Shown here in pieces: positions 1 through 32,000 of a stretch of DNA of 32,000 bases. The stretch is from contig NC_006512.1 in the NCBI RefSeq assembly GCF_000008465.1, positions 2,310,001 to 2,342,000 on the forward strand, read 5' to 3'. The translations under genes and the position numbers were made by a program. The notes below the pieces were generated by a model that saw only the letters and a program-made list of their open reading frames with translations, ran no database searches and had not been told where the DNA came from. The DNA comes from Idiomarina loihiensis L2TR. Its GTDB lineage: Bacteria > Pseudomonadota > Gammaproteobacteria > Enterobacterales > Alteromonadaceae. Each line of letters opens with the position of its first letter. Positions within the stretch are counted from its first letter, which is position 1.

Positions 1-68
1 GCCTATTACTCAGCCCCTTTTCTTTTTCCGAGTCGCTGATAAGCGGCAACGAAATTGTCGGCGGCTGG

Positions 69-1436
69 ATGCTTCGCATGGTTGCTTATACTCTTGTGGC
101 CACTATGGCGGGAATGGTTGCCAAAGTCATAAAAGAATTAAGTGGTGCCGAACAAACGGCCAAATTCAAATACCAGGGAACCGACCTTCCCAATATCAAC
201 GCCCTGCTAAGACAGTTAGAAAGCATTGGCCATGGAAAAGGCAGTTCACCCGATGACCTGGTCGATATTTTCAACTTCCGCTTACAGAATATGGACAAAA
301 TTCAGCAGCAAGTAGGAACTGAAAAAGCCAACGAACTTGTTAAGCAAATGGCTGTTCAACTGAAAAAACTCCTTGGAGACCAGGTGCAAGTTGGTCAGAC
401 ATCAAGAAACGAATTGGTTGGGGTTCGCTCTGAAGCTGAAGAAAACTCAAAAGAACTTCAACAAAAAATAGAAAGCTTTTTGGAGCAACCCATAGTCATT
501 GACGGTGTTTCTTATCAAATGGACAGCACCGCTGGTGTGCTTAGGGTGAAAAAAGAACAACTTAAAGAAGACCACCAGAAAGTTTTCGACGAAGCTCAGT
601 CACACGCCTTCAATGCCTTTCAAAAGAAACAACAGTTTTCGTTTCTGGAACAAAATGAGGCCATTGATCAAATTGAAGAGGTCACTTTTTCGCGTCAGTT
701 TAGCGAGGCAATGAAGAATAATGATATTCAGCTTTACTATCAGCCACGCCTGAACACCAATTCAGGCTACTTTTCGGTACTGGAAGTTTCAGCCAAGTGG
801 GTGCACCCCAAGCGGGGGAGTATGAGTTTAGAAGAATTTAAGCCAATGATAGAAGAGGCTTCTTTAACTCAGCAATTTACGTCATGGATTATTCAACGCA
901 CATTTAAAGACCTGCGGGTATGGCAAAAACAAAAAGTGACTGTACGCGTCGCTATTAACGTGACCATTAATGACATTGTCGACCCGCTTGTACTTAATGT
1001 GTTAGCGCACGAGCTGCAGGAAACCAAATTTCCAGCACAAAATATTAATATCGAGGTCAGTGAACGAGCCTTAATGTCACTGTCAGACAAATCGAAACGC
1101 TATCTGGAACGTCTACGCAGCATTGGCTGTAATGTTATTGCCTCGCATTTTGGGGAAGGCCGCTCCACTATACAGTCACTTTTTGTGCTGCCTGTAGATG
1201 CGGTAAAACTGTCTGAGGAATTAGTGCAAAAAGCCACGTCTCACAGCGATCAAAAACGAGAGTTAGCCTCTATGATCAAAATGGCCAGAGCCCGAGGTTT
1301 AACAACCATAGCCACGGGCATCAATGATCGCGCCAAGCTGCTACTGTTAAAGCAAATAGGGTGTGAGGAATTACAAGGCTCTATTCTCAGTAAGTCATTG
1401 AAGAAATCAGAGATACCCTGGGCACGGATACGATAA
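69..1436 (+). CDS. Degenerate EAL-domain protein, probably a catalytically inactive c-di-GMP signalling protein; possibly 5'-truncated by the window edge
   Basis: The C-terminal half shows EAL-domain landmarks by eye, several of them degenerate: YYQPRL; LEVSAKW where EALxRW is expected; INVT; IEVSE; SHFGEG where DDFGTG is expected; ATGIN where AEGVE is expected. The frame has no stop from nt 3 to the ATG at 69, so the true start may lie upstream of the window. The TAA stop overlaps the next ATG by 1 nt (TAATG at 1434-1438). Confidence 0.75.
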   Translation: MLRMVAYTLVATMAGMVAKVIKELSGAEQTAKFKYQGTDLPNINALLRQLESIGHGKGSSPDDLVDIFNFRLQNMDKIQQQVGTEKANELVKQMAVQLKKLLGDQVQVGQTSRNELVGVRSEAEENSKELQQKIESFLEQPIVIDGVSYQMDSTAGVLRVKKEQLKEDHQKVFDEAQSHAFNAFQKKQQFSFLEQNEAIDQIEEVTFSRQFSEAMKNNDIQLYYQPRLNTNSGYFSVLEVSAKWVHPKRGSMSLEEFKPMIEEASLTQQFTSWIIQRTFKDLRVWQKQKVTVRVAINVTINDIVDPLVLNVLAHELQETKFPAQNINIEVSERALMSLSDKSKRYLERLRSIGCNVIASHFGEGRSTIQSLFVLPVDAVKLSEELVQKATSHSDQKRELASMIKMARARGLTTIATGINDRAKLLLLKQIGCEELQGSILSKSLKKSEIPWARIR

Positions 1437-3700
1437 TGAGAGATGAAAGAGAGTTAACACTGCACAGAGCGTCGCACAAACGCTTTTTCAAACGGCCGGA
1501 AGTTGTTTTGGCGCTCAGCTATATTATTGCTGCTATTGTCTGGGAAATAAGCACTAACGCCCTAATTCCTAAGCTACCGGTAGAAGCCGACATAAAAACC
1601 ACCTTAATTCAATGGGAACCCTGGGCATTTGTCGCATTATCCGTCGTTTTTCTGTTTTTCTTTATTCGCCGCATTTGGTTCTTACGGTTTAAAAAGTCTC
1701 GTGAGTTACTGCATAGCTATCTCGGCAACAGCCCAACCGTACACTATGAGCTTAGGGCTCTCGATTCCGGCTTCTGCGTCGACTGGGTAAGCACAAACTG
1801 CGAACGCATTCTGGGATACTCAACAGAAGAGGTAATGGCACCGGGCTGGTGGCTGAACAACATTCATCCTAACGACGTAAAAACAGTAAAGAAAACAGCT
1901 TTACGCGGCTTTGAAGAAGAACAATTTGTTTGTGAATACCGCTTTCGTCACCAACAGGGGCATTACGTTTGGGTTAGAGACGAGGTACGTCGCAGCAGTC
2001 AGAAACCGCTGCGCTTTCAGGGATCCTGGACGAATATTTCTGCCGACTACTATGATACCACCAGCATTAATTCCGGGAAAAGCTCAGAGCATGACGTGTT
2101 GTCAGGCATTGCGCTTTTGGACGGGCGCCGTCGGGTAATAGCGATTGATACACCATTTACCGACATTTCTGGCTTGAACGAATCAGCCTGTCTGAATTCA
2201 AGACTCGAGGAACTCCTATCAGCAACGGAAATTGATGATATTGACGGAGGCTTCCCCTGTAACCAGAGTATTTTGATAGTGGGTCGCGATATAGATAAAC
2301 AGCGTTACTCTGCCATTTTAACCGTTCGTGAAGCCCCGGCTAGTTTCCCCGGGGAAGCGGCCTACATTGCGACATTAAGCGATGTCACCCGAATGAAATT
2401 GCAGCAGCGGCAATTGCAAAAGCTGGCCTTTTTTAACGACTTAACCGGTTTACCTAACAGCAACTCGCTGGCACTGGATTTAACCCGGTTATTAGATGAA
2501 TTGCCCAGCGACAGGTTGGCTGCCGTCATTGTAATGAACGTTAATCATTTCCATCAGGTGAATGACCAGTATGGCCATCATATTGGCGATAAGATTTTAC
2601 AACGCCTGGCGCTTAGACTGAAAAAAGCCGTTCCCTTCGGTACCAAACTTTATAACCTCGGTGGTGATGAATTTGCCGTCGTTTTGAATCATATTGTTGA
2701 ATACATCGATATTCAGAACATTATTTTGGAAATTCAGGCCGCGTACGAACCGCCATTCATATTGTCGGACAGCCAGCGGCAGGTGCAACTGGCAGCCAGC
2801 ATTGGCGCCAGCGTTTACCCACTCGACGGCTACGATGCCGAAAAGCTTCTGGCTCAGGCCAATTTGGCAATGAACTCTGCTAAAGACGAGCACAATGAGA
2901 GCAGCACTTACTTTAAACAAGAGCTGGAAACCCGCTCTTACGATGAAATTCAATTAGAAGAAGACGTCCGCAGTGTGTTGCAAACCGGGCAAATGCAGTT
3001 GGTGTATCAACCCGTGCTTAACATGCAGCATCAGGTGGTCGGCGTTGAGGCTCTGCTGCGCTGGGAGCACCCCGACCTTGGCTCATTAAAACCCGACCAG
3101 TTCCTGCCACAATTTGATGCCAATGGCATGCTGGACACCCTGGGAGTATGGGTGGTTGAACAGGTTATCGAGCAAATTGATCTCTGGCAGGAGCAAGACA
3201 CCGTTCCGGGAAAAATCGGTATTAATTTGGCAACCGAGCAAATTTCACAGAAGCTTTATCAGACAGTCAGCCAGTTTGTTAAAAAGACCCCAAAGCTAGC
3301 GGCAAAACTGGAATTTGATTTAAGTGAAAGCAGCTTACAAGAACCGCTGCCGCACACTCTGGAAATTATTGAACAGTTGCATCAGCTTGGTATAACTCTG
3401 GTTATTGACCGGTTCGGTAAAGGTGTTGCCAGTATGCTGCATTTGAAAACCATGCCGGTGAGTAAAATTAAAATAGAAAGAGAGTTTATTCGCGATCTTG
3501 ATACTAACGAACGCTCGCGCAATTTGGTGCGTGCGGTTATTCGCATGACCTCAGAGCTGGGGTTGGAAGTACAAGCGGTAGGCGTAGAAAACCAAGCACA
3601 GTTAGATACACTCGCCGAATTTGGTTGCCACTACTGGCAGGGTAAGCTTTACATGTTACCGCAAACCGCCGACACCGTATTTACTCAGGACACTAACTAG
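1436..3700 (+). CDS. Membrane-anchored PAS-GGDEF-EAL protein (diguanylate cyclase/phosphodiesterase family)
   Basis: The 754-aa ORF has two N-terminal hydrophobic segments and a PAS-like block (WVSTNCERILGYSTEEV...YRFRHQQGHYVWVRDE). The GGDEF motif is intact (NLGGDEFAVVL). The EAL block includes YQPVLNMQHQVVGVEALLRWEHP, but with DRFGKG and AVGVE variants of DDFGTG and AEGVE. It is translationally coupled to the upstream EAL gene. Confidence 0.9.
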   Translation: MRDERELTLHRASHKRFFKRPEVVLALSYIIAAIVWEISTNALIPKLPVEADIKTTLIQWEPWAFVALSVVFLFFFIRRIWFLRFKKSRELLHSYLGNSPTVHYELRALDSGFCVDWVSTNCERILGYSTEEVMAPGWWLNNIHPNDVKTVKKTALRGFEEEQFVCEYRFRHQQGHYVWVRDEVRRSSQKPLRFQGSWTNISADYYDTTSINSGKSSEHDVLSGIALLDGRRRVIAIDTPFTDISGLNESACLNSRLEELLSATEIDDIDGGFPCNQSILIVGRDIDKQRYSAILTVREAPASFPGEAAYIATLSDVTRMKLQQRQLQKLAFFNDLTGLPNSNSLALDLTRLLDELPSDRLAAVIVMNVNHFHQVNDQYGHHIGDKILQRLALRLKKAVPFGTKLYNLGGDEFAVVLNHIVEYIDIQNIILEIQAAYEPPFILSDSQRQVQLAASIGASVYPLDGYDAEKLLAQANLAMNSAKDEHNESSTYFKQELETRSYDEIQLEEDVRSVLQTGQMQLVYQPVLNMQHQVVGVEALLRWEHPDLGSLKPDQFLPQFDANGMLDTLGVWVVEQVIEQIDLWQEQDTVPGKIGINLATEQISQKLYQTVSQFVKKTPKLAAKLEFDLSESSLQEPLPHTLEIIEQLHQLGITLVIDRFGKGVASMLHLKTMPVSKIKIEREFIRDLDTNERSRNLVRAVIRMTSELGLEVQAVGVENQAQLDTLAEFGCHYWQGKLYMLPQTADTVFTQDTN

Positions 3701-4262
3701 CCCGGTCTGCCATTAAGGCCTCATAAACCTGAGTAATATGAGGATCGTTGACGCCCAGTTGCTGTAGCGCCAACTGCAACTTGACCAGGTATTCGGCATT
3801 GGGCCCGCTGGGGCCGGACGAACGAGCGATATGGCTGGCAATTTCCGACGCCGTAGCCTCGCCAAGAAACGCTTCATTGTCTTCTGTCGCAATATAAACA
3901 AGGCCTTCTTGTTGGCTGCCGTCACGAAAACTCATCGGCGTAGTAAATCTTAAATAACCGTTTTTCTCACGATGATCTAAATGCTCGAACACATCGGGTG
4001 AGACTTTGTAGGCCATTCCCGTGCATTCTTCACCCGGAGTTTCTGTTAAAGTCAGTACCCTGCCCGGAGCTTCTGGTGTGCCTCGATGGTCGTGCGACCC
4101 TTGCCAAAAACGTCGTGACCAACCTTGTATTGAGGCAGCCGCCCGTTCCAGATACGGAAAGTCGACTTTATAAATCAGTGAGCCATAACCAAATAACCAG
4201 ACAGCCTCCAGGCCACTTAAGTCCTGCCGCTCTTTATTCATTGCAATGGTATCGTGTGACAT
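3693..4262 (-). CDS. chaC: ChaC-family gamma-glutamylcyclotransferase (glutathione-specific)
   Basis: The 189-aa ORF carries the ChaC/GGCT signature WLFGYGSLIYKVDFPY followed by FWQGSHDHRGTPEAPGRVLTL. Its 3' end overlaps the convergent GGDEF-EAL gene by 8 nt. Confidence 0.85.
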   Translation of the reverse strand: MSHDTIAMNKERQDLSGLEAVWLFGYGSLIYKVDFPYLERAAASIQGWSRRFWQGSHDHRGTPEAPGRVLTLTETPGEECTGMAYKVSPDVFEHLDHREKNGYLRFTTPMSFRDGSQQEGLVYIATEDNEAFLGEATASEIASHIARSSGPSGPNAEYLVKLQLALQQLGVNDPHITQVYEALMADRAS

Positions 4263-4348
4263 ACTGCTCAGTTGCCTATTCTCGCTTGGTGCTTTGTAGC
4301 CTGACGTTTACGTCAGGAACTATATCTCACCTGACATGAATGTCATAT

Positions 4349-4361
4349 ATGGTCCCCTCCC
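4349..4361. repeat. Left (transposase-distal) inverted repeat of the IS
   Basis: atggtcccctccc is the exact reverse complement of 5708-5720. Confidence 0.85.
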
Positions 4362-4607
4362 GTTTTGCAACGGCAACTCGTGGTAAATGTCGGGGCGCTC
4401 GCATATATACGGCCTGTTTATGGTGCGCGCTTTGCGCACCTGGCCTGGATGAACTCCGCACGACAACTGGCTTATCAGGCTAACGTACTTTATGTACGGA
4501 CGTTCAACAGTCTCAGTTGTCGTCGGTTTACCCTATTTTACCATCCTGTTGACGTTTGCAACTCCCGGAAGGAATGAACCTTCGCTGTGCTCTTTTACTG
4601 AATGCTG
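4362..4607 (-). ncRNA. Candidate IS-encoded bridge/seek RNA (3' non-coding region of an IS1111-like element)
   Basis: This ~245-nt region between the transposase stop and the left IR has no credible ORF but dense secondary-structure potential. A 10-bp long-range stem pairs 4460-4469 (acgacaactg) with 4514-4523 (cagttgtcgt). A hairpin pairs 4422-4428 with 4434-4440 (ggtgcgc/gcgcacc). A third hairpin is ccgtt-ttgc-aacgg at about 4360-4373. Inside the long-range stem, 4474-4482 (atcaggcta) is identical to the flanking target DNA at 5724-5732. RNA ends and expression are unknown. Confidence 0.35.
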
Positions 4608-5639
4608 TTAAGCAGCAGTCATCCGGTAATCTTCTTTATTCTTTAACATCGCCCAGATTATCCGGGCGTGCTTGTTAGCCAGTGCCACCGCTGCAACGTT
4701 GTTGCCTCTGCGTTTAGCGACATCCTGTGCCCAGAGGCTCAGCCTGTCGTGGCGCTGTTGTGCCACCCGCAGTGCCGAGCGGGCGCCATGCACCAGCAGT
4801 GTCCTGAGTTTGGTGTTCCCTTTTTTGGTAATACCGCCTAAACGGTCTTTACCGCCACTGCTGTTTTGCCGTGGTACCAGTCCCAGGTATTCCGACAGGT
4901 TGCGGCCGCGTTTAAATTCACTCACATCACCTATCAGTGCCAGCAGCGAGGTCGCTGTTATCGGTCCGATACCCGGCAGGGTCATCAGCCGCTGACTGTC
5001 TTCATTCCTTTCGGCCTGTGTCGCTAAGTGCTTATCCAGCGCTTTAACTTCTTCATCCACCGCTCGCAGCATCTGATAGAGCCGGTTGATGAGGTCCCGT
5101 GACTGAAGCGTCAGCGCATTGCTGTCGTCTTCCAGTACCTCCGGTACTCTCTGTAATATCGTACCGACTCGCTTCGGTAAAAGAATGCCGTATTCGGCCA
5201 GTTGCCCCCGCAACCTATTCGAGAACTGCGTTCTCGTCTGCACGAAGCCTTCCCGCTGATTGACCATCAATGCTAAGTCCTGCTGCTCAATGCTTTTCAG
5301 CCTGACCGTCTGACGGTTGGGTCGTGATGCCGCCTCGGCTATTGCCCGGGCGTCATTCGCATCGTTCTTCTCACCCTGCAGGTACGCTTTGACGAAACGC
5401 GGTGGCAACGCCACCGTTTTATAACCCAGCTTTTCACATTCGCGGCGCCAGTAATGACTCATGCCGCAGGACTCAACCGCTACTTCACAGTCATCCGTAC
5501 GGCTCAGCGTCGCCAGCTTCGCTAACACTTTATTGCTGCGCAGTTTTTTATTAAAAACTTCCTGCTCATTTTCATCCAGCGCCAAAACCTGAATAAAATC
5601 CTTTGCCAAATCCAGGGCAATTCTGTTTACAATAGCCAT
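4608..5639 (-). CDS. IS110-family transposase/recombinase (DEDD RuvC-like N-domain plus C-terminal Tnp domain)
   Basis: The N-terminus MAIVNRIALDLAKDF, then VESCGMSHYW and KNDANDARAIAE, fit the DEDD motif. The C-terminal LPGIGPITATSLLALIGDVSEFKRGRNLSEYLGLVPRQNSSGGK...KKGNTKLRTLLV fits the IS110 Transposase_20-type domain. I place the start at the ATG at 5639, which follows a GGAGAGG SD. The track ORF start at 5720 would run into the terminal inverted repeat. Confidence 0.9.
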   Translation of the reverse strand: MAIVNRIALDLAKDFIQVLALDENEQEVFNKKLRSNKVLAKLATLSRTDDCEVAVESCGMSHYWRRECEKLGYKTVALPPRFVKAYLQGEKNDANDARAIAEAASRPNRQTVRLKSIEQQDLALMVNQREGFVQTRTQFSNRLRGQLAEYGILLPKRVGTILQRVPEVLEDDSNALTLQSRDLINRLYQMLRAVDEEVKALDKHLATQAERNEDSQRLMTLPGIGPITATSLLALIGDVSEFKRGRNLSEYLGLVPRQNSSGGKDRLGGITKKGNTKLRTLLVHGARSALRVAQQRHDRLSLWAQDVAKRRGNNVAAVALANKHARIIWAMLKNKEDYRMTAA

Positions 5640-5707
5640 TGGTCCTCTCCACTCTGTTCTATAGAAGCTTGAACCTCTATATTGGCACATTGCGATGCCG
5701 CTTAGGA

Positions 5708-5720
5708 GGGAGGGGACCAT
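5708..5720. repeat. Right (transposase-proximal) inverted repeat of the IS
   Basis: gggaggggaccat is the exact reverse complement of 4349-4361. Confidence 0.85.
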
Positions 5721-5729
5721 CTCATCAGG

Positions 5730-7283
5730 CTACAGCGGCTTGTAGCCGATACGGAAGCCGCCCCAATGTTTTCCATTTACATAAACGGGTACCGATAAGT
5801 CGTGCATAACCTCGCCGGTATCGCGCTTATAGGTCTGTAACAATAACGTTTGCGTGTGAGCTCCGCAACGTGCCCCGGTTTTGTCATTAAATAGCCGACG
5901 CGAGCGGTTGCCGACCAGGTCTTTCTTCGGGTCACCTGTTAACGGTTTATTAAACGCGTCGTTGTGCCGCGCTACATAGCCTTTCGGGTCAGTGGCTATA
6001 GCGTAAATAATGTGTTCATGTCGTTTCAGAGTAGGCTCCTGAATAGCGGGTAATATACTCTCGAAAAACTCCGTGTATGGTGTCTTGTATTTTACCGGCT
6101 CGGTTCCGGGAACCGCTTGATAATCACGGGAAAACAGTTGAGCTGACGTCAGCTCGCCTTGCTCAACAGCCTGCTCCAAACGTTGGCCTAGTTGTTCAGC
6201 GGCGTCCGTTGCGGCCTGGTAAATCACTTTATGTTCAGCGTCGGCATCATTTTCAACCAGGTGCGCGAACAATTGCTCCGACTGCAATTCCAGTTGCTCG
6301 GCCTGCCCGCTTACGTCATCCAGTTGCTGGTATTGTTCAGATAAGTCTGAGTTTACAGAATGCAGAAGCTCACCATTACGGGAAAGATCCTCTGCGTTCT
6401 CACCCATTAATCCGGTAATTTTTTGCAGTTGCTGCTCCACGGTTTCGGCTTGTTCTACAATGCTGGCCAGTTGTTCAACAATGCCCTCGGTTGTTTCCGA
6501 CTGCTGTTCAATGTGCTTTGACAGTTGCTCAATATTATTGACCGCAACCGTGGTTTCATTATGAATCGCTTCCACCAAATTACTCACTTCTACGGTTGCA
6601 TCCGAAGTTCGTCCGGCCAGCGTTCTGACTTCATCGGCTACAACCGCAAAGCCACGACCATGTTCACCGGCACGCGCCGACTCTATCGATGCATTCAGCG
6701 CCAGCAAGTTGGTTTGCTCTGCAATACTGTCAATAACCTGGGTCACTTTACGAATATCATCGGCTTTAGCCTGCAGACCTCTGACCGCTTCCGCACTTTC
6801 TCGGCTGTCCGCCACTACCAGAGCTATCTTCTGAGTGAGTTGCTTTATTCTCTCGCGGCCTTCGTGGCTTATCTGCTTGGTTTGCTCTGCAGCAACAGCC
6901 ACTTCCGATGAAAAGCTTTCTATTCCCTTCGCCCGTTCGCTCACTCGTGACGAGTTATCCACACTCTCTTTCAAACGCTCGACAATATCCGCCAAAACGG
7001 TTTTAAAACGGCTTATCGCAAAACTAAGCTCTGCCGTTGCTATTGCATTTTTACCGGAGTTTTCGGCCAGCTGATCCGTGCCCTCTCCCTCAGAGGGCTC
7101 TTCATCATCCGCTATTCCGGCGGCGCTAAAATAACGGGCATAAAACCAGCTCAGGGCAATAAATAATAAGCTTTGCAGACATAACTGCAGCCACAACCAG
7201 GGCACAAAAGCAAGGACAAGGACACCGGCGGCTATTGCCAAAGCCGTTATCAATAAAGGAGGTTTCACATCAACTGTGGACAT
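5730..7283 (-). CDS. Methyl-accepting chemotaxis protein with a TM hairpin anchor and a C-terminal cytoplasmic sensor-like domain
   Basis: The MCP signalling hairpin is present ([40 protein letters not shown]). The N-terminus has two adjacent hydrophobic helices with no periplasmic domain between them. About 170 aa follow the signalling domain and end in [18 protein letters not shown], which looks like a Cache/PAS-type beta-sheet. Confidence 0.9.
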
Positions 7284-7329
7284 TTATCTGCTTCCGTAAG
7301 GCGTAAAAAACGCAACGTACCATGTATAA

Positions 7330-7356
7330 TTATCGAACAGTTTCCATGAAACTTTA
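7330..7356 (-). promoter_or_regulatory. Sigma-28 (FliA)-type promoter for the MCP gene
   Basis: The minus strand reads TAAAGTTT-N11-TTCGATAA. The enterobacterial FliA consensus is TAAAGTTT-N11-GCCGATAA, so the -35 matches 8/8 and the -10 matches 6/8 with the CGATAA core intact. The -10 ends about 46 nt upstream of the ATG at 7283. Confidence 0.6.
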
Positions 7357-7386
7357 TGGTGCTGCACTACGACCTTGGTAGCAGGT

Positions 7387-7418
7387 GCAGACGGGCAACG
7401 CACCCGCCTGCGGTTTTT
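7387..7418. terminator. Hairpin at the 3' end of the 639-aa membrane-protein gene
   Basis: The stem is gcagacggg (7387-7395) / cccgcctgc (7403-7411) with one G-U pair and a 7-nt loop. The T-tract (ggttttt, 7412-7418) lies on the plus-strand side, so the minus-strand gene it follows gets a stem without a U-tract. Function is uncertain. Confidence 0.3.
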
Positions 7419-7429
7419 AAGGTTGGAAA

Positions 7430-9349
7430 TTAACGATTTTTGTCGGTATCAGAGTCGTTGTCTGAGCCCAATTCTTCCTGCTGACGAAGGTAACCAGCGG
7501 CCTCTTCATCAGAAGTCTTCGACTGCGATTGCTGCAGTCTGTCCTGGTCTGTTGGAATGGCGCGGGTCTGCTCATTTAACTGATGTATCTGTGAGGCATT
7601 GCCCAAATCGCGATTACTGGTTATAGAAGCAATAGACTCGCGGTCTTTCAGGAAGTCGATAACATCCTTACGGATAGACGCCATTTCGTCATCCGATTTA
7701 TGCATTTCCAGAATATGTCGCGGATGCTCCAGATTTTTCATTCCGGTTGCAGCAAAAGTTGTCGACACAATACGTGACACGATAACCCAGGGAGTAATAC
7801 TACTGCGAACGAGCGTATTCTCTGAGCGAGTACTGTCGTGAATACCGGTACCGGTTGAAATTTTAGACTCAGTAAAGGTTCCTTCGCACTTAAAGTAAAT
7901 AAGCATGGATTCAAACTGAATTTCCGCATAAAAAAGATGCGCGATATTAGCGGCTAAACCCGCAAATGCCCGCAGGACATAGCCAATAAGATAAAAATGA
8001 ACGGCAGTCATGACTACGCCTGCTAAGGTCATTAAGTCGCTATAGGGAGTCTCTTCAGTCAGCCTATAGTTCATGCTATCAAGAAGTTTGACCACATCGA
8101 CTGCTGCATAGGCTAAGAAAAACGTAAAAACCACACCGATAATGAACAAGCTATTACCCAGCAACAAGCTGACCAAGCGCGATTTATCAAATAACCCGCC
8201 CAGTCCCATAGGTTTTACCTGAGGCTGAATTTCCTGAATCATCTCCCCGCTAAAGGCACCTTTGCCGTCAACGTGTTCCTGCAAGTTAGGATCCAATTCA
8301 CGATACACACGGTTTGGCACTTCGCGATAACGACGGTTTGCCATGACCAGATTGTCCAGGTTGATAAAAATCTCTTTAGGGTGCACCGACTCCTGCCAGT
8401 TTTCCCGTAATTCAGAGACTTCAGAAACCGGATTCGCATGAGCCAAACGTCTTTTTAGCAACACCACAGTGACAGCCGTGCAAACTAAAGCGCCAACAAA
8501 AATACCAAATAAGTACCAACCTGCATGAAAGTCCGGCAACGCTGCATAATACTGCTCAACCGTTGCCGCCGTTACGTCTGTTGCAGCCATCCACCAGCTC
8601 ACTACCAGCCCTACCACAACAGGCAATAACAAGGCGAAAGCAATAATCTTGACCAGGTCGCCGCTGCCCATAGAATCGATAGTCTGCTCCGCACCACGGG
8701 ATATCGCCTTACCAGCGGCCTTCCATACGTGCATGATGTAAAGCGTCAATAAAACAGTGTAGACAGGGAAAGCCAGCACGCCTGCATCTCCGGCAAAACC
8801 AGCCAGGGACACAAAGGCAGCAAAGCCAAACGCAACCATTGCCGTAAGAGTACGCACCCAGGCGCCTAACAGGCGTTGCGCCATATTACGAATGGGATAA
8901 GGCATAAACAGTAACTTGGGAAATACCGTGTGAGCTATTCTCGCCAGTAAGCCTTTGGGCTCTATAAAGGTGCTGTTTTTGCGGCCCATAAGCATTTCTT
9001 CCAGAGCCTGATCGTTATAAGCAACATAACGCGACTCTTCCTGAGCGGTACTACGCTCAGACTTACTATAGTTAGGGGCCAGTGACGTAGGGTGATTACG
9101 ACCAACAAAGTAACGCAGCATTGCCATAATGCCGCCGCTCAGTACTTTAATGCCGACTGCCAGAAGCGAAATACCGAAAATAGCCAGCACCCACCCCATA
9201 ATCGGATCTTGCTTTACGGAACCAGCACCTGCTACCAGCAAATATACACCAAACAGCGATTGCACAACCCCACGAATACTGGTTACCAAGCCCTCTGTTT
9301 TAAACGGATTTTTTAATCCAAGATCAATCGAACCGTAATCAAACGCCAC
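7430..9349 (-). CDS. Hypothetical polytopic inner-membrane protein (about 8 or more TM segments) with an acidic C-terminal tail
   Basis: This 639-aa ORF is long, shows no frame competition and contains multiple 20-30-aa hydrophobic segments. It has a soluble C-terminal region of about 170 aa ending in SDNDSDTDKNR. I recognise no family motif. It appears monocistronic. Confidence 0.7.
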   Translation of the reverse strand: MAFDYGSIDLGLKNPFKTEGLVTSIRGVVQSLFGVYLLVAGAGSVKQDPIMGWVLAIFGISLLAVGIKVLSGGIMAMLRYFVGRNHPTSLAPNYSKSERSTAQEESRYVAYNDQALEEMLMGRKNSTFIEPKGLLARIAHTVFPKLLFMPYPIRNMAQRLLGAWVRTLTAMVAFGFAAFVSLAGFAGDAGVLAFPVYTVLLTLYIMHVWKAAGKAISRGAEQTIDSMGSGDLVKIIAFALLLPVVVGLVVSWWMAATDVTAATVEQYYAALPDFHAGWYLFGIFVGALVCTAVTVVLLKRRLAHANPVSEVSELRENWQESVHPKEIFINLDNLVMANRRYREVPNRVYRELDPNLQEHVDGKGAFSGEMIQEIQPQVKPMGLGGLFDKSRLVSLLLGNSLFIIGVVFTFFLAYAAVDVVKLLDSMNYRLTEETPYSDLMTLAGVVMTAVHFYLIGYVLRAFAGLAANIAHLFYAEIQFESMLIYFKCEGTFTESKISTGTGIHDSTRSENTLVRSSITPWVIVSRIVSTTFAATGMKNLEHPRHILEMHKSDDEMASIRKDVIDFLKDRESIASITSNRDLGNASQIHQLNEQTRAIPTDQDRLQQSQSKTSDEEAAGYLRQQEELGSDNDSDTDKNR

Positions 9350-9517
9350 CGAACTTCCCCTACTCTATATGCCTATAAAAAATAAAGGCTTTAGGTTAGC
9401 GGTAAGTTAACTGCTGAGCAATAGAAAAATAAAAGCCTGAAAGCATTGAGCTCCATTGACATCAAGCCATGTGCGTAGCAATCTAAGCCTCTATTTTGTT
9501 ACCAAGCGGCACAGACT

Positions 9518-10006
9518 ATGAAAACCATCGTTGAGCACCTGGCACAGTATGCGGCTTATCATCGGAACCGTAAGAATGTAATGACTCATATTGTCGGTAT
9601 TCCGCTGATTGTTGTCGGCATCATTAGTTTATTATCACGGCCTGCGCTACCCTTGGACTACTTTTTGATTACCCCCGCCAACTTAGTTGTTCTGGCGGCG
9701 GTTATTTTTTATATCCGTCTGGATATCAAGTTAGGTTTGCTCATGACCATTTTGCTATGGCTGTCGCTGTCAGTTGGCCGCGACATAGCCGCATTACCAA
9801 CCAGCTTATGGCTTAGCTGGAGCATTGGTCTGTTTGTTGTCGGCTGGGTATTTCAATTTATCGGCCATTATTTTGAAGGCCGCAAACCGGCTTTCGTTGA
9901 TGATATTATGGGCTTAGCCATTGGCCCCTTATTCGTCGTAGCAGAAGTCGTATTTATGTTGGGCTTTAGAAAGGACTTAAAAGCAGCGGTGGAACAAAAA
10001 TTATGA
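9518..10006 (+). CDS. DUF962 / Mpo1-like membrane protein
   Basis: The 162-aa ORF has four hydrophobic segments and the family-typical motifs YHRNRKNVMTHIVGIP and FQFIGHYFEGRKPAFVDD. Its stop overlaps the next start (ATGA at 10003-10006). Confidence 0.8.
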   Translation: MKTIVEHLAQYAAYHRNRKNVMTHIVGIPLIVVGIISLLSRPALPLDYFLITPANLVVLAAVIFYIRLDIKLGLLMTILLWLSLSVGRDIAALPTSLWLSWSIGLFVVGWVFQFIGHYFEGRKPAFVDDIMGLAIGPLFVVAEVVFMLGFRKDLKAAVEQKL

Positions 10007-11274
10007 TGGAACTGGATTACCCGCAGTGGTTTCATGATTGGGCGGCAACCCAACCCTGGGCCTACACAATTGGAGCCTGCTTTTTCCTTGTTATAGCGGT
10101 TTGGTTGTCTCAGCTTGTGACCAAACACGTTTTACTGCGTGGTATTTCCCGTCTGCTGTCTCAAACCCAGTTAGGCAGTGACCCGGGTATAGGCATTCGC
10201 GTTATTGTCAGCCGCCTGGCTCAGGTTGTTCCTGCGTTAGTGCTGTCCGGCGGTATTTATCTGGTACCGGATTTACCGGAAACCGCCACCACCATCATAC
10301 GCAACATCAGTATTGCGTACCTCATCCTGACTCTGGCGCGTTCGTTTAGCGCGGCCATGACTAGCGTTAACGAAATATACAGTCGGCAGCCTGACGCGCA
10401 TACAAAGCCAATAAAGGGTTATCTGCAAATTGCGAAGATAGTGGTCTATGTGGTGGCGACTATTCTCATTATTGCCTCATTGCTGGACCGCTCTCCGGTT
10501 ATTCTGCTATCAGGAATTGGTGCCATGGGTGCGGTTGCCATGCTGGTATTTCAGGACACCATTCTGTCACTGGTTGCCAGTATTCAGCTCTCATCTAATG
10601 ACATGCTTCGTGTCGGCGACTGGATTGAAATGCCCCAGTTAAACGCTGACGGCGATGTCATTGATGTGGCACTGCATACGGTTAGGGTTCAAAACTGGGA
10701 TAAAACCATTACGAACATTCCCACCAAACGTCTTATTTCCGAGTCGTTTAAAAACTGGCGGGGCATGCAGGAAAGCGGTGGACGCCGTATAAAACGAGCG
10801 TTATACATTGACCAGAACAGTATTCACTTTTTGTCCGCTGAGCAGAAGAAAAAGCTGAAACGTTTCTCGCTACTTAGCGATTATCTGGAACAAAAAGAAA
10901 AAGATATATCTGAATGGAACGCGGGTCTGGAAAAGAAAGGCTTCGACCCTATAAACGGACGTCAGGTAACCAATATTGGTACCTTTCGCGCCTACGTGAA
11001 ACAGTACCTCAAGCAGCGACCCGACATACACGAAGGAATGACACTGATGGTTCGTCAGTTAAACCCGGGGCCTCAGGGTTTGCCCATTGAAGTGTACTGC
11101 TTTAGTAACGATACCGCGTGGGAAATCTACGAAGGTATTCAGTCCGACATTTTTGATCACTTGTTTGCCATACTGCCACAATTTGACTTACAGGTTTTTC
11201 AGGAAACCTCAGGGCAGGACGTTCGTTCAGCAGTACAAGCGCTGGAGCTTAAACCCAAAAGTGATGATGAATAA
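10003..11274 (+). CDS. Mechanosensitive ion channel family protein (MscS-like)
   Basis: N-terminal TM helices are followed by the MscS pore and beta-domain signature (FQDTILSLVASIQLSSNDMLRVGDWIEMPQLNADGDVIDVALHTVRVQNWDKTITNIPTKRLISESFKNW). Confidence 0.9.
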   Translation: MMELDYPQWFHDWAATQPWAYTIGACFFLVIAVWLSQLVTKHVLLRGISRLLSQTQLGSDPGIGIRVIVSRLAQVVPALVLSGGIYLVPDLPETATTIIRNISIAYLILTLARSFSAAMTSVNEIYSRQPDAHTKPIKGYLQIAKIVVYVVATILIIASLLDRSPVILLSGIGAMGAVAMLVFQDTILSLVASIQLSSNDMLRVGDWIEMPQLNADGDVIDVALHTVRVQNWDKTITNIPTKRLISESFKNWRGMQESGGRRIKRALYIDQNSIHFLSAEQKKKLKRFSLLSDYLEQKEKDISEWNAGLEKKGFDPINGRQVTNIGTFRAYVKQYLKQRPDIHEGMTLMVRQLNPGPQGLPIEVYCFSNDTAWEIYEGIQSDIFDHLFAILPQFDLQVFQETSGQDVRSAVQALELKPKSDDE

Positions 11275-11297
11275 GTTAAGACTGAACTAACACTTTA

Positions 11298-11315
11298 CTG
11301 TCATTAAGTCTTCAT
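11298..11315 (+). promoter_or_regulatory. Pho-box-like PhoB site upstream of phoD
   Basis: CTGTCAT-TAAG-TCTTCAT has a first half-site matching CTGTCAT perfectly, an 11-bp register and an AT-rich spacer. It lies 10 nt upstream of a -10-like TAATTT (11326-11331), the classical Pho-box position replacing the -35. Confidence 0.5.
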
Positions 11316-11365
11316 GTTTACGGAGTAATTTCTTTTACTCTGGGAAAAATGCATGGAGTAAAACA

Positions 11366-13060
11366 GTGAAGCAATTTAACCGACGTGACTTTTTAAAGCT
11401 ATTTGCAGCAACGGGCGCAGCAGTCACCGTATCAACCGCATTACAGGGCTGTGCAAGTGTTGGCAAAACCAGTGAGCGCAGCTCCGTCAAGTTTGACCAT
11501 GGCGTAGCCAGTGGCGATCCAACTTCAAACGCCATTTTGTTGTGGACGCGCGCCGTGCCGGAAAATACCGCAGAAAAACAAGTAACGCTGGGCTGGGAAC
11601 TGGCCGCCGATGAAAACTTTTCAAGTATCATTCGTTCTGGAACAGCCACAACAAGCGCCAGCAGAGACTACACAGTTAAAGTCGACGTTACTCAATTATC
11701 GCCAAACCAGCGTTACTACTATCGTTTTTTAGGTAAGAACAGCAAAAGCCCCTCTGGCAAAACGCAAACGCTTCCTGAATCTGGCTTAAAACCGCTGAAG
11801 TTTGCGGTTTTCTCCTGCTCTAACTACCCCGCCGGTTACTTTAACCCATACTCCGAAGCAGCAAAGGACGATTCTATTGATGCGGTCATTCATTTAGGTG
11901 ACTACATTTACGAGTATGGCGCAGGCGGTTACGCCACCCAAGGTTCGCAAGAAATTGGCCGCGGCTTACCCGACAACAATAATACAGAACTTTTTACCCT
12001 GACTGATTATCGTCGCCGCTACGCGCTTTACCGCACCGACGAAGGGTTACAGGCACTGCACGCACATGCCCCTTTTATTGCCGTGTGGGATGACCATGAA
12101 ATTAGCAATGACACCTGGAAAAACGGTGCAGAAAACCACCAGGAAGATGAAGGCAGCTTTATTGAAAGACGCGCAGCCGCGGTTCAGGCGTACTATGAGT
12201 GGCTGCCTATTCGTCCGCCACAGGGCGAAGCCAACCTCACTATTTATCGTGATTTCAAATTCGGTGACTTAGTTGATTTGATCATACTGGATACCCGCGT
12301 TATCGGACGTGATAAACAGCTGAATTATGACGACTACCGCGATGCAGAAAGCGGTCAGTTCAATACCCAAAAATTCCAGCAGGACATGTCTTCTGACCGC
12401 AGCATCATGGGCAAAAAGCAGTTACAGTGGCTGGTTAATAAACTGAATAACAGCTCAGCGCGCTGGCAAGTTTTAGGTCAACAATTGCTTATGGGGAAAA
12501 TGAACTTTCCTGCGGCCGCATTCGCGGCAGATGACCGCAGTAAAGTCACACCACTGCTGTTACAAATAGCAGAGCTTAAAAAGCGCCTGCAGAACGGCGA
12601 AGAGCTAACAGCACAGCAACAGGCAATGGTCACTCAGGTTACTCCCTATAACCTTGATGCATGGGACGGTTACCCCATTGAACGTGAAATGCTCTACCGG
12701 GCGGCGCAAAAAGCCAATAAACAACTGGTGGTTATTGCCGGTGACACTCATAACGCGTGGCACAGCGAACTGCGCAGTTCAGACGGAGCTCACATTGGGG
12801 TGGAGTTTGCCACGTCTTCGGTATCATCTCCGGGAATGGAAACTTACCTAAGTCTGGACACAAAAACTGCAGAACAGCTGGCAAAAGCACTTCCTACGCT
12901 TATAGAAGACTTAAAATATACCAACCTGCATCAGCGCGGTTATATGAACCTCTTTGCATCCGAGGACGCGGTAGAAGCGGAATGGGTATTCGTGGACACG
13001 ATTCGCAGCAAAGACTATCGGGTAGTGAATAAGCACAGAGCGCGCTATACGGGAAGTTAG
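11366..13060 (+). CDS. phoD: Alkaline phosphatase D family protein with a Tat signal
   Basis: GTG start preceded by GGAG. The N-terminus has a twin-arginine motif (NRRDFLKLFAATGAAV) and the lipobox-like QGC. PhoD metallophosphatase motifs are present (HLGDYIYEY, VWDDHEISND, GDTHNAW). Confidence 0.9.
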   Translation: MKQFNRRDFLKLFAATGAAVTVSTALQGCASVGKTSERSSVKFDHGVASGDPTSNAILLWTRAVPENTAEKQVTLGWELAADENFSSIIRSGTATTSASRDYTVKVDVTQLSPNQRYYYRFLGKNSKSPSGKTQTLPESGLKPLKFAVFSCSNYPAGYFNPYSEAAKDDSIDAVIHLGDYIYEYGAGGYATQGSQEIGRGLPDNNNTELFTLTDYRRRYALYRTDEGLQALHAHAPFIAVWDDHEISNDTWKNGAENHQEDEGSFIERRAAAVQAYYEWLPIRPPQGEANLTIYRDFKFGDLVDLIILDTRVIGRDKQLNYDDYRDAESGQFNTQKFQQDMSSDRSIMGKKQLQWLVNKLNNSSARWQVLGQQLLMGKMNFPAAAFAADDRSKVTPLLLQIAELKKRLQNGEELTAQQQAMVTQVTPYNLDAWDGYPIEREMLYRAAQKANKQLVVIAGDTHNAWHSELRSSDGAHIGVEFATSSVSSPGMETYLSLDTKTAEQLAKALPTLIEDLKYTNLHQRGYMNLFASEDAVEAEWVFVDTIRSKDYRVVNKHRARYTGS

Positions 13061-13073
13061 TTTCTAGCTCGTA

Positions 13074-13116
13074 AAATAAAAAAGGGAACCATGACACAGG
13101 TTCCCTTTTCTCGTTT
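13074..13116. terminator. Bidirectional rho-independent terminator between phoD and the TonB-dependent receptor gene
   Basis: The stem is aaagggaacc (13081-13090) / ggttcccttt (13099-13108) with an 8-nt loop. An A-run lies upstream and a T-run downstream, so it can serve both convergent genes. Confidence 0.8.
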
Positions 13117-13126
13117 TAGCACAGTT

Positions 13127-15484
13127 TTACATGCCAAACTTCTTGGTAAACTCTAAATAAAACAAACGCGGTGGACCAGAAATAAAGGTTGGGTTACCAA
13201 AGCTTCCGCCCGTATTCCCGGCATCAACCAGGTATTCTTTGTCGAATAAGTTGGTTGCTTTCAACGCCAGACTCCAGTCGGCAGAGTCATTATAAAGACC
13301 CAGCGACGCATTCACTAAAGAGACTGAATCCTGGCTAATATCGAGACCCGCTACCGGCGCATTTTCTGGCTCAAAGAACACTTCAGACCGATAGGTGCCG
13401 ACTACAGAGCCACGCAATGCGTATTGGCTGGAAAGCGCTGCTTCGTATATCACCCCAAGGCTTGAAGTCCATTCAGGCTGAAGACGGAAGCGGTTACCGG
13501 CTAAACTGCCGTTGGTGCTGTCGTCATCAATTTTGGCATCCAGGTACGCCAGGTGCCCAAACAGCTCAATGCCTGCGCCTAAATTCGCATTAATTTCAGT
13601 TTCGACACCAAAGTTCGTCGCAGAGCCTGCGTTTGCGGTGTAAAAGTTGCCCGAATCGTCCTGCAGCGTTACCTGAAAGTCTGAATAGTCCTGATAAAAC
13701 ACAGACGCAGAATAACGTACACGGTTTTCCGTTAAGTTTCCTTTAAGGCCGGTTTCATAGTTCCAGATAACTTCCGCCGGAATTAAACCAAAATCTCCCG
13801 CCGCTTCACCATCTGCATCAAGAGTCGAGCTCACATCAACAACTTCAGAGCGCCGGCCTTTTGAAATTGTAGCGAACCAATTGTTATTGTCGTTCAACTT
13901 ATAAAGAATATTAAAGCGAGGCAACCATGCGTCTGAACTGTTACTAGCAGTGAACACTTCTCCATCCGTTGAAACAGTCGGCAACAAGGTTTGTGTTGGA
14001 AGGCCCAGCAAAGGCAGCAATTGGCTGTTCGGCATGGTCGCAGCAAAGCCACTTTCACGATCTTCTGAAACATAGCGGATACCCGCAGCAACTTCGGTTT
14101 TATCGTTTAACTGGTAAGTAAAATCGACAAAAGCCGACCAGGACTCATTGTCACCAAAGTTTGTAAACTCGCCTGCGTATGGAATTTCCTGCAAAGCGCC
14201 ACCTGTTAATACCGGCGTTAACTGATTAACCGAACCATCAGCATTAATACAAGGTAAGCCACTTGGCAAAGCACCAGCACAGTTCAGGAAAATAGATTCT
14301 TCTGTGCTAAACGGCACACGTTGGCTGCCGTCTTCTGTGAAGTAATTTATGCCCCACAGCATTAAGAGGTTATCGCCGGCGTAATTAAAGCGAAACTCCT
14401 GACTGAACTGGTCACCTTCTGCATCTTCCCCAAACTCCAGGAACCATGCCTGGGTGCCGTCTGCGTCGAACACTTCCAGTGAGTCGAAGCTGCGATAACC
14501 ACTCACCGAGGTAAAGCTTAAGCGCGGGCTAATAGTCCAGTCTACGGTTAAATTAATGTCATCGACGGTTCTGTCCAGACCCAGCTTTTCACGGCCTAAT
14601 ACCGAGGCCGAGTAAGGGCTACCTGTCATTTCAACAAAACTGTAGGGGCTGGTGTCGCCGCCGGTCGGCGCGAAAATGCCATTCTTAAAGGAGGTTCCGG
14701 TATCTTCGTTTTTCTCATAGCTGTAAATTAAGTCAGCGGTCACCGCATCGCTGGGCTGAAAGCGAAGAGAACCACGCAAGGCTTGCCTGTCAATACCGTT
14801 CATGTCGTCCTGACCCGGCGCAATGTTCTCAATAAACCCGTCGCGTTCGCGGTAACTGAACGCCAGCCGTCCACTGACTAACTCGCTACCACCATTAATG
14901 AAACCACCCAGTCGTTTCTGAGATTCATTTCCTGCACCAGCGCTTAGCTCGGCGGAGAAGCCAGGCTCTGGCTTACGAGTTATGACACTAATGGCGCCAA
15001 CCGATGCAGCCGTACCAAATAACGTTGCCTGCGGGCCTTTAACCACCTCAACACGCTCTATATCAAACAGTTCAAAGTAGGAGCCACGTGAGCGTGAGAC
15101 ATCCACTCCGTTGTAATAAACCGACACCCGCGGAGATGCCTGAGCCGAACCGCTGTCCGAGGTAATGCCACGAATAACAAAACCAGGGTTGTTCGGGCTT
15201 TGTTCCTGAATAACCAAACCCGGAGTCAGATCGGAAATCATATCCAGTTCGTTTAAGCCCAGCTCGTCCAGACGGCTTCCTTCAAACGCACTGATACTGG
15301 CAGGCACATCATTAATAGACTGCACACGCTTTTGTGCAGTCACTTCAATTCGCTCAAGTTCATCTGAGGTGTCCTGTTGCGCAAAAGCAACCGGCGCACT
15401 TAACGCACAAAGCGCAGCAACAACAGAGTTTAATACTTTATTTATTGGGAACGGTAATGCCGATGTTTTCTTATAAGTAGTCAT
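13127..15484 (-). CDS. TonB-dependent outer-membrane receptor
   Basis: The 785-aa ORF has a signal peptide (AALCALSAPVAFAQQ), a TonB-box-like ERIEVTAQKR and plug motifs (VVKGPQATLFGTAASVGAISVITRKP). A long beta-barrel region follows, rich in alternating aromatic residues and glycine. Confidence 0.9.
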   Translation of the reverse strand: MTTYKKTSALPFPINKVLNSVVAALCALSAPVAFAQQDTSDELERIEVTAQKRVQSINDVPASISAFEGSRLDELGLNELDMISDLTPGLVIQEQSPNNPGFVIRGITSDSGSAQASPRVSVYYNGVDVSRSRGSYFELFDIERVEVVKGPQATLFGTAASVGAISVITRKPEPGFSAELSAGAGNESQKRLGGFINGGSELVSGRLAFSYRERDGFIENIAPGQDDMNGIDRQALRGSLRFQPSDAVTADLIYSYEKNEDTGTSFKNGIFAPTGGDTSPYSFVEMTGSPYSASVLGREKLGLDRTVDDINLTVDWTISPRLSFTSVSGYRSFDSLEVFDADGTQAWFLEFGEDAEGDQFSQEFRFNYAGDNLLMLWGINYFTEDGSQRVPFSTEESIFLNCAGALPSGLPCINADGSVNQLTPVLTGGALQEIPYAGEFTNFGDNESWSAFVDFTYQLNDKTEVAAGIRYVSEDRESGFAATMPNSQLLPLLGLPTQTLLPTVSTDGEVFTASNSSDAWLPRFNILYKLNDNNNWFATISKGRRSEVVDVSSTLDADGEAAGDFGLIPAEVIWNYETGLKGNLTENRVRYSASVFYQDYSDFQVTLQDDSGNFYTANAGSATNFGVETEINANLGAGIELFGHLAYLDAKIDDDSTNGSLAGNRFRLQPEWTSSLGVIYEAALSSQYALRGSVVGTYRSEVFFEPENAPVAGLDISQDSVSLVNASLGLYNDSADWSLALKATNLFDKEYLVDAGNTGGSFGNPTFISGPPRLFYLEFTKKFGM

Positions 15485-15547
15485 AACCCTTAAAACCTTA
15501 ATGTGAGTGGTTAACGCGTTAACGCCGGGCTAATGTACTGAGGTCAG

Positions 15548-15576
15548 TTGACGATACGATGACGAATAAATGACGC
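15548..15576 (-). promoter_or_regulatory. Pho-box-like array (three phased half-sites) upstream of the TonB-dependent receptor gene
   Basis: The minus strand reads GCGTCAT-TTAT-TCGTCAT-CGTA-TCGTCAA: three xCGTCAx heptamers at 11-bp spacing, with 5/7 matches to CTGTCAT. The array ends 10 nt upstream of a -10-like TACATT (15532-15537), the same geometry as the phoD site. Confidence 0.45.
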
Positions 15577-15674
15577 ATTTGTTGCTAATCTGTCAATTTT
15601 GTTGAGCCGCCTTATAAATACTTGTATGGTCTCTAGTCCTTTATATTTAAAAACATTAAAGCGGGTGGTATTAC

Positions 15675-16514
15675 TTGATAAAGCTTCCTCCAAAACTGGC
15701 AGTCTGCGGGCTTATTATTTTCTGCCTGACTTATTCTCATGCCTCTGCTGGTGACAACTCTTTGCAGCAAGTGTCTTTCCAGTCAGTGCTCGAACTGCCT
15801 TCCGGCAGCTCCGATAACAGCTACAGTTACGGGTCTCACCCCTCCCAGTTTATTCAGTACTGGAATGCACCAAAGCAGTCAGGCACGGCCGCAAATGTGA
15901 TTTTTATTCACGGTGGTTGCTGGCTAAAAGAATACGATATTACTCACACCAACCCGGCAAGCAGCGCAATGAGAAAAGCGGGTTTTAATGTCTGGTCTGT
16001 TGAATATCGCCGTTTGGGCGAGCAAGGCGGAGAGTGGCCAGCGAGTCTCAATGACGTGAAAACCGCAATTCGCTTTATACAGCAAAAGCTCAATAACCAG
16101 CCGGTAGCGGTTATGGGCCACTCTGCCGGTGGACACCTCGCACTTCTGGCTACCACCCGGAATACGCCCTCGGCTGAAAGTATAAACGCAGTTATTGGTC
16201 TGGCCGCCATTACTAATATGGTCAGTTACACTCAGGCGCAAGGCAGTTGTAACCGCGCCGCCAGCAACTTAATGAAAACAGCTTACACCAGCGAAGAAGA
16301 CTATCGTGCTGCCAGCCCAACAGCACAAAAGCTCCACGCCAACACTTGGCTGATGCAGGGTACCAAAGACAAAATTGTCCCCATGAGCCAAACCGCTGAT
16401 ATCAACGTAAAAAAAGAACAACTAGAAGGCGCAGGTCATTTTGATTTGATACACCCGAATTCCTCCGCGTGGGAAGCCATTATTCAGCGACTGAACAAAG
16501 AGCTAAAACCATGA
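15675..16514 (+). CDS. Alpha/beta hydrolase, possible arylformamidase (kynurenine formamidase-like), with an N-terminal signal-peptide-like segment
   Basis: TTG start preceded by GGGTGG. HGGCW (oxyanion region) and the GHSAGGHL nucleophile elbow are present. The N-terminus KLAVCGLIIFCLTYSHASAG looks like a signal peptide. The stop overlaps the kynureninase start (ATGA at 16511-16514). Confidence 0.7.
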   Translation: MIKLPPKLAVCGLIIFCLTYSHASAGDNSLQQVSFQSVLELPSGSSDNSYSYGSHPSQFIQYWNAPKQSGTAANVIFIHGGCWLKEYDITHTNPASSAMRKAGFNVWSVEYRRLGEQGGEWPASLNDVKTAIRFIQQKLNNQPVAVMGHSAGGHLALLATTRNTPSAESINAVIGLAAITNMVSYTQAQGSCNRAASNLMKTAYTSEEDYRAASPTAQKLHANTWLMQGTKDKIVPMSQTADINVKKEQLEGAGHFDLIHPNSSAWEAIIQRLNKELKP

Positions 16515-17758
16515 ACCTCACTGACATAAGAGAACTCGACAACATTGACCCCTTTGCCCGGCACCGTAAACAATTTCAGTTGCCGGTTAATAAGGTTTAT
16601 CTGGATGGTAACTCGTTGGGTGCCATGACCAAAGCAACGGCAACCCGCTTACAGCAGGTTATCCAGCAGCAGTGGTCGCAGGATCTTATCAGTAGCTGGA
16701 ACGAGCATAACTGGATTAATTTGCCGCAACATGTCGGCGAAAAAATTGCCCGCCTGATAGGCGCAGCACCAGAGCAGACTATTTGCTGTGACTCAATATC
16801 GGTGAATTTATTTAAGGCGCTGGCAGCGGCACTGTCACTGGCTCAAAGCCATGACTCTGAGCGCAACATAGTGCTATCCACCAAAGACAACTTCCCGACA
16901 GACTTATACATGGTGCAGGGAATTTCACAGTTTGTTGGTGAACACCGTTGTCAGCTAAAGCTGGTTGATGAAAACGAGCTGGAGCAACAGATTGACGATA
17001 AAACCGCAATAGTTTTAGCAACTGAAGTGAATTTCAGAACCGGAAGACGGCTTGACGCTAAACAACTTATTACCAGCGCACACAGCCACGGAGCCCTGGT
17101 TATTCTGGATTTAGCCCACAGTGCAGGGGCAATGCCCGTGCACCTGGATGACTGGGAAGCAGACTTTGCGGTTGGCTGTACTTATAAATACCTAAATGGC
17201 GGCCCCGGCGCGCCAGCCTTTATTTATGCCGCAAAACGCCATCATCAGAATATGAGTCAGCCTTTAAGCGGCTGGTTCGGACATGCCCGCCCGTTTGATT
17301 TCACACCAGACTACGAGCCCGCTACCGGCATTCAACAAATGCTAACCGGCACTCCTTCCATTCTCGCTATGGCCGCGATCGACTCGGCGCTCGAAGCTTT
17401 TGAGAATGTGGACCTGGAAAAGTTAAGAGAAAAGTCTTTACAGCTGGCTGAGGTTTTTCATCAATTATTAGAAGACGCGGCACTGGGTAGCAGCCTACAG
17501 CTTATTTCTCCACAGCAACGTGAACAGCGAGGCAGTCAGTTGTCGTATCGTTACGAGCACGCTTATGGGTTATGTCAGGCACTTATTCAAAGAGGCGTAA
17601 TAGCTGACTTTCGTGCCCCTAATTATATCCGCTTTGGGTTTACCCCTCTTTATAACAGCTTTGAAGATATCTGGAAGGCCGTTGAGCAGTTGCGGCAAGT
17701 TATTGAAGCCAAAGAACATCTCGATTCTCGTTGGCAAAGTCGTAATACCGTAACCTGA
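16511..17758 (+). CDS. kynU: Kynureninase
   Basis: The PLP-dependent kynureninase signature is present (LDGNSLGA, DLAHSAGAMPVHLDDWEADFAVGCTYKYLNGGPGAPAFIY). I start it at the ATG at 16511 (MNLTDIREL). The track ORF start at 16469 would overlap the hydrolase gene by 46 nt. Confidence 0.9.
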   Translation: MNLTDIRELDNIDPFARHRKQFQLPVNKVYLDGNSLGAMTKATATRLQQVIQQQWSQDLISSWNEHNWINLPQHVGEKIARLIGAAPEQTICCDSISVNLFKALAAALSLAQSHDSERNIVLSTKDNFPTDLYMVQGISQFVGEHRCQLKLVDENELEQQIDDKTAIVLATEVNFRTGRRLDAKQLITSAHSHGALVILDLAHSAGAMPVHLDDWEADFAVGCTYKYLNGGPGAPAFIYAAKRHHQNMSQPLSGWFGHARPFDFTPDYEPATGIQQMLTGTPSILAMAAIDSALEAFENVDLEKLREKSLQLAEVFHQLLEDAALGSSLQLISPQQREQRGSQLSYRYEHAYGLCQALIQRGVIADFRAPNYIRFGFTPLYNSFEDIWKAVEQLRQVIEAKEHLDSRWQSRNTVT

Positions 17759-17761
17759 AAC

Positions 17762-17799
17762 AAAAAAGCCTCAGCCGATGTATTCGGCTGAGGCTTTTC
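17762..17799. terminator. Bidirectional rho-independent terminator between kynU and the DUF945 gene
   Basis: An 11-bp perfect stem, gcctcagccga (17768-17778) / tcggctgaggc (17784-17794), has a 5-nt loop, an A-run upstream and TTTT downstream. Confidence 0.85.
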
Positions 17800-17828
17800 A
17801 TTACCATCTTTTTATCACCAAACAATAA

Positions 17829-19238
17829 TTACATCATTTTCGCGATTGGAATTTTCTGACCGTTCAGTACACCTTCACCGTTTTCCATCTGGAATTCGCT
17901 GCGGTACTCGTCATCTTCTTCCTTCAGCAAACCTTGTTGTATGTACATATCAATCATCATTGGTGCTTGTTGTTCAGCCATTTTCTGCAGTTCAGCTTCA
18001 TCGGCACCAGGCATTTGCATACGCATTGTTGACAACATCTGCTGTTCAGCGACCCATTTCAACAACGGCTTATCAATAGCAATAGATGAGTCAACAATCA
18101 GGCTGGAAAGCCAGAATTGCGTGTCTTCCATATTGTCCGGCATTTGGTTTACACCCGCCAATTTAGCGCTTAGGTCACCTTTAAATTCGCCCGGCTCCAT
18201 TTTCCCGCTAAATTCACTAATAACGAACTCAGGCTCTGCCTGCAGTAACTTAGGTAGGTTTTCCTTTACCAGCTTTTGCGTCGCAACTTCTATTTCGTCG
18301 GGGTTCTGGTCATAAATCTTTTGCATCATTTGGTTATAAGCAAGCAAGAACTCAGAATCGATGTTATTAAAAGCCATCTTTAACTTCAGATCGTCAAGGT
18401 CAAAGTCTTCGGCTTTCAGCGACTCTACAGAATAGTTCATATCAATATTCATGCTTTCTTTGTCGTCGCTGAAATAACTAACGAATTCAATTCCAAGATC
18501 TTTCAATTCAAACAGGTCGACATCATCCGGCTGGCCTACAATGATTTTATCAAGCTTCATAGACATTTCGCCTTCATAAAGCTCGCCCTTCACAATTTCC
18601 AGCATGTTGCCTTTAGCTTCAGTGCTTATTTCAAACTCACCAATGCTGATAGCCTGGCCCTCAATAAGACCTTCTGCGCCTTCCAGTTTTCCTTCGTAAC
18701 TGAACTCATCCGAAGAAATGGAACCTTCACCTTCATAGCCAGTAAAGGTCAGTGACGTTTGCTCATCATTCGGTTTAGAACTGAACGCGACAATTTCATC
18801 GTCATAACTAACACCACCAAAAAAACCTGCTGAACCAGTCAGGTGATAAAAAGGCGTGTTCTCTTCCCATTCAATATACTCACGTAACCCATCGTCCTTG
18901 GCATGAGCTTCAAACGAGGCCATACCCAGACCAGGAGAAAATTGAGTCAGAACCGGACCGTGCTGAACATCAATAACCACTTCAAAAGACAAGTCATCAG
19001 GTGCTGACCCTTCCGGGTAAATAGAACCGAAATCTACGCCCAGCGATATTGTTGCAGTTGAACCGAACCAGCCACTATCAAACGAGACCATACGAGCGTT
19101 ATAAGCGGGTAATTGATTTATCACTTCAACGTGTTGCTTTAACGCACCCTCAACTTGAAGGCCAACGAATTTAGGGCCAATTAGAGCGCCTGCAACTATG
19201 ACGATACCGACGCCACCAAGGAGTCCTTTCTTATTCAT
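17829..19238 (-). CDS. YdgA / DUF945 family protein (N-terminally anchored)
   Basis: The 469-aa ORF has the N-terminal anchor KKGLLGGVGIVIVAGALIGPKFVG. The following NARMVSFDSGWFGSTATISL block is typical of YdgA-like proteins. Confidence 0.75.
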   Translation of the reverse strand: MNKKGLLGGVGIVIVAGALIGPKFVGLQVEGALKQHVEVINQLPAYNARMVSFDSGWFGSTATISLGVDFGSIYPEGSAPDDLSFEVVIDVQHGPVLTQFSPGLGMASFEAHAKDDGLREYIEWEENTPFYHLTGSAGFFGGVSYDDEIVAFSSKPNDEQTSLTFTGYEGEGSISSDEFSYEGKLEGAEGLIEGQAISIGEFEISTEAKGNMLEIVKGELYEGEMSMKLDKIIVGQPDDVDLFELKDLGIEFVSYFSDDKESMNIDMNYSVESLKAEDFDLDDLKLKMAFNNIDSEFLLAYNQMMQKIYDQNPDEIEVATQKLVKENLPKLLQAEPEFVISEFSGKMEPGEFKGDLSAKLAGVNQMPDNMEDTQFWLSSLIVDSSIAIDKPLLKWVAEQQMLSTMRMQMPGADEAELQKMAEQQAPMMIDMYIQQGLLKEEDDEYRSEFQMENGEGVLNGQKIPIAKMM

Positions 19239-19439
19239 AATATACCTTTCATTTATAGGACTGGATTGTAATTATAATGTTGTAAATGATACAGAAACTT
19301 TTTAATAACGGCAAAGTTTTTGAGTGTAAAGGAAGGTTAATGAAACCCACGCGGATAATGATCAATAAGTAAAAAAATGGGATAATGGTACCTATTGCTC
19401 GCTGACAGCAGTCAACTTATCAACCGCGGTGCCCCTTAA

Positions 19440-21623
19440 ATGGAAATCAATGTAAACTTTCTCGACAATATGCGCCTTGAGGCGAAATTCGATGACTTCA
19501 CAGTTATTTCGGATCAGCCTATTCGGTACAAAGGCGATGGTTCTGCCCCCGGTCCTTTTGACTACTTTCTGGCGTCTTCCGTTATGTGCGCGGCGCACTT
19601 TATTCGTTTGTATTGCGACGCCCGCGATATTCCAACCGAGAATATCCGCGTCTCGCAAAATAACGTGGTCGACCCGGAAGACCGCTATAAGCAGCTGTTT
19701 AAAATTCAGGTTGAGTTACCGGCCGATATTTCCGAGAAAGACCGCAAAGCCATTATCCGGGCAGCCGAGCGTTGCGCCGTTAAGCGCGTTATCGAAAACG
19801 ATTTAGAGTTTGACGTCGAAGCGGTTGAAAGCATCACTCAAGACGCTCAGGCGTTACTGACCATACGCCCTGACAGCGACAGCCGAACCTATATTGAAGG
19901 TAAAGACTTACCGCTGGAACAAACCATAGCCAATATGACGGCGATACTGGCGGACTTAGGCATGAAGATAGAAATATCCTCCTGGCGTAATATTGTTCCG
20001 CATGTGTGGTCGCTGCACATTCGCGATGCCGCTTCTCCTATGTGCTTTACCAATGGCAAAGGCGCCACCAAAGAAAGCGCATTATGCTCCGCGCTGGGTG
20101 AGTTTATTGAACGCTTAAGCTGTAATTTCTTCTATAACGACCAGTACTTTGGTGAAGAAATAGCAAACGCTGAGTTTGTGCACTACCCCAACGAAAAGTG
20201 GTTTAAGCCCGGCACAAACGACGAGCTTCCCACGGAAATTCTGGACGAATACTGCCGTGAGCTTTATGACCCTGAAGGTGAATTGCGCGGTTCACACTTA
20301 ATTGATACCAACTCAGGCCGGGCTGACAGAGGGATCGTTTCATTGCCGTTCACGCGTCATTCCGACGGCGAAACAGTTTATTTTCCGTCAAACTTAATTG
20401 AAAACCTGTATTTAAGTAACGGTATGAGCGCAGGTAATACCTTGCCCGAAGCTCAGGTTCAATGCTTATCGGAAATTTTTGAGCGCGCCGTTAAAAAGCA
20501 CATTATTGAAGAAGAAATTGCTCTGCCCGATGTGCCGCAAGAGGTGCTTAACAAGTACCCGAATATTCTGGAAGGAATAAAAGCCTTAGAAGAGCAAGGC
20601 TACCCAGTGTTAGTTAAAGATGCTTCGCTTGGCGGTCAGTTCCCGGTAGCTTGTGTTACTTTAATGAACCCACGCACCGGCGGTGTTTTTGCTTCTTTTG
20701 GTGCGCACCCAAGCTTTGAAGTGGCGCTGGAACGTAGCCTGACGGAGTTATTGCAAGGGCGCAGCTTTGAAGGTTTAAACGACCTGCCAGCCCCAACTTT
20801 CAACTCCATGGCCGTAACCGAGCCAAATAACTTTGTTGAGCACTTTATTGATTCGTCGGGTGTGGTGTCCTGGCGTTTCTTTAGCGCTAAGTCCGACATT
20901 GAATTCGTTGAGTGGGACTTCAGCGGCTCTAACCAGGAAGAAGCCGATACGCTGTTTGGTATTTTGCAGGACATGGGCAAAGAAGCTTACATAGCCGTGC
21001 ACGAAGATTTAGGCGCGCCAGTATGCCGTATTCTGGTACCAGGCTATTCTGAAGTTTACCCCGTGGAAGACCTTATTTGGGACAACACCAATATTGCTCT
21101 GCAATACCGTGAAGACATTCTCAACCTGCACCGCTTAACCGACGATCAGTTAGAAGACTTAGTTGAGCGCCTGGAAGACAGTCAGCTTGATAACTACATG
21201 GATATTATCACCCTGATTGGTATTGAGTTCGACGAAAACACGGTTTGGGGTCAGCTCACCATTCTTGAGTTAAAACTGCTTATCTACCTTGCGCTGCAAC
21301 GCCATGACGACGCTTTCGAATATGTAGAAATGTTCCTGCAGTTCAACGACAACACCGTTGAGCGCACGCTATTCTACCGTGCCATTGAAGCCGTACTGGA
21401 AATTACTCTGGACGAAGAGCTAGAGCTGGATGACTACCGCTACAACTTAGGCCGCATGTATGGCGAAGAGACCATAGAAGCCGTTATAGGCTCTGTTAAT
21501 GGTACTACACGCTTCTACGGTCTAACGCCAACCAATATGCAACTGGAAGGTCTGGACAGACACTTACGCTTAATAGAGAGCTACAAGAAACTGCACGCGG
21601 CACGGGCTGAACGGCAGGTTTAA
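19440..21623 (+). CDS. ycaO: OsmC-domain / YcaO-domain fusion protein
   Basis: The first ~130 aa are OsmC-like (GSAPGPFDYFLASSVMCAAHFIRLY...AERCAVKRV). A full-length YcaO-like region follows (TNGKGATKESALCSALGEFIERLS, NGMSAGNTLPEAQVQCLSEIFER, SFGAHPSFEVALERSLTELLQG) with a helical C-terminal domain. Confidence 0.85.
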   Translation: MEINVNFLDNMRLEAKFDDFTVISDQPIRYKGDGSAPGPFDYFLASSVMCAAHFIRLYCDARDIPTENIRVSQNNVVDPEDRYKQLFKIQVELPADISEKDRKAIIRAAERCAVKRVIENDLEFDVEAVESITQDAQALLTIRPDSDSRTYIEGKDLPLEQTIANMTAILADLGMKIEISSWRNIVPHVWSLHIRDAASPMCFTNGKGATKESALCSALGEFIERLSCNFFYNDQYFGEEIANAEFVHYPNEKWFKPGTNDELPTEILDEYCRELYDPEGELRGSHLIDTNSGRADRGIVSLPFTRHSDGETVYFPSNLIENLYLSNGMSAGNTLPEAQVQCLSEIFERAVKKHIIEEEIALPDVPQEVLNKYPNILEGIKALEEQGYPVLVKDASLGGQFPVACVTLMNPRTGGVFASFGAHPSFEVALERSLTELLQGRSFEGLNDLPAPTFNSMAVTEPNNFVEHFIDSSGVVSWRFFSAKSDIEFVEWDFSGSNQEEADTLFGILQDMGKEAYIAVHEDLGAPVCRILVPGYSEVYPVEDLIWDNTNIALQYREDILNLHRLTDDQLEDLVERLEDSQLDNYMDIITLIGIEFDENTVWGQLTILELKLLIYLALQRHDDAFEYVEMFLQFNDNTVERTLFYRAIEAVLEITLDEELELDDYRYNLGRMYGEETIEAVIGSVNGTTRFYGLTPTNMQLEGLDRHLRLIESYKKLHAARAERQV

Positions 21624-21625
21624 AA

Positions 21626-22576
21626 CTAAAAGTTCAGCCCGACAAAGGCTCCGCGGTTACGTTTAGCAACAGCCTGCATGAAGGCAGCAAAGGTTTCCGC
21701 GTTGCCTTGCGCGCGGCTAAAGCCTATTCCATGAATACGCATTACCGGCTTGCCATCGGCTCCCTGGTTCTGACTGGTTATCTGCCGAACTATGGCGTCT
21801 AAGTCACTGGCCCGGTAGTCGTCACCAAAAACGTACAAGCTGGTTGTGCCTTTGGTTTTTTTATAAAGGTTAATGGCTTTCAGAATACCCAGCTCAGGCG
21901 CACTTTTACCGCCGGTAAAGTTTGGCATTTGTTGCATGGCCATTTGTCTGAACCGTTTGCTGTCCGGTAACCAGTCACCCGCTTTACTGCTGAACATAAA
22001 GTCACCGTCGGCGGCCATAATCTGAAAGCCCTTCATTTTCGGGTGACTTTCTATAATGTCGTTAACAACGCTAATAACCCGGCTCCAGCCGCGGCCTCCC
22101 GACATAGACCCGGAATTATCAATAACAAACACCACGTACTCAGCGTCAGTTGGGATACCGCCTACATCATCATCAGGTGTGTCTGTGCTGTTCGGCGTGT
22201 TTAGCATTGCAGTGGCTTGCCGTATTTCAGCCCTTAACGACGAGGCTTTATCCTGCAATTGTTGCAGGGTTTTCTGTGCCCGCGGAATAGAGCTTTCTAG
22301 ATTCTTTTCCTGCTCAGTGACTGATGCGGTCTTTTGCTCGGCGGCCTTAAGCTCATCCTGTTTGTCGGACAAAGCCCCTTTTAATTCCTCAACCGACTGC
22401 TGCGCCTGCAATACTTCTGCAACTAAGGTACTGAGGTTAGCTGGCCCACGCTCGGTATCTTCAGTACCGTTTTTCGCTAACAACACCAGCATAATCACCG
22501 CACCAAAAGCACAGGAAATAATATCCAGAAAGGCCAGGTTGAAAACCTCTACTGGCGCACGCTGAATTTTTTTCAT
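21626..22576 (-). CDS. TolR/ExbD-like TM, coiled coil and vWA (MIDAS) protein, paralog 2
   Basis: The N-terminal TM (VFNLAFLDIISCAFGAVIMLVLL) carries an Asp placed as in ExbD/TolR. About 75 aa of heptad-rich helix follow, then a vWA fold with DNSGS (nt 22106-22120) and VFGDD. I prefer the ATG at 22576, which overlaps the upstream TAA by 1 nt with GGAG 8 nt upstream. The track start is the GTG at 22585. Confidence 0.8.
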   Translation of the reverse strand: MKKIQRAPVEVFNLAFLDIISCAFGAVIMLVLLAKNGTEDTERGPANLSTLVAEVLQAQQSVEELKGALSDKQDELKAAEQKTASVTEQEKNLESSIPRAQKTLQQLQDKASSLRAEIRQATAMLNTPNSTDTPDDDVGGIPTDAEYVVFVIDNSGSMSGGRGWSRVISVVNDIIESHPKMKGFQIMAADGDFMFSSKAGDWLPDSKRFRQMAMQQMPNFTGGKSAPELGILKAINLYKKTKGTTSLYVFGDDYRASDLDAIVRQITSQNQGADGKPVMRIHGIGFSRAQGNAETFAAFMQAVAKRNRGAFVGLNF

Positions 22577-23634
22577 TATGGCCACTCCGGAGCTGGCGAT
22601 AAGAATGTGCCGCCGCTTACCCGCGACCAGTTCCAGTAAAGCGGAGAAGCGTAGGGGTCACCTTCTATAGGCAGCAGTATAATATTGTAACGAACACCTT
22701 TAGGAGCGCGCTTGATGGTCTCAACCATCAATGCCTGACGGCAGTCTGAGGAGATAGATTTTTTCGTCGAAATAAAATTACGACAGGAAAGCGGCAGGCC
22801 GTCTCCCAATGTTGGCAGGCCATCCGTTACAATGTAGACATCGGTAATATTCGGATTCGTCTCAAATAACGTGCTAATGCCCAGCTGAAGGTTGGTTCCG
22901 CCCTCTGGCACAACCGCGCCTAAGTCTTTCACTATAGAATTCATAGAGCCGCTGACTGAGGCAGTGCTAACGTTCCGTTGCCCTAAACGGTTTGCCGTAT
23001 TGGAAAACGTCACCACACTCACTTTTGAGGTTTGCGGCAGTCTTGCCAGTAACCACTGAGCAACCCGCCGTGTTCTTATCCACTTAGCGGTAGACACTTT
23101 TTTGCCATCGCTCAAAGCCAGTTTGCTCAGCACGTCAATTAAGTTATCGCCCATCATAGAGGCGCTTTTATCGACCAGAATGCCTATTTGTTCGCCTTCC
23201 ACTTTCATGCCGGTGATAAAGTTCTGCTCACCCGTACCCGAAAGCTCAACGTTGGCTGACTTCTCAACTTCTTTGGACAAGGCCGCTAACTGGTTTTCCA
23301 AATCGGCAACTACGGCCAGCTGAGTCGACAAGTCCTGCAAAGCTTTGGTTTGATCCTGGGTGGTGTCGTTTTTCGCTTCTTTAGAGTCTTCCTGCTTAGC
23401 CGACTCCAGCGCAATTTTGTCATTAATTTCGTCAATGGACTTTTTCAGACGCTGCTGCTCGTCCATTGATGCCGCCAGCTCCTGCTCAAGCTTTTCTTTC
23501 TCTTCTGAAGGGTCGGGCGTAAAAGCTTTAAAATCTATCAGGATAAAAATAAGGATAACGGCGCCCAGCCCGCATGCCATGACATCCAGAAAAGATAAGT
23601 TAAAGCCGTCGCCAGCCTGGCGTGGTCGTCGCAT
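22576..23634 (-). CDS. TolR/ExbD-like TM, coiled coil and vWA (MIDAS) protein, paralog 1
   Basis: The N-terminal TM (GFNLSFLDVMACGLGAVILIFILI) has Asp17 at nt 23584-23586. A coiled coil of about 85 aa follows. The vWA domain has a complete MIDAS: DKSAS (nt 23158-23172), GGT, and TDG. Confidence 0.8.
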   Translation of the reverse strand: MRRPRQAGDGFNLSFLDVMACGLGAVILIFILIDFKAFTPDPSEEKEKLEQELAASMDEQQRLKKSIDEINDKIALESAKQEDSKEAKNDTTQDQTKALQDLSTQLAVVADLENQLAALSKEVEKSANVELSGTGEQNFITGMKVEGEQIGILVDKSASMMGDNLIDVLSKLALSDGKKVSTAKWIRTRRVAQWLLARLPQTSKVSVVTFSNTANRLGQRNVSTASVSGSMNSIVKDLGAVVPEGGTNLQLGISTLFETNPNITDVYIVTDGLPTLGDGLPLSCRNFISTKKSISSDCRQALMVETIKRAPKGVRYNIILLPIEGDPYASPLYWNWSRVSGGTFLSPAPEWP

Positions 23635-23647
23635 CTGAGTCGCTCAA

Positions 23648-24418
23648 TTAACTGTGTAAATGAGACAGCAAGTGCTTCTCGCAGGACTCTTGCGTGCGGA
23701 TAACCATCTTGTCCTGACGGCTGTTCAGCAAGTGCATAAACAACATCAGAATCAAAGAAATAAACAGCGCCACCAGCGTTGAGTTAAAAGCCACACCCAG
23801 CGATGCAGTCATACCGGCAATGTCACCATCCAGTGCCTTGTCGGCCTGCGCCAGCGCCGAGCCAATACCGCGCACCGTACCCACGAAGCCAATAGACGGA
23901 ATAGCCCAGATAATGTAGCGGATCATGTTGTTGCCGCTTTCTAACTGAATGGCAATATTGTCTACCGACGACTCGATGGTGTCAGCTGCGTGCTGAACGT
24001 TTTTGGTGTTCTTAAAACGACGAATACAGTTAATCCAGGTGCTGTATGCGGGGGTTTCTTTATAAGCCGAGCTTTCTAAGTCATTTAATGCGGCATCAAC
24101 GTCCAGCGCTTCGGACTTGTCGTAGCTTTCCAGTAAGTCGCGCGAATAAATTTCTTCTTCGTCAATTAACCGCCACAACTTATACAACATAAGGAACAGA
24201 CAGAACAACATGAGCGAAATACACACCTGCTGTTCAACATCTTTGAAGATAACCGAAAATGCAGTTAAAGCTTCTGTCCCTTTCTCTGCCATTGCCACTT
24301 CGGCCGCCGGGCGAATAAGTCCCGCATACAGCAAATGTATCAGGGTAAAAATAGCCAGTAGCACACCACCACTGACAAAAAAGTTAGGGCTCATTGAAAG
24401 CGTATTATTTTTAGACAT
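23648..24418 (-). CDS. MotA/TolQ/ExbB proton-channel family protein
   Basis: The 256-aa ORF has three hydrophobic helices and the family core (IRYIIWAIPSIGFVGTVRGIGSALA...MTASLGVAFNSTLVALFISLILMLFMHLL). Confidence 0.9.
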   Translation of the reverse strand: MSKNNTLSMSPNFFVSGGVLLAIFTLIHLLYAGLIRPAAEVAMAEKGTEALTAFSVIFKDVEQQVCISLMLFCLFLMLYKLWRLIDEEEIYSRDLLESYDKSEALDVDAALNDLESSAYKETPAYSTWINCIRRFKNTKNVQHAADTIESSVDNIAIQLESGNNMIRYIIWAIPSIGFVGTVRGIGSALAQADKALDGDIAGMTASLGVAFNSTLVALFISLILMLFMHLLNSRQDKMVIRTQESCEKHLLSHLHS

Positions 24419-24433
24419 TATGCATTCCGGGCG

Positions 24434-24541
24434 TTAAATGTTGGTGGGGAAGTCTTGTGGTGCATCCAAAGACACAAAATAAGCCGTCGCGCTGCCGGCC
24501 AGAGCCAGCAGTATGACGCCCAAAATCACGCGTTTTTTCAT
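24434..24541 (-). CDS. Small (35-aa) membrane or signal-peptide-like protein, not in the supplied ORF track
   Basis: My translation is MKKRVILGVILLALAGSATAYFVSLDAPQDFPTNI followed by TAA. A strong SD (GAGGAG, 24549-24554) lies 7 nt upstream of the ATG. The ORF fills the gap between the FGE-domain gene (14 nt upstream) and the MotA-like gene (15 nt downstream). Confidence 0.55.
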   Translation of the reverse strand: MKKRVILGVILLALAGSATAYFVSLDAPQDFPTNI

Positions 24542-24555
24542 GATGTTTCTCCTCA

Positions 24556-26538
24556 TCACTCATGATACCGGGCTATTCTAAAGCCGATATCCTCTGCCGA
24601 AGTGCTTTCGCCGTCGCGAACGCTGGCACGAATATTCTTCATGCGTCCGGTTTTATAAGACGCACCTTTTACCACATTCCCATTACCACGAGCCGCACCC
24701 TGGTAATCGGTGTAAACCCGGTCAAGGTCAGGCGGGTTTAAAGTGTAACTGTCGTGTACCCACTCTTTGACGTTGCCGTCTAAATCAAAAAAGCCGCCAC
24801 GCTCTGCTTTAAAACTGCCTACCGGTGCTTTACCGGCAAAACCGTCATTGTAACCACGTAAAATGAAAGTCTGCTGACCTTTTGCAGACTCATCGGCAAA
24901 GTTGCCCTGCTTGTCACGCAGGTGTTCCTGGCTGCCCCACACGTAAATAGTGGAGTCGGCTCTGCGATTAATTTTGGCAATGTATTCCCACTCGGCTTCA
25001 GTCGGCAAGCGGTAACCACGCGAGCTAGCATCGGTTCCCACCACTTTACCGTTACTGACTTTATAAAAAGGCTGCAAGCCTTCCTGTTCGCTCAGCCAGT
25101 TGGTAAATAACGCAGCTTCGTCCCAGGACACATTCGTAACCGGCATTTTGGTTTTACTACCCGAGCCTTTAAACGCGGCAAACTGCGCCTCGGTAATTTC
25201 ATGGCGCGATATCCATACGTCCCGTGAGAAATCCACTTTCACCTGATGCTCATTACGTCCGCGGTTTGGCTCATTAACCGGCGAGCCCATAGTGAATTTT
25301 TTCGGCGACAGACGGTTCATTTCAATGCCTAAAGTACTGACAAACAACGGTCTGCCTTCTTTTCTTCTGGCATCAAACTCGCGCAGCATCTCGGCTTTTA
25401 CGTTCACCAGCCGCTCGCTGCTAGGCTGAAACTCCTGCTTAACCGTACGGTAACCGGTTTTACGAAACTCAACGTTAGAAGGCAAAGCTTGCAAAGTGGT
25501 GCGAAGCGGCGTTACGCCCTGCTTTTGTCCGTTAATGTAAACGTCGCTGGGTTCGTTGGAGGTAAAAGCTACGTCACCCATTTCCGGGTCTAAGTTAAAG
25601 GTCAGCTGCTGATTCTCGGCTGGACCCAGCTTAATTGTCCGGCTTTGCTTAATGTAGCCGGCCTTTTCGTAACGAATAACATGTTCTTTATTGGCATCAA
25701 CGCTAACTAGATTTTTTGCCGGCGCGCCGTTAACCAGCAACGCTCCGCCCTTCGGGTTCACCGAAACATTAACGGTTGCCTGCACTGGCTGTAGTCGATA
25801 ATTACGCTTAGGTTCTTTATTGCGCACGGTTAAAGACACGGTGTCCGTTACCGGTTCATACCCCGGATAATTCACCACCACAGGGTAGTCGCCACCCACT
25901 TTAGCAACGGTTACCGGCGTTGAACCCACCTCTTTGCCGTCAAGGGTAACCGACGCGCCAGCCGGGCTGGAGTTAATAGAGATAGTGCCACTAATAGGGG
26001 TTAGCCGAAGTTGATATTCAACTTTACCGTCTATTAACGCCTCAATTGCCACTGAAGCAGGCTCGTAAGCCGGATGCGAGGCCGACACCGTATACGTTCC
26101 GGGAGCAAATTCATCCTCAAAGGTAGAAGCGGTTTCTCGCTGCTCACCGTTAACTGACCAGACAATATCATTTGCGCCCGGCTCTGTTGTTATCGTCACT
26201 TTTGCCGGTTTAGGCTCCAGCTCAACTTCAATAGTTGAAGGGCTGTTGTCGTTTACCTGCACTTCTTTGGTTTGGTACTTGTCGGCCGAAACCGCCACGA
26301 GGCCACCAGAGCCTACCGCGTAATATTTATTGTCGATGAAAAAGCCAATACCGGAATTAACCGCAAAGCGCTGAGTTTGCGCAGCTTCTGTTGGCTTTAC
26401 GGTAAAACTGTAGCCTTTGGTTAGAAACAACCAGCCAAAGTAAATAACCAGCAGTGCAAGAATACTGACCGAGAAGCCAATAGCCATTAGCCGTCGTTTA
26501 CGTCGTCCTTTCTCAATGGCTTCGTCAAGTGTGGCCAC
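24556..26538 (-). CDS. N-terminally anchored protein with PEGA repeats and a C-terminal FGE-sulfatase (SUMF1-like) domain
   Basis: GTG start with an AGGAGAG SD 5 nt upstream. The TM is LMAIGFSVSILALLVIYFGWLFL. Several PEGA-type modules are present (for example SSPAGASVTLDGKEVGSTPVTV and SDVYINGQKQGVTPL). FGE-sulfatase motifs are present (KFTMGS, VSWDEAALFTNWLS, YRLPTEAEWEY, GNVKEWVHDSY, VVKGASY, IGFRIAR). The translated protein contains no cysteine. Confidence 0.85.
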   Translation of the reverse strand: MATLDEAIEKGRRKRRLMAIGFSVSILALLVIYFGWLFLTKGYSFTVKPTEAAQTQRFAVNSGIGFFIDNKYYAVGSGGLVAVSADKYQTKEVQVNDNSPSTIEVELEPKPAKVTITTEPGANDIVWSVNGEQRETASTFEDEFAPGTYTVSASHPAYEPASVAIEALIDGKVEYQLRLTPISGTISINSSPAGASVTLDGKEVGSTPVTVAKVGGDYPVVVNYPGYEPVTDTVSLTVRNKEPKRNYRLQPVQATVNVSVNPKGGALLVNGAPAKNLVSVDANKEHVIRYEKAGYIKQSRTIKLGPAENQQLTFNLDPEMGDVAFTSNEPSDVYINGQKQGVTPLRTTLQALPSNVEFRKTGYRTVKQEFQPSSERLVNVKAEMLREFDARRKEGRPLFVSTLGIEMNRLSPKKFTMGSPVNEPNRGRNEHQVKVDFSRDVWISRHEITEAQFAAFKGSGSKTKMPVTNVSWDEAALFTNWLSEQEGLQPFYKVSNGKVVGTDASSRGYRLPTEAEWEYIAKINRRADSTIYVWGSQEHLRDKQGNFADESAKGQQTFILRGYNDGFAGKAPVGSFKAERGGFFDLDGNVKEWVHDSYTLNPPDLDRVYTDYQGAARGNGNVVKGASYKTGRMKNIRASVRDGESTSAEDIGFRIARYHE

Positions 26539-26580
26539 GAAGTCTCTCCTGTTTTTTTAATTATTCTACGCTAAATTATG

Positions 26581-28014
26581 CTAAACGCGTTCGTTACACT
26601 GAACGTTAATAACAATTGGCGTGCCCGACTTCTCCACCACAACATCGACAATGATTGAGCGGTAGCCATCGCGGCGGCCTTCTAATTGGTATTTACCCGG
26701 CTTTAACTGGATGGTTTTCTCTCTTACCTCACCCACAACACCAACGCCCAGTACTTTTATATAAGTGCGGTTGTCGGAGCGAATGGTCACATCTATGGGC
26801 TGATTTTCCTTTTCAATAAGCTGCTCAACCTGGTTTATTTTTTCACCCAGCTTTGCGCTCAATTGCGTGAGCCCACTGTATTTGGACACCGCATTCACGG
26901 CATTTTGGCGAATGTTGTTGTCAGCAAGCCGGCCCGGTCTTTCAATATAAACATCCAGCGCACTGCTGGCGGCTAATATTTCTTCCGCGCTTTGTTTAGC
27001 CTGCTGCACAACCCGGCTGTCCGGATAATCGACCAAACCCTTTTCTGCCAGCATCTGTACCGTCTGCCATTCGTCGGCACCGGCAAAGACCTGAATGCGT
27101 TTTTCTAACGACTTCACACCCTGACTTTTTAACTCAGCGTCAATTTGCGCCTGCAGGGTTGCCAGTTCCGGCCGGTTGTTGTCTATAGCCGAAGCTTTGG
27201 TTAATGCCTCCTGGGCGCGATCAAAGTCTTTTTTATCAATGGCATTCACCGCCGTTGCCAAAGCACCGGCAAAACGTTGTTGTTTAATTTGCTGTTCCAC
27301 TTTCGCTAAGGCTGCCTTGGCATCCTGCTGTTGCGGATCAAGCTTTAGAATTTGTTGATAAGCAGCACGCTGCTTCTCTATATTGCCTTCTACACCGCCT
27401 ACTCTGGCCTGTTCATACAAATCAGCGACTTCATGGTAGGTATCTATACGTTTCTGAAACGCCAGCGCGTCGCTAAAATCGCCTTTTACCTTTAACGCCT
27501 GAGCATTCAACTGAGCGGCATCATCAATGTCGTCGGCAGCAAAGGCTTTTGCTGCGTCCGCATAAGGTTGTCTATAAGCCTTTTCAAACGCGCTTTGGTA
27601 CTCTGTAATATCTGTGTTGAGTTGCTCAATAGTGGTTTGCGCCTGGCTGTAATTACTGGCGCCATAGTCATTAAAAGCCTGATCTATGTCGGTCTGAAAA
27701 GCCTCAACTTTGGCGGGCTGCCACGTCGATATATACGGGGTAGCAACAAGCTCAGAAACGCGGTGATTGGTCTCATTTAAGGCCGTTTGCAGCGCTTTTC
27801 TGTCTATTGCCTGGTTAGCGGAACTTATCTGCGGCTCGCTTTTCTCTTGTTTTTCCGCGACTACCGGCGTGTTACCCGAAACCGGAAAATAAGCGAGCAA
27901 AGTAACGACAACGCCAATCAGCAAACAGGCAAAAACAGAGGCAATTACACCGGTTATTATGACTTTTTTCTTTTTAGCACGGTTTTCTGCTATTTGCTGA
28001 TCAACAGACGACAT
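26581..28014 (-). CDS. N-terminally anchored periplasmic helical (TPR/TolA-like) protein with a C-terminal PEGA-like beta domain
   Basis: The 477-aa ORF has a Lys-rich N-terminus and one TM (VIITGVIASVFACLLIGVVVTLLAYF). About 330 aa of Ala/Gln/Asp-rich helical repeats follow. The C-terminal ~70 aa (VTIRSDNRTYIKVLGVGVVGE...LKPGKYQLEGRRDGYRSIIVDVVV) resemble a PEGA module. Confidence 0.7.
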   Translation of the reverse strand: MSSVDQQIAENRAKKKKVIITGVIASVFACLLIGVVVTLLAYFPVSGNTPVVAEKQEKSEPQISSANQAIDRKALQTALNETNHRVSELVATPYISTWQPAKVEAFQTDIDQAFNDYGASNYSQAQTTIEQLNTDITEYQSAFEKAYRQPYADAAKAFAADDIDDAAQLNAQALKVKGDFSDALAFQKRIDTYHEVADLYEQARVGGVEGNIEKQRAAYQQILKLDPQQQDAKAALAKVEQQIKQQRFAGALATAVNAIDKKDFDRAQEALTKASAIDNNRPELATLQAQIDAELKSQGVKSLEKRIQVFAGADEWQTVQMLAEKGLVDYPDSRVVQQAKQSAEEILAASSALDVYIERPGRLADNNIRQNAVNAVSKYSGLTQLSAKLGEKINQVEQLIEKENQPIDVTIRSDNRTYIKVLGVGVVGEVREKTIQLKPGKYQLEGRRDGYRSIIVDVVVEKSGTPIVINVQCNERV

Positions 28015-28035
28015 CGTTACCTTTCCTTAGGTGAA

Positions 28036-29319
28036 TTAAAGCTGAGTTAACGGCGTTGATTCGAGATCATAAATCTCTTTCAGCTTTTCACGTAATTGCG
28101 CGTATTGCTCACCAGCGGTACCGGTTAATTCAATGTTCTGGTCATTAAGTTCTACCACCTGCGGAGTTACTTTTATGTCCAGGTTTTGTCCCATTTCATC
28201 AAGCAGCGCACGTTGAGTGCCTAATTCACGGTTGGTTTTTATTGCTTCGCTTAAGCTGTAAACCGCACCTAAACCTGCCGCCGCACTAGCCACCTGGCCA
28301 GCGGTAGAGCCTGAATTTTTACCCAGCAAAATAGCGGCCGTAGCTAAAATACCAGCACCAACCTGCGCGCGGGTTCTCTCTGCTTTCTTCTGTCGAATAT
28401 CAATAGCAACCGGCAGAGTCTCTTCCTGATAAGTACGGTATGCATCATGGGTCGTTGCATAGAAGGTGTCGTAACTGTCCTGCAATGAGTCAACAAACTG
28501 CTGGTCTTTCGCTTTAATCACATTAACCCGCTGATACATAGGGTCTGATTCAGCCGGAGCGCCGTTCAGCGTAATAGTTGAACGGCTCGAAAAGATACTA
28601 CTGGACTCACCCAGATAACCACCAAAGGCTTCAGGACTGTACATTGCGGCATAGCGCATATCTGAAACCGCCTGAATGGTTTTCTTCTCTTCTTCAGATT
28701 TTTTAATTAGCAAGTCATAAACATAACCCGCAATGCTTTCAAAAATTGGACCGTATGGGTTTTCACCTTTTCTTAACGCGTCACGGTAAAAGCCTGCGCC
28801 TACCTGATACTCAAACTCTTCCTCGCCCCAAATTTGGTTACTGGCGTCCATAACACGAACACCAATTTCAACGGTTTCGGTGTCTGAGTAGTTAATTTTT
28901 CCCAGCACGTAAACATCGGCACTGACGTTAGCATCGGGAGTCACATTCACTGCACCAAAGGCTTTAGTATCAGAAAGTGCTTCGCGGGTATTTACCGCAA
29001 AACGGTTCGCCTCTAAACGACGCACCTGTGGCCAAATGTCTTCTTCAACTATGGCTTCATCATCAATATTGCCGGAACTGTCTTTCGGCAACCCCGGGTC
29101 AAACACCGGAATAGCCACATTAAGATAAACATTAGAGTTGTAACTGTAGCTACGCTCTTTTTTGCCCAAGGCTTTAGAGTCTGACGGACCATTCATGCTT
29201 GGGCCAACGCTGGTAACATTAGTTTGGGTTGACTGGCAGCCGGCTAATGTAAACATTGCAGAAAGCGTCATAACGACTGAAAATCGTTTTAGTTTTTTTA
29301 GTTGAGCTAGTGTATTCAT
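28036..29319 (-). CDS. Lipoprotein of unknown function with a C-proximal Gly/Ala-rich hydrophobic segment
   Basis: A signal peptide with lipobox LAGC (Cys28, Gln at +2) is present. The GGAAG SD is correctly placed. Near the C-terminus is the Gly/Ala-zipper-like stretch VGAGILATAAILLGKNSGSTAGQVASAAAGLGAV. I recognise no family motif. Confidence 0.7.
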   Translation of the reverse strand: MNTLAQLKKLKRFSVVMTLSAMFTLAGCQSTQTNVTSVGPSMNGPSDSKALGKKERSYSYNSNVYLNVAIPVFDPGLPKDSSGNIDDEAIVEEDIWPQVRRLEANRFAVNTREALSDTKAFGAVNVTPDANVSADVYVLGKINYSDTETVEIGVRVMDASNQIWGEEEFEYQVGAGFYRDALRKGENPYGPIFESIAGYVYDLLIKKSEEEKKTIQAVSDMRYAAMYSPEAFGGYLGESSSIFSSRSTITLNGAPAESDPMYQRVNVIKAKDQQFVDSLQDSYDTFYATTHDAYRTYQEETLPVAIDIRQKKAERTRAQVGAGILATAAILLGKNSGSTAGQVASAAAGLGAVYSLSEAIKTNRELGTQRALLDEMGQNLDIKVTPQVVELNDQNIELTGTAGEQYAQLREKLKEIYDLESTPLTQL

Positions 29320-29338
29320 GTTCTTCTTCCGTTAATTA

Positions 29339-29878
29339 TTAACATCCGTACTCGGCCATTAAGCCTTTAAAATGTTCCTTTTCAGCTTCGGTTGTTGCCG
29401 AAGCCATGCCTTCTTTCACTGCGTCGCATACGGCAGAACTGCCGCCACCGCTGTTGCCACGCTTATGATCTTTTGTATCCACCGAACTTTCCGATGCCGT
29501 AGATGTAGATTGCTGTTGTTGCTCACTGGAGTTTGCGCCGCTATTACCTGAACTACCAGCCGAACCCGAAGCTCCACCTGCAGCACCAGAACCGCTGCCG
29601 CTGGCAGCATCAGCAAGGCTGCCGGAAGCCGACACAGTGGCCTCTTCCATACACTCGGCAGAGTCATCTAAAGAGGCAAACAGCGCAGCCTCCTCAAGCG
29701 CAATGCGTTCTTGCAGAGTAAGCGTGCTGGGGTCGACGTCGTCGAACTCTATGTAGGCACAATCGGAATAGCTTTTCTCCTGAGCTTCAGCCACACCACT
29801 GCCCAAGCACAACACCGCCAGAAAACACACAGGCGCATAGGCAAAGAAGTTGATGAGTGATGAACTGATTTTATCCAC
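29339..29878 (-). CDS. Secreted Ser/Gly-rich low-complexity protein with conserved-looking cysteines; first gene of the operon
   Basis: GTG start. The signal peptide is FFAYAPVCFLAVLCLGSGVAEA. An acidic segment is followed by the SGSLADAASGSGSGAAGGASGSAGSSGNSGANSSEQQQQSTSTAS tract, and the protein ends in a terminal Cys (AEYGC). Start codon choice is uncertain. Confidence 0.55.
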   Translation of the reverse strand: MDKISSSLINFFAYAPVCFLAVLCLGSGVAEAQEKSYSDCAYIEFDDVDPSTLTLQERIALEEAALFASLDDSAECMEEATVSASGSLADAASGSGSGAAGGASGSAGSSGNSGANSSEQQQQSTSTASESSVDTKDHKRGNSGGGSSAVCDAVKEGMASATTEAEKEHFKGLMAEYGC

Positions 29879-29935
29879 GGTAGGAACCTATAAAATGACT
29901 TGAGGGCAGTACTCAGATAACGTTAAGTTAAGGTT

Positions 29936-29966
29936 ATTATATTCCTGAATGTAAATAAACTGTAAA
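29936..29966 (-). promoter_or_regulatory. Candidate sigma-70 promoter of the eight-gene operon
   Basis: On the minus strand there is a perfect -10 TATAAT (29936-29941) and a -35 TTTACA (29961-29966), separated by a long 19-nt spacer. This lies about 58 nt upstream of the GTG at 29878. The -35 belongs to a cluster of three TGTAAA repeats on the plus strand (starting at 29950, 29961 and 29967). Confidence 0.4.
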
Positions 29967-30005
29967 TGTAAAATTTCTGTGGGTAAGCTGGCTGATTGCT
30001 GCTAT

Positions 30006-30932
30006 TTACATCACACCATCATTACTTTTGAAACGCTGTAGCATAAAATCAATAAACAGCCTTACCCTGTATGGAATATTTTCTCTGTCCCGGTAGAGCA
30101 TTTCACACCCGCGAGCCTGGTTGCTCCAGGCCGGTAAAATGTGTTGAATTTTGCCTGACTCGAGCAGAGGTTGCGCGTGGTAGTCGGGAATAAAGCCAAC
30201 GCCTATGCCACCCGCTATCACTTCAGTCAGTAAACTCATGTCATCCACTTTTAAGCGTATGTTGTCGGTAGCCGTATAAGCCTGCTTTTCACCCGAGTGA
30301 ATATGCTGCAGACTCCAGGTCAGCATAGGCGAACACAGCACCGTGGGTAACCCGGCTAAGTCGGCGGGAGCCTTTATGTGGGATACATCCAAATTTGCCG
30401 GACCGCAAATAGCAAAACGAATATTGGTTAACTGTCGGCCAATCCAGTGAGTTGCGCTGTGATGACCAATGCGAAAAGCCAGGTCCATGGCTTCTTCATC
30501 AATGTCTATAGTTTGGTTGGATAGCTTTAAGTCGAGCTCAATGTCCGGATACTGCCTCATAAACGCATTAAAATGATGAACCAGTACCTGAACGCTGAAA
30601 TTAATTGGGGCAGAAATTCTTATCGTACCCTTGGCCTCGTTTCTGTCCTGCTGCAGGCATGCAGCCACATTGTCCAGCTCGTCGAAAATGGGCGCACTTC
30701 TGCGATAATACCGTTGCCCCGCAAAGGTTAGTTGCACACGGTGAGCGTCCCTATTAAAAAGCCGCAACGCTAAGTCTTGTTCCAGCTTGGCAATTCTGCG
30801 ACTGAGTGTGGAAAGCGGCATTTGTAAGGCAACCGCCGCTTGTTTAAAACTGCCATACTGCGCCACCATGCAGAAGCAGCGCATGTCATCCAGTGAGTAA
30901 TTAGGTTTCATATTTGGAATTTTAATTCCCAT
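30006..30932 (-). CDS. LysR-family transcriptional regulator
   Basis: The N-terminal wHTH is LDDMRCFCMVAQYGSFKQAAVALQMPLSTLSRRIAKLEQDL. A LysR substrate-binding fold of typical length follows. An alternative start at M8 (30911) is possible. Confidence 0.9.
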   Translation of the reverse strand: MGIKIPNMKPNYSLDDMRCFCMVAQYGSFKQAAVALQMPLSTLSRRIAKLEQDLALRLFNRDAHRVQLTFAGQRYYRRSAPIFDELDNVAACLQQDRNEAKGTIRISAPINFSVQVLVHHFNAFMRQYPDIELDLKLSNQTIDIDEEAMDLAFRIGHHSATHWIGRQLTNIRFAICGPANLDVSHIKAPADLAGLPTVLCSPMLTWSLQHIHSGEKQAYTATDNIRLKVDDMSLLTEVIAGGIGVGFIPDYHAQPLLESGKIQHILPAWSNQARGCEMLYRDRENIPYRVRLFIDFMLQRFKSNDGVM

Positions 30933-30940
30933 TTTCTCTT

Positions 30941-30955
30941 ATTTATACCGTAAAT
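30941..30955. promoter_or_regulatory. LysR-type T-N11-A box in the divergent lysR/eamA intergenic region
   Basis: ATTTA-TACCG-TAAAT is a perfect 5-bp inverted repeat containing T-N11-A. It lies 9 nt from the lysR ATG and 56 nt upstream of the transporter ATG. Confidence 0.4.
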
Positions 30956-31010
30956 AGAATCTATACACTGTCAGCCATGATTTCTCAAGTTTCTTCCTGC
31001 GGAGATACCT

Positions 31011-31937
31011 ATGAACCGTTCAGCCAATACAAACGCTGTTTTGCTATTACTATTATGCGCTTTTTTCTGGGGAGCTTCCTTTCCCGTAGGCAAACACGCT
31101 CTGGGAGAAGTTCACGCCCTGACGTTAGTTATTTGGCGTTTTGCTATAGCCGCCGCGTGTCTGTTTGCCTTTATAAAGTGGAAGCGCATACCCATACCCG
31201 AGTTAAAAGCTAAACAATGGCTGTGGGTAGTTGGTGTTTCCATTGTTGGCGTAGGCGGACTCAACCTTGGGTTATTCACTGGGCTGGCTCAAACCAACGC
31301 CAGTAATGGCGCTTTGATTATGGCGCTAAGCCCGTTAACCACATCGCTAATTGGCTCTTTATTACAACGTAAGCTGCTGACCCGCGGAGCCGTATTCAGC
31401 CTGGTGGTGTGCTTGTCGGGTGTATTGCTTGTGCTCACCAACGGCGAACTGAAACGCTTACTCAGTTTCGAATTCAACCACGGTGACCAGATCATCTTCT
31501 TAGGTATGCTGTGCTGGAGCCTGTATACCTACTTAACGCAAGGCATTAGCCGCTGGATGCCTATGATCCCCTACACCTTTATTGGCATGCTAGCCGGCCT
31601 TGGCGTTATTTCTGTAGTAGCGGCGTTTAGCGCAGAAGCCCACCCTGTCCAGGAAAGCCTGGCAATAAGCCAAATTGTCTTAGCCGACTTACTCTTCATT
31701 GGTGTTTTTGGCACCGTGGGTGGTTATTTACTGTGGATTTCCGGCGTTAAACAGCTTGGTGCCGCAAACGCCTCTTTGTTTTTCAACTTCGTGCCCATTT
31801 TTGCTGCACTCACGGCTGTAACTTTTGGCCAGAACGTGGCCAGTTTACAGCTACTGGGTATGGCTATTGTCATCTCCGGATTGCTGCTGCCGCGACTAAC
31901 TCATTGGCGACAGCAGCGTTTTGCGCGGATGGGTTAA
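31011..31937 (+). CDS. DMT superfamily (EamA-like) transporter
   Basis: The 308-aa ORF has about 10 hydrophobic helices in two EamA-like halves (LLLLLCAFFWGASFPVGKHAL...). GGAG lies 8 nt upstream of the ATG. It is divergent from the LysR gene. Confidence 0.85.
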   Translation: MNRSANTNAVLLLLLCAFFWGASFPVGKHALGEVHALTLVIWRFAIAAACLFAFIKWKRIPIPELKAKQWLWVVGVSIVGVGGLNLGLFTGLAQTNASNGALIMALSPLTTSLIGSLLQRKLLTRGAVFSLVVCLSGVLLVLTNGELKRLLSFEFNHGDQIIFLGMLCWSLYTYLTQGISRWMPMIPYTFIGMLAGLGVISVVAAFSAEAHPVQESLAISQIVLADLLFIGVFGTVGGYLLWISGVKQLGAANASLFFNFVPIFAALTAVTFGQNVASLQLLGMAIVISGLLLPRLTHWRQQRFARMG

Positions 31938-32000
31938 GCAAAGTTGCTGGTGAGAATTGTTGCTTGTCATATCTAGCCACTATTCATAAAACCAATAACA

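Follow-up and report, generated by a model that had tools for sequence, protein, structure and literature searches.

Eight genes, numbered here g1 to g8, occupied positions 21626-29878 of the window (the whole 32,000-nt stretch of DNA analysed), all on the minus strand. From g1 to g8 they were separated by 19, 21, 42, 14, 15 and 13 nt, followed by a 1-nt overlap between g7 and g8. The ORF table agreed exactly with the original prediction on this layout. The ATG start of g8 (22576) lay in an ATGA overlap with the g7 stop codon, and an alternative GTG was present at 22585. The operon promoter was presumed to lie on the minus strand of the 127-nt intergenic region upstream of g1 (29879-30005). 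Inspection of this region found three TTTACA hexamers and one TATAAT at non-canonical spacing; a consensus promoter scan reported no site within it, and an Rfam search of it returned no match. Inside the block, promoter and terminator scans detected no signals exceeding the shuffled expectation, a result compatible with a single transcript for the eight genes. The LysR gene upstream of the block (30006-30932) was not conserved beside it in the Idiomarina, Thalassomonas and Rheinheimera genomes compared.

A hydrophobic segment or a lipobox was found in each of the eight products, as expected if all are exported or membrane-anchored. In g1, g3, g4, g5, g7 and g8 this was a single N-terminal hydrophobic segment. 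Pfam searches recovered the MotA_ExbB, PEGA, FGE-sulfatase and two vWA domains that had been predicted from the sequence, and matched no family in g1, g2 or g5.

Conservation of the block across genomes

Synteny was examined in 85 loci from Gamma-, Alpha-, Delta- and Zetaproteobacteria, Binatia and Opitutales. A MotA-like gene followed by two TM/coiled-coil/vWA paralogs was found in all 85. The complete order 1-2-3-4-(5)-6-7-8 was intact in 61 loci, spread over many orders and several phyla, and most of the shortfalls were contig ends. Among the accessory genes, g4 was present in 80 loci, g3 in 70, g2 in 69 and g1 in 66. In three Idiomarina genomes, gene calls made independently gave the same eight genes, including the one of 35 codons, with both flanks differing. 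Thalassomonas and Rheinheimera kept the same block in unrelated surroundings. The co-occurrence of these families in this order is more than chance, and the comparison supports the view that the eight genes form one conserved module around a channel of the MotA/ExbB/TolQ family. Judged from sequence, the operon is conserved in many marine bacteria. The accessory module is not obligatory for the motor, since three Opitutales loci carried the trio g6-g8 without g1-g5.

The channel subunit and the vWA paralogs

The g6 product (24418-23648, 256 aa) matched MotA_ExbB (PF01618; E 8.9e-15, 55 bits, cut-off 22.9). It had four hydrophobic segments and was 100% identical to a MULTISPECIES Idiomarina protein. 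The motifs WAIPSIGFxGTVRGIG and LGVAFNST were invariant, and T181 and T214, in the GTVRG and NST motifs, were unchanged in 30 out of 30 diverse members. Relatives formed 539 clusters (50% identity) at E<=1e-10 and 64 at E<=1e-30. Of the 600 matching stretches listed by a scan of one genome per species (185,579 species), at least 598 encoded a relative. The only solved structure related to g6 by sequence was TolQ (E 0.02), in an alignment beginning at the second hydrophobic segment; all solved A subunits lie very far from this family. We consider g6 a predicted channel subunit of the MotA/ExbB/TolQ superfamily, presumably the pentameric A subunit.

The g7 gene (23634-22576, 352 aa) followed g6 directly, or with one inserted gene between them, in all 85 loci. 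Its product begins with a short basic stretch and a TM helix that carries Asp17 (FLDV); a coiled coil of ~100 residues then leads to a vWA domain whose metal-ion-dependent adhesion site (MIDAS) is complete, and the chain ends in an invariant WP. The VWA_2 score was 30.6 bits (cut-off 27). Asp17 was present in all 75 sequences with a called N-terminus. The MIDAS residues were likewise conserved (D155 in 78, S157 in 81, S159 in 81, T247 in 75 and D271 in 80 of 81 sequences), as was W351 (81/81).

The g8 gene (22576-21626, 316 aa counted from the ATG) was the second vWA copy in 85/85 loci. Its product is built alike: Asp18 (FLDI) lies in the TM helix, a coiled coil follows, and the vWA domain has a MIDAS-like set (DxSxS...S...D). 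It matched VWA_2 (31.0 bits, cut-off 27), VWA_3 and VWA. F16, L17 and D18 were each found in 81 out of 81 sequences; D153, S155 and S157 were conserved in 80/80, and S225 and D252 in 79/79. Over the TM helix and stalk g8 was 25% identical to g7 (E 2e-10), and alignment identifies the two as paralogs. The distance from TM helix to MIDAS was tightly constrained, with medians of 133 and 131 residues in the two paralogs. Both lengths rose together in the same lineages (Pearson 0.73), a correlation driven by a few lineages and not significant by Spearman.

Pfam found no ExbD, TolR or MotB domain anywhere in the eight-gene block, and profile searches with the g7 and g8 TM segments detected none of the three; PADLOC gave weak ZorB matches to g7 (E 8e-4 and 5e-3). 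Because no profile detects these families, it is the motif, the context and a published model (see below) that argue for g7 and g8 as B subunits. The invariant TM Asp, the pairing of the paralogs in every locus and the absence of an ExbD, TolR or MotB domain from the block all favour the original prediction of ExbD/TolR-like partners, and support placing g7 and g8 putatively in the position of ExbD/TolR.

Accessory proteins

The 35-aa peptide encoded by g5 (24541-24434), MKKRVILGVILLALAGSATA/YFVSLDAPQDFPTNI, carries a TM anchor or signal peptide; 7 nt separate the ATG of the gene from an upstream GAGGAG. The family ends in (S/D)LN/D-x-P-x-x-FP-x-(D/N)-I with the stop codon directly after. In 78 of the 85 loci a small exported peptide ending in FPxDI was encoded immediately before g6, and an HMM found it in two more. 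The only loci without it were the three from Opitutales, where g1-g4 were missing as well, and two others interrupted at or close to a contig end. Annotations made independently in Idiomarina and Rheinheimera also include g5, and the small gene predicted here is real.

The g4 product (26538-24556, 660 aa) matched FGE-sulfatase (118.3 bits, E 5.9e-34) and PEGA (107.6 bits, E 2.9e-31). It is a bitopic inner-membrane protein in which the TM helix is followed by PEGA/CarboxypepD_reg-type beta-sandwiches in a chain and, at the C-terminus, an FGE-sulfatase (C-type-lectin-like) domain. It lacks the FGE catalytic Cys pair because the whole protein has zero Cys, and the domain is non-catalytic as read from its residues. 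Against the NCBIfam GldK model it scored 72 bits (cut-off 350), and its PDB sequence matches were about equal for FGE enzymes (~5e-12) and PorK/GldK (~3e-11).

The g3 product (28014-26581, 477 aa) had been labelled TolA-like, and this label did not survive modelling. In the AF2 model (pLDDT 88.3) a disordered linker joins the TM helix to a TPR superhelix (~72-403), and a PEGA/transthyretin-like (CarboxypepD_reg-like) beta-sandwich (~407-470) forms the C-terminal part; a TolA-type helix is missing, and no SHLS or His occurs in the TM segment. Foldseek matched consensus TPR superhelices, P58IPK, OGT and the transthyretin-like domain of carboxypeptidases D/N/M, while Pfam gave only sub-threshold TPR matches. 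Homologs are named "tetratricopeptide repeat protein" or "PEGA domain-containing protein" in their source annotations. The C-terminal sandwich is conserved and the TM segment is not. We read g3 as a bitopic inner-membrane protein.

The g2 product (29319-28036, 427 aa) has the lipobox LAGC/Q with Gln at +2, and Cys28 was invariant in 29 homologs. It is probably an outer-membrane lipoprotein. No Pfam or NCBIfam family was matched. The AF2 model had a mean pLDDT of 65.7, with a core (~residues 60-300) at 70-93 and a helical, Gly/Ala-rich C-terminal part. Foldseek matches in the PDB were all weak (LptE, E 3e-3; TolB, probability up to 0.98 and E 0.016-0.1; PqiC), and the modelled core may weakly resemble the alpha/beta domains of LptE, the TolB N-terminal domain and PqiC.

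Directly upstream of g2 in 66 of the 85 loci were homologs of g1 (29878-29339, 179 aa), an exported acidic Ser/Gly-rich protein with a signal peptide (...GVAEA/Q) and 6 Cys. Profile searches matched it to no known family. Its own family has a conserved N-terminal helix, an acidic low-complexity linker and a conserved C-terminal helix, with a lipobox in some members.

A putative envelope machine

Domain and system profile searches agreed with the original prediction that the block fits none of Tol-Pal, GldKLMN/PorKLMN (T9SS), AglRQS-Glt or Zorya. Phage sensing, one of the functions originally considered, is unlikely, since PADLOC called no defence system at the block, the g6-type gene was absent from phages, and the only match in the plasmid database was partial (30% identity, on a 1.3-Mb Rhizobium replicon).

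The core trio g6-g8 cannot be called undescribed. A TolQ-like gene with a "TPH-vWA" pair has been reported in silico, with Idiomarina as seed (Mol Biol Evol 2025, June; PMC12204202, section 8, Fig. 4c-d), and no known function was given for the trio. That paper presents an AF3 5:2 model of a TolQ-like pentamer with two transpore-helix vWA proteins, in which Asp is ringed by Thr, and the idea of a TolR-like transpore helix. Genes 1-5 are not mentioned there, and for them the original label of undescribed stands: the three-gene motor core had been noted before, the five partner genes had not. The published study and the present analysis converge on the same core model.

We suggest, with reasonable confidence, that the block most likely encodes an envelope machine powered by a proton-driven (or ion-driven) 5:2-type motor of the MotA/ExbB/TolQ superfamily, at a chromosomal, vertically conserved locus. 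We infer the stoichiometry and rotation from family knowledge and the AF3 model of PMC12204202. In such a machine g6 would form the channel ring, and g7 and g8, presumably as a heterodimer, would replace the TolR/ExbD/MotB partner, each putting an Asp-bearing helix into the ring. Each helix would continue into the ~100-residue coiled-coil stalk and a vWA head with an intact MIDAS. Ions passing the two Asp residues would rotate the ring relative to the stalk, which would pass torque or tension to the periplasm, with a protein ligand held by the vWA heads.

The periplasmic and outer-membrane side would be built from the five co-conserved exported proteins, which presumably associate physically with the motor. 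In this arrangement g4 and g3 would both be anchored in the inner membrane, g4 as a beta-sandwich chain with a non-catalytic FGE-sulfatase (GldK/PorK-like) fold at its tip and g3 as a TPR superhelix and sandwich. The lipoprotein g2 would probably sit in the outer membrane, g1 would be a disordered, acidic protein of the periplasm, and g5 would contribute a short exported peptide whose C-terminus is invariant. The motor link to g1-g5 is purely genomic. The TM helices of g3, g4 and g5 were not conserved, so they give no pointer to TonB/TolA-style docking on the ring. With exported partners, the motor would, like Ton or Tol, do mechanical work at the outer membrane or in the periplasm rather than send a signal to the cytoplasm.

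No peptidoglycan-binding, nuclease or ATPase domain was found in the block in this window. The original prediction that no ATPase or cytoplasmic effector is encoded held here but not in Cellvibrionales and Opitutaceae relatives, in which a divergent Hsp70-NBD-like gene was inserted between the A and B genes. Its product has no evident signal peptide, so a cytoplasmic face is also possible for the family.

Layout, conservation and variants of the block

The eight genes g1 to g8, numbered in the direction of transcription, occupy positions 29878 to 21626 on the minus strand of the window. Together they probably encode an ion-driven motor of the 5:2 type, with vWA-bearing B subunits and an accessory module directed towards the periplasm and the outer membrane. 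The gaps between the genes (19, 21, 42, 14, 15 and 13 nt) and the single ATGA stop/start overlap were identical in the ORF table to those of the original prediction, and the eight-gene observation as a whole was confirmed. Consensus scanning detected no excess of promoter- or terminator-like signals within the block over shuffled sequence, nor a promoter site in the upstream intergenic region, and between 21000 and 30500 Rfam recognised neither a riboswitch nor any other RNA. The upstream intergenic region (29879-30005) holds three TTTACA hexamers and one TATAAT, at non-canonical spacing.

The genes flanking the block in the window are unrelated to it. LysR and EamA genes lie upstream, and downstream a convergent gene on the plus strand (19440-21623) encodes a protein of 727 aa in which an OsmC-like domain is fused to a YcaO cyclodehydratase domain. 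This gene ends 2 nt from the g8 stop codon, leaving no room for separate terminators. In a locus of another Idiomarina (L001, at 596-4413), a NYN-domain gene and a phage-type integrase were found beyond LysR/EamA on the g1 side, and the LysR ORF had only 145 aa, comprising the substrate-binding domain alone, compared with 308 aa in the window. The NYN/integrase DNA and the shortened LysR mark the g1-side flank of the block as a variable region. An ATG-initiated ORF of 169 aa (22056-22565, plus strand) runs antisense within g8. It is Cys/Ser-rich and of low complexity; most likely it is no gene but a shadow ORF opposite the coding strand.

A g6 profile was built from 30 diverse relatives and used to scan one genome per species in 185,579 species, where at least 598 of the 600 listed matching stretches encoded a g6 relative. 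We compared 85 loci with the window, including the best 80 of these at least 598; ORFs were called in each locus and searched with HMMs iterated from the eight window proteins. Two copies of the g7/g8 family were present in all 85 loci, and in all of them they adjoined g6, either directly or behind one inserted gene. The g4 family was found in 80 loci, g3 in 70, g2 in 69 and g1 in 66. The order 1-2-3-4-(5)-6-7-8 was retained in 61 of the 85, the remaining loci being mostly cut by contig ends. Conservation of the neighbourhood had been proposed as a check on the block, and it held, since the eight families recur in this fixed order across distant orders. Clustering all flanking ORFs against each other in search of a ninth conserved neighbour gave, as its largest cluster, a “GGDEF-like” group from 18 loci. 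This was dropped as a single-linkage mix of signalling proteins that adjoins the block in Idiomarina only.

The loci came from Alteromonadales, Cellvibrionales, Methylophaga, Nitrosomonadaceae, a number of orders of Alphaproteobacteria, Desulfobacterales, Zetaproteobacteria, Binatia and Opitutales. The A subunit, g6, seems to belong to the regular gene content of Alteromonas, Idiomarina, Pseudoalteromonas and Rheinheimera, as well as of many marine Alpha- and Gammaproteobacteria. The window g6 is 100% identical to a multispecies Idiomarina protein. Three Idiomarina genomes with independent gene calls carried the same eight genes, the 35-aa one included, between flanks that differed on both sides, and in Thalassomonas and Rheinheimera the block was retained amid wholly different surroundings. 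No match to the g6 family was found in 50,697 phage records. Among 72,556 plasmids there was a single match, partial and with 30% identity, on a 1.3-Mb Rhizobium replicon.

Three Opitutales loci (L065 at 9225-14424, L070 and L085) possessed g6-g7-g8 and lacked g1-g5. Genes 1-5 thus behave as one accessory module on a more widespread g6-g7-g8 core. In L065 a divergent gene immediately upstream of the core encodes a Gly-zipper (YMGG-like) protein. In the Cellvibrionales (Porticoccus, Halieaceae) and in one Opitutaceae genome an extra gene for 410-490 aa lies between g6 and g7. It occupies 10828-12135 of L079 on the plus strand and was also found in L061, L066, L068, L071, L072, L076, L078, L080, L082 and L084 and, at 10870-12330, in the Opitutales locus L065. 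The Cellvibrionales and Opitutaceae versions are homologous (E 8e-16), and no signal peptide was evident in the sequences inspected. When a profile of 12 of the inserted-gene proteins was searched against PDB, 29 of 31 matches were collinear hits to Hsp70/DnaK nucleotide-binding domains (best E 0.003). This is a weak but consistent indication that the gene, which is absent from the window, encodes a cytoplasmic partner with an actin/Hsp70 fold in those lineages. The cluster of the Cellvibrionales is further extended on the same strand, by a TPR gene upstream of g1 (L079, 2426-3712) and, downstream of g8 (L079, 14165-17013), by two genes of about 235 aa and an M48 peptidase gene of BepA-like size. 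These positions also hold in L068-L084.

The proposed motor core

The product of g6 (24418-23648, 256 aa) matched the Pfam family MotA_ExbB (PF01618) with 55.0 bits, above the gathering score of 22.9 (E 8.9e-15), and its hydropathy profile has four hydrophobic segments. The motifs WAIPSIGFxGTVRGIG and LGVAFNST were invariant in 30 relatives down to 29% identity, including T181 (in GFVGTVRGIG) and T214 (in AFNST), and these Thr motifs align with the TolQ pore-helix motifs GTVWGI and ALIAT. The g6-family profile had no match in PDB at E 0.01, and a looser search returned TolQ as the sole solved relative (E 0.02). Against the NCBIfam TolQ equivalog (TIGR02796) g6 scored 17.1 bits, below the cut-off of 221.

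The two following genes, g7 (23634-22576, 352 aa) and g8 (22576-21626, 316 aa), encode paralogs with 25% identity over the TM segment and stalk (E 2e-10). Each has one N-terminal hydrophobic segment and a VWA_2 domain (30.6 bits in g7 and 31.0 in g8, Pfam cut-off 27). Both proteins start with a short basic tail followed by a helix with the motif (S/A)FLD(V/I), whose Asp was present in all 75 g7 sequences with a called N-terminus and in all 81 g8 sequences. The putative MIDAS residues of g7 (D155, S157, S159, T247 and D271) were kept in 75-81 of 81 sequences and those of g8 (D153, S155, S157, S225 and D252) in 79-80 of about 80. Both vWA domains thus have the DxSxS...T/S...D pattern of a MIDAS, for which metal or ligand binding is predicted. 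The g7 protein ends in an invariant ...WP. The distance between the TM motif and the MIDAS is tightly constrained, with a median of 133 residues in g7 and 131 in g8. Lineages with a longer distance in g7 also had a longer one in g8 (Pearson 0.73, Spearman not significant). This co-variation, examined for its bearing on heterodimerisation, is only suggestive, as few independent lineages are involved.

The TM segments of g7 and g8 had been likened to those of ExbD/TolR. The Asp-bearing helix is in keeping with this; the profile searches are not. The whole proteins had no Pfam match to ExbD/TolR (PF02472) or MotB, and the isolated TM segments had no Pfam match even at E 10, so that homology to ExbD/TolR is not demonstrable by profile. 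The other families proposed for the products of the block (MotA_ExbB, VWA, PEGA and FGE-sulfatase) were all matched. A PDB search with g7 gave no informative match, and neither an SHLS motif nor a His was present in the helices of g7 and g8. We assign g7 and g8 as B subunits on account of the FLD motif, their strict linkage to g6, the lack of another candidate and a published model. Both have a single N-in TM helix with an acidic residue near its cytoplasmic end, and both genes lie beside that of the A subunit. An Asp embedded in the B helix together with a channel Thr is the signature of ion-coupled 5:2 motors (MotAB, ExbBD, TolQR).

Accessory proteins and the small peptide

Single N-terminal hydrophobic segments were found in g1, g3, g4 and g5. 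No Pfam family was matched by g1, g2 or g5, and none of the eight proteins was placed in a curated family or a defence system by NCBIfam or PADLOC. The g1 protein (29878-29339, 179 aa) is acidic and disordered, with paired Cys residues, and is a lipoprotein in some lineages. Homologs of g1 outside Alteromonadales share a conserved C-terminal segment, G(K)(I/V)PEDIP(S/P)xDNDxxLxxQIRxAAxxExDPxxxxxLWNEYRKYKG, that had no Pfam match and is lacking from the window g1. They were found in L029, L030, L034, L038, L042, L048, L063, L064, L067, L076, L079 and L081, at about 3.7-5.2 kb in each locus, and some begin with a lipobox.

The g2 protein (29319-28036, 427 aa) has a lipobox (LAGC-Q) with a non-Asp residue at +2, and is probably sorted to the outer membrane. 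Its AF2 model (mean pLDDT 66) has an alpha/beta core with values of 70-93, for which the best Foldseek matches, all weak, were LptE, the TolB N-terminal domain and PqiC (E 3e-3 to 0.1). For g3 (28014-26581, 477 aa) only sub-threshold TPR matches were obtained with Pfam. Its AF2 model (pLDDT 88) begins with a TM helix and a linker, continues as a TPR superhelix of about 330 residues and closes with a transthyretin/CarboxypepD_reg-like sandwich, an architecture for which the label “TolA-like”, originally given to this protein, is not apt. Two g3 relatives of about 785 aa (P0466 and P0467) have an N-terminal Ser/Thr protein kinase fused to the TPR-sandwich, which hints that the module can be wired to signalling.

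The g4 protein (26538-24556, 660 aa) matched PEGA (E 2.9e-31) and FGE-sulfatase (E 5.9e-34, 118 bits) in Pfam. It contains no Cys at all and therefore cannot be a catalytic formylglycine-generating enzyme, for which two catalytic Cys are needed. In sequence it is about equally near to FGE enzymes and to PorK/GldK, and its score against GldK (TIGR03525) was 72 bits, below the cut-off of 350. It has an N-terminal TM anchor and lacks a lipobox. In g3, g4 and g5 conservation is seen at the periplasmic ends and not in the TM helices, so that contact with the motor would be expected in the periplasm and not in the membrane, unlike in TonB/TolA.

The 35-aa ORF g5 (24541-24434) is a real gene, one of a family whose members are small exported peptides that share a nearly invariant C-terminus. 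Its ATG is preceded by a GAGGAG Shine-Dalgarno sequence 7 nt upstream. HMM searches first found g5 in 29 loci only; inspection of the g4-g6 spacers of L001-L084 then revealed a small ORF in nearly every locus. In 78 of the 85 loci an ORF ending in [FLAP][PL]x[DN]I-stop lies just upstream of g6, and two more were found by HMM. The common tail is ...SLNSP(V/A)SFPVDI; that of the window is ...SLDAPQDFPTNI, with FPTNI at its end. The N-terminus resembles a signal peptide, often with an AxA site (e.g. AYA-Q), according to which the mature product may be a periplasmic peptide of 15-20 residues; the mature peptide predicted for the window is YFVSLDAPQDFPTNI. In the Cellvibrionales the peptide is longer, at 80-115 residues; it includes an acidic linker and keeps the common tail. 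The FPxDI-COOH tail of g5 and the “PEDIP” of most non-Alteromonadales g1 proteins have a P-x-D-I core in common. Judging by this resemblance, a single receptor, for instance a MIDAS site, might bind both segments, and we speculate that they may be ligands of the g7/g8 MIDAS.

Relation to described systems and possible function

The g6-g7-g8 trio is, by its sequence features, the same system as the “TPH-vWA” and TolQ-like motors that were proposed in silico in [quoted passage not shown] (Mol Biol Evol 2025, msaf138; PMC12204202, section 8, Fig. 4c-d). That study reports TPH-vWA genes usually in heterologous pairs and without an SHLS motif. In its survey of gene clusters, which took Idiomarina as seed, the clusters shown are the top homologs of this genus (printed as “Idiomarina iohensis”, presumably I. 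loihiensis). In the AF3 model of that study the two Asp residues lie within the ring of Thr residues, and the function is stated as unknown. Shared with the window are a tolQ-like gene followed by two TM-vWA genes, the conserved Asp of the transpore helix, and the absence of tolR/exbD and of SHLS. The text of PMC12204202 covers the core genes only and does not mention PEGA, sulfatase or GldK. In the loci compared here, Proteobacteria and Binatia conserve five accessory genes along with the core, in a fixed order, and Opitutales lack them. The original prediction of an undescribed machine is accordingly upheld in part: the block is real and unusual, but its core had already been published as a prediction. 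The five accessory genes (a conserved module defined here), the peptide and the variant architectures are new relative to that report. Full-text literature searches found PMC12204202 as the one relevant paper; searches for FGE-sulfatase/PEGA/ExbB combinations and for NCBI product-name triplets gave nothing relevant, and a survey of MotAB (mBio 2025) does not cover vWA-type B subunits.

The same study describes vWA force transducers of the SHLS type in PVC bacteria, encoded with TolQ, two TolR and TPR proteins (PMC12204202, Fig. 4a-b). These resemble the window block in having a periplasmic vWA head on a TolQ-like motor and a TPR protein in the cluster. However, the vWA protein there is TolA/TonB-like, with an SHLS helix that docks outside the ring and a canonical TolR present, whereas in the window block the vWA proteins are themselves the B subunits. 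As such, g7 and g8 would break the rule that the force transducer (TonB/TolA) is a separate protein.

In the proposed motor, ions conducted by the g6 ring would pass D17 (g7) and D18 (g8), with relative rotation of the ring and the B dimer. A coiled-coil stalk about 100 residues long would put the vWA heads deep in the periplasm, where they may bind an acidic ligand through the MIDAS. Candidates for the part that is held, pulled or turned are the g4 sandwich chain with its lectin-like FGE tip, g3, g2 and g1. We put forward a bolder reading only tentatively, as one that may well prove wrong, namely that many Proteobacteria possess a third general trans-envelope force-transducing machine beside Ton and Tol. 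It would consist of eight proteins with the heterodimeric B subunits as transducers. The MIDAS heads would capture the FPxDI C-terminus of g5 and/or the PEDIP of g1, rotation would wind or pull a GldK-like/PEGA-TPR-lipoprotein assembly at the outer membrane, and lineage-specific add-ons (an Hsp70-like cytoplasmic protein, an M48 protease) would fit the engine to further outputs.

Ion motors of the 5:2 type (Mot, Ton, Tol, GldLM, Zorya) bring energy to the ATP-free periplasm and outer membrane of diderms, and each new output of such motors has opened a field. The present analysis adds a parts list of eight genes, a tiny peptide with an invariant tail, the conserved residues, and natural minimal (Opitutales) and extended (Cellvibrionales) versions. 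The role of the machine thereby becomes directly testable in culturable, genetically tractable marine bacteria.

The block matched none of Tol-Pal, GldK/PorK and Zorya, with which, among others, it had originally been compared, although it shares features with each. A role in envelope maintenance akin to Tol-Pal is a sub-case of the main reading, differing only in the job that is named. By pulling on an outer-membrane lipoprotein complex of g2 (with g1, g3 and g4), the motor would anchor or reshape the outer membrane or the peptidoglycan, e.g. in dividing or stressed cells. TolQ is the nearest solved A subunit, and the block and Tol-Pal have in common an A subunit of the MotA/ExbB/TolQ family, periplasm-spanning proteins anchored in the inner membrane, a lipoprotein and an Asp-bearing B helix (...SFLDV... 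here, ...PLLDV... in TolR). The g2 lipoprotein, with its non-Asp +2 residue, has a core resembling the TolB N-terminal domain and LptE, and g3 would be an inner-membrane-anchored TPR protein spanning the periplasm; TPR proteins such as CpoB accompany Tol. The block is also chromosomal and kept across whole genera. However, Pfam and NCBIfam searches and inspection of g1-g8 recovered no TolB beta-propeller, OmpA-like Pal or SHLS helix of TolA. The TolQ score of g6 is 17 against the NCBIfam cut-off of 221, and the fold match of g2 is weak (E 3e-3 to 0.1). In place of the TolR periplasmic domain the B subunits have a coiled coil and a terminal vWA domain, and g6 carries an extra N-terminal hydrophobic segment. 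We regard this specific job as rather unlikely, while leaning towards it over one in gliding, adhesion or secretion.

The latter, in the manner of GldLM-GldKN or Agl-Glt, would have the B dimer drive a GldK-like protein and a lipoprotein to move or export an adhesin or polymer, and seems distinctly unlikely. GldLM/PorLM is an ion-driven motor of the 5:2 type with a dimeric bitopic subunit that spans the periplasm, and GldK/PorK have been reported to be without catalytic Cys residues. Similarly, g4 is a non-catalytic partner of FGE-sulfatase fold, without the catalytic Cys and as near to PorK/GldK as to FGE enzymes, beside a motor of 5:2 type, and the B subunits would be long dimers in the periplasm, as GldM/PorM are. 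A flagellar cluster surrounds the block in one Rheinheimera. On the other hand, GldL/PorL, unlike g6, are not PF01618 proteins. The g4 protein is TM-anchored with PEGA repeats and not a lipoprotein, and its GldK score is 72 bits against 350. No GldM, GldN, SprA-type translocon, outer-membrane barrel or T9SS cargo gene was found in or beside the block in the 85 loci, Pfam showed no GldL, GldM or GldN gene in the window, and the hosts are Proteobacteria. In Agl-Glt, AglR is TolQ-like and AglQ/AglS belong to the ExbD/TolR family, with Glt proteins in addition; the block lacks ExbD-family domains of the AglQ/AglS type (Pfam), and the parts list of Glt, compared by description only, reportedly has no match to its FGE, PEGA and TM-vWA content. 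vWA adhesins do work with the Agl-Glt motor (PMC9946355), but in g7 and g8 the vWA heads would be anchored to the inner membrane instead of being exposed at the surface.

That the block is not a motor at all appears very unlikely. On this view g6 would act passively, as a membrane scaffold or channel, g7 and g8 would be static envelope organisers of the vWA/TPR type like the Bat (BatA-E) aerotolerance proteins, and the TM Asp would serve assembly only. TM-anchored vWA proteins with TPR partners do exist without a motor in the Bat operon, no ExbD profile is matched, and ion flux through g6 is a prediction. Nevertheless, the membrane Asp is invariant in both paralogs, the channel Thr of g6 is invariant over deep divergence, and all 85 loci link the A gene to two B genes. 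A Zorya-type sensor directed against phages or at envelope breaches, in which a MotAB-like unit would detect a perturbation and trigger a response, is barely credible. It was rejected on the PADLOC, plasmid and phage searches, and with it the phage-sensing role considered earlier. The block does share with ZorAB a non-flagellar MotAB-like pair, with weak PADLOC matches to ZorA (about 19 bits, E 1.5e-4) and ZorB (about 17 bits, E 8e-4), and some flanks hold an integrase/NYN gene or toxin-like genes (SymE, Fic). However, PADLOC matched no other protein and called no system. The window encodes no ZorC/D-like effector, nuclease or ATPase, and the block lacks ZorE, a peptidoglycan-binding domain and the long ZorA tail (g6 has 256 aa). 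It is not mobile, with 0 matches in the phage records and one partial match among the plasmids. The same eight-gene order across distant orders, with identity falling with taxonomic distance within Alteromonadales, is unlike the patchy spread of a defence island.

The reading as an ion-driven motor with vWA B subunits also invites comparison with MotAB/PomAB. Like MotA, g6 has four hydrophobic segments, the second and third of which are separated by a large loop, and a single Asp of the essential type lies near the cytoplasmic end of the B helix in both systems. The block differs in lacking the MotB plug and the OmpA-like peptidoglycan-binding domain (Pfam) and in standing outside the flagellar regulon, the one Rheinheimera location being apparently incidental. 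In that locus (L005, 1-20771) flgK/flagellin genes flank the block on one side and flagellin/fliD/fliS on the other, and motA/motB follow 6 kb downstream, an arrangement seen in one lineage that may be coincidental.

Follow-up and report, generated by a model that had tools for sequence, protein, structure and literature searches.

Ion-driven motors of 5:2 stoichiometry power flagella, TonB-dependent uptake, Tol-Pal, gliding with type 9 secretion, and Zorya defense, and their well-studied B subunits, MotB, ExbD, and TolR, are homodimers. Each new output module is another route for inner-membrane energy to the bacterial cell surface. In the AglRQS-Glt machinery of Myxococcus xanthus, a TolQ-like A subunit is accompanied by two different TolR-like B subunits, AglQ and AglS, and TPR proteins, lipoproteins, and the vWA adhesin CglB take part in one PMF-driven envelope machine (PMC9946355). 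The closest description to the locus analyzed here is that of TPH-vWA pairs encoded beside tolQ-like genes, for which Idiomarina loihiensis serves as an example (Mol Biol Evol 2025;42:msaf138, PMC12204202, Fig. 4c-d). The trans-pore helix of TPH-vWA proteins resembles that of TolR/ExbD and has a conserved Asp, and the proteins were proposed to serve as the dimer in a 5:2 motor; an AF3 5:2 model of the I. loihiensis complex, which is a prediction, places both Asp residues inside the Thr ring (PMC12204202). Another family of TM-tethered vWA proteins, which co-occurs with tolR-like genes, was proposed to act as TonB/TolA-like force transducers outside the pentamer (PMC12204202).

The window analyzed here is a stretch of 32,000 nucleotides from I. 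loihiensis L2TR (contig NC_006512.1, positions 2,310,001 to 2,342,000 of the forward strand). It contains two genes, referred to here as B1 and B2, whose products belong to the TPH-vWA family of PMC12204202 and differ from it in nothing of substance. Each has an N-terminal TM helix and a vWA domain, the neighboring gene is tolQ-like, there is no tolR, exbD, or motB, the pair is heterologous, and the TM helices carry an Asp and, on inspection of the sequence, no His or SHLS-type motif. The initial annotation had taken this architecture to be undescribed, a claim that does not stand, since the 2025 paper describes exactly this family with I. loihiensis as its example. Since a prediction of the family is already in print, what the window offers is practical and not conceptual: a compact operon with clear limits, from a genus that can be cultured, with candidate ligands encoded next door and with invariant residues that can be listed for mutation (B1 D17, B2 D18/D21, A T181 and T214, and the MIDAS serines). 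In the available part of the text of PMC12204202, MIDAS conservation, a heptad stalk, an FGE-like/PEGA protein, and a lipoprotein have 0 occurrences. New relative to that paper are the evidence on the MIDAS and the heptads and a conserved envelope operon of 6-7 genes, among them one for a cysteine-free FGE-like/PEGA protein. The A and B genes and the parts of their products are as follows.

23648..24418, minus strand: A gene (TolQ/ExbB-type), 256 aa, presumed pentameric ring
22576..23634, minus strand: B1 gene, 352 aa (ORF, VWA_2 match at 5.6e-7, 81-sequence alignment, AF2 model, Foldseek)
23530..23604, minus strand: B1 trans-pore/TM helix, residues 11-35, Asp17 codon at 23584-23586
23275..23511, minus strand: B1 heptad-repeat stalk, residues 42-120 (AF2 helices and period-3.5 power)
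22579..23202, minus strand: B1 vWA domain, MIDAS D155, S157, S159, T247, and D271, invariant C284 and C298
21626..22576, minus strand: B2 gene, 316 aa from the ATG or 319 aa if the GTG start at 22585 is used, B1-like architecture
22472..22543, minus strand: B2 trans-pore/TM helix, residues 15-38 (GTG numbering), Asp21 codon at 22523-22525
22202..22453, minus strand: B2 heptad-repeat stalk, residues 45-128 (period-3.5 power)
21629..22138, minus strand: B2 vWA domain, MIDAS D156, S158, S160, S228, and D255 in 80/80 sequences

Both B genes were found where the initial annotation had placed them, at 21626-23634 on the minus strand, and judging by their sequences they are paralogues, with 25% identity over residues 11-162 (BLASTP, E 2e-10). 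The A gene (24418-23648, minus strand) is followed by a 13-nt gap, then by B1, and then by B2. The stop codon of B1 and the ATG of B2 share a single base (...CCA TAATG AAA...), so the 1-nt overlap described earlier can be read directly at the junction. A GGAG lies 8 nt upstream of the B2 ATG, and orthologue alignments favor this ATG at 22576 over the GTG at 22585. The A-B1-B2 order is found in the window and in 80/80 genome loci (first-80 set), and it is kept in about 60 metagenome loci, which have one additional gene within it; altogether, the loci with this order number about 160. Every locus long enough to show both B1 and B2 has the two genes side by side, and a stop/start overlap is frequent. 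The placement of the pair directly after a MotA/ExbB gene, in A-then-B order, was also borne out, as the upstream gene matches PF01618 at 9e-15 and the order is syntenic. Because promoter and terminator scans of positions 21000-31200 gave sites no more numerous than in shuffled sequence, we infer the transcription unit from gene spacing only. Rfam gave no match anywhere in the window.

Each B protein has a single N-terminal hydrophobic segment with a basic tail before it and an acidic flank on its C-terminal side, in keeping with the short basic tail and lone TM helix with a membrane Asp that had been described. The helix of B1 is FNLSFLDVMACGLGAV, with its Asp at D17, and that of B2 is FNLAFLDIISCAFGAV, with its Asp at D21 counted from the GTG or D18 from the ATG. 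This Asp is invariant in 81/81 B1 and 80/80 B2 sequences, and it is surrounded by other invariant residues, which are F15, D17, V18, M19, A20, C21, G22, L23, G24, and A25 in B1 and, besides D21, F19, L20, I23, C25, A26, F27, and A29 in B2. When a 46-column profile of the TM region was searched against 1.84 billion proteins, 1797 representative proteins matched at E <= 1e-3, and the family is a large one, carried by 318 species genomes. Loss of the Asp in orthologs, named beforehand as refuting, was not seen; the residue is kept in every full-length match. The basic tails, the acidic flanks, and the two invariant Cys of the B1 vWA domain are consistent with an N-in topology and a periplasmic vWA head. 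In the AF2 model of the B1 monomer, the TM helix was left unmodelled (pLDDT about 31-35).

The initial annotation had also read an ExbD/TolR-like signature in the TM helix, and profile comparison, the test proposed for it, was only weakly positive. By hhalign, the TM Asp (B1 D17) falls on TolR D23, and the register shares its flanks, [FI]-N-[LIV]-x-[FP]-[LF]-[LI]-D-[VI]-[ML]. The match has P values of 0.009-0.022, the best (about 0.01) spanning 18 columns, against an ExbD/TolR set of Enterobacteriaceae sequences only, and the meaning of a P of about 0.01 is limited because the comparison profile is shallow (Neff about 1.5-1.8); control TM anchors gave P values of 0.08-0.38. The profile searches came back empty. 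Pfam ExbD (PF02472) and MotB_plug models had no significant match to B1 or B2, the N-terminal 48 residues alone matched nothing in Pfam or among the ZorB models of PADLOC, which weighs neither for nor against homology, and the TM profile found no match at E <= 10 among all PDB chains. Full-length B1 did match ZorB weakly (E 8e-4 and 5e-3), but these matches were discounted since they vanish with the N terminus alone, and it was therefore the coiled coil that drove them. In phmmer searches with E. coli ExbD, TolR, and MotB, no homologue was found in the window or beside the cluster. The periplasmic parts of B1 and B2 have no ExbD/TolR-type or OmpA-type domain, their matches being to coiled coil and vWA alone. 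The profile likeness of the TM helix to ExbD/TolR is suggestive, and a 25-residue helix is too short to settle homology.

The neighboring A subunit matches PF01618 (MotA_ExbB) at 9e-15, with 55 bits against a cut-off of 22.9, and its AF2 model (pLDDT 82) is closest to TolQ and ExbB structures in Foldseek (TM-scores of 0.57-0.70; TolQ 9ddm at 8e-4, ExbB at a TM-score of 0.6-0.7). In its last two TM helices, T181 and T214 never vary, and they align with T145 and T178 of TolQ. The link to TolQ/ExbB draws on Pfam, hhalign, and fold comparison, and the A-subunit profile had no match among PDB sequences. Because the protein does not reach the NCBIfam equivalog cut-offs for TolQ, ExbB, or MotA, we place it in a separate clade.

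Beyond the membrane, the 75-85 aa of heptad-rich helix proposed for both B proteins proved to be about 80 in-phase residues. Hydrophobicity in B1 and B2 has a sharp period of 3.5 residues in a single phase across this length, with a power of 48 in B1 (p = 2e-4) and 66 in B2 (p < 2e-4) against permutations, compared to less than 9 at a period of 3.6. The AF2 model of B1 has helices here at residues 42-83 and 91-120. A vWA fold follows the coiled coil, as had been claimed: Pfam VWA_2 is above its cut-off for both proteins, and the B1 model, with pLDDT > 90 across most of about 145-345, has a vWA fold whose Foldseek neighbors include the CLCA1 VWA domain (3e-8) and BatB (7e-7). A MIDAS is defined by DxSxS, a Thr/Ser, and an Asp, spread over three loops of a Rossmann-like vWA fold. 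The MIDAS of B1 was correctly described as complete, and all five of its residues are invariant in the 81 sequences. In B2, the Thr position had been thought altered (GGKS), a reading we revise, as the Ser of this motif is Ser228, which occupies the MIDAS Thr position and is invariant in 80/80 sequences. Based on sequence, the B2 MIDAS is probably complete with Ser in place of Thr, and a metal site is predicted.

We consider it likely that A, B1, and B2 make up a proton-driven 5:2 motor of the TolQ/ExbB type, with A as the outer pentamer and B1 and B2 as its inner B-type "axle" chains. The assignment as B chains is well supported by the TM conservation, the TolQ-like A subunit with its threonines, the lack of any other B candidate, and the synteny. 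It upholds the central proposal of the initial annotation, which was of two distinct stator-B-like paralogues; both have the conserved TM Asp, the stalk, and the vWA head, within A-B1-B2 synteny. In such a motor, the N-terminal helices of B1 and B2 would insert in the pore of the A pentamer with their N termini in the cytoplasm, and the invariant Asp would take up and release protons against the ring of conserved A threonines. On the periplasmic side, the chains would pair in parallel, most likely as a B1/B2 heterodimer, to form a coiled coil of some 80 residues tipped by two vWA heads whose MIDAS may bind an acidic residue of a partner via a divalent cation. As protons flow, the A ring would rotate against the B dimer, and the torque or pull would pass through the stalk and heads to a partner in the periplasm or outer membrane. 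The output module in this case would be carried by the pore helix itself, as a rigid stalk bearing a metal-dependent adhesion domain, so that force coupling would need no TonB/TolA-like adaptor.

A different pairing, which we think unlikely, would have B1 and B2 each homodimerize, so that A5:B1 x2 and A5:B2 x2 would be separate, alternative motors that differ in their heads. Homodimers are what the literature reports for MotB, ExbD, and TolR, and each paralogue, having both the Asp and a complete MIDAS, could act alone. Yet neither gene is missing from any locus whose contig is long enough, the two are always neighbors and their stop and start often overlap, and each helix keeps a strictly conserved sequence that differs from the other's (DVMACGLGA in B1 vs DIISCAFGA in B2), as expected if they occupied distinct sites of an asymmetric pore. 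The two stalks are also similar in length and shift together between branches, both being longer in the divergent branch. This covariation (Spearman 0.48) comes essentially from two lineages, or one evolutionary event, with some regex mis-hits, and is a weak sign of a heterodimer. The published AF3 model likewise had one B1 and one B2.

We regard it as very improbable that B1 and B2 are passively anchored periplasmic vWA proteins like BatA and BatB, with a TM Asp that has no role in proton coupling. The B1 vWA domain has the BatB structure among its closest Foldseek matches (7e-7), BatA and BatB are likewise two paralogous membrane-anchored vWA proteins with a TPR protein encoded alongside, and sequence homology to ExbD/TolR/MotB is not significant here. 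A passive anchor should drift, however, as do those of the PEGA/FGE-like and TPR-like proteins of the same operon, in which column identity is 0.42 in the anchor vs 0.55 in the whole protein and 0.29 vs 0.43, respectively. The helices of B1 and B2 are instead the most conserved segments of their proteins (0.89 vs 0.62 in B1 and 0.90 vs 0.62 in B2) and hold an invariant charged residue within the bilayer. A passive role would leave the TolQ-like protein without a B partner, and it sits poorly with near-absolute synteny. The Bat operon has MoxR/DUF58 partners and no known MotA/ExbB-family gene, and we know of no conserved TM Asp in BatA or BatB.

That B1 and B2 are TonB/TolA-like force transducers docked outside the pentamer is scarcely credible, for although the other TM-tethered vWA family (PMC12204202) shares the TM-linker-vWA design and adjoins TolQ-like genes, it co-occurs with tolR-like genes, of which there are none here, neither TM helix has a His or an SHLS-type motif, and the linker is a coiled coil, neither Pro-rich nor disordered. 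Zorya-like anti-phage defense was dropped, as PADLOC gives only a weak ZorA2 match (E 1.5e-4, from the shared MotA/ExbB core), there are no ZorC/D-like genes, and all partners are envelope proteins.

If B1 and B2 are the axle chains of such a motor, the likeliest partners of their heads would be products of the same operon, namely the PEGA/FGE-like protein, the TPR-like protein, the lipoprotein, or the acidic Gly/Ser-rich protein encoded by the following genes.

24556..26538, minus strand: PEGA/FGE-like protein, 660 aa, membrane-anchored and periplasmic (PEGA 2.9e-31, FGE-sulfatase 5.9e-34), conserved operon by synteny
26581..28014, minus strand: TPR-like protein, 477 aa, helical, membrane-anchored by one N-terminal TM and periplasmic, conserved operon by synteny
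28036..29319, minus strand: lipoprotein, 427 aa, lipobox LAGC with invariant Cys28, conserved operon by synteny
29339..29878, minus strand: Gly/Ser-rich protein, 179 aa, small, secreted, and acidic

Formylglycine-generating enzymes have a pair of catalytic, copper-binding cysteines. Despite its FGE-sulfatase domain match of 5.9e-34, the 660-aa protein contains zero Cys, and we rejected it as a formylglycine-generating enzyme, the catalytic pair being absent. Its nearest NCBIfam model is GldK/PorK (TIGR03525, 5.4e-20), and PorK is among its PDB matches (3.6e-11). We did not accept it as GldK/PorK either, since its score of 72 bits is below the cut-off of 350 and it has no lipoprotein signal, its N terminus being a basic stretch and then a TM anchor with no lipobox Cys. 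The 477-aa protein has weak TPR matches only, and the 427-aa lipoprotein has no relative in Pfam or PDB. The Gly/Ser-rich gene leads the cluster in most of the first-80 genome loci; in most metagenome loci, it went undetected.

Compared with known systems, the locus shares with ExbB-ExbD as well as TolQ-TolR the fold of the A subunit, both pore threonines, and the A-then-B gene order, and its B proteins resemble ExbD/TolR in the short basic tail, the one TM helix, the Asp near the cytoplasmic end, and a similar local motif. Unlike the Ton and Tol-Pal motors, it has two different B genes whose products have a coiled coil and a vWA domain as their periplasmic part, and it encodes no TonB/TolA-like third subunit. 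The combination of a TolQ-like A subunit and two B chains with a TPR protein, a lipoprotein, and vWA recalls AglRQS-Glt, but the vWA domain of CglB sits on a separate outer-membrane lipoprotein, whereas here it belongs to the B chains themselves. The locus has no detected Glt homologue, and neither Idiomarina nor Alteromonas is known to glide. With GldLM/PorLM, the likeness lies in the 5:2 motor, in a B-type subunit (GldM) that reaches far into the periplasm, and in the encoding of both with a non-enzyme protein of FGE-sulfatase fold. GldK/PorK is a lipoprotein, however, while the 660-aa protein is TM-anchored and has PEGA repeats, and neither GldL nor GldM has a detectable relationship to A, B1, or B2.

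Taken further, the motor reading allows a tentative proposal, which we put forward as a possibility, that the seven genes form a self-contained trans-envelope machine that evolved independently, in which a TolQ-like ring turns a heterodimeric coiled-coil axle, with MIDAS heads gripping an operon partner to couple the PMF to an outer-membrane or surface process. Such a machine would parallel GldLM-GldK or Agl-Glt-CglB. Its candidate partners would be the cysteine-free FGE-like/PEGA protein, the orphan lipoprotein, and the acidic Gly/Ser-rich protein, and candidate outputs in these marine Gammaproteobacteria would be tethering, secretion, or surface movement.

In the divergent branch, an extra gene between the A and B genes encodes a cytoplasmic Hsp70-like/FHA protein, which, within a seven-gene machine, would engage or regulate the motor from inside.

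ORF analysis of the window resolved seven closely spaced genes on the minus strand, from 29878 to 21626, which include a TolQ-like gene (A) and two paralogues (B1 and B2) that each encode a transmembrane (TM) helix, a stalk and a vWA domain. In operon order, the genes are as follows:

minus strand: small secreted Gly/Ser-rich protein, 179 aa
28036-29319, minus strand: lipoprotein, 427 aa, lipobox Cys28
minus strand: TPR-like protein, TM-anchored, 477 aa
24556-26538, minus strand: PEGA-repeat protein with an FGE-sulfatase-like domain, TM-anchored, 660 aa
minus strand: A, MotA/TolQ/ExbB family, 256 aa (PF01618, 9e-15)
23634-22576, minus strand: B1, 352 aa
minus strand, ending at 21626: B2

The spacing from A to B1 is 13 nt, and the B1 stop codon overlaps the B2 ATG in a TAATG, with GGAG 8 nt upstream of that ATG. 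This overlap suggests translational coupling. Orthologue alignments favored ATG 22576 as the B2 start over GTG 22585, the start used by the mechanical ORF call. The window is from an Idiomarina genome, with B1 98% identical to its counterpart in I. abyssalis KMM 227. When checked against the ORFs and sequence, the coordinates and every sequence feature quoted for B1 and B2 in the initial annotation proved correct. A LysR-type regulator (30006-30932, minus strand) sits immediately upstream in the same orientation, but apart from Idiomarina few loci have it there, and it thus falls outside the conserved cluster. A 727-aa OsmC-like/YcaO/YcaO_C fusion (19440-21623, plus strand) converges with the operon, with 2 nt between the stop codons; because no loci outside Idiomarina and Pseudidiomarina have it beside the operon, it is probably unrelated.

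B1 and B2 each start with a short basic tail followed by a single hydrophobic helix, and this N-terminal TM helix was the best-conserved segment of both proteins across 81 B1 and 80 B2 sequences (41-98% identity). Residues F15, D17, V18, M19, A20, C21, G22, L23, G24, and A25 were invariant in the B1 helix, as were F19, L20, D21, I23, C25, A26, F27, and A29 in the B2 helix (numbered from the GTG). The TM Asp singled out by the initial annotation was kept in all of these sequences, so its loss in orthologues was not seen. Mean column identity was 0.89 for the TM helix versus 0.62 for the whole protein in B1, and 0.90 versus 0.62 in B2, whereas two control TM anchors from the same operon fell below their own protein means: 0.42 versus 0.55 for the 660-aa protein and 0.29 versus 0.43 for the 477-aa protein. 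The B helices are therefore under a constraint that ordinary anchors escape. Searching 1.84 billion representative proteins with a TM profile gave 1797 matches at E <= 1e-3. Among the 150 matches listed, all 34 full-length proteins (at least 300 aa) carried the Asp-containing helix [FV]-[LI]-D-[VI]-[MI]-[AS]-C-G, with DxSxS in 32 and a C-terminal W-P in 30 of the 34.

Beyond the membrane, AF2 predicted long helices at B1 42-83 and 91-120, and column-averaged hydrophobicity peaked sharply at period 3.5, with power 48 in B1 and 66 in B2 against at most 9 at period 3.6 (permutation p <= 2e-4). Such a peak indicates that a single heptad phase is held over ~80 residues in both proteins and bears out the heptad-rich helix proposed earlier between the TM segment and the vWA domain. 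In one branch, 137-138 residues separate the TM Asp from the MIDAS Asp in B1 and 134-139 do so in B2; the other branch has 153-156 (B1) and 142-143 (B2). These similar stalk lengths are compatible with a B1/B2 coiled coil, although they are a weak test of it. Both proteins passed the Pfam VWA_2 cut-off. The B1 vWA model (AF2 pLDDT >90 over most of ~145-345) matched CLCA1 VWA (3e-8), BatB (7e-7), and calcium-channel alpha2delta VWA domains. All five MIDAS positions were invariant in both paralogues (81 B1 and 80 B2 sequences). The MIDAS had been described as complete in B1, which holds, and as altered at the Thr position in B2, which does not, as that position is an invariant Ser228. Because a complete MIDAS is kept in both paralogues, neither head can probably do without metal-dependent binding of a ligand. 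Their paralogy, also proposed earlier, was upheld by an alignment of residues 11-162 at 25% identity (E 2e-10).

The N-terminal segments of B1 and B2 alone had no Pfam or PADLOC match, and a 46-column TM profile matched no PDB chain. In hhalign, the B helices aligned with ExbD/TolR at P 0.009-0.022 over 18 columns, a 25-residue helix being too short for significance; the register of this low-significance 18-column match pairs the B Asp with TolR D23 and keeps the flanking motif aligned. Three control TM anchors gave P 0.08-0.38, and their alignments did not reach the Asp. The AF2 model of A (pLDDT 82) was nearest to ExbB and to the TolQ proteins of E. coli and Acinetobacter (TM-score 0.57-0.70) and more distant from PomA/MotA (~0.42). 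Its T181 and T214 are invariant and align with TolQ T145 and T178 and the equivalent ExbB GTVWG motif. In the literature on 5:2 motors (five A chains around two B chains), such A subunits always act with a B partner. Using phmmer, we found no ExbD/TolR/MotB homologue within the window, nor next to the cluster in 80 genomes, except for a MotB in Rheinheimera. This homologue (E ~1e-46 to E. coli MotB), probably a flagellar stator gene and unrelated, occurs at ~18.5-19.7 kb in six of the orthologous loci compared (L023, L024, L027, L028, L030, and L031), ~7 kb downstream of the cluster. The A-then-B order noted initially recurred as A-B1-B2 in 80/80 genome loci (Alteromonadales, Cellvibrionales, Granulosicoccus, Endobugula, and others) and, at 26-47% identity, in ~60 loci of a divergent metagenomic branch.

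The TM conservation, the fold and Thr residues of A, the lack of another B partner, and this synteny give strong indirect support, and it is likely that B1 and B2 act as B subunits, as the initial annotation had proposed. Passive, Bat-like anchored proteins would fit poorly, since they account for neither the conserved TM helices, nor the lack of any other B partner for A, nor the A-B1-B2 synteny. TonB/TolA-like transducers at the motor periphery also fit poorly, given the absence of a His/SHLS motif from B1 and B2, the absence of tolR-like genes, and the coiled-coil linker. With B1 and B2 as B subunits, the complex would be a TolQ-type 5:2 proton motor with one pore helix from each; beyond the pore, the two chains would run on as a coiled-coil stalk carrying two MIDAS heads in the periplasm. 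Most likely the two chains pair as a single heterodimer rather than as two homodimers, and obvious candidates for the vWA ligand are the other products of the operon.

This architecture had been taken as undescribed, which is incorrect, since pairs joining a trans-pore helix (TPH) to a vWA domain were already predicted (Mol Biol Evol 2025;42(6):msaf138, Fig. 4c-d; PMC12204202). The TM-tethered vWA homologues described there, adjacent to tolQ-like genes, are mostly heterologous pairs without the SHLS motif and have a TolR/ExbD-like TPH with a conserved Asp; the gene clusters displayed are those of the 200 best-ranked homologues of Idiomarina loihiensis, and an AF3 model of the I. loihiensis complex places two Asp within the pentamer's Thr ring (PMC12204202). 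The stator-B reading thus agrees with a computational prediction already in print for this genus. Its authors state that TPH-vWA function is unknown and that deletion phenotypes have yet to be reported (PMC12204202). The words MIDAS, coiled, sulfatase, and PEGA do not appear in the text examined, nor do MIDAS and sulfatase, the two terms searched there, in the supplements examined. Our additions are the complete MIDAS pair, the heptad stalk, the conserved envelope operon, and an extra gene in the divergent branch, and the operon offers a good experimental entry to an uncharacterized class of PMF-driven envelope machines.

Locus comparison placed the motor genes in a conserved 6-7-gene envelope operon, and the 660-aa protein is co-conserved with them in ~140 loci. 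Its FGE-sulfatase domain (5.9e-34) has among its nearest named relatives GldK/PorK, a non-enzymatic T9SS ring protein, and its complete lack of cysteine rules out activity as a formylglycine-generating enzyme. The lipoprotein (28036-29319, minus strand) had no Pfam or PDB relative; a Gly/Ala/Ser-rich hydrophobic stretch (~residues 318-355) precedes its conserved C-terminal domain. In the divergent metagenomic branch (loci L083-L162), 55/62 loci carry an extra soluble gene between A and B1 (374-467 aa), for example:

L089:8871-9995, plus strand: extra soluble gene

The profile of its products gave weak but consistent similarity to the Hsp70 nucleotide-binding domain (Ssz1, E 0.0026), and 3/24 have an FHA domain (6.5e-10). 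This Hsp70-like/FHA gene is absent from the window; its product may act on the motor from the cytoplasm, as a partner or regulator.

Elsewhere in the window, a 639-aa ORF (7430-9349, minus strand) had no Pfam match at E <= 1e-5, and an IS110-family transposase (DEDD_Tnp_IS110 and Transposase_20; 4608-5720, minus strand), within the stretch at 4-6 kb of the window where GC climbs to ~0.52, adjoins an MCP gene and two EAL/GGDEF c-di-GMP genes.
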